Shown: positions 1 to 64,000, numbered from the stretch's first letter. The stretch is DNA of 64,000 nucleotides from an uncultured Planctomycetaceae bacterium (GCA_903896675.1 CAITYU010000078.1:6228-70227); one strand, 5' to 3'. The notes: a model not told the origin generated them from the sequence alone. Numbers and translations: made by a program.

Positions 1-1398
1 ACGAGCCCCCGGGATCTTACTAAGCCTGCGCAGCATCCCCGACAGCATCACCACATCCGTCGGCGGATGCCAGTCACGCAGTGACACCTTCAGCTCCTGC
101 ACCGACTGCGCATAATTCCTGTCCATCCATGGCGACTCACGCTCCAGGTCCGGCTTTTCCCGCTCGTGCACCGCATCCACAACAGCAAAACCAAAAGCCG
201 CCGCACGACAGGCCTGTCGCAACTGCTGCAGATGAATCTCCAGCGGGCCCGCAGACTCCATCTCGCCGTACACTGCAGCAATATCCCGCAGCACACTGCC
301 ATACTGCTGCCGCAACCCCGCATCCGCTTCGATGTAAGCCTGCAGTTCCGCTTCCTGCTGCAGACGCCGCTCAACAATCTGCGCTCGCTGCAGACCCTGC
401 AACTGCCCACGCGAACGCTTTTCCACATTCGCCAGAGATTTCGTACGCGATGCATGCCTGATCGCCACCGAACGATCACCTGCTCCGGCCTGCTCCATCT
501 CCCGAATCTGCCACTGATACAGCTCGACGGTCAGTGGCAGTCGCACACGACTCTCGTACTGCAGAAAACTGGCAGTTCGATGTCGCGCCGTTCGCCCCGG
601 ATAACCCAGCAGAAATACAGCGTCACCCTCGTCCACACCTGCCGACTGCACACGCAGAAATCGCTTCGGACGATACGGTATATTCTGCTCTGACCACGTG
701 GCAGAACTTCCATCCGGAGCCGTGTAGGCTCGCATAAAGGAAAAGTCCCCGGTGTGTCGAGGCCACTCCCAGTTGTCCGCCTCGCCACCAAAATTCCCCA
801 CGGATGCCGGTGGGGCAAATACCAGTCGCACATCCTTCAGGTAAGTATACAGAAACAACACATACGTCCGCCCGGAAAACATCTCCGCAGCTTCCGCTCG
901 CAAACCCGGATGCTCTCGCTCCGCCGCAATCTCCAGCTCCTTCCGACGTTTTTCAATCGCCTTCGTCCGCTCCAGAAACGACATACCCTCACGCACTACC
1001 GACAACACCTCTGCAGAAATGTCCCGGTAGTTCTCCGTAATACGGACCTGATAATCCGGAGCCGGAATCTCCTCTGCACGACTGCCGGCAATAAAACCAT
1101 TCGTCAGCAGATCGCGGTCACTGGTGCTGGCCTTCTGAATCGCGTCAAAGGCACAGTGGTGATTCGTGATGATCAGACCGGAATCGGAAACAAACGAACC
1201 CGTGCAGCCATTCACCCGGCAGATGCCGTCAACAAGACTGATCTCGCTGGGATTGAACAACTGCTCCGCCGTCAGCTCAATTCCCCGCTCGCGCAGATTC
1301 ACCCGCGGCAACTCGCTCATGGGAAACATCCCATCATCCGCCAGCATGTTCGGTACTCCGGAAGTCAACAGCGCAATCAACAACAGTGAGGTTCTCAC
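1..1398 (-). CDS. Family S46 dipeptidyl-peptidase (DPP7/DPP11-like), C-terminus cut by the window edge
   Basis: Absent from the ORF track because the stop lies left of base 1. My reverse-strand translation from GTG (1396-1398) reads MRTSLLLIALLTSGVPNMLADDGMFPMSEL...VNGCTGSFVSDSGLIITNHHCA...FGGEADNWEWPRHTGDFSFMRAY...LLGYPGRTAR. It shows a signal peptide, the ITNHHC catalytic-His motif and the GYPGRT motif typical of S46. The frame stays open to base 1. Confidence 0.85.
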   Translation of the reverse strand, partial: MRTSLLLIALLTSGVPNMLADDGMFPMSELPRVNLRERGIELTAEQLFNPSEISLVDGICRVNGCTGSFVSDSGLIITNHHCAFDAIQKASTSDRDLLTNGFIAGSRAEEIPAPDYQVRITENYRDISAEVLSVVREGMSFLERTKAIEKRRKELEIAAEREHPGLRAEAAEMFSGRTYVLFLYTYLKDVRLVFAPPASVGNFGGEADNWEWPRHTGDFSFMRAYTAPDGSSATWSEQNIPYRPKRFLRVQSAGVDEGDAVFLLGYPGRTARHRTASFLQYESRVRLPLTVELYQWQIREMEQAGAGDRSVAIRHASRTKSLANVEKRSRGQLQGLQRAQIVERRLQQEAELQAYIEADAGLRQQYGSVLRDIAAVYGEMESAGPLEIHLQQLRQACRAAAFGFAVVDAVHEREKPDLERESPWMDRNYAQSVQELKVSLRDWHPPTDVVMLSGMLRRLSKIPGAR

Positions 1399-1468
1399 CC
1401 GGCATCCCCCCTTTTCACCCAACACAACCGACACCACTCAGCACGATTCCTGTTCGCTCACGGCAGTG

Positions 1469-2431
1469 TCACACCGCCCCCTCCCAACTCGACCACCACG
1501 CTCGGAACAGACTCCATTGTGCTTTCAGAAAGTTCAGCTGACTGTCACTCAGCCTGTCTGCACTGCCAATCTGATACTGATACTCCGCATGCCCCTCCAG
1601 CACCATCAGTGCCTTGTAGTACAGCACCAGATCAGGCCCCTCGTCATACGTTGACAATACCAGCAGCGATTCACTGAGCTGCTGCGCCAACACACGGGAC
1701 TTCGCACAACCGCCGGCAGCTCGTTCGCACAGTGCCACCAGTCGCAAAACCTCCTTCGGCAGTGCATTGCCCACACCCGTAATCGCGCCACTGGCTCCGC
1801 AGTTCACATAACCGTGATAGACCTGAGTATCCACGCCCACCATCAGTGTCAGTGAAGCATCACGGCTGGTGATATGCTCAGCAGCATAACTCAGCGACTT
1901 CGCACCGCCGAATTCCTTGAACCCCACCAGATTCGTAAACTCCTGCCGCAGGTCAAAAAACAACTCGGCTCGAGTCTCAAAGCCGTAATACGGGCTGTTG
2001 TAAATCACGGCCGGCAGACCATCAGCAGCCCGCAGCACACCCGCAAAATGCTGCCTCTGAGCCGCTGCGGATGTTCCCCGCGAAAGCACTCGAGGTATCA
2101 CCATCAGACCCGCTGCACCTGCCCTGCGAGCATGAGCGGCATGAGCCGCTGCCAGCGCTGGATTCTGAGCCCCCGTTCCCACAACCACCGGCACGCCCGC
2201 TTGACACAATCGCTCCACACCTTCCTGACGCTGAGCGTCCGTCAGCAAAGGCCAATCCCCCATGGAACCACAATACACCACCCCACGCATTCCCGCCCCA
2301 ACCAGTCGCCGGGCCGTGCTGACAAGAGCATCAAAATCCGGGTGACCTGAAGCTGAACACGGGGTCATCAATGCAGGAATACAGCCGCGAAAAATATTGC
2401 CAACCTCAGACATTTGCAGAATACCGCCCAT
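1469..2431 (-). CDS. Dihydrodipicolinate synthase/N-acetylneuraminate lyase family class I aldolase
   Basis: 320-aa ORF with GSMGDWPLLTDAQR, VGTGA, YNSPYYG and the Schiff-base Lys context VGFKEFGG, which is the DapA-family pattern. An alternative ATG lies at 2413. Confidence 0.85.
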   Translation of the reverse strand: MGGILQMSEVGNIFRGCIPALMTPCSASGHPDFDALVSTARRLVGAGMRGVVYCGSMGDWPLLTDAQRQEGVERLCQAGVPVVVGTGAQNPALAAAHAAHARRAGAAGLMVIPRVLSRGTSAAAQRQHFAGVLRAADGLPAVIYNSPYYGFETRAELFFDLRQEFTNLVGFKEFGGAKSLSYAAEHITSRDASLTLMVGVDTQVYHGYVNCGASGAITGVGNALPKEVLRLVALCERAAGGCAKSRVLAQQLSESLLVLSTYDEGPDLVLYYKALMVLEGHAEYQYQIGSADRLSDSQLNFLKAQWSLFRAWWSSWEGAV

Positions 2432-2686
2432 CAGAAAACCCGAAAATTCGCCATACCTCGCACCCTGTCACGGGCACCCAACACCTGAATCCTACAGCAT
2501 TTCGCACTGCGAATCGCGTCGATCATCAGGAATCACACCGATTTTCAGTCGATTCCAGACCCCCAAATGGGCTGGAACTTGTTACCAACTTCCTCTCAAA
2601 TACCACCCGTCTCAGACTGCACCGGACACGGTTTCCGATCAGCCTTTCCGCTTACGCACACTGCTTCCGACAACCAATCCATCCCC

Positions 2687-2986
2687 ATGAGCGATCGCAA
2701 CTACTCTCCCTACCAGCAGAAAGTCATCCAGCGGTACTACGACAACCGCGAACAGATGGATGAGCAGCGACTCGCTGAACTCGTCACCAACCTCTATCTC
2801 GCTCCACCCAAAAAACAGGCAAAGCTCTGGGAGTCCGCCGAAGAACTCATGACTCGCATGCTCATCCCGGCTACCCGCATCGCTCACGTCATCAAAACAA
2901 AGGACGCCGCCGTCCTCGCCAAAGTCGTTGAAGAAATCCAGAAAGGTGTTCTCAAACGCGATCCGCCCCCCAAAAAAACCACCTGA
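2687..2986 (+). CDS. Small hypothetical protein (99 aa)
   Basis: In-frame ATG at 2687 within ORF 2567-2986. The sequence MSDRNYSPYQQKVIQRYYDNREQMDEQRLAELV... has protein-like, helical and charged composition, unlike the upstream part of the ORF. No recognisable family. Confidence 0.55.
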   Translation: MSDRNYSPYQQKVIQRYYDNREQMDEQRLAELVTNLYLAPPKKQAKLWESAEELMTRMLIPATRIAHVIKTKDAAVLAKVVEEIQKGVLKRDPPPKKTT

Positions 2987-3014
2987 CACACTGCACAATT
3001 CCGCCGATACCCCC

Positions 3015-3560
3015 ATGTCCAACCTGCTGAATTTCCTGCTCTACGAAGTCGGCTGGCTGGCCTGTATGGGAGCATCCGCCGCAGGACACTCGCAAATCGG
3101 CATCGCCTCCGCCGTACTGCTCATGGCTGTGCACCTGCAACTGCACCCACGCCGCGGACGGCAAATCCTGCTCATGACAGTCGCCGCCGTCGCCGGACTC
3201 GTCGTTGACTCCCTGCTCATCGCCGCCGGAATCCTCAGGTTCTCTCAGGCCGGCCCCCTGCCCATCCTGCCACCGCTCTGGATGACTGTCCTGTGGGCTC
3301 AGTTTGCCACCACCTTTCCCAATTGCCTCCGCTGGCTCTGCCATCGCCCCCTGCTCGCCGCCATACTCACGTTCGCCGGTGCCCCGGCAACATTCCTCGG
3401 CGGCCAGCGCATGGAACTGGTGCAGATCGCTCAACCCACACTGCCCAGCCTGCTGCTGCTGGGCAGCCTCTGGGCGGTGACAGTCCCCCTGCTGCTCTGG
3501 TGCTCCACCAGACTGCACCCCGGGCCACCCTCCAGCGATTATTACACCTGCTGCAACTGA
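3015..3560 (+). CDS. Small polytopic membrane protein (resembles the DUF2878 family)
   Basis: ATG at 3015 gives MSNLLNFLLYEVGWLACMGASAAG... with about 5 hydrophobic helices. The upstream part of ORF 2928-3560 overlaps the previous gene and is not membrane-like. Confidence 0.7.
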   Translation: MSNLLNFLLYEVGWLACMGASAAGHSQIGIASAVLLMAVHLQLHPRRGRQILLMTVAAVAGLVVDSLLIAAGILRFSQAGPLPILPPLWMTVLWAQFATTFPNCLRWLCHRPLLAAILTFAGAPATFLGGQRMELVQIAQPTLPSLLLLGSLWAVTVPLLLWCSTRLHPGPPSSDYYTCCN

Positions 3561-5654
<2,094 letters not shown>

Positions 5655-5695
5655 TGCTCTCGCCTCGGAATAAAGAACGCAGCGCCCGACCGGAA

Positions 5696-6898
5696 TCACC
5701 GCGGAACAGGCACGATCTTCAGATCGTCAAGGTCCAGTTGACCCACAGCACCATTCAGTCCAATGCGAAAGATCATCTCCTTCGCTTCAGCAGGCACCTG
5801 CACCACTGAGCGCACATCCTGCCAGTCCAGCGTGCCCCGCCAGCGACCAATCACTACAGCCCCGATTTCACGCCGCACACCGTCATAAAAATGTACCACC
5901 ACCGCGGCCTGCCCTGCCGGACCCGCACCCGGTACAACTCCCGTACAACGCATCCAGAACTGCATTCGCAGCGCTGCCAGACGGCGCCCGTTGACGGCAG
6001 TCCCCTGCAGCGCCTGAGACAGCGAATCCGGATCCGCGTTCTCAAATCTCAGATACTGCTGCCCTTCCATCGCTCCGTCCGTTTCAAGACGAGCATTTCT
6101 CTGGTAGTGCCAGCCATCCACTCGCTCATCACCATTCTCGTCGCGCTCAAAACCACCATTCACAATCTGCGGCTGATCCGGATCCGGCTGCACCCGCCGC
6201 TGCTCCTCGGACTCTCCTGTCATCGGCACGAACAGCGTCGAAATCAGCCTCTCGTCCTGCAGCAGCCCATTTTCCTTCCTCAGCAGGTGAAACGACTGCT
6301 GGTAACGCTCACCCATCGGAATGATCATGCGCCCGCCTTCCTTCAGCTGATCAATCAGCGGCTGAGGAACACTTTCCGGTGAACACGTCACGATGATTCG
6401 GTCAAATGGCGCATGCTCTTCCCAGCCCTTGTAACCATCCCCCTCCCGGACATGCACATTCTCGTATCCCAGGTCCTGCAGCCTGCGCGCTGCCTGCTTT
6501 GCCAGCTGCGGAACTATCTCGATCGTGTAAACATCCCGACAGATCGCACCCAGAACCGCCGCCTGATAACCACTGCCCGTACCGATCTCCAGAACCCGAT
6601 CCTCCGACCCCGGATCCAGTACCTCAGTCATGTAAGCCACTACATACGGTGGCGAAATTGTCTGCTGATTGCCAATCGGCAGGGCCGTGTCCTCATACGC
6701 CCGCCCGCGGTCTGCAGTCCTGACAAATTCATGCCGAGGCACCTTCCGCATCGCCTCAAGCACACGCGGATTCCGAATCCCCTCGGCCTCCAGCGACCTC
6801 AGAACCATCGCCTCTCGCTGCTGCTCAAAACGCTGCTGAGCCATCCCGACCGAGCTGGCAGTCACAATCAGCACGCTGCAGACTATCAGCCGCTGCAT
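5696..6898 (-). CDS. pcm: Protein-L-isoaspartate O-methyltransferase fused to a C-terminal CBM-like jelly-roll domain
   Basis: The Pcm core is present: VPRHEFV, QTISPPYVVAYM, VLEIGTGSGYQAAVL and FDRIIVT. About 170 extra C-terminal residues begin with the NGGFE..DGW signature of CBM4_9-like domains. Start is ambiguous: ATG 6898 gives a hydrophobic leader, while ATG 6844 gives a canonical cytoplasmic N-terminus. Confidence 0.9.
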   Translation of the reverse strand: MQRLIVCSVLIVTASSVGMAQQRFEQQREAMVLRSLEAEGIRNPRVLEAMRKVPRHEFVRTADRGRAYEDTALPIGNQQTISPPYVVAYMTEVLDPGSEDRVLEIGTGSGYQAAVLGAICRDVYTIEIVPQLAKQAARRLQDLGYENVHVREGDGYKGWEEHAPFDRIIVTCSPESVPQPLIDQLKEGGRMIIPMGERYQQSFHLLRKENGLLQDERLISTLFVPMTGESEEQRRVQPDPDQPQIVNGGFERDENGDERVDGWHYQRNARLETDGAMEGQQYLRFENADPDSLSQALQGTAVNGRRLAALRMQFWMRCTGVVPGAGPAGQAAVVVHFYDGVRREIGAVVIGRWRGTLDWQDVRSVVQVPAEAKEMIFRIGLNGAVGQLDLDDLKIVPVPR

Positions 6899-6941
6899 TA
6901 GCGTTTCACGCAGCAAACACATCATCCGCCCCCCGTCACTG

Positions 6942-8147
6942 TCACGTCGTGTACTCAGAATTCAGCCTCACATATTCGGCTGTCAGATCCGATGTCCAGA
7001 AACGAGCACTGCAACTGCCGGATTCCGGACCACCATGCAGGGTCAGTTCCAGATGCACCTCGCGGTCGGACTTCAGCCCCCGCGATACAACCGCGGCATC
7101 AAAAATCGCGGGAGTACCAGCCCGATAAACCTCAGTCCCGTTGATCCGCAGTGAAAGATACGCCGGATCAAATCCCACACCACTGTAGCCCGCCGCGGAA
7201 ACTATCCGTCCCCAGTTCGGATCCCCACCCGTAATCGCTGTCTTCACGAGCGCACTGTCGGCTATCGCCCGCGCCATCTGTCGAGCAGCCGAACGTGTAA
7301 CGATTCCCGCCACGTCCACCGTAATGAAATGATCTGCCCCCTCAGCGTCCCGTATAATGCTGGTTGCCAGATGCTGACAAACCTGCCGAATCCCCGCTGC
7401 CAGCTCCGCCAGATCGTCAGCTCCCGGATTCACGCCGGATGCTCCGCTGGCCAGCAGCAGCACCGTGTCACTGGTACTCATGTGACCGTCCACGCTGATA
7501 CAGTTGAAGGTGTCCTCCACACCCGCACGCAGCAGTTCCGTGCACTGCGCAGGCGTCAGCAGCGCATCCGTCAGCACAACACCCAGCATGGTTGCCATAT
7601 TGGGAGCAATCATGGCTGCACCCTTGCAGACACCCGCAATCCGAACACTGCCACCACTCAGCGACAGATCCACAGAGGTCAGCTTGGGGACGGTATCCGT
7701 CGTCATCATCGCCGTTGCAGCATCCAGCAGCGACTGATCATCCGACGCCAGTTTTGCCGCAGCCTGCGGTATCCCGGAAAGCAGCAGGGGCATCGGCAAA
7801 GGCACACCAATCACCCCGGTTGAACACACCAGCACGTCCTCCGGACGACAGCCGATCGACAACGCCAGTTCGGCCGTCATCCGCTCAGCATCCGCTATCC
7901 CCGGATCCCCGGTCGCTGCATTCGAATTGCCGGAATTGATGATTACCGCACGTGCCGACCCGGACGGAACACGCCGGCGAGAGACAACAACAGGAGCACC
8001 GCAGACACGATTCGTGGTGAATACACCTGCAGCGGACGAAGGCCCGTCCGCCACGAACAGCGATAAATCCGACTTCCCACTGACCTTGATCCCGCAAGTG
8101 TATCCGGCCGCACGAAATCCACGCGGCAGCTTTGCCTGTCCAGTCAT
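6942..8147 (-). CDS. argJ: Bifunctional glutamate N-acetyltransferase/amino-acid acetyltransferase
   Basis: MTGQAKLPRGFRAAGYTCGIKVSGKSDLSL, TTDTVPK and the self-cleavage context ATMLGVVLTDA are the classic ArgJ pattern. Start placed at ATG 8147, which matches the usual ArgJ N-terminus. Confidence 0.9.
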   Translation of the reverse strand: MTGQAKLPRGFRAAGYTCGIKVSGKSDLSLFVADGPSSAAGVFTTNRVCGAPVVVSRRRVPSGSARAVIINSGNSNAATGDPGIADAERMTAELALSIGCRPEDVLVCSTGVIGVPLPMPLLLSGIPQAAAKLASDDQSLLDAATAMMTTDTVPKLTSVDLSLSGGSVRIAGVCKGAAMIAPNMATMLGVVLTDALLTPAQCTELLRAGVEDTFNCISVDGHMSTSDTVLLLASGASGVNPGADDLAELAAGIRQVCQHLATSIIRDAEGADHFITVDVAGIVTRSAARQMARAIADSALVKTAITGGDPNWGRIVSAAGYSGVGFDPAYLSLRINGTEVYRAGTPAIFDAAVVSRGLKSDREVHLELTLHGGPESGSCSARFWTSDLTAEYVRLNSEYTT

Positions 8148-8212
8148 CTCTCTCGCCGTTCCCTCTGCTGATCCTGACCACCACTGCAATCCGTACCCAC
8201 GGCCAACACCAC

Positions 8213-9643
8213 TCACTCCGCCAGCAGTGTCTGCACCATGTCATGCAGCGCCTTCGCGTTGGCCTCGCCGGAACCTACCTTAATCATCCGCACATTCCCC
8301 TGCCTGTCAATCAGCACCGCATGCGGAATGCCCGTCACCCCAAACTGTTTCTGCATCGCCGATTCCTTCGGAGTCACAATCGTCGGATGACGCAGTTCAT
8401 GATGCTTCATGAACTCTTCCAGCATCCCCAGTTCCGCCTCCATCGACACATCACCCTCGGCACGAGCGGCCCGCTTCGTCTCGGCATTCCACTGATAACC
8501 ATACTGTCGGGTGACACCCACAATCTCCAGCCCTCGACTGTGGAACTCGTCATACATGCTGTTCAGATGAGGAAATGTTGCAATACACGGACCACACCAG
8601 ATCGCCCAGAAATCCAGCAGCACAACTTTGCCCTTCAGGGATTCTGCGGTCACAGCAGCTCCGTGTGCCGTTGCGGCAATGTCCAGTGGGGGAGCCGGTT
8701 TCCCGATCATCTGCAACTGCAGTCGAGCTGATTCGATGCGACGATCAAGCGGTGCGTACATCGCCACAGCAGCCTTCACCGCCGGCTGCTCCTTCAGAGC
8801 AGATTCCGCCGCCAGCGCCCGCGCAGATTCCAGAATCCGAGTCGCAGCCTCCGGATCCGTGCCGGAAAGGCGCGACGCCTCAGAGCCCTGCAGACGCAGG
8901 TACTCAGACATCACGGCTGAAGACTCCGGCAGTCGTTTCAGAGCATCAGCAAAAAGTTCCTGCAACTGCTGCTTTACGGCCCCCTGCTCCGCCTCAGACT
9001 GGCCCAGTGCAGGCATCTGCAGACCCTGCAGCAACTTCGCCGCTGCCAGTACCGCGTCCTCAGAGGTTGACGCCTGCTCGATGGCCGCACGCAGCGACTG
9101 CAACTCCTCGCGAATCGCCGCCACGGCATCCTGAGAACGACCACTGCCAGCCAGCAACTCGCCACGCAGCACCGTCAGCTGAGCAATCGGCTGCAGATAT
9201 CGAGCGTCCCTCGATTGCTCTGCCACCTTTCGCAGACCCGCCAGAGCTGTTTCGGCACGAGAAGTGTCCGGATTGCCGGCACGGCGAGCATAACTGTAGT
9301 ACATCTGGACCGACGACACAGTCATCCTCGCCGCAGTCGGGTCATCCAGATGCTGCATCATTGCGTCACAGCCCTGCTCTGCCTGCTTCAGTGCCTCCGG
9401 CAGCTTTCCCGCAGCCACGTAACGACTGGCCACAAGGGAACGATAACTGTGCAGGCGAAAATTCGCAGGGTCAGCCGCAATCGCATCATCCAGCAGCTTC
9501 GCACCGTTCTCCGGACTTGCCTGCTGCAGCTTCTGCAGCAGTTCAGCCGGGGCCGCGGAATTCGTCTGCGCCCAGCCGGTTACCGGCAACAACGCCCAAC
9601 CCAACAGCAACGCCAGTAACCGTACCCTGTTTCCAACAGCCAT
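8213..9643 (-). CDS. Secreted TlpA-like thiol:disulfide oxidoreductase with a long helical (TPR-like) N-terminal domain
   Basis: The C-terminus has LLDFWAIWCGPCIATFPHL, a thioredoxin-fold WCGPC motif. The signal peptide is MAVGNRVRLLALLLGWALLPVTGWAQ from ATG 9643. About 330 Ala/Leu/Gln-rich helical residues lie between the two. Confidence 0.85.
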   Translation of the reverse strand: MAVGNRVRLLALLLGWALLPVTGWAQTNSAAPAELLQKLQQASPENGAKLLDDAIAADPANFRLHSYRSLVASRYVAAGKLPEALKQAEQGCDAMMQHLDDPTAARMTVSSVQMYYSYARRAGNPDTSRAETALAGLRKVAEQSRDARYLQPIAQLTVLRGELLAGSGRSQDAVAAIREELQSLRAAIEQASTSEDAVLAAAKLLQGLQMPALGQSEAEQGAVKQQLQELFADALKRLPESSAVMSEYLRLQGSEASRLSGTDPEAATRILESARALAAESALKEQPAVKAAVAMYAPLDRRIESARLQLQMIGKPAPPLDIAATAHGAAVTAESLKGKVVLLDFWAIWCGPCIATFPHLNSMYDEFHSRGLEIVGVTRQYGYQWNAETKRAARAEGDVSMEAELGMLEEFMKHHELRHPTIVTPKESAMQKQFGVTGIPHAVLIDRQGNVRMIKVGSGEANAKALHDMVQTLLAE

Positions 9644-9766
9644 CACCGACCCCTCACAACCCGAATGCAGGAAAAACAGACGCCGAATGCTCCCGCGAAA
9701 CAGGCCCAACTGCAAGTGGATCAGGAAAAATTCTGCCAGACGTCCCTGACTGCAGTTCACAGAGCC

Positions 9767-10900
9767 TCAGTTTGACGGACGCACACTGTACACGTAGCGG
9801 TTCTCCGGAGTTTCCGGACTTCCGGTGACAGCCAGCGCCGTCACCATCACGCAGGGCTGAAATCGCAGCCGGACAGTCTGTGCATCTGACTGCACGGCAT
9901 CCACCACCCGTACCGCCACTGCACGCTGCAGCGAAACTCCAGTACTCGCCAGACGACTGCACAGCATCAGCAGACTCGGTTCCACTCGTCCGGCCGCCAG
10001 CTCCGCCTGCACTTCCGCCAGTTGCTCCGCCTGCGGCTGCAGCGCTGGAAACACCATCGGCAGAAACAACTCCTTCAAACCCAGAACCTCCAGATCCGCA
10101 GACCTCAGACCTTCTTCAATCTGACGCTTCAGTGATCTGGCCGCAGCCTGATCACCACCACTGAAATCCAGTAATGCCAGCTCATCAGGACCGCCAGCGG
10201 GATCAGTCGTCAGCTGAACGAGAATTTCCGGGATACCGTCCGGTCCCTGCTCGAAAATTCTCAGTTCCGAATTCCATGACACCTCGTCCGAGCCCCCCCG
10301 TTGCTCGATCTGCGAAGTCCACCAGCCCGACCCGGCCGCGCCCGGATCATCGCAGATCGAAAATGGCAGCATGGGAAGTGTCTGACCGGGGGCCGGACGA
10401 AATGATACCGGCCGGTTTTCCAGACTGACTGTCGCCGCCGCTGAACACTCCGACACATTCAGCAGACTGCCCGGACGACGGTAAATGCGACCATCCGCCA
10501 TCGGATGTCTCACTCGCACTGCTGAAGGAACGGGAAACGACGCAGCATCCGCAGAATTGTCCCGCCAGATATACTCCACATCCGCTTCATTCAGAGGCGG
10601 AAGCTGCGATCTCTCAGAATACCAGTCGGCCTGATCAAGAGCCGCTTCGGTGCACGCCGCCTGCCGACCGTCGACCTGAAACTGCTGGTAACTGCTGCGC
10701 AGCAGATCGTCTGCCAGCCACTTGTGAGCAGCAGCAATGGCCGCAGACTCACAGCAGTTGCGAGCCTGCTGCATCAGCCCCGACAGCAGCCACAGATCCA
10801 GCACGAGGAACGCCAGCAGGCCGACAAAACTGAGTGCTGCCACTGACCACACAGACAGCACGCCGGAACGAGCCACACAGAGCCGCAAACTGGTCGCCAT
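9767..10900 (-). CDS. TadG-like pilus-assembly protein (putative)
   Basis: ATG at 10900. The N-terminus ARSGVLSVWSVAALSFVGLLAFLVLDLWLLSG...AAIAAAH resembles the TadG N-terminal membrane anchor. It sits directly downstream of cpaB and tadE-like genes on the same strand. Confidence 0.6.
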   Translation of the reverse strand: MATSLRLCVARSGVLSVWSVAALSFVGLLAFLVLDLWLLSGLMQQARNCCESAAIAAAHKWLADDLLRSSYQQFQVDGRQAACTEAALDQADWYSERSQLPPLNEADVEYIWRDNSADAASFPVPSAVRVRHPMADGRIYRRPGSLLNVSECSAAATVSLENRPVSFRPAPGQTLPMLPFSICDDPGAAGSGWWTSQIEQRGGSDEVSWNSELRIFEQGPDGIPEILVQLTTDPAGGPDELALLDFSGGDQAAARSLKRQIEEGLRSADLEVLGLKELFLPMVFPALQPQAEQLAEVQAELAAGRVEPSLLMLCSRLASTGVSLQRAVAVRVVDAVQSDAQTVRLRFQPCVMVTALAVTGSPETPENRYVYSVRPSN

Positions 10901-10980
10901 GCTGCCACACGGCAGACTCGTCCTGCACTCGGCCCTGCGCATGAGCACTCTCCTGTTGCGATAATCTGACCGCCGGAAAC

Positions 10981-12003
10981 TCAGCGCGGCACACCACTGT
11001 CCGCCGGCAGGTTGCCGGCCAGGTCATCCAGAGTGACATCATTGTCGTTAAGCTGGGTCGTGGAGGAACCTCGAATCGAGGAACTGTTCGGCGGTGCCGG
11101 TGCTGTGCGCGGTCCCGTCGGATTACCGATGCGCTCGCCATCCTCAAAATACTGACTGTTGAAACTGGGCCCGCGATACTGCTCTGTGCGGTAAGGCTTG
11201 TTCTCTTCACGAGCAACCGACTTCAGACCGAGAATTTCCATGAAGAAAATTCGGTCGTCCTCGCTGGCCTCAATACTGATGCCACCCTTTCCAGGACCGT
11301 TATTGCTGTAGATCAGGTCAATCTCACCTTTTTTCTGGGCCAGCAACGCAATTCGCGACTGCTCCTCATCCAGCTCCAGTGTCACACTCTGGCTGCCAGC
11401 CACTGTCGGTATCGGAGATCCCGGGGTCGATCGATTCACCTGCACCACTTTGACGCCCTTGAACAGCGTCGCTGTCATCGCATCACCACTGAGTGTGTCA
11501 CTGCGCGGATCCAGACCAGCGCGACGCCGAGCCGCTGCAGAGACATCCGCCTCATCCACGGTCAACTGCACATCCACATACTGCCCGGGTTTCAGCTTCG
11601 CATTCAGGGCCGCCGTCGTCGGACTGACACGCACGACCACTGCACGATTTCCTTCAGCGATATCCAGCTCAGGAAAATCTCCCGGCGCGTAAAACATCGA
11701 TCCTCGCAGCGGAGTCGCAGCGGTGATCTTCTCCCGGGAAATGCGGTTGATGATCGTGTCCGCGTTCAGCATTGTGTCCGGTTCAAGAGTCTTGCTGCGA
11801 TCCCACGGCCCCATGCCGATGTGTGCTCGAGTAATCGTCGTGCCGGGCTCCACGTCAGTCTGAAGCATGGGAATTGTGCGAGTCGTTCGCGGAGACTCAG
11901 TGACCGGAGCCCGCCCGAATGCCAGCTTCAGCATGTAACCGGCAGCCAGAGTACAGACAATCGAAAATGTCGCAATCGTCAGCATCCACGGCGTGATCTT
12001 CAC
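10981..12003 (-). CDS. cpaB: Flp/Tad pilus assembly protein CpaB (RcpC-like, SAF/beta-clip)
   Basis: An N-terminal TM segment (MKITPWMLTIATFSIVCTLAAGYML) is followed by a SAF-like segment (VEPGTTITRAHIGM...) and then NRAVVVRVSPTTA...LKPGQYVDVQLTV, typical of CpaB. The C-terminal tail is long and disordered. Confidence 0.8.
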   Translation of the reverse strand: MKITPWMLTIATFSIVCTLAAGYMLKLAFGRAPVTESPRTTRTIPMLQTDVEPGTTITRAHIGMGPWDRSKTLEPDTMLNADTIINRISREKITAATPLRGSMFYAPGDFPELDIAEGNRAVVVRVSPTTAALNAKLKPGQYVDVQLTVDEADVSAAARRRAGLDPRSDTLSGDAMTATLFKGVKVVQVNRSTPGSPIPTVAGSQSVTLELDEEQSRIALLAQKKGEIDLIYSNNGPGKGGISIEASEDDRIFFMEILGLKSVAREENKPYRTEQYRGPSFNSQYFEDGERIGNPTGPRTAPAPPNSSSIRGSSTTQLNDNDVTLDDLAGNLPADSGVPR

Positions 12004-12051
12004 AGGTGTCTCCTTCAGTACTCAAAACGCTCTCGATGCCGCATGGAAAAC

Positions 12052-12504
12052 TCAAAACGCCGAACCACTGTCCTCTGCCGTCACTTCCGCTGCTGCCACC
12101 CGCTCCATCACCATCGCCGCACTGGATTCCAGATAGCGATTCGACAGACTGAAACCCGTCATCCACAGCAGATCGGGACTGGCGCTGCTCATCGGCACTC
12201 GTATGAAAACACTGCCAATCTGCCCGACATATTCCGCCGGCTGAACACCAATCTCACAGTTGACAGCCAGCGCTGACCCCAGCAGATTCGCTACCCGCTC
12301 CTCGACTTCCGAAACTCCCGCACCACTCAAACTCATCAACCTCACACCCGACTGCGCCGCTGACGTGATTCGCGCATGCGCCGACATCAGCATCGAAAAC
12401 TGAGCAATGCCGAAAATCAACAGCAGAAAAATCGGCAGAACCAGCACCAGCTCCATGGACAGGATGGCACCGCGACGACCGAGCGAAACTCGTGCAGACT
12501 TCAT
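12052..12504 (-). CDS. TadE-like pseudopilin/pilus assembly protein
   Basis: RRGAILSMELVLVLPIFLLLIFGIAQFSML matches the TadE-family N-terminal motif (RG..a.E.alvlP). The 150-aa size is typical. Confidence 0.75.
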   Translation of the reverse strand: MKSARVSLGRRGAILSMELVLVLPIFLLLIFGIAQFSMLMSAHARITSAAQSGVRLMSLSGAGVSEVEERVANLLGSALAVNCEIGVQPAEYVGQIGSVFIRVPMSSASPDLLWMTGFSLSNRYLESSAAMVMERVAAAEVTAEDSGSAF

Positions 12505-12864
12505 GACAATCCCACAGAATTCAGCTTCCTCAGATCAACGACCTCCTCGCGACACTCTCTCATCGGCAGTTTCGGCCGAAATACCCCTCCACGGTCAGAT
12601 TTTCTGCAGGTTTTCCTGCACAAAACACACTCACAATCACGGGAAAACGACAGTTCGGCAACCCCATTCCAGCAGGACAGACGGCTGAGCACTCGCATCG
12701 GTGGCAGAAAAAACAGACTGCAGCGGTCGTACCGGTTTTGACGCCTCGTTAACCACCTCTGCCACGGCTGCCGTTCCCACAGTTCGCTATTCCGTTACAC
12801 TTCCAGCCAGCAGATTGAAGTTGCCCCCAAAACCCGAATTCCCGTCTCTCACAAGGTCCGGTCC

Positions 12865-13638
12865 ATGTCCCAACAAGCGTGGCTGAACGCCGCCATCGAA
12901 GCCGCTCATGTCGCCGGGCAGGTCCTCCTCGACTGGCAGGGCCGATTCTCAGTACGCGAAAAAAGTCGTGCAAACCTTGTCACCGAGGCAGACGAAGCGT
13001 CCCAGGCTGCAATCGTCAGCCACCTGCGACAGCATTTTCCGCAACACTCGTTCCTCGGTGAGGAAAATCTCAACGAACGTGGCTCCAGCGAAGATGCCGT
13101 CTGGATTATCGATCCTCTCGACGGAACCTCAAATTATGTGCACGGCTTCCCCTATTACGCCGTCTCCATCGCACTGATGCTTCACGGCAAAATCGAGGTT
13201 GGCGTAATTCTGGATCCCACGCGACAGGACCTCTTTACGGCGATGCGCAACGGCGGTGCTGCTCTCAACGGCTCCCCTTTGCAGGCCAGCGGCGAAACAC
13301 AAATTGATCGAGCGTTCGGTATGGCCAGCCTGCCAATCGCCGCAAATCCGGAAAATCCGGCAGTGCGGAGATTCCTCACCGCCCTCACCTCACTACAGAC
13401 CGTGCAACGCACCGGTTCCGCCGCACTCAATCTTGCCAACCTCGCAGCCGGCCGCATCGATGCCTTCTGGTCCAGCAGCCTGAATGTCTGGGACATCGCC
13501 GCAGGAGCACTGCTGGTCACCGAGTCCGGAGGAGCCCTGTCCAACCTGAAAGGCGAACAAATCGACCTGTTCGCACCCAGCTTGCTCGCTGCCGGCTCCG
13601 CAGAACTTCAGCGGAAACTTGCAGACCTGTTCACATGA
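12865..13638 (+). CDS. Inositol monophosphatase family protein (SuhB-like)
   Basis: The IMPase signature motifs are present: FLGEE, WIIDPLDGTSNYVHG and WDIAAGALLVTESGG. Confidence 0.9.
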   Translation: MSQQAWLNAAIEAAHVAGQVLLDWQGRFSVREKSRANLVTEADEASQAAIVSHLRQHFPQHSFLGEENLNERGSSEDAVWIIDPLDGTSNYVHGFPYYAVSIALMLHGKIEVGVILDPTRQDLFTAMRNGGAALNGSPLQASGETQIDRAFGMASLPIAANPENPAVRRFLTALTSLQTVQRTGSAALNLANLAAGRIDAFWSSSLNVWDIAAGALLVTESGGALSNLKGEQIDLFAPSLLAAGSAELQRKLADLFT

Positions 13639-13859
13639 TCACACATATTCCCTCCGCTTGACAAATTGCCACATTGCAGCACCTCCGTAAACTTTGGCAA
13701 CTTCTCCCGCCCACGCGGTTTGCGTAAACTATACTGACTGCAGACTGGCGGACTCTGTTCGGCGAAATCCAGGCCAGTCATTTCGGCGGTTGACACAGGT
13801 CGGCCGCCTCACTGTCACTCACGTCAGCAATTACAGTGACGCGGGAAGGGTTGGGGTTT

Positions 13860-16800
13860 ATGCATCGGCGACTCCCGAAATTCGGCAGCGCCGCACGACT
13901 GTTGCTGGCTGGTGCTCTGCTTGCCAGTCTGTGCGTGTTTACGTCCCCTGTTTCTGCACAGTCTGATCTTTCGCTGCCCGCAACGCCCCCAGCCACCACG
14001 CCGGGTTCCGTCGCAGAAACGCCCGACACGTCGGACATTCTGATCCGCATGAAGTCCGGAGAACTTGTGCCCCTCCGCAATCTGCTGGGACCTGATATTG
14101 CCGATCTCCTGCTGCAGCGCGGGCTGGAACAGCGTGCCGTTCCGTCATTCACAATCGCCCACACTGAGATCACGGGAACCATTGATCGCGATGTTGTCCG
14201 ACTCACATTTCGTCTGCAGATACAAATCCGCACCGACGCTGAGTGGGTCGCCGTTCCGGTTTCGTTCGGCGAGGTGTTCCTGACCGAGTTTCGCCATGAA
14301 TCGCAGTCCTCCGGCGCCGAGGCCGTGCTGTCGGCAGGCGAGCAGAACCTGAGAACCTGGCATCTCAGAGGTCGCGGTCTGCACACACTCACCCTGCAGA
14401 TGATCAGCCGCGCTCGACCCGTACCCGGTGGTGGCTGGCAACTGAATCTGACTCTGCCGCAGTCCACAGCTTCTCACGCACGCCTCGATTTTGCTGTCCC
14501 CGTCGACCTGCAGCGTCTGCCAGGCGATGCTGTTTCACAGGCGCAGCGCGATGGGGAGGGTGTTCGTGCTGTCGAGCTCTGGGGGTTGTCAGGCCCGATC
14601 TCTCTGTCATGGTCCGAAATCGCTCCACAGGTCGCCGTCCCCCCTGTAGTACAGTCACAAACCCGCATCAAGCTGGACCTGACCACCATTCCTGTCAGCC
14701 TGAATGGCACACAGTCACTGCAGATCACCGGCGGTTCTCTGTCTGAGGTCACCGTGGTTTATCCACCGGGGTTCGAATTGCAGGAGGTCAGTGCCCGAAA
14801 CTCCGCCAATGCCTCGGTCCTTAAGAATTTTGAGTCGCTGCCGAATGAAAACTCGCAGCGCACCCTGATCCGCCTCACTTCCGCTGTTGAAGGACAACTG
14901 ACCCTCGGTTTCGAACTCGAAATGAAGGAACAGGCCTTTCCCCAGACCATCGCCGTCTCGCTGCCGGTTGTTCAGGAGGCCAATGTCCAGACTGGCGACC
15001 TCGATATTCTGATTCCGTCCGGGCTTGTCGTGGAACAGTCGAAGGTCGAAGGTGCTCAGAGACGTCGCGTGGCCTCAGACGTGGCCGGCGGAGTTGCAGC
15101 AACGGCATTTCGGCTCAGATCACCGGAATCACGGATTCTGCTGCAGGTGAAGGAGACAGAAGCCCAATACATCTTCACACAGGAACTGGAATTGAAGCCG
15201 GAGGGCAACTCCATCAGTCTGCTGCTCCGCTGGAACGTGAATGTCCTGCGCGGCTCTCTCCTCGAACTGCCACTGCAGTGGCCGCAGGCCATGCGTGAAA
15301 TCTGGGGACTGCTCCCAGGAGACATTGTCATTCAGCGACAGCCGGGTACCTCGGCCGCAATTCTGCGCGACGTTGAAGGTCAGCCGGACTGGATGACTCT
15401 GACATTTCTTGAACGTCAAACCGGCGAATTCAGCGCAGAACTTCGCTGCCTTGCCAAACAGGAAGCCACTGCGGATGCTGTGCTGAGCCTGCTCTGCCCG
15501 CAGGTTCGCGAGCGTACCGGACAACCCGTCACGATTCGCCTGATGCAGTCCGATCAGAATCGTATCGAAATCACTGCTCCCGCATCTGCCGATGCCCTGA
15601 CCGCCATCTCTTCACCAGGTGCTGTCCCCGAGTCTGCAGGGCCCGTCAATCCAATACGCAGCCTGCTGTATCGAGATCCGGAGCAGCCTCTTCTGGTCTC
15701 GCTGCGAAAACAGGATCCCGTTGTCGAAGCCGATGTTGCCACAGGATTCACTCCGGTTGAAAACGGACTCGAAGTTCGACAGCAGATTCGCTTTCTGATC
15801 GATCACAAAGACCTGACTGAAGTGGCACTGTTTGTGCCTGATCGAGTCCAGCCTGTGGTACGAGCATCTGGCAGCCGTGAACCGCTGCGGCCGGTCATCG
15901 GGCCCTCCGGAAAGTGGACGTTTCGACTCCCTCAGTCTGCTCGGGGAGAACTGCTGCTGGATGTGGGCTGGATCTGGAATGCGCAGCTATCCGAGTCGGC
16001 ATCGCCCGATTCGATCCGGGAATTGCCACTCGTGATCCCCGGTGACTGCCTGATTCGCAGTATCCGAGCGCAAACGGCAGCGTGGAGCGGACTGCAGGTT
16101 GCTGACCCCGTTCGCTGGGAGCCTGTTTTCTCCGAAGAGTCTGATGCAGCGTGGCAATGGCAAAGCGGTCAGACCGGTGGCGGGTCTTCTGCAATCCCCG
16201 CTCTGACGGCACAAAACCTGACACTGCCTGTCCGCACCACAAAAAACTCCGTCTTTAGAGAAACGGAATGCCCACTCCTGATCCTCGCAGGCTCCGAATT
16301 GCTGCCCGGACAGGCGCTTACAACAACAATCGCGGCATGGGAGGACGTTCCCCGAAGCGTGTTTTTCAGCCTCGAAAATGCACTGCAACTGGAATCTGTG
16401 CAACTGGGAACTCGCCTCCTGACCACATCCGACGTGGCCAGAACAGCGCTGCAGGCCGTACCGACTACTGACGGCAAAGCTGTACGCTGGCAGATCCTGC
16501 CCACGGCACTCGAACAGTTGAAAGGCCCGACAGTCCTGCTCATCAGATGTCGCCAGATCACCCCCTCGGGCTCAGCGTTTTACCGCCGACTCAGCCTGCT
16601 GCGACCTCGGTTCTCCTCGGAAGAAGCTGCACTCCCGGTGGTCTGGAGCCTGCTTTCATCACCCGGAGCCCGCTGTATTCCACTCGGACAGGATTTCGAA
16701 TCGTTTGACCACGGACTGAGCTCTGCACTGCCATGGAGGCAAACCGTGGCAGCCCAGCACGCTGCCGACCTCGCCTCCGTAATCTCAACACTCTCGCCTG

Positions 16801-17294
16801 CGGTCCGCACCGCCGTCGAAACCTGCACTCAGACGCTGATCCAGCAGCACAATGCCAGCGAACTGTGCCTCGGCACTGCGGCCGCCCGGGAATTCAGAGT
16901 CGTTGAAGTTCCACTCGCCCTGCAGGTCCTCGCCGCCGCACCCGGCTGCGCTCTGATCTTCCTTTCCATGTCCCTGTTCAGACGCCTCTCTCCACTCGTC
17001 CCCCTCGTTCTCACACCCGCTCTGGCACTGACCATGTGGATTGCTCAGCCCGCCTGGTCGGCTGTCTTTCTGCCCGCTGCCGTTGTCGGAGTACTTGCAG
17101 GAATGGGCATCGCTCAGCTGCACCGATATCTGGCAGATCGACGTCAGACAGGCAGTCCGATTGCCAATGCCACTGAACTGCCCTCCATCTTCGGCATTCC
17201 TGACCTTACAGCAGCAGACGTTCGTGATAACCACGGTGCAGCATCTGGCAGTAGTGCTCTGCGACCCGATCTCTCCTCAGGCTCGGCACGCTGA
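13860..17294 (+). CDS. Giant envelope protein A (1144 aa): signal peptide, ~1000-aa ectodomain of unknown fold, 3 C-terminal TM helices
   Basis: ATG at 13860 gives MHRRLPKFGSAARLLLAGALLASLCVFTSPVSAQ. The frame is long and uninterrupted with a beta-strand-like alternating pattern. The C-terminus has three hydrophobic segments (LALQVLAAAPGCALIFLSMSLF, LVPLVLTPALALTMWIA, AVFLPAAVVGVLAGMGIAQL). I recognise no catalytic motif. Confidence 0.85.
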   Translation: MHRRLPKFGSAARLLLAGALLASLCVFTSPVSAQSDLSLPATPPATTPGSVAETPDTSDILIRMKSGELVPLRNLLGPDIADLLLQRGLEQRAVPSFTIAHTEITGTIDRDVVRLTFRLQIQIRTDAEWVAVPVSFGEVFLTEFRHESQSSGAEAVLSAGEQNLRTWHLRGRGLHTLTLQMISRARPVPGGGWQLNLTLPQSTASHARLDFAVPVDLQRLPGDAVSQAQRDGEGVRAVELWGLSGPISLSWSEIAPQVAVPPVVQSQTRIKLDLTTIPVSLNGTQSLQITGGSLSEVTVVYPPGFELQEVSARNSANASVLKNFESLPNENSQRTLIRLTSAVEGQLTLGFELEMKEQAFPQTIAVSLPVVQEANVQTGDLDILIPSGLVVEQSKVEGAQRRRVASDVAGGVAATAFRLRSPESRILLQVKETEAQYIFTQELELKPEGNSISLLLRWNVNVLRGSLLELPLQWPQAMREIWGLLPGDIVIQRQPGTSAAILRDVEGQPDWMTLTFLERQTGEFSAELRCLAKQEATADAVLSLLCPQVRERTGQPVTIRLMQSDQNRIEITAPASADALTAISSPGAVPESAGPVNPIRSLLYRDPEQPLLVSLRKQDPVVEADVATGFTPVENGLEVRQQIRFLIDHKDLTEVALFVPDRVQPVVRASGSREPLRPVIGPSGKWTFRLPQSARGELLLDVGWIWNAQLSESASPDSIRELPLVIPGDCLIRSIRAQTAAWSGLQVADPVRWEPVFSEESDAAWQWQSGQTGGGSSAIPALTAQNLTLPVRTTKNSVFRETECPLLILAGSELLPGQALTTTIAAWEDVPRSVFFSLENALQLESVQLGTRLLTTSDVARTALQAVPTTDGKAVRWQILPTALEQLKGPTVLLIRCRQITPSGSAFYRRLSLLRPRFSSEEAALPVVWSLLSSPGARCIPLGQDFESFDHGLSSALPWRQTVAAQHAADLASVISTLSPAVRTAVETCTQTLIQQHNASELCLGTAAAREFRVVEVPLALQVLAAAPGCALIFLSMSLFRRLSPLVPLVLTPALALTMWIAQPAWSAVFLPAAVVGVLAGMGIAQLHRYLADRRQTGSPIANATELPSIFGIPDLTAADVRDNHGAASGSSALRPDLSSGSAR

Positions 17295-17295
17295 A

Positions 17296-20200
17296 ATGCC
17301 CGGACTTTACCTGATACTTTTTTCCTTGTTCCTGCAGGTTGGCACCGGGCAGGCAGATCCGCAGCCTCCCCGGACATCGGCCGCCATCGACTCTGCAGAT
17401 GCCCGCACAGCCCCCCCTGACAGCACGGCCACCACAAACCCCGGACAACTCTCGGAATTGATCGCTGCGGGTGAGTACGTTCCTCTGTCTCAGAAAGATC
17501 TCATTGCACTCCAGAAACTTCTGACAACTTCCAGAGAACCCGCTGCCCCGACGATCCGTATGGCAAGCTATGCGGCCGAATTCAGAGGACGCACCCTCGC
17601 CGCCGGAACACTGCAGTTCGGACTCTACAGACCGCAACAGGCGGCATTCGGCAACGGTCTGCTGCTGGGACGCACCAGCCTGCGACAACTGCAGCTCCGG
17701 GATCCGCAGGGACCTGTCCCGCTGGGCGCAGATCCTGAAAGACGGCTGTTCATACTGAAGCCCGGCCTGACCGGTGATCTCAGCGGTACGTGGACCGCCG
17801 ATGGACTCGTCTCCGGAGACTCCACCATTTTTCGACTGGAGTTGCCCGCCAGCAGTGCCACTTCGCTGCAACTGAAAACACCCCCGGAAACAGAAGTCAC
17901 CGGACTCGGCTGCCTCGTTCTCGGACCCCAGACCACAGAATCCGGACTCTTCTGGGATCTCCTGGCTTCCGAACCTGCCAGACTGGCATTTTCCTGCCGA
18001 AACACGGCCCAACTGATGGCATCCGAACCCCTCACTCTCACAAGTTACTCTGCAAGTCACGTCCTGAATGGTGACATCATGTCCTCGCGATGGACCATCG
18101 GGCTGCCACAGAACGCCCCGGACCTCACAGTGTTGTCGGCTCGACTCAGCACAAACGCCCGCGTGACTGCCGTTCGCACTGATGAAAATCGCTCCGTGCA
18201 ATGGGAAACACACAACTCCGAGAATTCACAGAATCTGCTCATCAGACTCACGGACGCCGGATCCGCCGGATCCCTGACAGTCTCAGCCGCATCAGTGATC
18301 CCGGATGCCGACAAATGGGATCTTCCAGCTCTCTCGCTGCAGGAATGGCAGATCACCACGGAGACTCGTGGAGCACTCTTGACACCGCCAGGCATTGTCA
18401 GTGTCTCTCTGCCCTCCACCGTCAATATCGATGAATGGTCGCTCTCCGGAATGCAGGAACGAGACGTTGTACCGGGACCCGATCAGTCACGCACCTATCA
18501 GCTGACACAATACAGCAGCGATGCCACGGCCACCGTCCGCACGTCCACAACAGCAGCGGTGCTGTCCGATGCCGTGGCAACTGTACTGCAGCCCACCGGG
18601 CAACTTGCTGCCGTCCGCTGTTTCGTCAATGTGCAGTGCCGCGACGCTGCTGTCATAGAGCTCAAATGGCCCATTAATGCCGGCTGGCAGATCGTCGCCG
18701 CTCGCTATGCCTCAAACAATCGGGCATTGTACTTTGAACAGCGATCCGCGTCAGGCACTGATGCTTCTGATGGCACAGAAAGCTCCGTACTCACGGTGCA
18801 CCTTCCCGAAACCCTGGAACCCGACACTTCACGAGTCATTGACCTGCAGATGCAGCAGTCCGAAACAGCAGACCCGGCTGCCCTCCAGCCTCCCCTCGCT
18901 GTCGCGCCGGACGTCGAACGCTCAGCAGCATGGCTCCTCTACTCACCGGCAACTCTGACCGGATCGCGGCTCTCAGCACGCTGGTCCGGCGGCTTGCAGT
19001 CCATGGCAAATCAGACTTTTCTCGCTGCTGCTCCATGGTTCCCTGCCGCCAGCATCTCCGAAGAAACCCTCTGCTACTATGGCGGAGATTCGCTGCCGCA
19101 AATGCCGCCGGATACGCAGCCTGTTCAATGCCGAGTTGCACACCAACTGCGGACGGACGGAGACGGTGTCGTCGTCGAGAACCTGCAGATCGAATGCTCA
19201 CCCCCGCAATCACAGTCCAGCATCACCCTCCGAGTGGGCGCTGAATTCGCTGAAGAAATCAGCTGGACAGTCAATGGGCAGACTGTGAATCCCGCCTGGC
19301 GCCCCGCTCCGGGAACCGAAAACTCCTGGCGCGATGCCGCCTTCCAGCTGCCACAGACAGGCAATAACACAACTGTAATCATCAGTGGCACCATCCGACG
19401 CGCCGTCACCGAAGAATTCTCCGCTGCAGTTCCCTTTCTTCCCGATGCCGAAACCACCAGCGCTGTTATCACTCTGCCTCCCTCAGATCTCAAGATCCTC
19501 AGTGTTACGGGACTGCAGGAATCCACAGCCGGCTCAGAAAATGCACAACTGGCGTCATGGATCCTGCCCATCGAACCACAGACAATACTCATCCGAAGAT
19601 CCAGCCCTGAAGTCAGAAACCCGATTCAGTCAGCGGATGCCGCCTGCTATCACCTGATTCGCGAACGCAATGGGCAGGTCGAACATCGTATGCTTGCTGT
19701 CATCGATGTTACCGGCCCCGTAATTGAAAATCAGCTTCTCTTCGACACCGCCCGGACAAACCCTCACATTCTTGTCGAAGGACGACGCATCGCTGCTGAA
19801 CAGGGCCCCTCGGGACTGCGAATCCCGCTGCCCGCTGCCGCTGATCGCTGCCGCGTCGTCCTGACATGGGTTCCTGAATACACTCCACTGGAAAATATTC
19901 GCAGTCGACTGACTTTATCAGGACTGCGTTCCATCAATGGCAATGGAGTACAGTTTGTGCACCACCTGCTGATCGCTCCTGAACTTGAACCAGAACTGCC
20001 CCCCAGTGAATTCCGTGTGGCAGATTCCTCCACCGCACCGCAACTCGAAAAACTCCTCCTCAGAAACACTCCGGAAAACACCATAACCTCAGCAGACTCC
20101 GCCGGATTGACTTCCGGACCACATGCAGAAACAACACTGTTCCAGCTGTACTGGGAACTTTCAAGAACCCGAGGCTGGACCCGCGCATGGTTTGTTCAGC

Positions 20201-23200
20201 CCGATACGGACGGCAATCCCATGTCACTGGAAGTCACTCAGAAGCAGCGACGCCGGATCGTCGCTGCCGGGATGGGCGTCGTCTTCTTCGGCATCTGCCT
20301 CTCCTGCTCAACTCTGTTGCTGCGAAATCCTCAGGCGGCAGCCCTCCCCGTCATACTGCTCTCACTCGCTGGCCTCTTTGAATTCACACCCGTGGTTCAC
20401 GCCGCATTGCAGGGAGCATTCTGGGGAAGTGCCGGAGCCCTGTTGCTGATGCTGTCAATTCGCAGCCTGCTGAGGTACCTGCGCAGCTTCCGAAACTTCG
20501 CGATACTCCATGGCCTCGGTTTGCTCGTTACCCTCACGGCACAATCCGCGATGGCCCAGGAAACCACTCAGGAATCCCGCAGCCCACAGACTGAAAACGC
20601 ACCGCCCCCTGACATACTGACACCCCCACAAACACCCGAAACAGCAGGAATTGCCTTTGTTCGACGCAGTTATCTCCAGCAACTCCGACAACTGGAACAG
20701 TTGCTGCCTGAAAAATCAGGCGCTGTCGTACGCTCTCTCAAAGCCATCGTCACTGCCAGTGCACCGGATTCCGTCGAACTCAGACTCCAGCTTGTCGTGT
20801 CTGTACCCAGCAGCGATCAGCCACGCTCTCTCACTCTCCCCACCCACGGAACCCAGTTGGTTTCATGTGAAGTCGATGGACAACTTGTCTTCCCGGACCC
20901 ACAGCTTCCAGGTCAACTCTCCATTCCCATCCCCGCCTCCATATCCGTTCCCGAACTCCCAATAGCCTCCGCCAATCAGAATGGCAGATCTGTACCCGCA
21001 GACGAAGTCGCAGCATTCTCCGAACACGTCGTCGTCTGCCGACTTCGCCCCCCCACGCTCCGCCAGCCCTCAGGTCTGCAATTCCGCATTCCGGCTCCGC
21101 CCAGCCCGCAATCCGAAATTGAAATCGTCGCCACTGAAGGCCTGTTCTCTGACGCCCGACTGCAGTCCGCTGACGGCTTCATCCAGTGGAAACCCGCCGA
21201 CGGTTCAGTCGCCTTCAATGGACTGGCCGGTGGAGACTCTGTCGATGTGCGACTGCTGCAGACCGAGCTCGACCGCAGCCGCGCAAATCCCGCTCGCGTC
21301 GAAGTCATGACTGTTGCTGAAAACACCACCGGACTGCAGAGTCTCAACTGCTACTGCCGATTCGAACAATGGAACCCCCTCAGCACAGTCATACGCTATC
21401 GCATACCCGACGGATTCCGACTGCTCTCCGCTGCCGCAGCTGCCGGCTTCCAGAACCCGGAACTGCTGTGGTCCACTGAAAATCAATCCGCTGTCATCGC
21501 TCTTCCTGGTGTTGTTCCAGCGGACTTCATACTGCACCTGCAGCTCAGATCCACACGGCCCCTGCCGCTCCAGCAACAGTTGATTCCCGTTCATCAGTTG
21601 AATCAGTTCGCCGACTGTACTCCCACAACCGACGGGATTCTTGCTCTGCGGGCAAACCCCATCTTTGCACCCATCACACCCGACAGAAGTCTGGCCACAC
21701 CACTCAGCTTTACAGACGTCTCACCACGCTGGGGCCCATGGCTCAGACGGTCCGATCTGATCTTCCGGATTTCACAGAATTCCGCCAGTCTGCAGATCAC
21801 CGCTCCTGACCGCACAGCAACCAACGAAGTCCGCATTTCGCAGGAATGCACGTTCACCGAACAGTATCTGAACTGGACCTGCCGCATGGACGTCGAAACT
21901 TCTGCCCTCGCCGTCTTTCGACACCGTATCACCATTCCCGAAAAAATCATTGTACAGAACGTGGAAGTCACAGCCGGTGAAGCTAATCGACTCGCCTCAT
22001 GGCACCGTCGCGGAAATCAGGTCATCATTCTGCTCCGCGAAGGTACAACCGGGCTGCACGCCATCACACTGCAGGGAACCCGGGAAATCCTGCCCGATGA
22101 TGCCGATCTGCGTATCAGCAGCCCAACACTTGAAAAATCCCAGATTCTTGAATCCTCTCTGGTATTGACTGATCAGTCCGGTACAGGGCTCGTCTTCGCT
22201 GATACCGGTGACGCCGTCTCCGACCCTCCAATCATGCCAGGTGATGTCCTCCAGCGGGGCACTTCACTCAGGCTCACGGTCGTCGGTGAAACTCGCCCCA
22301 TCAGACTTACCAGACTGAATCCCGTGGATCCGCAGGGAGCAATCGCCGCATGGTGGCTTGCCGATCGACTCCAGTTCGCCGTGCGGCTCACACAGTGGTC
22401 AGTTGCACTCGGACCGCTCGAAATGAATTTCCCAGAAAACACCGTGTTTGTCAGTGAGCCAGCCGTTCTCTCCAACCGTGAAAAGTACGCACTGCAGCGA
22501 CAGGGCCAGAGATTCTTCGTCGATGGCTCTGCCATCAGATCCCTCTTCGGACAATCCGACTTCACGGTGATCTGGAGCCTGCCCCTCCCGGAACGAAAAT
22601 CGGCCCCCGGCAATGAACCTGCCAGCGTTCCGTGGCCCACGATCTCCGAACGCATCACCTGGTCCGAACTGTTCATCGCTGAACAGCCACCCGCGCAGCA
22701 GTCACCGGAATCACGCATGCCTGACTGGACGCTCGATGCCGGTCGACTGCAGATGGCGGTCTCAGGCGCTCGTGAACTGGAATACGCTCAACGACTGCCC
22801 GCAGATCAGTTCATCAGAAATATGAACATCCGACTTCCAATTCCCCCCGCAGCGAACGAAGCGGATTCCGGTCCCGGCAACAGCCTCGTGGCTGTTTCAG
22901 CAACCGTCGTATCGGCGCAACCAGGACAGTCACCGGCCGCTGAAACCGAATTTCTCGTCTTCAGTCGCGTCTCACCCTTCACATGTATCGTTGAAGTACC
23001 CGACACCGTCGCCGTAACTGAACTGCCAAAGAATGTCTACGCCACGTGGGAAGCTCCCGGACGAAGACGCCTTCTGCTGTCCTCAGGCACAAATCTCGCC
23101 CGCTTTACACTGCGCTGGCTCGCAAGACTGACCGCTGACCAGAACCGACAGTCCGGGCTGAGACTGGCTTGCCCGTACGTTAGAAACAGCCAGTTGCGAC

Positions 23201-23733
23201 AGCACCTCTGGATCATCTCGCCACTCCGCGAAATGCCATCCGTCATCAGTGACAGCCCAGTGCTTACAGCCGAACAACAGCAGTTACTCCTGAAGCAGGA
23301 TCTTCGCTCAGGACTCAGTCTCCTCGCAAAAACCAACTCACGAAATCCTGATCAGAATCCGCTGACCACTGAACAGCTCGCCGACTCCCTCGGAAACTCC
23401 GTCACCACGTTCATGCACCGCGAAAACCATGAGTCCGGGAGACGCACTATCCGACTGCACAGAACCACCACCGATTCCATCAGTATCTCATTCCGCAGAC
23501 ACCTCGAGCTGACCGCCATCATCCCGATCGGAATCGGCCTTTTCCTGATGGTTCTGGCTGTGATCTCGGGCACGGGATCATCCACCGGCACTCAGAATCT
23601 GACCACCGTTGTCGCATCCCGCAGCATGATTCAGTCCACGACACTCAACCCGACCCATCCTGAACCGTTCAGCGTTCCGGAAACTGCCCCATCAAACCTC
23701 GATTCAGACGCCCCGCAGGCCATCAGAAACTGA
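17296..23733 (+). CDS. Giant envelope protein B (2145 aa): two tandem units of the gene-A architecture
   Basis: The ATG at 17296 lies 1 nt after the gene-A stop (TGA 17292-17294) and gives the signal-like leader MPGLYLILFSLFLQVGTGQA. TM helices are encoded at about 20255-20450. An internal signal-peptide-like segment MLSIRSLLRYLRSFRNFAILHGLGLLVTLTAQSAMAQE starts at an in-frame ATG at 20449. The last TM is LTAIIPIGIGLFLMVLAVISG, near the C-terminus. Confidence 0.85.
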   Translation: MPGLYLILFSLFLQVGTGQADPQPPRTSAAIDSADARTAPPDSTATTNPGQLSELIAAGEYVPLSQKDLIALQKLLTTSREPAAPTIRMASYAAEFRGRTLAAGTLQFGLYRPQQAAFGNGLLLGRTSLRQLQLRDPQGPVPLGADPERRLFILKPGLTGDLSGTWTADGLVSGDSTIFRLELPASSATSLQLKTPPETEVTGLGCLVLGPQTTESGLFWDLLASEPARLAFSCRNTAQLMASEPLTLTSYSASHVLNGDIMSSRWTIGLPQNAPDLTVLSARLSTNARVTAVRTDENRSVQWETHNSENSQNLLIRLTDAGSAGSLTVSAASVIPDADKWDLPALSLQEWQITTETRGALLTPPGIVSVSLPSTVNIDEWSLSGMQERDVVPGPDQSRTYQLTQYSSDATATVRTSTTAAVLSDAVATVLQPTGQLAAVRCFVNVQCRDAAVIELKWPINAGWQIVAARYASNNRALYFEQRSASGTDASDGTESSVLTVHLPETLEPDTSRVIDLQMQQSETADPAALQPPLAVAPDVERSAAWLLYSPATLTGSRLSARWSGGLQSMANQTFLAAAPWFPAASISEETLCYYGGDSLPQMPPDTQPVQCRVAHQLRTDGDGVVVENLQIECSPPQSQSSITLRVGAEFAEEISWTVNGQTVNPAWRPAPGTENSWRDAAFQLPQTGNNTTVIISGTIRRAVTEEFSAAVPFLPDAETTSAVITLPPSDLKILSVTGLQESTAGSENAQLASWILPIEPQTILIRRSSPEVRNPIQSADAACYHLIRERNGQVEHRMLAVIDVTGPVIENQLLFDTARTNPHILVEGRRIAAEQGPSGLRIPLPAAADRCRVVLTWVPEYTPLENIRSRLTLSGLRSINGNGVQFVHHLLIAPELEPELPPSEFRVADSSTAPQLEKLLLRNTPENTITSADSAGLTSGPHAETTLFQLYWELSRTRGWTRAWFVQPDTDGNPMSLEVTQKQRRRIVAAGMGVVFFGICLSCSTLLLRNPQAAALPVILLSLAGLFEFTPVVHAALQGAFWGSAGALLLMLSIRSLLRYLRSFRNFAILHGLGLLVTLTAQSAMAQETTQESRSPQTENAPPPDILTPPQTPETAGIAFVRRSYLQQLRQLEQLLPEKSGAVVRSLKAIVTASAPDSVELRLQLVVSVPSSDQPRSLTLPTHGTQLVSCEVDGQLVFPDPQLPGQLSIPIPASISVPELPIASANQNGRSVPADEVAAFSEHVVVCRLRPPTLRQPSGLQFRIPAPPSPQSEIEIVATEGLFSDARLQSADGFIQWKPADGSVAFNGLAGGDSVDVRLLQTELDRSRANPARVEVMTVAENTTGLQSLNCYCRFEQWNPLSTVIRYRIPDGFRLLSAAAAAGFQNPELLWSTENQSAVIALPGVVPADFILHLQLRSTRPLPLQQQLIPVHQLNQFADCTPTTDGILALRANPIFAPITPDRSLATPLSFTDVSPRWGPWLRRSDLIFRISQNSASLQITAPDRTATNEVRISQECTFTEQYLNWTCRMDVETSALAVFRHRITIPEKIIVQNVEVTAGEANRLASWHRRGNQVIILLREGTTGLHAITLQGTREILPDDADLRISSPTLEKSQILESSLVLTDQSGTGLVFADTGDAVSDPPIMPGDVLQRGTSLRLTVVGETRPIRLTRLNPVDPQGAIAAWWLADRLQFAVRLTQWSVALGPLEMNFPENTVFVSEPAVLSNREKYALQRQGQRFFVDGSAIRSLFGQSDFTVIWSLPLPERKSAPGNEPASVPWPTISERITWSELFIAEQPPAQQSPESRMPDWTLDAGRLQMAVSGARELEYAQRLPADQFIRNMNIRLPIPPAANEADSGPGNSLVAVSATVVSAQPGQSPAAETEFLVFSRVSPFTCIVEVPDTVAVTELPKNVYATWEAPGRRRLLLSSGTNLARFTLRWLARLTADQNRQSGLRLACPYVRNSQLRQHLWIISPLREMPSVISDSPVLTAEQQQLLLKQDLRSGLSLLAKTNSRNPDQNPLTTEQLADSLGNSVTTFMHRENHESGRRTIRLHRTTTDSISISFRRHLELTAIIPIGIGLFLMVLAVISGTGSSTGTQNLTTVVASRSMIQSTTLNPTHPEPFSVPETAPSNLDSDAPQAIRN

Positions 23734-24772
23734 CCCCCGCGCGCACCAACCACGTGCTGTCCAGCGAAGTTTCGTCTGCACCGCTTTCCCATGAAAATGA
23801 GCGGTCAAATACTAGGCCACATTCCATGAAGGCCGATTGATTTTCAGGCAGCAGCTGCTCCAGACCCAGCATCAGTCGCAAGTCCCGGATCGTCAGCTGA
23901 TCAGACATTCCCGAGGCTCGCTGCACCGCCCACGTGTTGCCACCAAAGACTCCGGAAAGATAACCCCACAACTCGCTGTTCTGACCATCCTTCATCAAAC
24001 GCCTTGAAATCCGCGGAGACGGAAACTGCACGTCAATTCTCCACTCACGACTCGGAGTCCACAGCAACCCCGCCGCAGGCAATATCGGGAAGTCATCTCG
24101 CCCCGTGTACACCGCCCCACCGGACAGCGACAACTTTTCCGGAACGGCCTGCCACGTCAAAAGACCCAAACCAAACAGTCGCACTGCTCCGTCACTGTTT
24201 CTGAAGTCCGTTCGCACACCCGGGGTAACAATTGCCATCGTACTCAGACGATCGGTCAGAGTCCTTCGCCAGAAGCCCCGCACACCCGTTTCATAAACCT
24301 CGGAGGGCAGATCAAACATCGCACTGGAAGTCAGGAAATCCGCGCGAAAAAATGGCGTTATCAGCAGAATATTCTCAAAACTTCCAAGAGGCACTCCGAA
24401 TGTTGTCGACGCATCCAGCGAACCAATTGCCAGTCCGGATGAGGAGTCGTCATGCAGGTAACTGCTGATCAATGTACCCCCCTGCCAGCATCCCTTTTTG
24501 CCCTTCGGGATCGGCAAATCCCCGCAGTCATCCGCACAGCCCTCATCACCCGAATGATTGAAAAACTGCTCCGGCTCGGGAAGACGCCGATTGAACTCGA
24601 GGTCGGACATCTGGTCCGCGGCCGCACTGTCCCCGGACTCTGACACTGCCAGCTCCTCTGGCACGATGGATGCAGGCAGCCATTCGTCATCCGCACCAAC
24701 GGGTGCGGCACACAACGCAACTGCGAGCATGACCCGATACAGGCACTTCCAGCGCAAAGAATGTCGGTTCAT
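23723..24772 (-). CDS. Putative outer-membrane beta-barrel protein
   Basis: ATG at 24772 gives the signal peptide MNRHSLRWKCLYRVMLAVALCAAPVGA. The sequence has an alternating beta-strand pattern and ends ...WLVRAGVSF, where a terminal aromatic residue is typical of BAM substrates. Its 3' end overlaps the gene-B 3' end by 11 nt. Confidence 0.7.
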   Translation of the reverse strand: MNRHSLRWKCLYRVMLAVALCAAPVGADDEWLPASIVPEELAVSESGDSAAADQMSDLEFNRRLPEPEQFFNHSGDEGCADDCGDLPIPKGKKGCWQGGTLISSYLHDDSSSGLAIGSLDASTTFGVPLGSFENILLITPFFRADFLTSSAMFDLPSEVYETGVRGFWRRTLTDRLSTMAIVTPGVRTDFRNSDGAVRLFGLGLLTWQAVPEKLSLSGGAVYTGRDDFPILPAAGLLWTPSREWRIDVQFPSPRISRRLMKDGQNSELWGYLSGVFGGNTWAVQRASGMSDQLTIRDLRLMLGLEQLLPENQSAFMECGLVFDRSFSWESGADETSLDSTWLVRAGVSF

Positions 24773-25006
24773 TATTGCTCCGCTGCTGCTGCTCCACACA
24801 CCCTGCGGATCGACGCCAGCCGCCCTGCGCACAGGCCCCCCCGGCGCACATCGCCCCGTGGAGGTCTTCGGCATTCTCCGATCATTCCCCCGAAAACGAA
24901 TTCACGGATCCTTCGTTACAAACGGAAACAACGGTCCCTCCGCTGCCTCATCGGCAATTGCTGCCGCACAGGCACCCCACACTTTCGGCTGCTCTGCCCC
25001 TCTGCC

Positions 25007-25744
25007 TCAGCCACTGTCCGCCTTCAAACCATGAAACAGCAGACTCCCGATTCGCAGCAGTGTCGCCCCCTCCTCGACAGCCTGCTCAAAATCTCCGCTC
25101 ATGCCCATCGACAACTCCGACAACCGGATCCCCCGCTGCCGCGTCGCCGGCAACTGGCTCAACAGGTTCCGCAAATGCCGCAGCTCTGCAAAAACAGGCC
25201 GCGCCTCCTCCGGATCAGAACTCTCTGCAGCCATTGTCATCAGGCCACGAATCTCGACCTGCTCTGCATACTCCAGAACCGAATCCCAGACACGAGGCAG
25301 TTCATCGGCACCAAAGCCCGTTTTCGAATCTTCCCGCGATACGTTCACCTGCAGCAATACCGCGGGACGCCTGCCCGGAACCGCGCCGGCAGCAATCGAC
25401 TGCAGCAGTCGCAGTGAATCCACGGAGTGGATCAGGGCAGCGTGCCGCAGCGCCAATGGCACTTTGTTCCGCTGCAAATGACCAATCAGATGCCATTCCA
25501 CTGCTGGCAGCTGCTGACAACGTTCCGCCAACTGCTGTGGACGATTCTCACCAAAAACAGGATGCAGACCTGCCAGAATCCGCACCCACTCCCAGTCAGC
25601 ATATTTCGTAACTGCGATCAGCCTGACTTCGCTTCGCTCTCGACCCACCCTTCCACAGGCGGCATTGATTCGCAGCAACACATCGGACAGATTCGACTGA
25701 AGCACCCGCTGCATTTCCACCATTGCAATCGGCTCCCTGCACAA
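25007..25744 (-). CDS. yggS: YggS-family pyridoxal-phosphate homeostasis protein
   Basis: VRLIAVTKY carries the PLP Lys. FGENRPQ, WHLIGHLQRNK and LSMGMSGDFEQAVEEGATLLRIGSLLF complete the canonical YggS/PLPBP pattern. The true start may be an internal Met at 25723 or 25714. Confidence 0.9.
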   Translation of the reverse strand: MCREPIAMVEMQRVLQSNLSDVLLRINAACGRVGRERSEVRLIAVTKYADWEWVRILAGLHPVFGENRPQQLAERCQQLPAVEWHLIGHLQRNKVPLALRHAALIHSVDSLRLLQSIAAGAVPGRRPAVLLQVNVSREDSKTGFGADELPRVWDSVLEYAEQVEIRGLMTMAAESSDPEEARPVFAELRHLRNLLSQLPATRQRGIRLSELSMGMSGDFEQAVEEGATLLRIGSLLFHGLKADSG

Positions 25745-25952
25745 TCCTGAACAGGCCAGTGCAACCTCAGCACCGACTCACGACCAGACCCACCACACTC
25801 CCCGGATTCAACACACCACGGTGACCTCTTTTTAATCTGCATTCCGGAAAAATCCGTGAAAATTTTCAAACCCCGGAAAACACGCGCGTTATCATGCAGC
25901 CCCCGCGCGGCTTCTTCCCCAACCACCCCCAGTGTCATTCGTGAATGTTCTC

Positions 25953-27875
25953 ATGAAACCCTCGCCAGCAGAACTCCTCCGATTTCGCACTCCTCATTTA
26001 CACGTGATCACCACGCTCATCGCAGCCATCGCATCAGTGATCACGGCACCCGTCTGCCCGGCAACAGATCAGCAAACTGCACTTCCGACACTTGATCCCT
26101 CAGCACCCGGACTGCGCATGCCGATTGATGCCGCAGTACATGATAATGTTGTCTTCACAGCCAATTCCCGCAGTGGGTCCATCACCGCTGTTGACCAATC
26201 CGGACTGAATGTCGTCAGCGAATGGAAAGTCGCCGATTCGCTCAGTGCTGTCGAATCCACAGGACGCCTCCTCCTGGCACTCGACGACTCCGCCGGCAGG
26301 CTCCTGGTCCTGAAACCTGATCCCGCAGCCCGCGAACTGAAACTGCTCAGCCAGCATCCACTGCCCATGTCTCCTGTGGATCTCGCCGTCAGCAGTGACG
26401 GAGGAATGGTCGCTGTCTCCTCGCTCTGGTCAGCATCCATATCCCTGCTCGCTCTTGATTCCGCTGGAATACCCCACCTGCAGGCTGAAGTCCCGTTACC
26501 CTTCTCCCCACGCCGAGTCCTGTTCAGTGACTGCTGTACAGTGATCGTCGCTGACAGCTTCGGCGGACAACTCGCAGCCGTTGATGCCACCAGTGGAAAT
26601 ATCCTGAAGAACTTCTCCGTACACGGACACAACATTCGCGGACTCGCTGTCAACGCACGCACGAATTCACTGCTTGTCTCCTGCCAGACTCTCGATTCCA
26701 GCACCTTCACCACCTATGAACGAGTCTTCTGGGGTGTGCTGATGCAGAATGGACTGCATTCAATTCCGCTGCAGGACCTGTTCTCAGCTGCCCCACAGGC
26801 TTCTTTCATAAAAAGCAGTGCAGAACGCCATGAGTTTCAGCAGGGTGGCAACTACACAGTGAATCCGGACGCCGTTGCATCCGCACCCGCCTACGCTCAA
26901 ACATCAGGTACCGGACGCTCCACGTATCCCCTCGGTACGCCCTCCATCGGATCCGGCGACCCGGGAACTATTGCCGTTACTAACACCGACGCAACAGTAC
27001 TGGTACTTTCAGGAACCGGCCAGGTGGCTTTTCGCACGGCCAGTCATCTGCCCTTCGAACGCATCCACGCCGGCAAAAGACCGGAATCCATCTGCCTCTC
27101 TGCCGATCAGAAACTCGCGTTTGTTGTCAACCGCTTCGAAGATTCAGTTACAGTCATTTCTCTCCAGCCCGACTCCGCTGCTGTCCGAACAACCGTGGCA
27201 CTGGCTCCCATCCGACCACTTACACAGGAGGAAATCGGCGAGCAGGCTTTCTACGATGCCCGCATCTCACTCGACGGCTGGTACAGCTGCCATTCCTGCC
27301 ATACAGATGGACACACCAACGGAATGCTGGCGGATACTTTCGGTGACGAAGATCGCGGAGCACCCAAAAAGGTGAGCTCACTGCTGGGAGTCGCCACCAC
27401 CGGCCCCTGGGCATGGAATGGCAGCAAAAAACAGCTTGAAGAACAGGTGCACACATCACTGCTCATTTCAATGCAGTCACAGCTTTCCACCGAACAGTTG
27501 CCGATTGAGCCAATCGCAGCCTGGCTCCGCACACTCCAGCCGGCGCCAGGACTCGCTGCTGCTCGCAGACAATTGCCGGATCCGCAAACTCTGTTGCAGG
27601 CCAGACTGGTTTTCAAAAACTCAGGCTGCAGCAACTGCCATGCCGGCACAGCCCTCACCAGTGCCACTGTCTTCGACGTCGGAATCCACGATGAACAGGG
27701 AGAAACCGAATTCAATCCCCCGGGACTCGCCGGTGTCAGCCAGCGCGGTCCCTGGTTTCATGATGGTCGCGCATCTTCACTCGAAGACGTCCTCAGATCC
27801 GGACACCATGATCCAACCAGTCCTCTCAACGACTCACAGATCCGGCTGCTGCTGATGCTGCTGGAAACACTATAG
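25953..27875 (+). CDS. Beta-propeller (YVTN-like) fused to a di-haem cytochrome c peroxidase/MauG-family domain
   Basis: There are two CxxCH motifs (CHSCHTDGHTNG and CSNCHAG), and the C-terminus reads PWFHDGRASSLEDV, as in bacterial CCPs. The N-terminal ~400 aa are repeat-rich and beta-type. The signal-like N-terminus starts at ATG 25953. Confidence 0.85.
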   Translation: MKPSPAELLRFRTPHLHVITTLIAAIASVITAPVCPATDQQTALPTLDPSAPGLRMPIDAAVHDNVVFTANSRSGSITAVDQSGLNVVSEWKVADSLSAVESTGRLLLALDDSAGRLLVLKPDPAARELKLLSQHPLPMSPVDLAVSSDGGMVAVSSLWSASISLLALDSAGIPHLQAEVPLPFSPRRVLFSDCCTVIVADSFGGQLAAVDATSGNILKNFSVHGHNIRGLAVNARTNSLLVSCQTLDSSTFTTYERVFWGVLMQNGLHSIPLQDLFSAAPQASFIKSSAERHEFQQGGNYTVNPDAVASAPAYAQTSGTGRSTYPLGTPSIGSGDPGTIAVTNTDATVLVLSGTGQVAFRTASHLPFERIHAGKRPESICLSADQKLAFVVNRFEDSVTVISLQPDSAAVRTTVALAPIRPLTQEEIGEQAFYDARISLDGWYSCHSCHTDGHTNGMLADTFGDEDRGAPKKVSSLLGVATTGPWAWNGSKKQLEEQVHTSLLISMQSQLSTEQLPIEPIAAWLRTLQPAPGLAAARRQLPDPQTLLQARLVFKNSGCSNCHAGTALTSATVFDVGIHDEQGETEFNPPGLAGVSQRGPWFHDGRASSLEDVLRSGHHDPTSPLNDSQIRLLLMLLETL

Positions 27876-27884
27876 GAACTGGCC

Positions 27885-28475
27885 ATGATCCGAAAACTCT
27901 GGAAGGACCTGTGGCGTGTGCTGGCATTCACAGGACTCCTGTGGGTGGCATGGTCCGCCAGCAAGCTGGTTGACATCATGTTCCTCACACTCCAGCCACG
28001 CACTTTTTCCGGCCTCATCGGCGTTGCCACGATGCCCCTGATACATGAGGACCTGAATCATCTGCTCGGAAATACGATCCCACTCACCGTGCTCCTGCTG
28101 ATGCTGCAGACCACACAAAAGCACTGGCCCCGCATTCTCGCTGCACTCTGGCTCTTCAGTGGACTCCTCGTCTGGTCACTCGGTATCAGTGAAAAGTACA
28201 CGGGTGCCAGCACCCTCATCTACGCCACAGCCGCATGGCTCATCACAGCCGCATTTCTTGAACGCCGCATGCTGGCCATCGCCGCCGCTGTGCTCGTTCC
28301 CGTTCTCTTCGGACCACTGTTCTGGGGACTATTCCCGACAGCCGGCTCGCACGTGCCGTGGGACGGGCATCTGCTCGGGGCTGTTGCCGGCGCTGCGCTC
28401 GCCCGAACAATAATCCGCAGCTCGGACAACACCACCGACAACCGGGAAAACTCCCGAAATCAGCCTCATTCCTGA
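27885..28475 (+). CDS. Rhomboid-family intramembrane serine protease (putative)
   Basis: About six hydrophobic helices, with HEDLNHLLGN (H..N.H...N region), a GAS-type serine motif (TGASTLIY) and a distal His in a G-rich helix (GHLLGAVAGAAL). Confidence 0.7.
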   Translation: MIRKLWKDLWRVLAFTGLLWVAWSASKLVDIMFLTLQPRTFSGLIGVATMPLIHEDLNHLLGNTIPLTVLLLMLQTTQKHWPRILAALWLFSGLLVWSLGISEKYTGASTLIYATAAWLITAAFLERRMLAIAAAVLVPVLFGPLFWGLFPTAGSHVPWDGHLLGAVAGAALARTIIRSSDNTTDNRENSRNQPHS

Positions 28476-28568
28476 AGTCTGCGGCCGCAGCTTTGGACTT
28501 GACCCCCAAAGCTGATCCCGCATAGAAATGCGGCTTGTCTCGCGCTATTGTCGACCACGGACGGATCG

Positions 28569-30563
28569 ATGCAGAATTTCCTACGAATTTCGCTCTACGT
28601 GCTCAGATATCGGAAGCTTGTCGTGCTCTCCGTCGTCTGCGCCCTCATCGTTTCCGCCTTCTGGGCCCTGAATCTGTCAATTGCCTTCCCCGTCGTCAAA
28701 GTGCTGTTTCAGAATGACAGCCTGCACGAATTCGTAGACACGGAAATTGCCACTCGCCAGACAACCATCGCCCAACTCTCAGATTCACTCGAACAGGTTC
28801 CCGAAGCCGATGTGAAACGCCGCGCCAGACTACAGTACCTGATGGGTGAAGAATCCCGACATGTACTGCTGCTGACCCGCATCCGCAACTCGGTGCTGCC
28901 CTGGGTGCCACAGGATCGTTTTGACACCATGGCTGTCATCCTCGGCGTCCTCCTGCTCGCCACAGTGATCAAAGGCCTGTTCATCTATTTCCAGGAACTC
29001 CTCGTCGGCAGTATCGTCCAGCTCACGGTGAACGCCATCCGACAGGACTGCTTCCGAGCAGCCCTGCGACTTGATGTCCAGTCTTTAAGCCGCATCGGCA
29101 CCTCATCGCTGATGTCCGGAATGACCAACGATATCGAACAGATGACTCAGGCCATCCGCGTCTTCGGAGTCACACTCGTGCGTGAGCCACTGAAAGCGGG
29201 TGCCTGCACTGTGCTGGCTTTCTTTGTCAACTGGCGACTGGCCCTGCTGTCAATCACCATGGTCCCGCTTCTTGGACTGGTTTTCAGTTTCTTCGGAAAA
29301 CGCCTCCGCCGAGCCTCGCATCGCACCATGGAAAGCATGGCCAGGATCTACGAATGCATCTCTGAAACCTTCGGGGCCGCACGAATCGTAATCGCCTTCT
29401 CCGGATTCCGTAAACACCGCAGACAGTTTCTGAAGGCCAACCGCGAGTACTACGCCGGATCGATGAAGATCGTGATGCTGGGAGCACTTTCACGACCTAT
29501 CTCTGAGACCATGGGAGTACTGGGAGTCTTCGCTGCACTGGCACCCGGAGCCTATCTTGTGCTCCGCGAAACCGACACAATCCTCGGAATTCAGCTCGCT
29601 GCTGAACCTATGAGCATCGCCGAACTGGCGACACTCTACGCCCTCCTCGCAGGCACGCTCGACCCGGTCAGAAAACTGTCCAGTGTGTTCGAACAGATCA
29701 AACGCGGAATGGCCGGCTGTGAGCGAGTCTTCGGACTCATCGATCGGCGAACGATCGTCCCCGAGCCAGCCTCGCCACGAATGCTCATCCCACACAACTC
29801 GCTGATCACCTTCCGAAATATCAGCTTCCGCTACGATACCCCGGAAATGGAAGGCTCCGCTCGGCCACTGGCCCTGAAAAATGTCAGCCTCGACGTCCGA
29901 TTCGGAGAAGTGATTGCTGTCGTAGGTGGCAATGGATCCGGAAAATCCACTCTGCTCAGCCTCCTGCCCCGCTTCATGGATCCGGACGAGGGACAGATAC
30001 TTATAGACGGCGTGGATATCCGGGAATTTCGCACGGCAGACCTGCGCGGCCAGATTGGCCTCGTTACTCAGGAAACTTTCCTTTTCAACGACACCATCTA
30101 CGAGAACATCCGCTACGGGAATCCAAATGCCACAGCCGAAATGATCCAGCAGGCTGCTGAAAAAGCCCAGGCATCCGTTTTCATTCAGCAACTGCCCGAC
30201 GGTTACCAGACTGTCGTCGGTGAAAAAGGTGGAAAACTCTCAGGTGGCCAGCGACAGCGAATCGCACTCGCTCGCGCGATTGTCCGAAACCCCTCGATTC
30301 TGATCCTCGACGAAGCAACTTCCGCCGTCGATTCGCACAGCGAAGATGTGATTCATACCGTCCTGAAGGATTTCGCCGTCGGTCGCACCGTGTTCATCAT
30401 CACCCACTCTCTCAGCAGTGCCTTCCTTGATCTCGTCGATCGCATTGCTGTGCTCGACCAGGGACAGATCAGAGCCCTCGGAACTCTCAGTGAACTGCAG
30501 CAGAACGCACCGGCAACACTGCAAATGCTGCAACCGGAAATCCTTCATTCACGCGCCGCCTGA
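28569..30563 (+). CDS. ABC transporter, fused permease/ATPase, MsbA-like lipid/LPS-precursor exporter
   Basis: An N-terminal 6-TM domain is followed by Walker A GGNGSGKST, the signature LSGGQRQRIALARA and Walker B ILILDEATSAVD. Probable start is ATG 28569; the longest ORF starts at TTG 28548. Confidence 0.9.
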   Translation: MQNFLRISLYVLRYRKLVVLSVVCALIVSAFWALNLSIAFPVVKVLFQNDSLHEFVDTEIATRQTTIAQLSDSLEQVPEADVKRRARLQYLMGEESRHVLLLTRIRNSVLPWVPQDRFDTMAVILGVLLLATVIKGLFIYFQELLVGSIVQLTVNAIRQDCFRAALRLDVQSLSRIGTSSLMSGMTNDIEQMTQAIRVFGVTLVREPLKAGACTVLAFFVNWRLALLSITMVPLLGLVFSFFGKRLRRASHRTMESMARIYECISETFGAARIVIAFSGFRKHRRQFLKANREYYAGSMKIVMLGALSRPISETMGVLGVFAALAPGAYLVLRETDTILGIQLAAEPMSIAELATLYALLAGTLDPVRKLSSVFEQIKRGMAGCERVFGLIDRRTIVPEPASPRMLIPHNSLITFRNISFRYDTPEMEGSARPLALKNVSLDVRFGEVIAVVGGNGSGKSTLLSLLPRFMDPDEGQILIDGVDIREFRTADLRGQIGLVTQETFLFNDTIYENIRYGNPNATAEMIQQAAEKAQASVFIQQLPDGYQTVVGEKGGKLSGGQRQRIALARAIVRNPSILILDEATSAVDSHSEDVIHTVLKDFAVGRTVFIITHSLSSAFLDLVDRIAVLDQGQIRALGTLSELQQNAPATLQMLQPEILHSRAA

Positions 30564-30614
30564 AACGCCCGCAGGACGCACTCCCATACCTCTGCAATCT
30601 CCGGAACCGAAACC

Positions 30615-31583
30615 ATGTCGGCATCCGACACTGCTGTTGTCTGGCGGTTTCTGGATGGACGCACCGGCCACGAAAACCAGGTGCTGGCTCTCTCAGAAGC
30701 CATTGCTCGTCGACGAAACTGCAGGTTTTATGACATCTCAGTCAACGCCGCACCAATCAGCCTGAGCCAATCCGCCGTCAGCACAAATCACGGCTGCCAC
30801 TTGCTGCCGACACCTCATCTGCTCATTGGCGCTGGACACCGCACGCATATACCAATGCTCCTTGCTCGACGCCGCTTCGGTGGAAAAGCGGTCGTGCTGA
30901 TGAAACCTACACTCCCCTGCCACTTCTTCGATGCCTGCCTTATTCCCCACCACGACTCAGTCTGGATCACTCATGCCGGAGTCCTCCGGACACAGGGAGT
31001 CCTCCATCGTGTGCGACCCTCTGACCGACTCTGCCCCCGCACCGGATTAATGCTGATCGGGGGCCACTCACGGCACTTCGACTGGGACAGTCAGACTGTC
31101 GCAGTTCAGGCCCACAGGCTAATCACGCAGACACCGGTTACATGGACCGTCGCCATTTCCAGAAGAACGCCCCCGGACTTCCTTCAACACCTGTATAGTC
31201 ACCCGGCAACTGCCACCATTTCAGCCGGAACCCTGCCCGCGTCGGAACTCCTCACACTGATGAATACCGCCGGACGAATCGCCGTCACCTGCGACAGCAT
31301 GTCCATGATCACCGAATCCCTGAGTTCCGGCGCCGCTGTCAGCCTGATTCGAATGCCGCTCAGTAAATCCTGCCGAATTTCCCGCGAACTCAGCAGGCTG
31401 GTCCGCACCGGAAGATTCCTTGAACAATCGGACAAGCAAGTTTCACCGTCACTGCCAACTCAGGCACCCGTGTCTGAAAGCGATCGCTGCGCCGCCTTCA
31501 TCGATCAAATGCTGCCACAGTTACCCGAAATACTCCCGCAGTCTGCTGATTACAGACGGGCCCTCGCGGGAGTCCCGGTATGA
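30615..31583 (+). CDS. ELM1/GtrOC1-family putative glycosyltransferase (DUF1022-like)
   Basis: The N-terminus VVWRFLDGRTGHENQVLALSEAI and the ~320-aa size match my recollection of the bacterial ELM1-like family found in LOS/LPS core loci. Family assignment is by eye only. Confidence 0.7.
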   Translation: MSASDTAVVWRFLDGRTGHENQVLALSEAIARRRNCRFYDISVNAAPISLSQSAVSTNHGCHLLPTPHLLIGAGHRTHIPMLLARRRFGGKAVVLMKPTLPCHFFDACLIPHHDSVWITHAGVLRTQGVLHRVRPSDRLCPRTGLMLIGGHSRHFDWDSQTVAVQAHRLITQTPVTWTVAISRRTPPDFLQHLYSHPATATISAGTLPASELLTLMNTAGRIAVTCDSMSMITESLSSGAAVSLIRMPLSKSCRISRELSRLVRTGRFLEQSDKQVSPSLPTQAPVSESDRCAAFIDQMLPQLPEILPQSADYRRALAGVPV

Positions 31584-32419
31584 AACTTGATCAGGGAACC
31601 GCCGCACCAGTTACCCACCGCCCGCACTTTCCACCGGAAAGCCTCGCTAAACGCCAGCCTACGTTTCAGTTCCCGAAAACACTGCTGCTGCCCGCACTCA
31701 GATACATTGCACGCAGCAAAGATCGCGGCTGGCTGCCCGGCGTACCACTCAGGCGGCACATTGTGGTCTGTGGCTTCCCCAGAAGCGGCACAACACTCCT
31801 GCAACTCCTTCTCGAATCATGCACCCGAAATCTCGGTACATTCGGCCGGGAACGACGCGCTCTTGAGGCCGCTGCAGTCGCCAGACGGTCCCACGCCGTC
31901 ATACTTACCAAAAGACCCAAAGACATCTTCCTGATACCTGAAATCGCCGATTGGCATCGATCCAATGGCACCCAGGCACTGTTCATCCTGATGCATCGCG
32001 ACCCGCGAGCTGTACTCACATCCCGACACTTCTCGTCACCACAGAATTACTACCTCAAATGCTCCGACTGGCAACATTTCCATCAGCATTGGAAATGGTC
32101 CCTCCAACGCAGCGATGTCCTGTCAGTCAGCTACGAAGCCCTCACCTCCAGCCCCGCCGCAGTACAACAACTCATAAACAGCTTCGCCAGTCTCGATGCA
32201 GACTGCTGCTTCAGCGATTTTCTGTCGCGAGTGCCCCCGAACTTTGACCTGCGGGCCCTCAACGGACTGCGACAGACGGAAACCACACGCATCAACGCAT
32301 GGAAATTGCAGGAGCACGAACAGCGAATGATGCAGATTTCCAGAGAACTTCCGAATCTCCCCGAAATACTCGATGAAATGGGGTACAGCGAAACGCCGCA
32401 ACAGAATTCCGCAGCCTGA
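31580..32419 (+). CDS. Sulfotransferase (PAPS-dependent, Sulfotransfer_1/3-like)
   Basis: The 5'-PSB loop VVCGFPRSGTTLL and the 3'-PB-like HRDPRAVLTS are present. The ATG overlaps the upstream stop as ATGA (31580-31583). Confidence 0.8.
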   Translation: MKLDQGTAAPVTHRPHFPPESLAKRQPTFQFPKTLLLPALRYIARSKDRGWLPGVPLRRHIVVCGFPRSGTTLLQLLLESCTRNLGTFGRERRALEAAAVARRSHAVILTKRPKDIFLIPEIADWHRSNGTQALFILMHRDPRAVLTSRHFSSPQNYYLKCSDWQHFHQHWKWSLQRSDVLSVSYEALTSSPAAVQQLINSFASLDADCCFSDFLSRVPPNFDLRALNGLRQTETTRINAWKLQEHEQRMMQISRELPNLPEILDEMGYSETPQQNSAA

Positions 32420-32439
32420 AACTGACAAGGACAGCATCC

Positions 32440-33219
32440 GTGATCGTTTCGCACCGCTATCGATTCATCTTCCTGAAAACCGCCAAGACTGCAGGCACCA
32501 GCATCGAACTGGCACTCTCCAGATTTCTCGGACCCGATGATATCATTACCCCAGTGGCGGCTGATGATGAGTCCCTGAGAAAAAAACTCGGTGGAATCGG
32601 ACCACAGAATTATCAACTACCGCCCGAATCCACAAAACACTGGTTCAGCCGATTGCGACGGACCTTCAGCAAACCGGTCTTCTACAATCACATGCCGGCA
32701 ACAGAGGTACAGGCCCTCGTTGGAGAGAAGATCTGGCACACCTACTTCCGCTTCTGCGTGGAACGCAACCCCTTTGAGCGGGCCGTTTCACTGTACTACT
32801 GGTGCTGCCGAAAAGGACCGCGCCCCCCAATCAGCCAGTTCCTGCAGTCGCCGCAAATCGAACTGCTCACCAGACGCGGCATTCAAATCTACACGGCCAG
32901 CGACGGACAATGGCTTGTGGACCGAGTACTCCGCTACGAAAACCTCGAAACTGAACTGGAATCAGTCAGAGTGCAACTGGGGCTGCCGGAACCACTGCTG
33001 CTGCCAAACGCAAAAGGGGGACTGCGACCTGCAGAACAACACTACTCGGAACTGTTGAGCAGCGAAGATCGCATGATCATTGAACGCCGATTTCGCAGGG
33101 AAATGACGCTCTTTCAGTACGGTTGGGAGACAGGTGCTGACCTCAATCACCAACGGCATAAATCGCCCGATTCGATCGCAGAATCAAACGCCTGCCATGC
33201 ACTGCCGGTGTCGCATTGA
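32440..33219 (+). CDS. Sulfotransferase family 2 protein
   Basis: A GTG start gives IVSHRYRFIFLKTAKTAGTSIELAL (the F..KTAGTS motif), followed by VERNPFERAVSLYYW. Both are typical of the Sulfotransfer_2 family. Confidence 0.8.
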   Translation: MIVSHRYRFIFLKTAKTAGTSIELALSRFLGPDDIITPVAADDESLRKKLGGIGPQNYQLPPESTKHWFSRLRRTFSKPVFYNHMPATEVQALVGEKIWHTYFRFCVERNPFERAVSLYYWCCRKGPRPPISQFLQSPQIELLTRRGIQIYTASDGQWLVDRVLRYENLETELESVRVQLGLPEPLLLPNAKGGLRPAEQHYSELLSSEDRMIIERRFRREMTLFQYGWETGADLNHQRHKSPDSIAESNACHALPVSH

Positions 33220-34441
33220 AATCACTTTCGTCACCGGCAATACGATTCATCGCCAGCACCGAAAAACTGTCTTCCGCCGGAATAACCAGCGTGCCGTCTC
33301 GTCTCGTCGGAATATAAATCCTGCCTCCGGCAACGATCGGTGACGCATAAATCGGTCGCCCTCCGGTCCGAAGTTCCGGTATCCGCTCACGATAGACCGT
33401 TTCACCGGTCTCCGCCTTCAGACACCAGGCTATGCCCTGGTCGTCAGCCCAGTACAGACGCCCCTTGAAATGCACTGGAGTAGCCACGTATGAACTGGAT
33501 CGCGTCTGCCACCGCACATGAGTCTGCGTCACGTCCCCCTTTCCACCCGATCGCAGGCAGTAACTTCCGGAAGATCGAAAGCCACCGAACAGAAAAATGT
33601 CTGAACCCGCGACCACGGGACAGGGACACACATTCCCGGTCAACTGCGTCTCCGCGAACCACGCCAGCTTCCCGGTACGTGCGTTCAGCCCCCAAACCTC
33701 TCCCGGCACAGCCAGAATCAGCTCCGTGCGACCGTCCGCATACTTCAGCTGCGCTGGTGTCCCGTAGGCCAGCTCCAGTGCCGCAGCCTCCGCCTTCCAG
33801 ACTACTCTGCCGTCATCCCGGTGCAGCGCCAGAACCGCCCGCCCCTCCTCCGCTGCATTGATGATCACCAGTTCCTCAAACAGGGTCACACTCGCAGCCG
33901 AACCCCACTGGCGATTCGACGATTCCGAACCCACGCTGACCTGCCACAGCTTCCGACCATCCATGTCGCATGCCACCACTCCCGACTTCCCGAAAAACGC
34001 ATACACGGCTCGGCCGTCCGTCGCCGCCGAATTGCTGGCATAGCCATGCTCCATCAGGTAACCCTGGGCTGGATCCTCACGACTCGGCTCCGGAGCTTCC
34101 ATCGACCACAGCAGACTGCCCCTCAAAGCGTCCACACACAGCAGACTGCGACGTGGAAAACCACCCCTTGCAGCCGGAGCTTCGCTGCAGGTCACAAAGA
34201 TTCGATCTTCCCAAATGACCGGACTCGATGACCCCTCGCCCGGAAGATCCAGCTTCCAGGCAAGCCCCTCCGACTCGCTCCAGCGTATCGGCAAACCCTC
34301 AGCCGCACTCAGACCACTCCCATTCTCGCCACGAAAACGAGCCCATTCCTGAGCTTTAAGATCAGACTGCAGCCTGACTGCCCAACCACAGATGATGACG
34401 GCACCAAACAGCATCAATCGAAGACATCTGGTCGCTCTCAT
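33143..34441 (-). CDS. Secreted PQQ-like (BamB-like) beta-propeller repeat protein
   Basis: ATG at 34441 gives a signal peptide (MRATRCLRLMLFGAVIICGWAV). Repeats such as SSPVIWEDRIFV, LWS..., GRAVYAFFG and KLWQV recur, and the protein ends GRRLILRSNRAIYAVGD, a typical last propeller strand. Confidence 0.85.
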   Translation of the reverse strand: MRATRCLRLMLFGAVIICGWAVRLQSDLKAQEWARFRGENGSGLSAAEGLPIRWSESEGLAWKLDLPGEGSSSPVIWEDRIFVTCSEAPAARGGFPRRSLLCVDALRGSLLWSMEAPEPSREDPAQGYLMEHGYASNSAATDGRAVYAFFGKSGVVACDMDGRKLWQVSVGSESSNRQWGSAASVTLFEELVIINAAEEGRAVLALHRDDGRVVWKAEAAALELAYGTPAQLKYADGRTELILAVPGEVWGLNARTGKLAWFAETQLTGNVCPCPVVAGSDIFLFGGFRSSGSYCLRSGGKGDVTQTHVRWQTRSSSYVATPVHFKGRLYWADDQGIAWCLKAETGETVYRERIPELRTGGRPIYASPIVAGGRIYIPTRRDGTLVIPAEDSFSVLAMNRIAGDESDFNATPAVHGRRLILRSNRAIYAVGD

Positions 34442-34666
34442 TGACTTCGCCCCTCGCCGTTCAAATACACCCCGCGCACACACCTGATCGTTCAGCACAA
34501 TTGTACAAACGCTGCCTTAAGCTCCAATGAAGAGACTCGGCCTGCTGCAATTTCAGCTTACCACACTGTCACCCGCAGTCCGGAGTTGCAACTCCCGCCT
34601 CTTTCGCGGAAAACGTCCGGATCCGCAACCGCAGAACCGGATCCGAAATCCGCACTGGAGCTCCAC

Positions 34667-37600
34667 GTGAAAATAAACAGCCCCTTGACCCTGCTGGCAC
34701 TCCTCATCCCGTACTGCTGCAGTGCCGCAGAAATCTCCACCAAAGGCGTCGCCGGAAACGCTGCAGTCGACATCACACCCACAGAACCAGTTCGATTAAA
34801 TGGATTTGGAGGACGGAAGCTGGAATCCGAGGGGATCCGACAGAGACTGTTCGCACGTGCTCTCGCCTTCGGAAACACTCCCGAAAACACCACCATCATC
34901 CTTACCGTTGACACTCTCGGAATTCCCGACGATCTGGCCGCACGCGTCTGGCAGAGAATCCACCGGCAGATCGGAATCAAACGCGAAAACCTTGCACTCT
35001 GCGCCACCCACACACACAGTGCCCCGATGATTGTCGGCTGCGCAAACACCCTGTTCGGAGCCGCCATACCAAATGACCAGTGGTCCCGTATCGTCTCATA
35101 CACAGCCTTCCTCGAAGACCGGCTCGTCGAAGCTGCAGTCAGCGCATTTCACAGTCAGCGTCCGGCTCGTCTGTCGTGGGGAACGGGGTCGGCTGCCTTC
35201 GCCGAAAATCGCAGAACACCCCGCGGCCCGGTGGATCACCGCCTGCCAATTCTTGCTGTGCACTCTCCGGACGGCACCCTGCAGGCGGTTCTGATCTCGT
35301 ACGCCTGCCACTGCGTCACCCTGAGTGACAATCTGATCAGCGGCGACTGGGCGGGATACGCGGCCGAACACCTGCAGCGGATGTACCCATCCTGCCAGCC
35401 ACTCATCGCCATCGGCTGCGGAGCCGATTCCAACCCTCGCGGTGGTGTGCTCGGTGATCGGGCTGATGTGGCAGACAGTCTGGGTCTGGAACTGGCTCAG
35501 GCCGTTCACAATACAATTCAAAAAGGGCTGCAACCGCTGCCCGCGGAATGCACTTCGGCACTCCAGCGAATTACTCTGCCGCTCGCCCCCCTGCCTGACC
35601 GCAGCGAATGGGAAAAAAGGGCTGCTGCTGACAATGCCATCGGTTATCACGCCCGGGTTCAGCTCCAGAGACTCAATGCCGGACAGACACTCGCCTCCGA
35701 AATCTCGGTTCCCATCCAGACACTTCGCTTCGATGATCAGTTCGCCATGGTCTTCCTGCCCGGAGAGGTCGTTGCTGACTATTCACTGCGTCTGAGCCGG
35801 GAGTTGCCGAACACCAGCCTGTGGGTGGCAGCCTACGCCAACGCCTGCCCGGGATATGTACCTTCAGAACGAGTGCTTCAGGAAGGTGGCTACGAAGGTG
35901 GTGGAGCAATGGTCTACTACGATATCCCCGGGCCATGGGCTCCCGGACTTGAAGAACAAATCATTGTCGCCACCGGAAAACTGCTCGCAGGCCCCGGCTT
36001 CACAACAGGAACGCAGCAGCACGACAACTCCCGCACCGGCGGGACTGCACCACTCGAGCCGCTGCAGGCACTGCACACCCTGAAACCTGCCCCCGGACTC
36101 ACCGCCGAACTGGTCGCCTCAGAACCACTCATCCAGAGCCCTGTAGCCATCGCCTTCGGACCCGACGGTTGCATCTGGGTCGCAGAAATGCGCGACTACC
36201 CTCAGGGCGGACCCGGACCCGAAATCTCCGGCACCATCCGTCGATTGACCGATACTGACGGTGACGGAAAACCTGATAGGTCTGATGTGTTCCTCGAAGG
36301 GCTGCCCTTGCCCACCGGTGTCACCGTGTGGCGCGATGGGCTGCTGATCTGTGCCGCACCCGACATCCTGCTGGCTCGCGACCGTGATCAGGATGGTCGT
36401 GCTGACGATGTCGAAAAATTATGGACTGGCTTTGCCACACATAACTACCAGGCGCGAGTCAACAGCCTCGAGTACGGACTTGACGGATGGGTTTACGGAA
36501 GCTGCGGCCTGTTCGGTGGCAGCATTACCTGCCAGCGCACAGGCCGAGTTGTCGAACTTGGACAGCGAGACTTCCGCTGCAACCCCGATAGTGGTGAGCT
36601 TGAGCCGGCTTCCGGATCCACCCAGCAGGGACGAGCACGCAATGATTACGGCGACTGGTTCGGCTGTGACAACACTGAGCCGCTGCTGCATTATCCGCTG
36701 CAGGATCACTACCTGCGCCGCAACCCCGGACTGGCAGCCGAACGCACCGTCGTCAGCCTCCTCGCAGAACCACGGCCAGGACAGCTCTACCCTGTCTCCA
36801 GCCAGACTCTGTTTGCACTCTCCGGCCCCCCCGGACGGGCCACTGCAGCCTGCGGATTGGGAATCTGCCGCGATCCACTCGAAGCCGAAAATACACTCGG
36901 AAGCGCGCTGACCTGCGAACCCGTCAATAATCTGATTTACCGACAGATCCTGACCCGGACGGGGTCCACATTCCGCAGCCACCGTCCGGAAGCGGAAACT
37001 CAACAGGAATATCTCGCCTCTACAGACCCATGGTTCCGACCCGTTCAGGCCCGCACCGGTCCTGATGGAGCGATCTGGATTGTGGACATGTATCGCTTCG
37101 TGATTGAACACCCCATCTGGATCCCCCCCGCAACACTGGCCGAACTGGACACCCGTGCCGGTGCCGATCGCGGACGCCTCTACCGAATACGACCGCAGAA
37201 TTCCTCACTGCGAACCGTACCGAAACTCAGTCAGTTGCACGGACCACAACTCGCCGCCGCCATGAATACCCCCAATGGCACCGTTCGTGACCTCGTACAG
37301 CAGTTGATTCTCTGGAATAATGACCCATCCGCCACCCCGACACTCAGCAAACTGCTGCAGGCACCATTGCCGGAAGTACGCCTGCAGGCCGCCTGCACAC
37401 TCGCCGGCCTCAGACAGCTCGATCAACAAACTGCAATCCGGCTCCTGCAGGACCCCCACCCACAGGTTCGCAGACACGCCGTCCGTCTGTGCGAGCAATG
37501 GTTGCCGGAATCAGCACCAACAGCCGACGCGGTAACCGCACTTCGCAGCGATCGAACAGACGCCGTCCGCATGCAGCTTGCCTGCACTGCCGGTATGCTG

Positions 37601-40138
37601 CCCCCCAGCCATGCCGGAACTGTCCTCGCAGATCTGCTCAGCGATTCCCAAAGCGATGCCTTTCTGCTGACTGCAGCACGCAGTTCCCTGAACACGGACA
37701 ATATCCTGCAGGTTCTGCAGTCCCTCAGTCAGGCCGAAAAAACGATTCCCCGAGAACTGCTGCTGCAGGCTGTCGCCATTACCCACGACAGCGCCGCTGA
37801 ACGACTGCTCAACGACGCACTGCTGAACGCTCACCACACCCCTTCCGCCTCGCTCCTCATGGAGGCCACATGCGCATTGCAGGGCTGGAGGCAACGCAGG
37901 CAGACGCTGCCAGAGAAACAGCAGAACACACTGCTGCAACTGCTGCTGCAGATCAATCACCCTGACAGAGTTTCCTCAGCCAGTACGGAAGATCGGATCG
38001 CCGCCGCCCGCCTGCTGGGGATCGCTACCGCATTCGACAGCAGCGCCGAACAGTTTCTGCTGCAGATGCTGACTCCGCAGAGCCCCCTGCCCCTCCAGCT
38101 CGCTGCCGCAGACGAACTACTCGCCGGCGGCCGATCAGAACCTGCCGGAACACTCCTCAGCAGATGGGACTCAATGTCCCCGGAGATTCGCTCAAAACTG
38201 CTCGCCGGATTCCTGCAGCGGGACGAATGGATCCTCGCACTGCTCGATGCCTTCCGACAGAAACAACTCAACCCCGGCGATTTAACCATCCTTCAGAAAC
38301 AGCAGTTGCTCAGCCACAACAGCGACATAATCCGACAGACTGCAGTCGCACTCCTTGAACTGCCAGCAACAGAAAACCGCTCGCAACTGATCCGACGATT
38401 CTCCGAGAATCTGAATACGCCGGGTGATCCGGCCATCGGCACAATTCTCTTTCGAAAACACTGCTCCGCCTGCCACAGAATCCGCGACACGGGAAACGAA
38501 GTTGGCCCCGACATCAGTACCTGGGGCGCACGACCCGCTGAAGCCCTGCTGCAGGCCGTTCTTGACCCCAATCTCGCAGTTGACCCCCGCTATCAGGGTT
38601 ACACCATACTTCTGAATGACGGACGTACCCTCAACGGACTGATTCGCGACGAAACGGACAACAGCTTCACACTGCTCTCCGCAGAAGGCAGAACCAGCCT
38701 GATCCTCAGATCTGATGTCGAGATGATTCGCAGCACGGGAAAATCACTGATGCCCGAAGGCCTCGAACAGAACCTCACCCCCGCAGACCTCAGCCACCTC
38801 CACGCATGGCTCCGCACACTCCGAAAAGCTCCGCGCACATTCCCCGGAAATCAACCACGGATTGTCAGCATCGCAGCCTCAGGAAACACAGCACTCACCG
38901 CCGCTGCCGCCGAAATCAACGGCGATGAAATTGCCTTCGAACTGCCGTTCCAGAATGCCGGATTCTGGCACGGTCCCGCTGACTACCTTCGCTGGCAAAT
39001 ACAGACTCCGGCCGCAAAAGAATTCACCCTCTGGGCCGAATGGGCCTGCCACCCCGATTCCGCCGGCAACCCGTTCCGCATCGAAACGTCTGCCACCACA
39101 CTCACAGGACGCGTGCAGTCCACTGGCGGTTGGGACCGCTACCAACTGCAGCGACTGGGCAACGTTCTCATTCCCGCTGGTCTCAGCGAATTGATCGTCC
39201 GCCCCGAAACAGATCCCCGCAATGCACTCGCCGATCTCCGCGCAATCCATCTCGTGGAAGGTGATGGAGTCCCGCTTGCCCGCGGAATGACCGCAGCCGC
39301 CACTCCACTACCCGATACTCCCAGCGGACTTGCCGCGTGGCTGCTGAATGACAGCCTGACGGAATCTGATCGAACTGCCGCCGTGCCCGTTGCACTCGCT
39401 CAGGCTGATCGCATCCTGCCACTCATGATCGAAGGACTTCCCCACAACCCCGGCTCCCCCGAAGAATACCGCAGGATCCCGTGGATCTGGAGACTTTCAA
39501 TCGCCGTCGCAAAAAGCAACGATGCCAAACTGATCCACTCCACCCTCAAACACTCTCTCCCCACTGCCGAGAAACAACTGCAGCACTGGCAGGCTGTGGT
39601 CATCGGAGGTGGACTGATCAACGGAGTTTCTCAAAACGGTCACTGGCCACATGAAATCTTTGCCGACAGCAGCTTCCAGTCCCCCGAACTGCTCGATCGC
39701 TGGCAACACGCACTTCAACTGGCCAGAACCATGGTCCTCGATGAAAACGTCCCCACCGGGACACGCTATGATGCCCTGCGAATGCTCGCACTCCTGCCGC
39801 CACCACAGGCACTGCAGGACCTGCGACCATGGCTGAATCCCACTACGCATCCGGAACTGCAGATGGGCGCCGTCAGCGCACTCGGCGATGTTCCCGACCC
39901 ACAGGCTGCCAACGACCTGATCGCTCACTGGGCCGGAATGACCCCCGACAATCAGCAGCTCGCTGCTGCAGCACTGACCCGCAATCCAGAACGCTGCCAA
40001 ATACTGCTGAAAGCCGTCGAAACCGGCACCCTGCCCGCAGAAATCCAAAGCCACAGCGCTGTCCAGGCACTGCGGGAGCACAGCGACAATTCAGTCCGCG
40101 AAACAGCCCGTCGAGTGTTGCAGCCGAACGGAAACTGA
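34667..40138 (+). CDS. Giant multidomain protein: ceramidase-like N-domain, PVC-type membrane-bound-dehydrogenase-like propeller, HEAT repeats, c-type cytochrome, CBM-like module, more HEAT repeats
   Basis: GTG at 34667 gives the signal peptide VKINSPLTLLALLIPYCCSAAE. AAVDITPTEPVRLNGFGGR...CATHTHSAP is neutral-ceramidase N-domain-like. PVAIAFGPDGCIWVAEMRDYPQG is the PVC dehydrogenase-domain motif. HPQVRRHAVRL-type HEAT repeats follow. The haem site CSACH is encoded at 38462-38476. The longest ORF starts at TTG 34586. Confidence 0.9.
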   Translation: MKINSPLTLLALLIPYCCSAAEISTKGVAGNAAVDITPTEPVRLNGFGGRKLESEGIRQRLFARALAFGNTPENTTIILTVDTLGIPDDLAARVWQRIHRQIGIKRENLALCATHTHSAPMIVGCANTLFGAAIPNDQWSRIVSYTAFLEDRLVEAAVSAFHSQRPARLSWGTGSAAFAENRRTPRGPVDHRLPILAVHSPDGTLQAVLISYACHCVTLSDNLISGDWAGYAAEHLQRMYPSCQPLIAIGCGADSNPRGGVLGDRADVADSLGLELAQAVHNTIQKGLQPLPAECTSALQRITLPLAPLPDRSEWEKRAAADNAIGYHARVQLQRLNAGQTLASEISVPIQTLRFDDQFAMVFLPGEVVADYSLRLSRELPNTSLWVAAYANACPGYVPSERVLQEGGYEGGGAMVYYDIPGPWAPGLEEQIIVATGKLLAGPGFTTGTQQHDNSRTGGTAPLEPLQALHTLKPAPGLTAELVASEPLIQSPVAIAFGPDGCIWVAEMRDYPQGGPGPEISGTIRRLTDTDGDGKPDRSDVFLEGLPLPTGVTVWRDGLLICAAPDILLARDRDQDGRADDVEKLWTGFATHNYQARVNSLEYGLDGWVYGSCGLFGGSITCQRTGRVVELGQRDFRCNPDSGELEPASGSTQQGRARNDYGDWFGCDNTEPLLHYPLQDHYLRRNPGLAAERTVVSLLAEPRPGQLYPVSSQTLFALSGPPGRATAACGLGICRDPLEAENTLGSALTCEPVNNLIYRQILTRTGSTFRSHRPEAETQQEYLASTDPWFRPVQARTGPDGAIWIVDMYRFVIEHPIWIPPATLAELDTRAGADRGRLYRIRPQNSSLRTVPKLSQLHGPQLAAAMNTPNGTVRDLVQQLILWNNDPSATPTLSKLLQAPLPEVRLQAACTLAGLRQLDQQTAIRLLQDPHPQVRRHAVRLCEQWLPESAPTADAVTALRSDRTDAVRMQLACTAGMLPPSHAGTVLADLLSDSQSDAFLLTAARSSLNTDNILQVLQSLSQAEKTIPRELLLQAVAITHDSAAERLLNDALLNAHHTPSASLLMEATCALQGWRQRRQTLPEKQQNTLLQLLLQINHPDRVSSASTEDRIAAARLLGIATAFDSSAEQFLLQMLTPQSPLPLQLAAADELLAGGRSEPAGTLLSRWDSMSPEIRSKLLAGFLQRDEWILALLDAFRQKQLNPGDLTILQKQQLLSHNSDIIRQTAVALLELPATENRSQLIRRFSENLNTPGDPAIGTILFRKHCSACHRIRDTGNEVGPDISTWGARPAEALLQAVLDPNLAVDPRYQGYTILLNDGRTLNGLIRDETDNSFTLLSAEGRTSLILRSDVEMIRSTGKSLMPEGLEQNLTPADLSHLHAWLRTLRKAPRTFPGNQPRIVSIAASGNTALTAAAAEINGDEIAFELPFQNAGFWHGPADYLRWQIQTPAAKEFTLWAEWACHPDSAGNPFRIETSATTLTGRVQSTGGWDRYQLQRLGNVLIPAGLSELIVRPETDPRNALADLRAIHLVEGDGVPLARGMTAAATPLPDTPSGLAAWLLNDSLTESDRTAAVPVALAQADRILPLMIEGLPHNPGSPEEYRRIPWIWRLSIAVAKSNDAKLIHSTLKHSLPTAEKQLQHWQAVVIGGGLINGVSQNGHWPHEIFADSSFQSPELLDRWQHALQLARTMVLDENVPTGTRYDALRMLALLPPPQALQDLRPWLNPTTHPELQMGAVSALGDVPDPQAANDLIAHWAGMTPDNQQLAAAALTRNPERCQILLKAVETGTLPAEIQSHSAVQALREHSDNSVRETARRVLQPNGN

Positions 40139-40162
40139 CACTGCCTTCACACAACACAAAAC

Positions 40163-40189
40163 CGACCGCCGGGCACAGCCCGACGGTCG
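40163..40189. terminator. Bidirectional intrinsic terminator between convergent genes
   Basis: CGACCGCCGGGC-aca-GCCCGACGGTCG forms a 12-bp GC-rich stem with one mismatch and a 3-nt loop. It is followed by ATTT on the + strand and by GGTTTTGTGTT on the - strand. It lies between the stop at 40138 (+) and the stop at 40219 (-). Confidence 0.6.
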
Positions 40190-40218
40190 ATTTGAGTTAC
40201 AGGGATGACAGCACCGCG

Positions 40219-41793
40219 TCAGACGCCACTGACCTCGCGACCCGCAGAATCCTCGGCACGAAATGTCATGTGCTCGAACGAAACATCTGATTTCGTCACG
40301 ATCACAATCTCCACTTCATTCTCGTCCTCAATTCGAATCAGATCCTTTCGCTTGCGATTGTTCAGGTAGTTGCCCACACGATCGTGTACCTCAATCAGCA
40401 TGCGGGATACCTGCTCGTGGGCAGCCGCCGACATCACCAGCCGCATTACTTCAATCGACAGACTTTCAGCCGTCTTGACCTGCCCCACACCGTTGCATGA
40501 TGGACAGTTTTCATAAACAGAACGCCTCAGCGAAGGACGAATCCGCTGTCGAGTCATCTCGATCAGACCAAACGGACTGATCCTCAGAACCCGCGTCCGA
40601 GCCCGATCCCGCTCCACGGCATCCCGCAAAGCCCGCTCTACGCCACGACGATGACGCTCGTCACGCATGTCAATAAAGTCATTCACAATCACACCACCAA
40701 GGTCCCGCAGCCGGATCTGACGGGCAATCGCTTCTGCCGCTCGCAGATTCATCTGATAGGCACTCTTCTCGGGATCATTGTCCGCACGGAAACTTCCGCT
40801 GTTGACATCAATTGCCACCAGAGCCTCTGTCTGGTCAATCACCAGCGAACCGCCCCCCGGCAACGGCACGTGCCGATCATGAATCCTCGCTATCTCACTC
40901 TCAATCCCGTACTTGTTGAACAGTGGTTCCGTTCCTGCATACCGCTGGATTCGGTTCACATGAGACGGCATCACAATCTTCATGAACTCACGGGCACGCT
41001 CAAAAGCTCCGTCCTCGTCAATCAGAACCGTGTCAATCTCATTCGTATAGATGTCCCGGATCGTCCGAATGATCATGTCACTTTCTTCGTAAATGCCCGC
41101 CGGAGACGGCGTCTTCTTCAGACGAGTGACAATGGTCTCCCACAACCGCAGCAGATAGCTGAGGTCCCGCTTCAGATCAGACTCCTCCCGATCAATTCCC
41201 GCCGTGCGGATGATGAAGCCAAGGCCTTCAGGAGGCTGAATCGATTTCATGGTCTGACGCAGACGTCGCCGAGTCTTCTCGTCGTCAATCTTGCGACTGA
41301 CACCCACACGCTGCAGACCCGGCATCAGCACCAGATACCGCCCAGGAATCGAAATGTACGTCGAAAGAGTCGGCCCTTTGTTGCCAATCCCCTCCTTGAT
41401 CACCTGCACCAGCACCTCGCTGCCACGCTGGAAAATCTTCTGGATCGGAGGCTTGTTGCGGGCATTACGCTCGTTGAGATGCTTCGGCGGTGGGCCGCCC
41501 CGCGACAACTCACGCTGCTCTCGATCGTCCTCTCCACCCTCCTTCACAAGATGCCGGTAATACTGATACTCCACATCACTCACATGCAGAAAACCGTTCC
41601 GGCCAACACCAAAATCAACAAAAGCCGCCTGAATGCTGGGCTCAATGTTGACCACACGCCCCTTGTAAATGTTACCAACATAGTTCTCCGCACTGCTGCG
41701 CTCCACATACAATTCCTCCAGCACTCCATCCTCCACGATGGCTATCCGGCTTTCCTCCGGCTGGAGCACATTGATCAGCATTTCCTTCTTCAT
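40219..41793 (-). CDS. rng: Ribonuclease G (RNase E/G family)
   Basis: MKKEMLINVLQPEESRIAIVEDGVLEELYVE...NIYKGRVVNIEPSIQAAFVDFG is the S1 domain. ALVAIDVNSG is the catalytic DNase I-like region, and a CPSCNG zinc-link motif is present. The 524-aa size fits RNase G. Confidence 0.9.
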   Translation of the reverse strand: MKKEMLINVLQPEESRIAIVEDGVLEELYVERSSAENYVGNIYKGRVVNIEPSIQAAFVDFGVGRNGFLHVSDVEYQYYRHLVKEGGEDDREQRELSRGGPPPKHLNERNARNKPPIQKIFQRGSEVLVQVIKEGIGNKGPTLSTYISIPGRYLVLMPGLQRVGVSRKIDDEKTRRRLRQTMKSIQPPEGLGFIIRTAGIDREESDLKRDLSYLLRLWETIVTRLKKTPSPAGIYEESDMIIRTIRDIYTNEIDTVLIDEDGAFERAREFMKIVMPSHVNRIQRYAGTEPLFNKYGIESEIARIHDRHVPLPGGGSLVIDQTEALVAIDVNSGSFRADNDPEKSAYQMNLRAAEAIARQIRLRDLGGVIVNDFIDMRDERHRRGVERALRDAVERDRARTRVLRISPFGLIEMTRQRIRPSLRRSVYENCPSCNGVGQVKTAESLSIEVMRLVMSAAAHEQVSRMLIEVHDRVGNYLNNRKRKDLIRIEDENEVEIVIVTKSDVSFEHMTFRAEDSAGREVSGV

Positions 41794-42047
41794 GTCACTC
41801 TTTCAGGCTGCGCGGAAACACACAGACTTTTGCTGTGCCTCCGCCATTTCAGTGCCACGCATTCACGAGACACCAGAGATATTCTCTGCACGACAAGCGA
41901 ACGTCGCCAGTCGCCGCTGCGTCAACCCGAATGCCGAAAACTCCGAACCCCCAGTCAGAAACTGAACGCCCGAAAAACTTCCGAACTCCCGCTGACGCTG
42001 TATTTCAAAAAACAACAGCAATTCCGGAAACAGACTGATGCCTTGCC

Positions 42048-43811
42048 TCAGAAATCGTTGCCGTTGACAAGATCAGGACATAACCTCGACAGTTCCCCCT
42101 GCAGATAATGCTCCACATCCCTGGCCAGATCAAGTTGACAGGCATGCTGAGCAATCCGCTCCGCCTCGGAAATCGGCAGACTTCTGATAATTTCCTTCAG
42201 CAGTGGTATCGACTGCGGCGTGACACTGAGACTGCGAAGCCCCATGCCCAGCAACAGTGGCACAAATCGAGGCTCAGAACTCATCTGACCACAGACCGTA
42301 ACCGGCTTACCATGCCGGTCCGCGGCCCTCAACACCATGCGTATGAGCCTCAGAATCGATGGATCTCCAGCCCGGTAAAGGCCAGCCACCGTCGGATCTG
42401 AACGATCACACGCCAGAGTGTATTGAATCAGGTCATTTGTACCAATCGAAAAGAAGTCCACTTCCCTCGCAAATTCCTCCGCAAGAATCACCGCCGATGG
42501 CACCTCAACCATCATCCCCACCGGCAGGTTGCGCTGAAATGGAACCCCCTCCTCCTCCAGATCCTCCATCACATCCATCAGTATCATCTTCGCCTGACGA
42601 AACTCCAGCAACGATGAAACCAGCGGAAACATGATCCGCACATTCCCCCGCACCGATGCCCGCAGAATCGCCCGCAATTGACGCTTGAACATCGGAGTAC
42701 TCTGAAGACTCAGACGGATGCTCCGCAATCCCAGCATGGGATTCGGAGACTCCTCAAACTGACTCTGCAGCAACTGCGGTACCTTGTCAGCACCAATGTC
42801 CAGTGTCCTGATCACCACTGGCCTCTCACCACAGGCATCCAGCACACGACAATACGCCTCATAATGGTCCTGCTCGGATGGCTCCCGATTACCACTCAAA
42901 AACAAAAACTCCGTACGATACAGCCCGATCCCGTCAGCACCACGCTGCATGCACGCACTAACCTCCTCCGGAAACTCGATGTTGCCACTCAGCTGAATTC
43001 GCTGGCCATCCTGAGTCTCAGCAGGAAGATTGTTGATCCGCCCCAGACGCTCACGCACCAGATGCCTGCGAGCCCGTGAACGCTCCACACGATTGAGCGA
43101 TTCCGAGTCCGGATCCACCACCACCTGCCCACGGTCACCGTCCAGTATCGCCGTTTCACCACCCGAGACCTGCGCCAAACACCGCCCCAGACCCACAACC
43201 GCAGGAATCTCCAGAGCCCCCGCCAGAATCGCCGTGTGACTCGTACGACCGCCAACCTCAGTGGCAAATCCCAGCACAAACCGAGTATCCAGCGAGGCCG
43301 TCTCTCCCGGAGTCAGATCATGTGCCAGCAGAATCACCGGAGACGAAAGGTCACGCAATTCCTCGCGACTGGCACCCAGCAGCTTACCCAACAGCCGCTT
43401 CTCAAGATCAAAAATATCCAGCGCCCGCTCCGACAAATACTGATTACCCATCTTCTGCAGTTGACTGGCATAGCCACGCAACACTCGACTGACCGCAAAC
43501 TCAGGCGAACGACACTGATCACGAATCAGCGCCTCAACCTCCCTGATCAGACGCGGGTCACCAGCCATCTGCAAATGAGCCGAAAAAATCGCACCGTACT
43601 GCTCTCCCAGCTGCGATGTCACCAACTGCTCGTTCTCGCGAATGTCCGCACAGACGTGATCCAGAGCCTCGTGGAAACGATTCAACTCGGCGTCAACCGC
43701 GTCGCGCGTGAGATACACCCGGGGTATTCGGAAGTTCTCCGAACCCAGCACCAGCACCGGACCCGTCTCAATCCCCGGGGAAACCGCTATGCCCGTAAAG
43801 ACCTTCATCAC
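42048..43811 (-). CDS. ptsI: Phosphoenolpyruvate-protein phosphotransferase (PTS enzyme I)
   Basis: GIAVSPGI, GGRTSHTAILAGALEIPAVVG (active-site His), GLYRTEFLF and SIGTNDLIQYTLA form the canonical EI pattern. Confidence 0.9.
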   Translation of the reverse strand: MMKVFTGIAVSPGIETGPVLVLGSENFRIPRVYLTRDAVDAELNRFHEALDHVCADIRENEQLVTSQLGEQYGAIFSAHLQMAGDPRLIREVEALIRDQCRSPEFAVSRVLRGYASQLQKMGNQYLSERALDIFDLEKRLLGKLLGASREELRDLSSPVILLAHDLTPGETASLDTRFVLGFATEVGGRTSHTAILAGALEIPAVVGLGRCLAQVSGGETAILDGDRGQVVVDPDSESLNRVERSRARRHLVRERLGRINNLPAETQDGQRIQLSGNIEFPEEVSACMQRGADGIGLYRTEFLFLSGNREPSEQDHYEAYCRVLDACGERPVVIRTLDIGADKVPQLLQSQFEESPNPMLGLRSIRLSLQSTPMFKRQLRAILRASVRGNVRIMFPLVSSLLEFRQAKMILMDVMEDLEEEGVPFQRNLPVGMMVEVPSAVILAEEFAREVDFFSIGTNDLIQYTLACDRSDPTVAGLYRAGDPSILRLIRMVLRAADRHGKPVTVCGQMSSEPRFVPLLLGMGLRSLSVTPQSIPLLKEIIRSLPISEAERIAQHACQLDLARDVEHYLQGELSRLCPDLVNGNDF

Positions 43812-44160
43812 CGAATTCTAGCGGGATTTCTACGAAACGGAACACTCCCGACCGACAGAACCCGGCGATTCACACACCGTCAAACGCTTTTTACTCCCGT
43901 TACACCCAAACCACCACGCGGCCACTCCGGCACACGCCACGGTCAAATACCCCGCAATCCATACCCTGAACTTGAATCGATTTATTCATTTCCACCCATT
44001 CTTCCGGCCAAATCCTCACCCCTTACCCAATCGGAATTTTTCATGAAGCACCCGGCTCAGACCACCCGATAACAGTGGCAGAATTCAGCCGAAACCCGGG
44101 GGGAAACAGACAGCTACAGCTGGCTGAACGGTGACGGCAACAATATCCAGGGGATCACCG

Positions 44161-44385
44161 ATGCGTCCCAGACTCAGACTCTTCACCGGCTCAGATGAAC
44201 CGGAAAACACCGCTCTTCAGGAACCTGAAGCCACAATCAGACTCGGAGAACTCACACGCATCCTCTCAGATGCCATTATCTGGGATCGCACCTGGGTCAC
44301 CGACTTCGCAGACGACGAAGTACGAGTCTCCTCCGACCTCTACGAAATCCTCTCCCTGTACTCACGCATGAAACCCAGCGCCTGA
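44161..44385 (+). CDS. Small hypothetical protein (74 aa)
   Basis: ATG at 44161 within ORF 44131-44385 gives MRPRLRLFTGSDEPENTALQEPEATIRLGELTRILSDAIIWDRTWVTDFADDEVRVSSDLYEILSLYSRM. The composition is protein-like, with no recognisable family. Confidence 0.4.
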   Translation: MRPRLRLFTGSDEPENTALQEPEATIRLGELTRILSDAIIWDRTWVTDFADDEVRVSSDLYEILSLYSRMKPSA

Positions 44386-44405
44386 ACATATGGACATATA
44401 AAACT

Positions 44406-45590
44406 TCAGCGCACATCCTCGCCCGCTGACGCCAACAGCGTCGCTACGCGACAGCCCTGCAGATACTCCGGTACATTCAAACGCTCACGCACGGTGTGGA
44501 TGTCATGCTGGCCACACCCCAGCGTCACTGCAGGGAAACCGTGCACCGCCATCCAGTTGGCGTCCAGTCCGCCGTCACAAATCTGAGCCACCGGTTTCAT
44601 CCCCGCAAGACGCACTGCCGCTCCCGCGGCAACCACACACTCACTCTCCGGTGGCATCCTGAAAGCCTCGTACCGCAACTCGTCCGCGAATTGCAGAATC
44701 CCACGCTGACCAGCAGCATTTTCGACTGCCGCAGCGGCCGACTCAAACGCCGCACGCCACGCAGCGACAATCTGCTCCCGGAACTCCGAATCGTGGCTCC
44801 GCGCCTCCGCCTCAATCTCCACCCTCGACATCACCACGTTCGTCGCATCGCCACCACGAATTACTCCCAGATTACTTGTCCCACGCTGCCTGCCGCGACG
44901 AATCTGGCCGTGCCAGCCCGATTTCTGCAGCTGCGCAATGGCCAGCGAGCACACTACCGCCGCATTCACGCCATCCTCCGGATGCGCTCCCGCATGGCTG
45001 GCAATCCCCTCAATCTCTATCGACAGATTGCTCGCTCCCACTGCCCCCGTTATCAGCGACGCCGGATCCCGGCCGTCCCAGTTGAAACACAGCGCCGGAC
45101 GACCAAGCTTCGACGCCGTTAACCACCTCGCACCTCGCAGCCCCGTCTCCTCCTGCACCGTAAACAACAAAGTCAGTGGCGGATAATCAAGCCCCTGAGA
45201 CAACACCTCCAGCAGCGCCGTCAACACCACCGCACACCCGGCTCGGTTGTCACCACCCAGCGCCGTCAAGGCAGATGCCGGGCGAATCCAGTCACCCTCC
45301 CGAACCGGCTTTGCACCTACCGCCAGAGGCACCGTGTCCATATGTGCCATCAGTAACCGGCGAGGCCCCTTTCTGGTCCCCCGCAGACGTACAATCAGAT
45401 TCCCCGTCGTCCCGCCAGCCGGACTCTTCCGATGCGCACGATCAGTCTCGATCGACGACTCCGGAACTCCCGCAACCAGTAACTCCCGACAAATCCAGGC
45501 AGCAACATCCTGCTCCGCACCGCTGCCACCCGGAATCGCAATCAGATCCATCACACGACTGATTGCTCGCTTTTCATCAACCTGTACCAC
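44406..45590 (-). CDS. M20/M25/M40-family metallopeptidase (peptidase T-like)
   Basis: Metal and catalytic motifs of M20 hydrolases are present: LMAHMDTV, GGDNRAGCAV and VQEETGLRGA. Start is GTG at 45590, which overlaps the upstream gene end by 14 nt. Confidence 0.85.
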   Translation of the reverse strand: MVQVDEKRAISRVMDLIAIPGGSGAEQDVAAWICRELLVAGVPESSIETDRAHRKSPAGGTTGNLIVRLRGTRKGPRRLLMAHMDTVPLAVGAKPVREGDWIRPASALTALGGDNRAGCAVVLTALLEVLSQGLDYPPLTLLFTVQEETGLRGARWLTASKLGRPALCFNWDGRDPASLITGAVGASNLSIEIEGIASHAGAHPEDGVNAAVVCSLAIAQLQKSGWHGQIRRGRQRGTSNLGVIRGGDATNVVMSRVEIEAEARSHDSEFREQIVAAWRAAFESAAAAVENAAGQRGILQFADELRYEAFRMPPESECVVAAGAAVRLAGMKPVAQICDGGLDANWMAVHGFPAVTLGCGQHDIHTVRERLNVPEYLQGCRVATLLASAGEDVR

Positions 45591-46854
45591 AACCCGCCCC
45601 TTCCGAGTTCAACTCGGCAAAATCCAGCGTTGCAAAATAGTCTTCCGCCGTCTCCGCTCGACGAATCTGCCGTACACTGCCGTCCGCTCGCAACAGTAAC
45701 TCTGCACACCGCAGCTTCCCGTTGTACTGAAATCCCATCGCGTGGCCGTGTGCCCCCGAGTCGTGTATCACAAGCAGATCTCCCCGCTCCACCGCCGGCA
45801 GCGATCGCTGCACTGCAAATTTGTCATTGTTCTCACACAATGAACCCACAACGTCCACAACATGGTCATGCGGCGCATTCTCCTTGCCCAGCACCGTGAT
45901 GTGATGATACGCGCCATACATCCCTGGACGCATCAGATTCGCCATGCAGGCATCCACTCCCACATAATCACGATAAATGCTCTTATGATGCACGGCCGTC
46001 GTCACCAGATAACCATGCGGACCCGTGATCATTCGCCCGTTCTCCATCAGCAGCCGCAGCGGATGCAAACCCGTCCCCGCAATCATCTGCTCATACAAAT
46101 CGCGAATCCAATCACCCACCTGAGCCAGATTCACAGGTCGCTGCTCAGGGCGATACGGGATCCCGATCCCCCCCCCCAGATTCACAAACTCTATGCGAAT
46201 CCCCAGCTCCGCATGCAGACGCAGTGCCAGATCAAACAGCATCCGTGCCGTCTCAACGAAGAATTCCCCATTCAGCTCGTTCGATGCCACCATTGTGTGC
46301 AGACCAAATCGCTGCACTCCCGCGTCCCGCAGCCTCCGATAGCCCTCAAACAACTGCTGCTCTGTGAATCCGTATTTCGCCTCCTCAGGCTTCCCGATAA
46401 TCACGTTGCCTTCACGAGCCGATCCGGGATTGTAGCGAAAACACAGCAACTCCGGCAGACCCACGTGCTCACGCAGATAATCAATGTGCGTCAGATCATC
46501 CAGATTGACAATTGCCCCGAGCTGCACTGCCTTGCGGTACTCGTGCGCCAGAGTATTGTTGGACGTGAACATGATGTCCTCACCCGTCAACCCCACACGC
46601 TCAGACAGCATCAGCTCCGGCAGGCTGGAACAGTCCGCCCCCAAACCTTCCTCGCTGGCGATTCTTACAATCCAGGGGTTCGGCAGAGCCTTCACCGCAA
46701 AGTATTCACGAAAACCCTGAGACCACGCGAAGGCCGCGTTCAGCTCGCGACAGGTACGCCGAATACCAGCCTCGTCGTAGACATAAAAAGGAGTCGGCCA
46801 GGTGTCCGTCAGCCGGCGAATAAACTGCTCGTCAAATGGCAACATCTTCTGCAT
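45577..46854 (-). CDS. Type III PLP-dependent decarboxylase, probable diaminopimelate decarboxylase
   Basis: PTPFYVYDE, FAVKALPNP (PLP Lys), LGGGIGIPY, CENNDKF and HDSGAHGHAMGFQYNG form the Orn/DAP/Arg decarboxylase family 2 pattern. Start is ATG 46854. Confidence 0.85.
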   Translation of the reverse strand: MQKMLPFDEQFIRRLTDTWPTPFYVYDEAGIRRTCRELNAAFAWSQGFREYFAVKALPNPWIVRIASEEGLGADCSSLPELMLSERVGLTGEDIMFTSNNTLAHEYRKAVQLGAIVNLDDLTHIDYLREHVGLPELLCFRYNPGSAREGNVIIGKPEEAKYGFTEQQLFEGYRRLRDAGVQRFGLHTMVASNELNGEFFVETARMLFDLALRLHAELGIRIEFVNLGGGIGIPYRPEQRPVNLAQVGDWIRDLYEQMIAGTGLHPLRLLMENGRMITGPHGYLVTTAVHHKSIYRDYVGVDACMANLMRPGMYGAYHHITVLGKENAPHDHVVDVVGSLCENNDKFAVQRSLPAVERGDLLVIHDSGAHGHAMGFQYNGKLRCAELLLRADGSVRQIRRAETAEDYFATLDFAELNSEGAGCGTG

Positions 46855-47025
46855 GGGATTTCCTGAACAAACTGAGCACCAACGGTGACAGCACAAACAA
46901 TCAACGGGTTGCTGTCAAACAACAGTTTCCCCGTCACTTTCCGGGAATGCAACCATCCGCACTCACGGTTCCCACCAACCGCTGACCACGGCTCCGCAAC
47001 AACAGGGCGCCACCTCAGAATTCGT

Positions 47026-48288
47026 TCACTTCTGCTGATTCAGCCACAGCTTCGCATCCGCCAGATCCAGCCAGTCACACACACTGCTGCCGTCCCCGAA
47101 GTCCACCTCTGCCTCCAGCGTCGACCTGCCGGAAACAGACAATCGCAGAACACGCGGCGGATCCTGAGCCGAAATCAGCTCATCAAACAGCACATCATCG
47201 TCCGCTCGAATCACCAGACGCACCGCATGCCCAGCCGCTGCATTGAATGCCACCTCGTCGTCAATCCCCGCCGTCAGCTCAAGTGTCTCGTAACGGCGGT
47301 CCAGAGCCCACGAGAGCACAGAATGCGAATGCACACACAAGCCCCGCAGATACTCCCGACCTCGCAGACGCAGACGACTGCTGCCCTGCAGTACTCGATC
47401 ACGCCGCGGCGAAAACAACCGCTGCTGCGTCTCCGTGTCCACCAGCCCCTGCAACAGACTGCCCTCAGGATCCGCCGATATCAAAGCTTCACGCAGTAAC
47501 GGCAACTCCGACAGATAAGCCAGACGCTCACCACTCAGATCCGCCAGACGCAAATGCTCCACCCCACACCGCAGCGACTGCCCCCACGAAGACCCGCACT
47601 GCACTACCGCGTCCTGCACCCGCAGATCACTGACACGCATGGAATCACCGTTCTGCAGCACAAGACGCGACCCTGCTGCGGACTTCTCAGGAGCCCCGGC
47701 AGGTTGGCCAAAAACCACCCCGAATACACGAGCAGCCGGCACCGGAACCTTCTCACCATCGAGCAGAAAATCCACGGAGTCCGCACCTATGGCACTCACA
47801 ATCCCGCTCAGAAAATCCAGACCACTGCCATCCCGCTTAACAACAATCAGCAGGTCCTTCTCAGACTCACGCTTCCTGAATGCTCCCCACTGCTCAGCAA
47901 AACCAGCCCCCTCCACCTGCAAACGCACTGCCGAAACAGCTTCCAACGGAACCCGCAGATCTCCCCACACTTCCGACTGCAACACAACTTCCGTCACTGA
48001 TCGATGTACACCCGTCGCTGACAGCTCAGAACCATCCCGCAGATACAATCGCTGCGGATGCTGCTCAGTTCCCGTCGCCACCCCGGACTCCGACTCCGCA
48101 GACCGAAACTCCAGCTGCAATAACTCGGCCGCACCCACTGTCTGCAACTGACCGCCCGACTGCAACTCCAACTGCCGTCCGTCAAATGACTTCAGCTCGC
48201 CCGAACGCTCTGTACCATCAACCAGAGACAGTCGCACCTCACCTCGCGAAGCTGGCAGCAAACAACAGAGTAACAACAGCAGACTCAT
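47026..48288 (-). CDS. Secreted protein with four small beta repeats and a C-terminal NPCBM/NEW2-like domain
   Basis: ATG at 48288 gives the signal peptide MSLLLLLCCLLPASRG. Four ~45-aa repeats follow (for example RLSLVDGTERSGELKSF..., RLYLRDGSELSATGV..., RLVLQNGDSMRVSDL...). The C-terminus YLRGLCVHSHSVLSWAL...LELTAGIDDEV...VDFGDGSSVCDWLDLADAKL is NPCBM-like. Confidence 0.8.
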   Translation of the reverse strand: MSLLLLLCCLLPASRGEVRLSLVDGTERSGELKSFDGRQLELQSGGQLQTVGAAELLQLEFRSAESESGVATGTEQHPQRLYLRDGSELSATGVHRSVTEVVLQSEVWGDLRVPLEAVSAVRLQVEGAGFAEQWGAFRKRESEKDLLIVVKRDGSGLDFLSGIVSAIGADSVDFLLDGEKVPVPAARVFGVVFGQPAGAPEKSAAGSRLVLQNGDSMRVSDLRVQDAVVQCGSSWGQSLRCGVEHLRLADLSGERLAYLSELPLLREALISADPEGSLLQGLVDTETQQRLFSPRRDRVLQGSSRLRLRGREYLRGLCVHSHSVLSWALDRRYETLELTAGIDDEVAFNAAAGHAVRLVIRADDDVLFDELISAQDPPRVLRLSVSGRSTLEAEVDFGDGSSVCDWLDLADAKLWLNQQK

Positions 48289-48326
48289 CGGCCCCTCCTC
48301 CCCCACCGCACACAAGACTCCGCAAA

Positions 48327-49375
<1,049 letters not shown>

Positions 49376-49379
<4 letters not shown>

Positions 49380-50821
49380 GGGGCTTCCCCGACTTCATCG
49401 TCCTCTGAAAAACTCACCATTCCCACAAGGTCATAACCATCACGCTCCAGAATCTCCACCGGAACCAGATCCCCTGGTTCCAGTTCAGCGCCTGTCACAA
49501 TCACAGTGGAATCAATTTCAGGAGCATCAGCGAAGGATCGGCCGGCATAAACCCCGTCACCAATCTCTTCGTCAATCAGCACATCAAGTTCATATCCCAC
49601 CATCCGCTCGGCATGCTCAAACGCGATCCGCTGCTGCAATGACATCAGTTCGTCTCGCCGAGCCTCCTTGACGTCCTCAGGCAGATGCCCCTCCAGACGC
49701 ACAGCCGGAGTCCCTGGTTCAAGCGAATAAGTGAATACGCCGAGCCGCTCAAAACGAGCCTCCTCAACGAACTGACGCAACTCGTCAAACTGCTCGTCCG
49801 TCTCTCCCGGAAATCCTGTGATAAACGTCGTCCGCAGTACCACATTCGGAATCCGCTCTCGCAGCCGCCCGATCAGGTCACGCGTCTGCTCTCCGTTCAC
49901 CCGACGCTGCATCCGCTTCAGAACTGCAGAGTTGATATGCTGCAGCGGCATGTCCAGATAGGGAAGTATCAACGAAGAATCAGCAATCACGCTGATCAGT
50001 TCATCAGTGAAATTGATCGGGTACAGATACATCAGCCGAATCCAGTCCAGCCCCTCGACCTGCTCCAGCTCGCGCAGCAATTTCGCCAGACGTACCTCAC
50101 CATACAGATCCATTCCGTAGTAGGTGGTGTCCTGAGCCACCAGGATCAGCTCCCGAACTCCGTCCGCTACCAGCTCACGAGCCTCAGAAAGCACCATCTC
50201 AATCGGCTTTGTTACGTGCTTGCCACGCATCGACGGAATCGAACAGAAGGTACACGTGCGATCACAACCCTCGGAAATCTTCAGATAAGCGTAATGCTGC
50301 GGAGTAATCCGGAGACGGGACTGATCGTTCAGAGCACGAATCGGCGCTGGACGGAATAACTCTCGCTGCTCCCGAGCCCCACCGACCAGACGATCCGCTA
50401 CCTTCGTGATCTCGTCCCGGCCGAATACACCCACCACATGGTCAATCTCCGGCATCTGCTTCAGCAGTCCACCATCCTGCTCCAGACGCTCAGGCAGACA
50501 GCCCGCGACGATCACTCCACGAGTCCCCCCGGCTTTCTTCAGATCCAGCATCTCCTGAATCACCGAACGGGATTCCGCTCGCGAGCTCTCGATGAAACCA
50601 CAGGTGTTGATCACCACAAAATCAGAACCCTCCGGCTCTGACACCAACTCGTAACCCTCACGCGACAACGAACCCAGCATCGTCTCGCTGTCCACCAGAT
50701 TCTTGGGACAACCAAGTGTGATGAACGCATAACGCCCCTTCACATGCCCCGAAACCGCCGGAGCAGAAAGCGGCTGAACTTCACTGGCGGACGATGGATC
50801 AATAATCGGAAGAATGGCCAT
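49376..50821 (-). CDS. rimO: Ribosomal protein S12 methylthiotransferase
   Basis: The N-terminal MTTase cluster reads FITLGCPKNLVDSE...VINTCGFI. The radical-SAM CxxxCxxC motif is EGCDRTCTFCSIP. A C-terminal TRAM domain is present, and the overall pattern is RimO rather than MiaB. Confidence 0.9.
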
Positions 50822-51049
50822 GGGCTGCTTTTCGGAAATTGCTCGTGCGATTCAAAGCGGTGGAAGTCCGCCACCGCAAGTCTATCGGCAATCCGGAGCA
50901 ACGCCAAAGTCCCGGATGAAAAATGCGGCGAATTCCTGACCGTTCAGAGGGGAATTCGAACGATTCTCAACATCCGTTGCCCAATTTGCAGACACATTTG
51001 TCCGCTGATTAACCGGCACAGACTGGTCTGAGCCCCAACACGGCACGCG

Positions 51050-52114
51050 TCAGGCCGCCCACGACCGCTGCGCACGCAACTCCAGCTCACCATAAATCAA
51101 ACCACCACGCACAACCGCCGTGTCCGGCGCAACTGCCCGCTGCACCAGAAATCGCTGGCTGCCACCGCTTAACAGAGATAACTGCTCCGCCAGCAGTTCC
51201 GGCACACCGGAGGTCCCCGCAAAACCACCCGACAACACCACCTGCACAGGACGCAATGCCTGTACCAGACCCTCTGTATGCTCCAACTGCTGCACCACCA
51301 CAGTCGCCAACTGCTGCAACACTGCCCGCACCAGCCTGCTCAACACATGCTCCTGCTCATCACGCGGCTGACGCACATCCACCGACTGCTGGCGACGCCA
51401 ACTGCTGACTCGAGCCATGTCCAGATATGCCGCCCCGTCCGCATCCCAGACATGCAAACGCAGTTGCTTCGCCAACTCAGAGTCCACCCAGTTCCCACCC
51501 GCCGGCAGCCAGCCGGATGCCTGGACAAGCCCACGGCGCGCCAGACACCAGCTGCTCGACTCCGCACCCAGCACCACACTGACCCCCGTATACTGACTGT
51601 CCGGCCACACTGACAGCAATGCTGCCTCTGCTGCCCCCAGCTGCACAGCACTGAAACCCGACATCTCCACAAGACGACGCAGAAACTCCGCACCACCAGC
51701 CGTCTCCGACGGCAATCCCTCCTGCTCCCCCACCCGCGCTTCAGCAGCCGGCGTGATCATCACACACAGATTCTCACCATCCGTCACACGCGGCAGCAGA
51801 CAACCCGTCAGGATATGCAGTAACTGCCTCGCAGGCGCATCCGCACACGGCACTCGCCCACCGGGAAACATCGGAGTCGCCGGGATGCGGGTCAGCCAGC
51901 GAGTCCGCTCCACGTCATTCCCCACAATCAATAACACTCCCTCGCCCACCGCATAAGGCACCCCCTGATCACTGAGCGCGCGACGATGCAACGCCGTATC
52001 AGGCACCGCTGAATATTCGGATCGCATCTCCAGACGCTGCAAACGGGATCCCGGACCGCCGGAACGACAAAGACTCCGCAGACTACCGCAGCCAAAATCC
52101 AGCGAACAGATCAT
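51050..52114 (-). CDS. Actin-fold (ASKHA-like) protein, divergent PilM/FtsA/ParM-like (putative)
   Basis: ATG at 52114 gives MICSLDFGCGSLRS, which is phosphate-1-like. VSVVLGAESSSWCLA sits at the phosphate-2 position. VVLSGGFAGTSGVPELLAEQL is an adenosine-motif-like LSGG.A...G segment. The protein ends AVVRGGLIYGE. The 355-aa size is typical of PilM/ParM. Confidence 0.6.
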   Translation of the reverse strand: MICSLDFGCGSLRSLCRSGGPGSRLQRLEMRSEYSAVPDTALHRRALSDQGVPYAVGEGVLLIVGNDVERTRWLTRIPATPMFPGGRVPCADAPARQLLHILTGCLLPRVTDGENLCVMITPAAEARVGEQEGLPSETAGGAEFLRRLVEMSGFSAVQLGAAEAALLSVWPDSQYTGVSVVLGAESSSWCLARRGLVQASGWLPAGGNWVDSELAKQLRLHVWDADGAAYLDMARVSSWRRQQSVDVRQPRDEQEHVLSRLVRAVLQQLATVVVQQLEHTEGLVQALRPVQVVLSGGFAGTSGVPELLAEQLSLLSGGSQRFLVQRAVAPDTAVVRGGLIYGELELRAQRSWAA

Positions 52115-52172
52115 GATTTTTTTCCGGATACCACCAACCAAATCCTGCCCCGCTGCCACTCACGGTTCCAGA

Positions 52173-53939
52173 CTACCCACGCGGAACTCCCCCCGCACCT
52201 CGCCCGGTACGCGTCAACCGAGCCAGTCGCTGCTCCGCAACCGTCTCGCCCGCAGACTCCTGCAATGCCTCACGCACCGCTCCCCGCAATGACACCTCAC
52301 CTGACTCACTCCCGCGAACCTGACGCACACCTGCCGGGAAATGAGGTCCCGACACCGCCACATGAGGTGCATCCAGTCGCAGTACCTGAGGACGATTCGG
52401 GCGACCATAAATCTGCACACCCGCAGGCAGTCGCACTGCACTCGACTCGACCGGTACCTGATTCCTCAGCAGATCCTCAATACCATCCCGCACCGCAGCA
52501 GCACTCAAAGACGAAAGCCCGCCCGGCACAGCACTCCATGACGACATGTCCGCTGCCAACGCCCCCCCACGCAGAATCGAAATCTCACCAGGTGGAGCCA
52601 CCACGGATACCTGTGCCGGCGGCTCACAAACAGACGCTGCGAGCACCGGCTGATTCACAATCGGCTGATTAACCATCGGCTGGGGCACCTGAGGCTGCGG
52701 GCCCATCACCGGCCCCGCGACGGCCTCAACCCTGCGATCAGAAATTACATGACCGGAAACGGTCACGGATTTCGCCAGCACCCAGCAACCCGACAACAAC
52801 AACGCCGCCACCACAAATCCATTCAACAACTGATTGCCCGCCGCATTCACCGCCTGCGAAACGGCCCGCGGGGCTGAAGTCACTTTTCCCGGTTCAGGCA
52901 CTGCCAGGGTCACAACATTTCGGTCCGATGCCACCGCCGGCGGCTCCGGCACTGCGGCCCCCCCTGCTGCGACATTTGTTGATAACTCTCCCGCTATCGG
53001 CTGCATCCGCAACTGTTCTTCCAGAGTCAGCAACTCGCGACTTTCACGATCAGGCACCGCAGGTGGCAGCCCTGAGCCAATTCCGCCTGCCGCACCCTGA
53101 GTCGGTTCAGGATAACCATCAGACCCGCCACCAAAACCCAGTCCCGCCGCTGCCTGCCCGGCATCTGCTCCGGAAGTCAGTGGTAAACCTGCCGCATCAG
53201 GGCGCAAAGACATACCCGGCATTCCGGTTGCCGGCTGCCCCGCCGATGCCGCAGACATGTTCGGGATCGGAGGAACCTGAGGAACCGGCGCCGCCGGAGA
53301 TACTGTCCCACCCCATTCCGAAAAGGCCGGACGAACGGCCGCTGTATTCGAACGCTCAACCGTTGACTGCTCTGCCGACGGATCTGCCTGCGACACTGAA
53401 ATCACGTCACCATGCTGCACTACTGTCGACAGACTGGCGGGATTCATCGGAGGCTGACTGCGCAGACGCGCACTCAGGCTCAGACGCGCCCCCGGACCGG
53501 CCGGTATACCCAGACCAACCAGCACGTCATTGACCGTTACGCCATTGTCTTCCAGCGAAACCACCGTTGTCACACCAGCAGAACGAACCACCGCATTCCG
53601 TGCCGGTTGCTGATTCAGCGGACTCAGCGACTCCACCAGCAGCACATCCCCATCAGTGACCCGCTCAGTGGTGTCCGCTGCACTCATCCGAATCGCGCGA
53701 GACCACTGGGCACGCTGCTGGCCCTGACGCAGAATCGTCACATTGACTGAATCCCCCAGCGGAGTAGCCCCGGCCACAGCGCCCCGAACCGTCGTTTCGG
53801 CCTGCACCGCAAACTTCCCCGGACGCGCCACATCCCCCAGCACAGTCAATGCTGGCTGTGAAGCCGGAACCTGGCCCGGCAGCCGCGTTGACATCAGTAA
53901 CATCGCTACAAGCAAAAACCCCGGTCTCCGCCAATCCAT
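52173..53939 (-). CDS. Bitopic membrane protein: signal peptide, SLBB (beta-grasp) domain(s), Pro/Gly/Ala-rich linker, TM helix, ~190-aa cytoplasmic tail
   Basis: ATG at 53939 gives MDWRRPGFLLVAMLLMSTRLPGQ. LTVLGDVARPGKFAVQAETTVRGAVAGATPLGDSVNVTILRQG fits the SLBB consensus (V.G.V.rPG.y....tv..ai..AG). A second, weaker copy surrounds VTVNDVLVGLG...VVQHGDVISV. The TM helix is GFVVAALLLSGCWVLAKSV. Confidence 0.7.
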   Translation of the reverse strand: MDWRRPGFLLVAMLLMSTRLPGQVPASQPALTVLGDVARPGKFAVQAETTVRGAVAGATPLGDSVNVTILRQGQQRAQWSRAIRMSAADTTERVTDGDVLLVESLSPLNQQPARNAVVRSAGVTTVVSLEDNGVTVNDVLVGLGIPAGPGARLSLSARLRSQPPMNPASLSTVVQHGDVISVSQADPSAEQSTVERSNTAAVRPAFSEWGGTVSPAAPVPQVPPIPNMSAASAGQPATGMPGMSLRPDAAGLPLTSGADAGQAAAGLGFGGGSDGYPEPTQGAAGGIGSGLPPAVPDRESRELLTLEEQLRMQPIAGELSTNVAAGGAAVPEPPAVASDRNVVTLAVPEPGKVTSAPRAVSQAVNAAGNQLLNGFVVAALLLSGCWVLAKSVTVSGHVISDRRVEAVAGPVMGPQPQVPQPMVNQPIVNQPVLAASVCEPPAQVSVVAPPGEISILRGGALAADMSSWSAVPGGLSSLSAAAVRDGIEDLLRNQVPVESSAVRLPAGVQIYGRPNRPQVLRLDAPHVAVSGPHFPAGVRQVRGSESGEVSLRGAVREALQESAGETVAEQRLARLTRTGRGAGGVPRG

Positions 53940-54092
53940 GGCTGTCCTCTCAAGATGGCATCCTGCCAGTTTCCTGCAACAACCGGCCACAACCCTCGGT
54001 ACAGGCACGCAGAACATCGAGGCCGACTGTCATCAGCGCGGCACGACCTCGGTCGAAACACCGCAGACACCTGCACCACCAATCGTCAGTTG

Positions 54093-54107
54093 CGGCAGAA
54101 TCTGCTG
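54093..54107. promoter_or_regulatory. Palindromic 15-mer, copy 1 (CGGCAGAATCTGCTG)
   Basis: The core GCAGA-N-TCTGC is a perfect palindrome. This copy lies 154 nt upstream of the SLBB-gene ATG. It is 14/15 identical to the reverse complement of copy 2. Confidence 0.35.
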
Positions 54108-54258
54108 GTTCTTCCCGGGCCACACCACACCGTATCCGTGTGATCGGCATTTCAACCGGGCGCGCTCAGACTTTCACCGCCAGCATGCGGGTTCCTCCCC
54201 GCCACATCACCTGCCCGCGTCAGCGAATGCAACTGCACGAGATCATCAACCGGAATTG

Positions 54259-54273
54259 CTGCAGATTCTGCCG
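54259..54273. promoter_or_regulatory. Palindromic 15-mer, copy 2 (CTGCAGATTCTGCCG)
   Basis: It has the same GCAGA-N-TCTGC core, 166 nt centre to centre from copy 1, just downstream of the yhaM-like stop (54287-54289). Confidence 0.35.
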
Positions 54274-54286
54274 ATGACCGAAAACC

Positions 54287-55261
54287 TCAGTTCCCGCCCG
54301 TCCGTCCCTTGAACAGACGCCGATCCATCCGCGGGTTGAACGGAGTCCACGCCGAGTCAGCGTTCAGGTCCTCGGAAATCACTCGCTGAAATTCATGCAG
54401 CTTCGAATCCAGAGTATCGATGCAGTTCAACGCCAGAGCCTCCGGCGTCATCGGCACGGTCGGACTGCCGAATTCCCGAGTCCCGTGGTGGCTGATCAGC
54501 ATGTGCTTCACACGCAGTATTCGCTCCGCATCCAGCGGACGCCCGAGCCGCGATTCCGTGGCAGCCAGCTTCTCATTCAGAATCTCCATCCCCAGATGAA
54601 TGTGCCCCAGTAACTGACCCTCATCCGTGTAAACCAGCGAAGGATCCCAACCCAGCTCGCGAGTCTTCCCGATGTCATGCAGCAGAACACCCAGCAGCAG
54701 CAGATCCCGATCAAGTGCCGGGTACACCTGACTGAGCCGATCTGCAGCCTCACTCATCGACACAATATGCTCGATCAGTCCGCCCTGATAGGCATGATGT
54801 GCCTTCACGCCCGCTGGAGCCGCACACAGGGCCGTCACCAGCCCGTCATCCTCCATCAGACACGTCGCCAGCATCCCCAGATCCGGACAGCGAATCGAAC
54901 TGAGCAACTGCCGGAGACGCAGCAGCAACGGACCAGCCTGCGCCTGCGGCTGCTGCTGAAAATCCGCCGGATTGAAGGAACCATCCGGGACCGCTTCCAT
55001 CCCCGCCACGATCATCTGCAGGTTGCCCTGATACAACTGCACCTTGCCCCGCACACGCACAAAACCACCCTGCACATACTCCTGCGCAGAAGACTCCTGG
55101 ACATTCCACATCAGACCACTGATTGTCCCGGTTCGGTCCCGCAAAGTTGCCAGCAGATACAGGCTGGCATTGCGGTTGGCCCTCAGTTGTCGATCCGCCA
55201 ACAGAAAGATCTCATTGACGCTGTCCCCGTCCTTCAGTTCCCTGACAAACGTGCGAGCCAT
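54287..55261 (-). CDS. OB-fold plus HD-domain 3'-5' exoribonuclease, YhaM-like
   Basis: ATG at 55261 gives MARTFVRELKDGDSVNEIFLLADRQLRANRNASLYLLATLRDRTGTISGLMW, an OB fold. HHAYQGGLIEHI and VLLHDIGK form the HD domain. Confidence 0.8.
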   Translation of the reverse strand: MARTFVRELKDGDSVNEIFLLADRQLRANRNASLYLLATLRDRTGTISGLMWNVQESSAQEYVQGGFVRVRGKVQLYQGNLQMIVAGMEAVPDGSFNPADFQQQPQAQAGPLLLRLRQLLSSIRCPDLGMLATCLMEDDGLVTALCAAPAGVKAHHAYQGGLIEHIVSMSEAADRLSQVYPALDRDLLLLGVLLHDIGKTRELGWDPSLVYTDEGQLLGHIHLGMEILNEKLAATESRLGRPLDAERILRVKHMLISHHGTREFGSPTVPMTPEALALNCIDTLDSKLHEFQRVISEDLNADSAWTPFNPRMDRRLFKGRTGGN

Positions 55262-55516
55262 GAAGAATGCTGCTTTCACCTGACAAAAAAACACGAAATC
55301 CCGAACTTCAAAACGGTATTATAAGCTGTTCAGCTCCCACCTGACAGCCTCAGTTCGCCAGCTCAGCACCAGCTCCCCCAAATCATCGTCAATCCCGCCG
55401 GATTTGCGGGTTCTCAAACATGGCAGTTGGTCTACGAGTTTTCGGAAATGCTGCTAAGATGCGGCTGGTTATCACCATTCCCAGTCCCTCCAGGCCCCGT
55501 CTGCTCAGGTTTCCTT

Positions 55517-57238
55517 ATGCGCTGGTCCCAGACATTCATCCCGACCATGAAGGAAGTCCCGGCAGAAGCTGAAGTGCCCAGTCACCAGCTGATGCTCCGA
55601 GCCGGTATGATCCGACAGCTGATGGCCGGTGCCTACACGTGGCTGCCGCTCGGCTATCGCGCCGTGCGCAAAGTCTCCGAAATCGTCCGCCAGGAAATGG
55701 ATCGCGCCGGAGCCGTTGAACTGTTCATGCCCGCACTCCAGCCCATCGAAATCTTCGAACGCACCGGACGCCGGGAAGCCTTCGGGAATGTCCTCTTCAA
55801 CTTCGAAGCCCGCCGCGGCGACCGCAGACTGCACTTCGCACTCGGTCCCACACACGAAGAAGTCATCACCGACCTCATGGCCCGGCACATCAACAGCTAT
55901 CGCCAGATGCCCATCACCCTCTACCAGATCCAGACCAAATTCCGCAACGAAGAACGACCTCGATTCGGAGTCCTGAGGACCAGCGAATTCCTCATGAAGG
56001 ACGCCTACAGCTTCGGGACATCTCTGGAACAACTCAACGTCGCCTACGACGCCATGTACAACGCCTACTGCCGCATCTTCGAACGCTGTGGCCTCAAATA
56101 CCTGCCCGTCGAGGCTGAAAGTGGTCCGATCGGCGGAGATGCCTCACACGAATTCATGGTCCCCGCCAGCAACGGAGAAGACTTCGTCATCCATTGCCCC
56201 GCCTGCAGCTACGCAGCCAACCAGGAACGCGCCGAAACCGGACGCAAAGCCTGCCTGCCGCAGACCGTCGCGGATGCACCCGCACCCACACTCGTGCCCA
56301 CACCCAATGCCGGCAGCATCGAACAGGTCAGCCGGCTGCTCAAATCCAGCCCACAGGCCTTCATCAAAACCCTCATCTACAAAGCTGACGGAAAACCTGT
56401 CGCTGTCCTGCTCCGAGGCGATCATACCGCCAACGAAGGGAAAATTCGCCGAGCCGCAAAAGCCACCTCCGTCGAACTGGCCGATGAAGCCACCATCCTG
56501 CAGGTCACAACTGCCCCTGTGGGGTTCGCCGGTCCCATCGGTATCCAGTGCCCCTGCCTCTTCGACCATGATGTCGCTGCCATCCGCTCTGCCATCATCG
56601 GCGCCAATGCACAGGATGCACACCTCTCAGGTGTCATTCCCGGGACTCACTTCCCCATCACGGAAACCTTCGATCTGCGGAACGCAGAAGCTGAAGATCC
56701 CTGCCCCAGATGCTCCGCCAATCTCAAAATGGTACACGGCATCGAAGTCGGACACGTCTTCAAACTGGGCACCAAATACAGCGTCTCCATGCAAGCCAAC
56801 TTCGTTGATGCACAGGAGGTTTCACACCCCATCATCATGGGCTGCTATGGCATCGGGGTTACTCGAGTCGTCGCATCCATCGTCGAAACCTGCCACGATG
56901 AAAATGGCATCATCTGGCCCCTCAGCGTCGCACCCTGCTCCGTGATGCTCATCCCGCTGAATGTCACCGACCCCGAAGTCATGAAGGCCTCAGAACGCAT
57001 CTACCGGGAACTTACCGAAGCCGGAATCGATGTCCTGATGGATGACCGCGACCAGCGCCCCGGCTTCAAATTCAAGGATGCCGACCTCATCGGAATCCCA
57101 CTGCGAGTCACCATCGGAGGCAAAGGCCTCGCAGAAGGCATCGCAGAAGTCAAGTGGCGAGGCTCCGCTGAAACCCACAAACCAGCCCTCGCTGAAACCA
57201 CCGCCTTCGTTCGAGAACAACTGGCGGGAAAATCCTGA
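55517..57238 (+). CDS. proS: Proline--tRNA ligase (bacterial type with INS editing domain)
   Basis: [65 protein letters not shown] and GCYGIGVTR are present, followed by a C-terminal anticodon-binding domain. Start is ATG 55517. Confidence 0.92.
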
Positions 57239-57249
57239 GCCCCGCAGGG

Positions 57250-59040
57250 TCAGTCACTCGTTCCAGCACGCTCGTACCGGTTCACGACCTCGGCAAACTC
57301 ACGCAGGTGCGAATAATCCTGCTTCCACGTCGTATACATCACACCCACTACACCGGAAACTCGCTGCGTACGAACCGTGTCCAGCCAGCGACCAATCTGC
57401 TGGGCGTCCGCGTCGTAGTACCCCGCCAGCAACTGGCGATGACCACGCTCAGAAAAAAACTTCAGACTCTCTTCACGTACACCAAAATTCCAGTTCACCA
57501 CAAGCACATCCCGCGACAGACCCTCCCAGGATCCGCTCAAATCTCCATTCACAAGGTAATAGTTGTCCACGGAGTTGTGATGCGGATCAAACATGTCACT
57601 CCATACAAACACACGCCGATCGCTGTTCAGCCTCTTCAGATAATCCGTGCAGAACCGCACATTGTCGGCCGCTACCTGACCCGGTGTTTTCCCGGTTCGC
57701 TGGAAACTCTCGTCCCAGCCCAGCACTCGCCACTCATCATGCGACATCATCCGGTCCGTCCCCGGAAACGCACGCTCCACCGCTTCTGCCTGACCACGCA
57801 GTAACTGCTGAAATGCCGGTTCCGTGACACTCGCACACACCTGACCGTCATAAATCACATGCGGATGAAACCACGAAACCCGCAGTCGAGCCCCCTCGGG
57901 AAAACTGCGCTTCAGTTGAATTGCCGGAGATGCATGCCACACATCATACTCACCAGCATACGGTACCCGCCCCAGCAACGGATCAGACACCGGCTCAAAG
58001 TCCACACCCTCCTGCAGAGGTTCCCCCGGCTGACCCTCCATGATCACCCTCAGCGGAGCCCCATTGCGGCGGAGTACGTTCAACAGACCACACTCCTCCA
58101 ACAGCACATCCGACAGCCACAATGAACCTCCCGTCGGTCCCCACGCCCCCAGATACACATTCACCTGCTCACAATTCAGAGAATTGAAGGTGATATGCTG
58201 AGTCGTCCAGTCGGATGTGCGCCCCACACGCAGATTCGTATGACTCAGCCGTCGACCGCTTGCTGCATCCAGCACCGCAATCTGCGGCTGCCCCCGAAAA
58301 TCCAGAGTCCTCATGCGGACAGACACATGATAGTGACGGAATGGCGCCACCCGCACTGCCTTCATCGCCCGACAGTTCTCACCCTTCGGATCAGAAACCC
58401 GCAGTACCTCTCCCTCTGATCGCAGCGATTCATCCACAAAACTCCATGCCTTCCGGTCCCCCAGTGAAGGCAATCCAACCTCCGGATCAGCGACCAGCTC
58501 CGCCCGGTTGCCACGCACCTGAAACAATGCGTCACGCACGGGCAAACCCTCCGCCAGATTCGGGTTCTGCGCTAACAGATCATTTGAATAACCCACGGGA
58601 AAAATCGCCGGCACCAGCCGCAGCTGCAACTCATCCGACAGCCGACGCACTCGCTCCACATGCCCGAAATACCGCTCGTCCATCTCATGCAGACGGCTGA
58701 ACTTCGAATCCGCCAGCAACAGATGCGTAAACCCCAGCCCGGCAGCCTCACGCATCAGCTGCTCCAGCCGGTCCACGTTCTCAGCCACCAGCAGATTCGT
58801 CGAAACATACACCCAGCGTTCCAGTCGCTGGCCAGCCACTCGCCCGCACAGACATGTCACCAGCAAAAAAACACATAACAGAAACCGACACGACCGAGAC
58901 TGCAGAACATGATGCCACGAGACAGCCTCAGGACTGCCACGCAGCACCAGGTCCATACCCCAACGCTCAATCAGACTCCGGTCCGACATACCAACCCCCG
59001 ACATGCTCAACCGCCGGACGCCGACACACTGCCAAACCAC
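57250..59040 (-). CDS. Hypothetical secreted protein, TIM-barrel glycoside-hydrolase-like halves interrupted by a beta-sandwich-like insert (tentative)
   Basis: A long clean ORF with a hydrophobic leader (CRFLLCVFLLVTCLCGRVAG). Alternating beta/alpha pattern appears in the N- and C-terminal thirds (GFTHLLLADSKF..., VFVWSDMFDPHHN..., VGVMYTTW). The middle third is beta-rich. Start is uncertain and the function is not established. Confidence 0.65.
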   Translation of the reverse strand: MVWQCVGVRRLSMSGVGMSDRSLIERWGMDLVLRGSPEAVSWHHVLQSRSCRFLLCVFLLVTCLCGRVAGQRLERWVYVSTNLLVAENVDRLEQLMREAAGLGFTHLLLADSKFSRLHEMDERYFGHVERVRRLSDELQLRLVPAIFPVGYSNDLLAQNPNLAEGLPVRDALFQVRGNRAELVADPEVGLPSLGDRKAWSFVDESLRSEGEVLRVSDPKGENCRAMKAVRVAPFRHYHVSVRMRTLDFRGQPQIAVLDAASGRRLSHTNLRVGRTSDWTTQHITFNSLNCEQVNVYLGAWGPTGGSLWLSDVLLEECGLLNVLRRNGAPLRVIMEGQPGEPLQEGVDFEPVSDPLLGRVPYAGEYDVWHASPAIQLKRSFPEGARLRVSWFHPHVIYDGQVCASVTEPAFQQLLRGQAEAVERAFPGTDRMMSHDEWRVLGWDESFQRTGKTPGQVAADNVRFCTDYLKRLNSDRRVFVWSDMFDPHHNSVDNYYLVNGDLSGSWEGLSRDVLVVNWNFGVREESLKFFSERGHRQLLAGYYDADAQQIGRWLDTVRTQRVSGVVGVMYTTWKQDYSHLREFAEVVNRYERAGTSD

Positions 59041-59076
59041 TCAATTACACCAGCACACACTCCCTCCGCCGGAAAT

Positions 59077-61032
59077 TCACTCCTCATCCGAACGCAGCTT
59101 CGCAAGTATGCTGAGATCTTCCAGGGTCGTCGTATCCTGAGTCGACTCGCGACCCGCCGCAATGTCCCGCAGCAGGCGACGCATGATCTTGCCACTGCGA
59201 GTCTTCGGGAGAGCCGTTGCAAAACGGACCTGATCCGGCGTCGCCAGTGCGCCAATCGCCTGACGAACATGCTGCGTCAGTTCCACCTTCAGACCATCGT
59301 CACCCTCACCCGATTTCAACGTCACAAAACAACAGATACCCTCTCCCTTGATCTCATGCGGAAACCCAACCACCGCTGCCTCAGCCACCTGCGGATGAGC
59401 CACCAATGCACTCTCTACCTCCATCGTGCTCAAACGATGCCCGGAAACATTCAGCACATCGTCCACACGCCCCATCACCCACAAATACCCGTCCTCGTCA
59501 TGACGAGCACCATCGCCGGCAAAATAACAGCCCGCAACCTCGCTGAAATATGTCTTTTTGAATCGCTCGTGGTCGCCATACAGTGTCCGCAGCATCGAAG
59601 GCCACGGCTGACGCATCACCAGCAGTCCACCCTCGTTCGCGCCCAGACTCTGACCCGTCCTCGTCACAATGTCAGGAACCACCCCCGGCAACGGATGACA
59701 GCAGCTGCCCGGCTTCGTCGGAGTCACCCCCGGAAGAGGACTGACCATGATCGAACCCGTCTCCGTCTGCCACCACGTGTCCACAATCGGACAACGCTCC
59801 TGACCAATCACCCGGTGATACCACATCCACGCCTCAGGATTGATCGGCTCACCCACCGATCCCAGCAGACGCAGACTGCTGAGATCATACTTCTCCGGCC
59901 AGTGATTGCCCCACTTGATAAAGGCACGAATTGCCGTCGGAGCCGTATAAAAGATGCTCACACGATACTTCTCAATCAGCTCCCAGAAACGTCCCTCATC
60001 CGGCCAGTTCGGAGCACCCTCGTACATCATCACCGTCGCGCCGTTCGACAACGGCCCGTAACAGATGTAACTGTGCCCGGTAATCCAGCCAATATCCGCC
60101 GTGCACCAGTACGTGTCCTCCTCCTTCAGATCGAACACCCAACGCGATGTCATCGTCGTACCCAGCAGATACCCCGCCGTCGTGTGCATCACACCCTTCG
60201 GCTTACCCGTACTGCCCGAAGTATACAGAATGAATAACGGATGCTCGCTGTCCAGTTGCACCGCATCACACTCCGCAGGGACCCCCTGCATCAACTCGTG
60301 CCACCAGAAGTCCCGGTCCGGCACCATGTCCACCTCGCCCCCGGTACGCCGTACAACAACCACCTTCTCAACCGTCGGGGAACGGTCCAGACTGGCATCC
60401 ACAGCGGCCTTCAACGGCACCTCCTTGCCACGACGCCAGCCACCGTCAGCCGTCACCACAACCTTCGCCTGAGCATCATTGTTGCGGTCTGCCACCGCAT
60501 CCGCACTGAAACCACCAAATATGATCGAATGCACGGCACCAATCCGAGCACACGCGAGCATCGCGATCGTCAGCTCAGGAATCATCGGCATGTACAATGT
60601 CACCCGGTCTCCCAACTGCACACCCAGTTGCTTCAGCACATTCGCAAAGCGACAGACTTCACGGTGCAGGTCCTGATAACGCAGCACTCGCGTATCACCA
60701 GGTTCCCCCTCCCAGATGATCGCCGCTTTGTTCCGTCGAGACCCCTTCAGGTGACGATCCACACAGTTGTAACTGGCGTTGATCTTCGCACCCGAAAACC
60801 ACTTCGTCTCAGGCATCTGCCCCTGCAGCACCGTATCCCAGCGCCGAAACCAGTCCAGATTCTCCGCCATCTCACCCCAGAATCCCGCCGGATCGTCCTT
60901 CGCCTTCTTCCACATCGCCTCGTACTGCTGGCGACTGCTGATATGAGCCTGCGCCGAAAAAGTGGCCGGCGGAGCAAAAGTACGAGTCTCTTTCAATACA
61001 CTCTGAATGCTCTGACTTCCTGGGGAACTCAT
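59077..61032 (-). CDS. acs: Acetyl-CoA synthetase
   Basis: The canonical Acs pattern is present: [48 protein letters not shown] and [14 protein letters not shown] 61032 is chosen because an intrinsic terminator lies inside the longer ORF extension. Confidence 0.92.
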
Positions 61033-61174
61033 TGGATCAAATGCTCCTGCGTGGTACCGACGTAAGCCTGCAATACAGATGACCGGTTGGACGCCATCCG
61101 CTGCTGCACATTCTGCCGAATGACAACCTCGATTGTCCACCAGAACCACTGGTCTTGTCCAAAGACCGCTAACG

Positions 61175-61202
61175 AAAAAAGGCCCTGCCAACGCAGAGCC
61201 TT
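61175..61202 (-). terminator. Rho-independent terminator downstream of rplX
   Basis: The - strand reads AAGGCTCTGC-gttg-GCAGGGCCTTTTTT. The stem is 8-10 bp with one G.U pair, the loop is 4 nt, and a T6 tail follows. It lies about 40 nt after the rplX stop. Confidence 0.8.
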
Positions 61203-61242
61203 CTTCACGATCACAAAAACTGCTGACTTCAACCGAACAGGC

Positions 61243-61578
61243 TCACTTCTTCGCAGGAGCCAGGGCACGAATCACAGCGCCCGACTTGCGAGCCACCAGG
61301 TCCTTGCTGCCATCCGCATTCACACGCACAGACACCTTCGTCGGACTGTTCGTCTGAGGATCGATCAACGCAACATTCGATGCATCAATGGCCAGTTCCG
61401 TCTGCAGACGGCCACCCTGAGGACTTTTCGGGTGACCACGCTTGACGTGCTTCAATACCCGATTCACACCCTCAACCACCAGTTTGCCGTTCTTCCTGTC
61501 CACAGAAAGAACCGGACCACGGGTGCCGGAACTGTTCCCAGTCAAAACCTCGACAATATCACCCTTCCGAATGTGCAT
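61243..61578 (-). CDS. rplX: 50S ribosomal protein L24 (KOW domain)
   Basis: ATG at 61578 gives MHIRKGDIVEVLTGNSSGTRGPVLSVDRKNGKLVVEGVNRVLKHVKRGHPKSPQGGRLQTELAIDASNVALIDPQTNSPTKV..., collinear with bacterial L24 at 111 aa. The upstream part of ORF 61243-61788 is Cys-rich and not protein-like. Confidence 0.8.
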   Translation of the reverse strand: MHIRKGDIVEVLTGNSSGTRGPVLSVDRKNGKLVVEGVNRVLKHVKRGHPKSPQGGRLQTELAIDASNVALIDPQTNSPTKVSVRVNADGSKDLVARKSGAVIRALAPAKK

Positions 61579-61844
61579 CGCAAACTCCAGCACCCGCAAA
61601 AAACTTTTCGCTGAAAACCGAAATCCCCACAAAACCCGACAGCAACTGCAGCAAAAACCCAGTGATCGACAATCAAGCAATCCGCACAACACTGAATCTT
61701 TACACAGTTCAGCCCATTCCACCCAGATTTTGACCGCAGAACACGCAGTAACGGATTTTCGGCAAGCCACAAAGGATGACGAACACAATCGCCAAAATCA
61801 AGCCCACACAGACATCACAGAAGCCTTTCCCGGCGAATTGTCAC

Positions 61845-62474
61845 TCACCCCATGCCCACCGATCGCAAAAACTGCACCCCACACACCATCGTCGCTGCAC
61901 ACTGAATCGCCTCGTATATCGCCTCGTCAGGAACCCCCATCTGACGCACCTTTGCCACATGGGCAGACGTACACGGCTTGCAACTGTTGATGTCACTCAG
62001 ACTCAGATTAATCAACTCCACCGTCGTCTCGTCCAGTGACGTTCCCTGAAATGTGTGCGCTCGCAAACCCACGCCCATCCCACTAAACACGTCCGTTCCG
62101 CTGATGTCACGGAATTTGAACAATACGTTGTACATCGAATTTGTGGCACCCACCGCCAACGCCTCAGCCAACTCAACCCGACTGATCCCCCGCGATTCCG
62201 CAAATGTCGCGAGGTAATCCAGCCAGCGACCACCGCCCCCCTGCCCCGCAACCGCCACAGCAATCAACAGCTTGCGTTTCTCATCCAACTTCCCCGCCGA
62301 AAGCACAAACTTCCTGAAATTCATGAAAAAATCATGCAAAAACGCAGGAACCGCCGCGAAGTACTGGAAGATCTCCGGAATCTCCGTGACTCCCAGCACC
62401 TCCCGAATTCGCTCGTACACCTGTGCCGCTTTCTCCTCAGCCCGCTCCGCACTCACCGGTTCCACAAAAGCCAT
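61845..62474 (-). CDS. Carboxymuconolactone decarboxylase/AhpD-like family protein
   Basis: A two-repeat CMD-like helical protein with the redox-type motif CKPCTSAH in the C-terminal half. ATG at 62474 (MAFVEPVSAERAEE...). Confidence 0.75.
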   Translation of the reverse strand: MAFVEPVSAERAEEKAAQVYERIREVLGVTEIPEIFQYFAAVPAFLHDFFMNFRKFVLSAGKLDEKRKLLIAVAVAGQGGGGRWLDYLATFAESRGISRVELAEALAVGATNSMYNVLFKFRDISGTDVFSGMGVGLRAHTFQGTSLDETTVELINLSLSDINSCKPCTSAHVAKVRQMGVPDEAIYEAIQCAATMVCGVQFLRSVGMG

Positions 62475-62795
62475 CACACGCACCCCTCAAAAATCATTCA
62501 CACACAACTCGCCCCAGCCACACACTCCCACAAAACCCCGCAAATCAGCCCCCATCATTACAGAAACCTCGGAATTTCAAGCCATTCGCACCCTCAAACC
62601 CCAGCTTTTCCAGCCAAACACGCCCCGCAAAAGTTCTCCAGACTCAAAATTTTCCCGGACCTGAAAATTCACTACGAATGCTCCACGTTCCCTGCACCTT
62701 CGTCCGATAAGCCACAACAGTGCAAAACGTTAACGGAAAGCTGTAAGTCCCGCTTTGACAAGCGTTTATCGGCAATCTTTGCCGGTCTCCTCGTC

Positions 62796-62824
62796 TTGAC
62801 AATCCGATCGTACGGCGCTAATTT
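62796..62824 (+). promoter_or_regulatory. Candidate sigma70-type promoter for the DegT-family gene
   Basis: TTGACA (62796-62801), a 17-nt spacer, then TAATTT (62819-62824). A GC-rich palindrome GCGGGGC-tc-GCCCCGC follows at 62835-62850, about 35 nt before the ATG. Planctomycete promoter rules are poorly known. Confidence 0.3.
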
Positions 62825-62883
62825 CCGCGTTCCGGCGGGGCTCGCCCCGCAACCACGACAACAGCAAGCGAATGGAGTCGCTT

Positions 62884-64000
62884 ATGTCCGCAGGTACGCC
62901 CCGTGCCTCCGCTGAAGTTTCAGGGACCCCCGTGCCCTTCATCGACCTCGTTGCGCAATACGCGACGATACGCGAAGAAGTCCGAGCCGCTGTGGATCGC
63001 TGCTTCGAAAGCCAAACCTTCATCCTTGGGGATGAAGTTGTCCAGCTCGAAAAGGAAATTGCCGCCTACTGCGGAGCCAAACACGCCATCGGTTGCGCCT
63101 CCGGTACCGATGCCCTGATCCTCGCACTGCTGGCCGCAGGTGTGCAGCCAGGTGATGAAGTCATCACCAGCCCCTTCACCTTCTTCGCGTCCGCCGGTGC
63201 TATCCATCGTATCGGTGCTGTACCAGTGCTCGTCGATATCGACCCTGTCAGCTTCAACCTTGACCCCCGCTGCGTCGAAGTCGCTATCACCTCACGCACC
63301 GCAGCCATCATGCCCGTTCACATCTTCGGACAGTGCGCCGAAATGGAACCACTCTGGAAACTGGCCTCCGCATACGATCTCCCCATCATTGAAGACTCCG
63401 CTCAGGCCATCGGCGCTGAATACCGCGGCGAACGCACCGGAGCACTCGGAAAGATTGGCTGCTTCAGCTTCTTCCCCACAAAAAATCTCGGTGGTGCTGG
63501 CGATGGCGGTATCATGACCACGCAGGATGATGATCTCGCCGCAAGACTGCGACGCCTGCGAGTCCACGGGGACACCGGTGGCTACAACCATGTCGAAGTC
63601 GGCTTCAACAGCCGACTCGATGCCCTGCAGGCCGCCGTTCTGCGAGTCAAACTGAGACACCTCGACAATTGGACGGCTGGAAGAACTGCCAACGCCGAAC
63701 GCTACGCCGAACTGATCCGCAGCAACGGACTTGAAGACGTCGTTATGCTGCCCACCACCCTGCCCGATCGACGGCACGTGTTCAATCAGTTCACCACCCG
63801 AGTCACCGGGGGACGGCGAGCAGAAGTCATGCAGTCACTCAAAGAACAGAAAATCGGCTGCATGGTCTACTACCCCATCCCGCTGCATCTGCAGAAATGC
63901 TTCGCATACCTCGGCTACAAACCCGGTGATCTGCCCGAAGCCGAACGCGCCGCTGACGAAGTCCTGTCGCTGCCCATCTACGCAGAACTGCCCCCAGCAC
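62884..64000 (+). CDS. DegT/DnrJ/EryC1/StrS-family PLP-dependent sugar aminotransferase, 3'-truncated by window edge
   Basis: Not in the ORF track because there is no stop in the window. My translation from ATG 62884 reads [33 protein letters not shown]...[12 protein letters not shown]...[15 protein letters not shown]...[13 protein letters not shown]...[17 protein letters not shown], which carries the catalytic Lys context. Confidence 0.9.

Follow-up and report, generated by a model that had tools for sequence, protein, structure and literature searches.

Within the window, a 64,000-nucleotide stretch of DNA from an uncultured Planctomycetaceae bacterium, two large genes, referred to as A and B, encode three units of similar plan (Table 1). 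According to the ORF list and translations, gene A runs from an ATG at 13860 to a TGA at 17292–17294, and gene B from an ATG at 17296 to a stop at 23731–23733. The two lie in different frames, and the gap between them is 1 nt, as the preliminary description had stated. An upstream GTG at 17236 would give a 2165-aa version of B, as in one database entry (P0038), but the start at 17296 is likelier because it is at the ATG position that the plain signal peptide of the orthologues begins. In most gene calls of relatives, the stop of A and the start of B overlap or lie 1–11 nt apart, and the two genes are translationally coupled. We found no relative with a split B; apart from L049, every complete locus carries it as one ORF without internal stops.

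Table 1. Features of the A-B locus. Positions are counted from the first nucleotide of the window; residues are numbered within A (unit 1) or B (units 2 and 3).
Feature	Position	Strand	Residues or size	Basis
IMPase (inositol-monophosphatase-family) gene	12865..13638	+	257 aa	Pfam Inositol_P, E 8.6e-65
Promoter-like element TTCTCC-17 nt-TAAACT, between IMPase gene and A	13702..13730	+		Pattern search
Gene A (unit 1)	13860..17294	+	1144 aa	ORF and translation
Unit 1 signal peptide, ...PVSA/QS	13860..13955	+	1-32	Hydrophobic 14-32; AF2 helix 9-26; sequence
Unit 1 disordered Pro/Thr-rich linker and strand-helix (SGELVPL...)	13956..14147	+	33-60 and 61-96
Unit 1 five tandem ~170-aa beta-sandwich repeats	14148..16709	+		Profile self-alignment, AF2
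Unit 1 repeat borders			~97-258, 263-433, 436-585, 600-770, 780-950
Unit 1 juxtamembrane helical hairpin and beta-hairpin	16710..16913	+	951-1018	AF2
Unit 1 three-helix TM module	16914..17120	+	1019-1040, 1046-1062, 1068-1087	Hydropathy, AF2
Unit 1 cytoplasmic tail	17121..17291	+		Disordered in AF2
Conserved short motif ELPSIFGIPDL in unit 1 tail	17175-17207	+
Gene B (units 2 and 3)	17296..23733	+	2145 aa	ORF and translation
Unit 2 signal peptide, ...GQA/DP	17296..17355	+	1-20	Sequence; orthologue N-termini are signal peptides
Unit 2 periplasmic ectodomain, collinear with unit 1	17356..20256	+	21-987	hhalign
Unit 2 three-helix TM module	20257..20460	+	988-1009, 1014-1030, 1037-1055	Hydropathy; hhalign to A module
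Arg-rich cytoplasmic loop and internal signal-like helix TM4, ending AMA/QE	20461..20556	+	1056-1067 and 1068-1087
Unit 3 periplasmic ectodomain	20557..23508	+	1088-2071	AF2, hhalign
Unit 3 single TM helix and low-complexity cytoplasmic tail	23509..23730	+	2072-2092 (TM helix)	Hydropathy, AF2

A, unit 2 and unit 3 are paralogous, with ~1000 residues each, and the proposal that they share one plan is borne out by all-against-all profile-profile alignment. By hhalign, A65–1083 matches residues 57–1050 of unit 2 (probability 99.2%, E 2e-19), A58–943 matches residues 54–935 of unit 3 (98.3%, E 1.5e-14), and units 2 and 3 match each other at 96.5%. An earlier profile-profile run of the units gave 97.1% and 87.8%, and BLASTP aligns A306–475 with B276–459 (E 4e-4). 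Each unit opens with a signal or signal-anchor segment ending AxA/Q. A disordered linker rich in Pro/Thr leads from there to a short strand-helix and on to five ~170-aa beta-sandwich repeats in tandem, after which come a helical hairpin, a beta-hairpin and conserved TM helices, of which units 1 and 2 have three each and unit 3 has one. The short segments quoted in the preliminary description were all found in the order given, and they pair with one another in the profile-profile alignments (GELVPL / GEYVPL / IAFVR and VVRLTFRLQIQI / LAAGTLQFGLY / SVELRLQLVVSV). Its border between units 2 and 3, at 1051/1052, was misplaced, falling within TM3; the true border lies at ~1056–1068.

The AF2 models of units 1 and 3 are nearly all beta (pLDDT 77 and 74), consistent with the initial view of the ectodomains as strings of beta-sandwiches, with a pTM of 0.38–0.42 that does not fix overall shape, length or rigidity. 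In unit 1, residues 27–58 have a pLDDT <50 and precede strands 61–63 and 69–71 and helices within 72–90. The internal five-fold repeat is also seen in the profile self-alignment (104–767 against 270–961, probability 97.3%, E 2.5e-11), and low-confidence linkers separate all-beta elements at 255–259, 586–596 and 771–802. The juxtamembrane region consists of helices 960–975 and 980–997 and strands 1001–1006 and 1011–1018, with matching elements in unit 3. The unit 3 ectodomain follows the element order of unit 1 from linker and strand-helix through five beta-sandwich repeats to the two hairpins, and its C-terminal modules are identical to those of unit 1. The TM helix of unit 3 has a hydropathy score of 2.7 and appears as an AF2 helix at local residues 1021–1041.

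Searching the PDB with Foldseek, we obtained Ost1/ribophorin I (RPN1) as the best match for units 1 and 3 modeled independently. The leading entries are 8b6l_O (1e-10) and 6ezn_A (9.8e-9), with ~430/438 residues aligned. Ost1 matches overall have E values of 1e-10 to 1e-6 at probability 1.00, with a TM-score of 0.22–0.33 on the target and ~10% identity. Integrin alpha (550–850 columns, E ~1e-6), PIG-T (7wld_T and 8imx_T, E 1e-4 to 8e-4 for units 1 and 3), ITIH1 and the M1 aminopeptidase N-domain rank lower. The models thus indicate that the units are not fold orphans, with Ost1/ribophorin I, PIG-T and the integrin alpha legs as their best structural relatives.

By hydropathy and AF2, A carries a signal peptide and three C-terminal TM helices, and B (AF2 for unit 3) carries a signal peptide, three TM helices, a signal-like helix and a last TM helix, in agreement with the preliminary description; hydropathy shows this topology to be kept in all homologues. 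It supports a periplasmic position for all three ectodomains, anchored in the cytoplasmic membrane. The original wording, 'periplasmic or surface', therefore stands in its first part, and surface exposure is unlikely because the C-terminal membrane anchors carry cytoplasmic tails. The Arg-rich loop of B spans 12 residues, and at the end of TM4 a small-x-small motif followed by Q or W is kept in nearly all B orthologues, remote ones included. B is probably cut by signal peptidase at this conserved internal AxA/Q site. A comparable case is the Bradyrhizobium fbcH type of polyprotein, the cytochrome b-c1 precursor, in which signal peptidase separates membrane proteins of a bacterium by cutting at a signal sequence inside the chain. 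The likeness lies in an internal-signal-peptide cut, which for B at AMA/QE we infer solely from the conserved AxA/Q or AxA/W motif; the proteins and their functions are unrelated.

Pfam and NCBIfam gave no domain at E<=1 for the A and B proteins of the window, and Pfam, NCBIfam, PADLOC and PDB sequence searches gave no match for the A-B units or 39 divergent relatives. In the motif scan, the CGEQ thioester and the DxSxS motif were both absent from A and B. The earlier reading that the proteins hold no nameable domain, thioester or vWA motif is thus confirmed, and A and B form a new protein family of unusual architecture within no described family. We consider it highly improbable that they are a divergent branch of a known beta-sandwich envelope family, such as the alpha-2-macroglobulin (A2M)-like protease traps, the BatD-like proteins of aerotolerance or the proteins of DUF4139 type. 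BatD and anchored bacterial A2M do combine a signal peptide, several beta-sandwiches and a membrane anchor, and both BatD and YfhM-type A2M resemble A-B as bacterial multi-beta-sandwich envelope proteins tethered to the cytoplasmic membrane. Weak A2M/complement matches also occur far down the Foldseek lists (7s63_A, probability 0.20; 7nyc_A, 0.15). However, the A2M/MG, BatD and DUF4139 Pfam models are unmatched by the window proteins at E<=1 and by the 39 divergent A-like proteins at E<=0.1, the thioester is missing, and none of >70 loci has MoxR, DUF58, BatA/B or PBP1c neighbors. A2M genes pair with the cell-wall gene pbpC, a pairing that may be set beside the frequent bacA next to A-B. A-B differs from BatD and A2M in lacking their Pfam matches, thioester and MoxR/DUF58/vWA or pbpC neighbors, and we know of no three-paralogue architecture in either family.

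The pair is conserved and not confined to one strain. We collected 37 full-length homologues of A (30–94% identity), 25 B homologues of 2044–2258 aa (full-length, 23–100% identity) and 49 species-level genome loci of the pair, besides metagenome loci. The family comprises 853 representative clusters at 50% identity, all of those observed being from metagenomes and MAGs of Planctomycetota; among the database homologues, no cultured organism or experiment stands behind any member. Conservation is strongest in the membrane module and in the two domains farthest from the membrane. Across the unit 1 repeats it declines from 1.76 bits in D1 to 1.12 bits in D5. The gap-free TM module surpasses every other region of the family in conservation (TM1 1.98 and TM3 1.95 bits), although composition accounts for part of the high per-column information of TM helices. 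For a pattern search of the remote subfamily, no peptide other than the TM3 motif was sufficiently conserved. Gly, Pro and Trp make up nearly all of the near-invariant residues, alongside H175 and Q285; G67 of unit 1 is 90% conserved in the wide family, and within the close clade F1111 and G1112, both in the A tail, never vary.

The gene immediately 5' of A, in the same orientation, is the IMPase gene in 49/49 genome loci with flank, in 18/18 metagenome loci with flank and in 5/6 remote contexts. The order IMPase, A and fused B is common to >70 loci. The score of the IMPase gene lies under each of the SuhB, HisN and CysQ equivalog cut-offs. In the most remote context, Metallophos, a different phosphoesterase, fills the IMPase slot. 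A BacA/UppP (undecaprenyl-diphosphatase) gene is often found 3' of B, directly after it in L012, L014, L016, L017, L019, L040, L046, L049, L051, L054, L055, L056, L062 and L079. It is mostly convergent to the pair, not co-transcribed, and does not adjoin the pair in the 64-kb window or in many other loci.

Meanwhile, the exact TTCTCC-17-TAAACT element occurs once in the window (0 expected by chance) and at the equivalent place in 13 loci, with the degenerate form TTC[AT]CC-17-TA[AG]ACT found across the clade. We infer that it is a promoter. In several loci the ATG of A lies 6–7 nt past the -10 box, which suggests a leaderless mRNA. Since A-B seemingly has its own promoter, the IMPase link could reflect conserved gene order without shared function.

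Genes of Tad type also occur near the triad. In the window, as in ~30/49 close loci, the IMPase gene is preceded by divergent TadE-like, CpaB/RcpC and TadG-like genes, and one remote locus has TadA/B/C-type genes (T2SSE, T2SSF) at the corresponding position. These might point to an accessory or alignment complex of a Tad/Flp pilus or of the fibre-bearing crateriform structures of planctomycetes. We regard this as decidedly improbable: the Tad genes are on the opposite strand and missing beside the triad in many loci (L001/L002, the L023–L028 group, L053 and L055–L057), the A/B family matches no pilus family in Pfam, and, to our knowledge, Tad systems of other phyla do without such proteins.

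A DUF6268 gene, a predicted outer-membrane beta-barrel with the C-terminus ...AGVSF, adjoins the triad on either side in ~20/49 close loci. Together with five rigid-looking beta-sandwich domains per unit, a variable stalk with conserved ends and the integrin-leg-like matches over 550–850 columns, this would fit a mechanical strut or tether, whose three legs would reach across the wide periplasm of planctomycetes and keep the cytoplasmic membrane at a set distance from peptidoglycan or the outer membrane, with no biosynthetic role. We think such a role unlikely. DUF6268 was not seen near the triad in the remote contexts, Pfam detects no peptidoglycan- or outer-membrane-binding domain in A or B, and at a pTM of ~0.4 the length and rigidity of the models are not fixed; the invariant IMPase and the recurrent BacA neighbors would also go unexplained.

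The conserved TM helices and the short linear motif in the A tail could instead belong to an integrin-like trans-membrane sensor, whose distal domains would bind a periplasmic ligand and whose TM module and tail motif would relay the signal to a cytoplasmic partner, for example the IMPase-family protein. Related ~2090-aa proteins consisting of two A-like units, encoded between ECF sigma and anti-sigma (zf-HC2+VWA) gene pairs, and the Metallophos in the IMPase slot are in line with this. We nevertheless hold it to be improbable, as A, B and their invariant neighbors contain no signaling domain (kinase, GGDEF, HTH etc.), and the tails are short and mostly of low complexity. IMPase-family enzymes are small-molecule phosphatases, and we know of no receptor coupling for them.

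We favor, at somewhat less than an even chance, a complex in which three paralogous, type-I-like membrane proteins combine in a fixed 1:1:1 ratio and form a non-enzymatic periplasmic scaffold anchored in the cytoplasmic membrane. The reading draws on the lack of an enzyme or domain signature, the conservation of Gly, Pro and Trp, and a fold nearest to the non-catalytic Ost1 and PIG-T; a family outside those described, at a conserved phosphatase-side locus, is therefore probably an unrecognised envelope scaffold. After Sec export, the precursors would be cut at the three AxA/Q sites, so that B would give two polypeptides and the three legs would arise in equal amounts. The legs may associate through eight TM helices and the juxtamembrane hairpins, and their ectodomains would extend into the periplasm by roughly 20 nm. 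A stalk would be formed by the variable proximal domains and the binding end by the conserved distal D1–D2, with which the complex may hold or organise a periplasmic partner. The conserved tail motif could contact a cytoplasmic partner, possibly the IMPase-family protein. As a preferred guess, and a weaker one, we speculate that the scaffold takes part in a polyprenyl-phosphate (lipid-carrier)-dependent step of envelope glycan or peptidoglycan assembly, given the bacA neighborhood and the roles of Ost1 and PIG-T beside lipid-linked transferases.

Among known systems, Ost1 is the closest in fold. It has two similar beta-rich luminal domains and one TM helix, is non-catalytic, and serves, next to a transferase with a polyprenyl-PP-linked donor, as scaffold or substrate holder (PMC7226087). 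Like the A-B units, it places tandem, mutually similar beta-sandwiches on the non-cytoplasmic side before a C-terminal TM helix, and the A-B units likewise bear no enzyme signature. In contrast, A-B has no sequence similarity to Ost1 (Pfam Ribophorin_I is unmatched and profile searches of the PDB gave nothing), builds each of its three paralogous units from five domains where Ost1 has two, and carries three-helix membrane modules in A and unit 2. A-B is bacterial and periplasmic, and has no known STT3/PglB partner. The resemblance may be a convergent use of the common beta-sandwich.

PIG-T, a subunit of the GPI transamidase, is also a membrane-anchored luminal beta-sandwich scaffold with a single C-terminal TM helix, but its match is weaker than that of Ost1, with no sequence relation, another domain number and no transamidase partners in A-B. 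The A-B units differ from integrin alpha in having no beta-propeller head, FG-GAP, vWA/I-domain or MIDAS motif. What they have in common with its legs (thigh, calf-1 and calf-2) is a large beta-sandwich string, a TM helix, a short cytoplasmic tail and, as predicted for A-B, hetero-oligomeric legs, a resemblance that is no more than an architectural analogy.

Genes A and B are long ORFs in different reading frames with a single base between them, according to the ORF list and the translations; A forms unit 1, and B comprises units 2 and 3. An alternative GTG at 17236 would lengthen B by 20 codons, and the database entry P0038 uses that form. We consider the ATG at 17296 the likelier start, because orthologues open with an ordinary signal peptide at this position. 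The membrane topology was drawn from hydropathy and AlphaFold2 models, which agree. Since the N-termini are exported, three regions of ~950–1000 residues are placed in the periplasm, whereas the Arg-rich loop of B and both tails (~55 residues in A) are cytoplasmic. All homologues examined, 36 of A and 25 of B, show the same hydrophobic pattern. Every peptide quoted in the preliminary description is found in A or B; the border it set between units 2 and 3 (1051/1052) falls inside TM3, and the real border is the Arg-rich loop. An Rfam scan of window positions 12000–25000 matched no RNA family.

Features of the A-B locus and its flanks (window positions, or residues of the A or B protein; a slash marks the predicted cleavage site)
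Feature	Position	Strand	Description or basis
Gene A	ATG 13860 to TGA 17292–17294	+	long ORF, 1144 aa
A signal peptide, cleavable	ends ...PVSA/QS	+	hydropathy, AlphaFold2
A three C-terminal TM helices	residues 1019–1040, 1046–1062, 1068–1087	+	hydropathy, AlphaFold2
Gene B	ATG 17296 to stop 23731–23733	+	long ORF, 2145 aa
B signal peptide	ends ...GQA/DP	+	hydropathy
B first three TM helices	residues 988–1009, 1014–1030, 1037–1055	+	hydropathy
B Arg-rich loop	residues 1056–1067	+	12 residues, between TM3 and the signal-like helix
B fourth, signal-like helix (TM4)	residues 1068–1087, window 20497–20556, ends ...AMA/QE	+	hydropathy
B last TM helix	residues 2072–2092	+	after the second ectodomain, followed by the tail; hydropathy, AlphaFold2
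Conserved promoter-like element TTCTCC-17 nt-TAAACT	about 13702–13730	+	just 3' of the IMPase stop; intergenic comparison
DUF6268 gene	23723–24874	-	383 aa; convergent, shares 11 nt with the end of B
TadE-like gene	12052–12504	-	divergent from the IMPase gene
CpaB/RcpC gene	10981–12003	-	divergent from the IMPase gene
Partial Tad/Flp pilus cluster	9767–12504	-	TadE-like, CpaB/RcpC, 393-aa protein

In nearly all of the 30 aligned orthologues, remote ones included, TM4 of B ends in a small-x-small motif with Q or W next to it (for example AMA/QE, LSA/QD, LIA/QS, ARA/WQ and TAA/QE), and the signal peptide at the N-terminus of A also ends in A/Q. Judging from this pattern, B may be a polyprotein that is cut into two membrane proteins. 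Signal peptidase I would release unit 2 with four TM helices and unit 3 with one, and the fusion within B, together with translational coupling between A and B, would supply three legs in equal amounts. The cytochrome b-c1 polyprotein of Bradyrhizobium is a precedent for such processing. The conserved internal AxA/Q site would thereby add a rare bacterial case of a signal-peptidase-processed membrane polyprotein.

The preliminary description had proposed that the three units share one plan. By BLASTP, units 2 and 3 showed no match to each other, and a single weak match linked A and B (E 4e-4). Comparison by hhalign of alignments from the close clade only gave probabilities of 50%, 17% and 2%, which would have wrongly implied no homology; adding remote family members resolved the question. 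With these enlarged profiles, A aligned with unit 2 at 99.2% (E 2e-19), collinearly over A65–1083 and unit 2 57–1050 with the TM module within, and with unit 3 at 98.3% (E 1.5e-14; A58–943 and unit 3 54–935). Units 2 and 3 aligned at 96.5% with the register one repeat off and at 92.7% collinearly. The common plan is borne out by these values, and the segments formerly matched by eye form the same pairs in the profile-profile alignment. Aligning the A profile with itself revealed a shift of ~166 residues across 600 columns (97.3%, E 2.5e-11). Therefore, each ectodomain consists of five tandem copies of a ~170-residue domain (D1–D5, D1 membrane-distal), fifteen in the A-B pair.

Built with family alignments, the AlphaFold2 model of A reached a pLDDT of 77 and a pTM of 0.38, and that of unit 3 reached 74 and 0.42, so the domains are reliable and their mutual arrangement is not. 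The two models share their order of elements. A disordered Pro/Thr linker is followed by a short strand and helix and then by an all-beta region with low-confidence linkers at the repeat borders, and the C-terminal part contains a helical hairpin, a beta-hairpin and the TM helix or helices.

In an alignment of 153 sequences, the TM helices contain no gaps and reach the highest information, 1.95–1.98 bits, a value somewhat inflated by TM composition. The information of the ectodomain declines along the repeats, from 1.76 bits in D1 to 1.69 in D2, 1.45 in D3, 1.40 in D4 and 1.12 in D5. No peptide other than the TM3 motif [LV]LLQPA[LIV]LG[LF] was conserved well enough to start a DNA pattern search in the remote subfamily. 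Across the wide family, conservation falls on G, P and W positions and on H175 and Q285, which look nothing like a catalytic set.

A word-indexed search returned 37 full-length homologues of A and 25 of B, and a genome scan revealed 49 species-level loci, all in MAGs and nearly all labelled Planctomycetaceae or Planctomycetota. The few loci labelled, for example, Kuenenia or Chitinophaga are probably binning or labelling errors. An exhaustive profile search recovered 853 representative clusters at a cut-off of E≤1e-3, of which 155 remain at E≤1e-30; among the 150 matches listed, nearly all are full-length, about 1050–1250 aa. The 49 loci and 853 clusters agree with the earlier expectation that the pair is not limited to one strain. 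Without exception, the members are named 'hypothetical protein'. Cluster look-ups and a third homology search for cultured carriers returned only MAG or metagenome entries, and the literature on planctomycete crateriform structures, on ribophorin in Planctomycetes and on links between IMPase and undecaprenyl yielded nothing on the A/B family.

All 49 genome loci with sufficient flank carry the inositol-monophosphatase-family (IMPase) gene, A and B one after another on one strand. This order is kept in 18 of 18 metagenome loci of the remote, mostly marine subfamily, and in 5 of 6 remote contexts in which A is ~16–20% identical to the window protein. The most remote context (P0238, JGI 3300047160) has a Metallophos phosphoesterase of 162 aa in place of the IMPase-family protein, with an A-like protein of 1125 aa and then a 2430-aa protein on its 3' side. 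The phosphatase may have been replaced here by a non-orthologous one.

In every locus, A and B are two distinct genes, on which ground we reject one frameshifted giant gene. In most gene calls, the stop of A and the start of B overlap (ATGA) or leave a gap of 1–11 nt. B is one unbroken ORF of 1818–2444 codons in every complete locus except L049; hence relatives never split B, a division that the preliminary description had raised and for which we find no natural case. At L049 (10187–16784), the only locus with B as two overlapping ORFs (1352 and 894 codons), the split is probably a frameshift or an assembly error in the MAG. A separate group of ~2090-aa proteins (P0232–P0237) was considered as B orthologues and rejected. 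A HMMER profile of diverse A-like proteins matches both halves of these proteins and does not match the B family of the window, whereas the unit 2 and unit 3 profiles do not match them. We assign them to a family of their own, 'double A-like', found in an ECF sigma/anti-sigma context; at L058 (10001–16261), such a gene lies between two ECF sigma/anti-sigma (zf-HC2 + vWA + YfbK_C) gene pairs.

The wider neighbourhood is less constant. Directly 3' of B, mostly convergent, lies the undecaprenyl-diphosphatase gene bacA/uppP in 14 loci from close and remote clades. The window has no bacA/uppP after B, and the DUF6268 gene takes that place. The encoded protein carries a signal peptide and terminates in ...AGVSF, an ending typical of outer-membrane beta-barrels. 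A DUF6268 gene adjoins the triad of IMPase, A and B on either side in about 20 of the 49 close loci. Meanwhile, a cluster of TadE-like, CpaB and TadG-like genes lies divergently 5' of the triad in the window and about 30 loci; the L003 orthologue of its 393-aa protein has a weak TadG-like N-terminus, and the remote locus L054 carries TadA/B/C-type genes at this position. A and B could accordingly be read as an accessory of Tad pili or crateriform structures. However, they match none of the Tad family profiles (TadE/F/G, CpaB/C, TadZ/A/B/C), and the Tad genes, which like the DUF6268 gene are not universal, lie on the strand opposite to the triad.

The promoter-like element before A occurs in its exact form once in the window, with 0 expected by chance, and at the equivalent place in 13 loci; a degenerate form, TTC[AT]CC-17 nt-TA[AG]ACT, is visible across the clade. 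In eight loci (L012, L014, L016, L019, L024, L038, L040 and L046), the ATG of A lies 6–7 nt beyond the -10 box, which suggests a leaderless mRNA there. In the window, the leader of A would be ~120 nt if the predicted promoter is used. On this sequence pattern, A-B probably has its own promoter, and the link with the IMPase gene would therefore be positional and not necessarily co-transcriptional. A generic promoter/terminator scan placed another, non-conserved site at 13666–13693 and detected no terminator after the IMPase gene.

Elsewhere in the window, most of the other long ORFs are on the minus strand. GC skew is below zero in all 2-kb bins of 1–64000 (-0.05 to -0.29) and nearest zero over the 5' part of A (14001–16000: -0.049), where the sign of the AT skew changes too. 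Along its full length, a 369-aa protein encoded at 51050–52159 (-) matches Volactin (PF25216; E 1.7e-30), an actin-fold family described from haloarchaea, which would be unexpected in a planctomycete window. The adjoining 614-aa gene (52173–54017) has no Pfam match. A giant gene at 34586–40138 (+) encodes 1850 aa with a neutral-ceramidase N-terminal region, DUF7133 and HEAT repeats.

Scans of A and B against Pfam and NCBIfam at E≤1 gave nothing but a meaningless Expansin_C match (0.24), and 39 divergent A-like members have no Pfam match; TgpA_N on the TM region (E 0.02–0.06) is a stray match and, like Expansin_C, below any threshold. Searches of PDB sequences with the A- and B-family profiles returned nothing significant. 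PADLOC models of anti-phage defence match neither A, B nor the IMPase-family protein. A surface adhesin was rejected as well: the proteins are anchored by C-terminal TM helices with tails in the cytoplasm, the locus is conserved as a single copy, and its neighbours are housekeeping genes. The preliminary description was right that A and B contain neither a CGEQ thioester nor a vWA motif, as CGEQ, CGE and DxSxS are all absent. It had named BatD, A2M and DUF4139 as families whose membership would conflict with its reading, and a divergent member of one of them is a rival explanation, which we reject as improbable; neither A and B nor the 39 divergent members match any of these profiles. For A2M/complement, Foldseek matches stand low in the lists, with probabilities of 0.15–0.20. 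For BatD (PF13584), a MoxR ATPase, DUF58 and vWA BatA/BatB are absent as neighbours in >70 loci. DUF4139 and DUF4140 gave no Pfam match at E≤1 in A and B or at E≤0.1 in the 39 members. A vWA protein is likewise rejected, as there is no VWA Pfam match and the AlphaFold2 models have no alpha/beta Rossmann-like region.

In Foldseek searches against the PDB, Ost1/ribophorin I of the yeast and human oligosaccharyltransferase leads the lists for A and unit 3 alike. The match has an E of 1e-10 to 1e-6 and a probability of 1.00, with ~430/438 residues aligned, but a TM-score of only 0.22–0.33 and an rmsd of 14–21 Å. Next in rank are integrin alpha legs, streptococcal AgI/II C-domains, ITIH1, PIG-T and the N-domain of M1 aminopeptidase; viral structures returned only generic tandem beta-sandwich proteins. 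An integrin-like sensor is one of the rival readings. The match to integrin alpha is confined to the leg part, and integrin alpha differs at its head: A and B have no FG-GAP Pfam match, and in place of the seven-bladed FG-GAP beta-propeller their N-terminus has the linker and strand-helix, then directly the first beta-sandwich. At the sequence level, Ribophorin_I/Ost1 (PF04597) has no Pfam match at E≤1 in A and B or at E≤0.1 in the 39 divergent A-like proteins. Profile searches of all PDB sequences, Ost1/RPN1 chains included, gave none at E≤10 (A3) and nothing relevant (A2), and the flanks retrieved around the triad loci contain no STT3/PglB gene.

Taken together, A and B encode three paralogues, each a membrane-anchored string of five beta-sandwich domains in the periplasm, which are presumably made in a constant ratio, are conserved with the IMPase-family gene across a phylum and carry no enzyme signature. 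What the preliminary description observed holds and is extended here, and its interpretation is supported in part: the undescribed envelope system is a conserved, membrane-anchored, probable periplasmic assembly of three like units, for which a lattice, spacer or conduit is a candidate shape or role. The models have non-catalytic membrane scaffolds as their fold neighbours. We infer that contacts between the juxtamembrane and TM modules of the units build a three-legged scaffold, whose conserved distal domains would hold a periplasmic partner. More weakly, the bacA neighbourhood and the analogy with Ost1 and PIG-T suggest that the scaffold may support lipid-carrier-dependent glycan or cell-wall assembly. 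A passive strut or tether is a rival reading; even a passive spacer would be a new, phylum-restricted family deserving a Pfam entry. The invariant IMPase neighbour is left unaccounted for by the scaffold reading and by all its rivals.

In its boldest form, A-B would be the core of an unrecognised, Planctomycetota-wide envelope machine, a three-legged periplasmic scaffold anchored in the inner membrane, with one gene a signal-peptidase-split polyprotein. It would serve polyprenyl-phosphate-dependent glycan or cell-wall assembly and would be truly homologous, beyond a likeness of fold, to Ost1/ribophorin I and PIG-T, which are non-catalytic subunits of lipid-linked transferases in eukaryotes. 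We regard this version as a long shot. If true, accessory subunits that are regarded as specific to eukaryotes would have a counterpart or an antecedent in bacteria.

The planctomycete envelope has an enlarged periplasm and crateriform structures, and many lineages divide without FtsZ. There are few molecular handles on it, and a conserved, apparently single-locus, membrane-anchored scaffold of putative 1:1:1 design provides a concrete target. Almost 10 kb of coding sequence has stayed intact, with gene order and topology kept, across lineages in which A identity is only 16–20%. Entry points to function are offered by the recurrence of bacA, by the invariant IMPase-family neighbour and by the resemblance in fold to Ost1/ribophorin I and PIG-T.

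Compared with known systems, the A/B family is new in its sequence, being recorded neither in Pfam or NCBIfam nor in the literature, and its architecture is unusual in combining three paralogues, fifteen repeats and a probable polyprotein. The fold of the building block and the likely role as a scaffold are both of kinds already known. Ost1 is non-catalytic, consists of two similar beta-rich luminal domains and one TM helix, and holds the glycosylated peptide (PMC7226087). In the models, A and unit 3 resemble Ost1 in fold type, a likeness for which common descent is only a possibility, and each unit here strings together five beta-sandwich domains instead of two.
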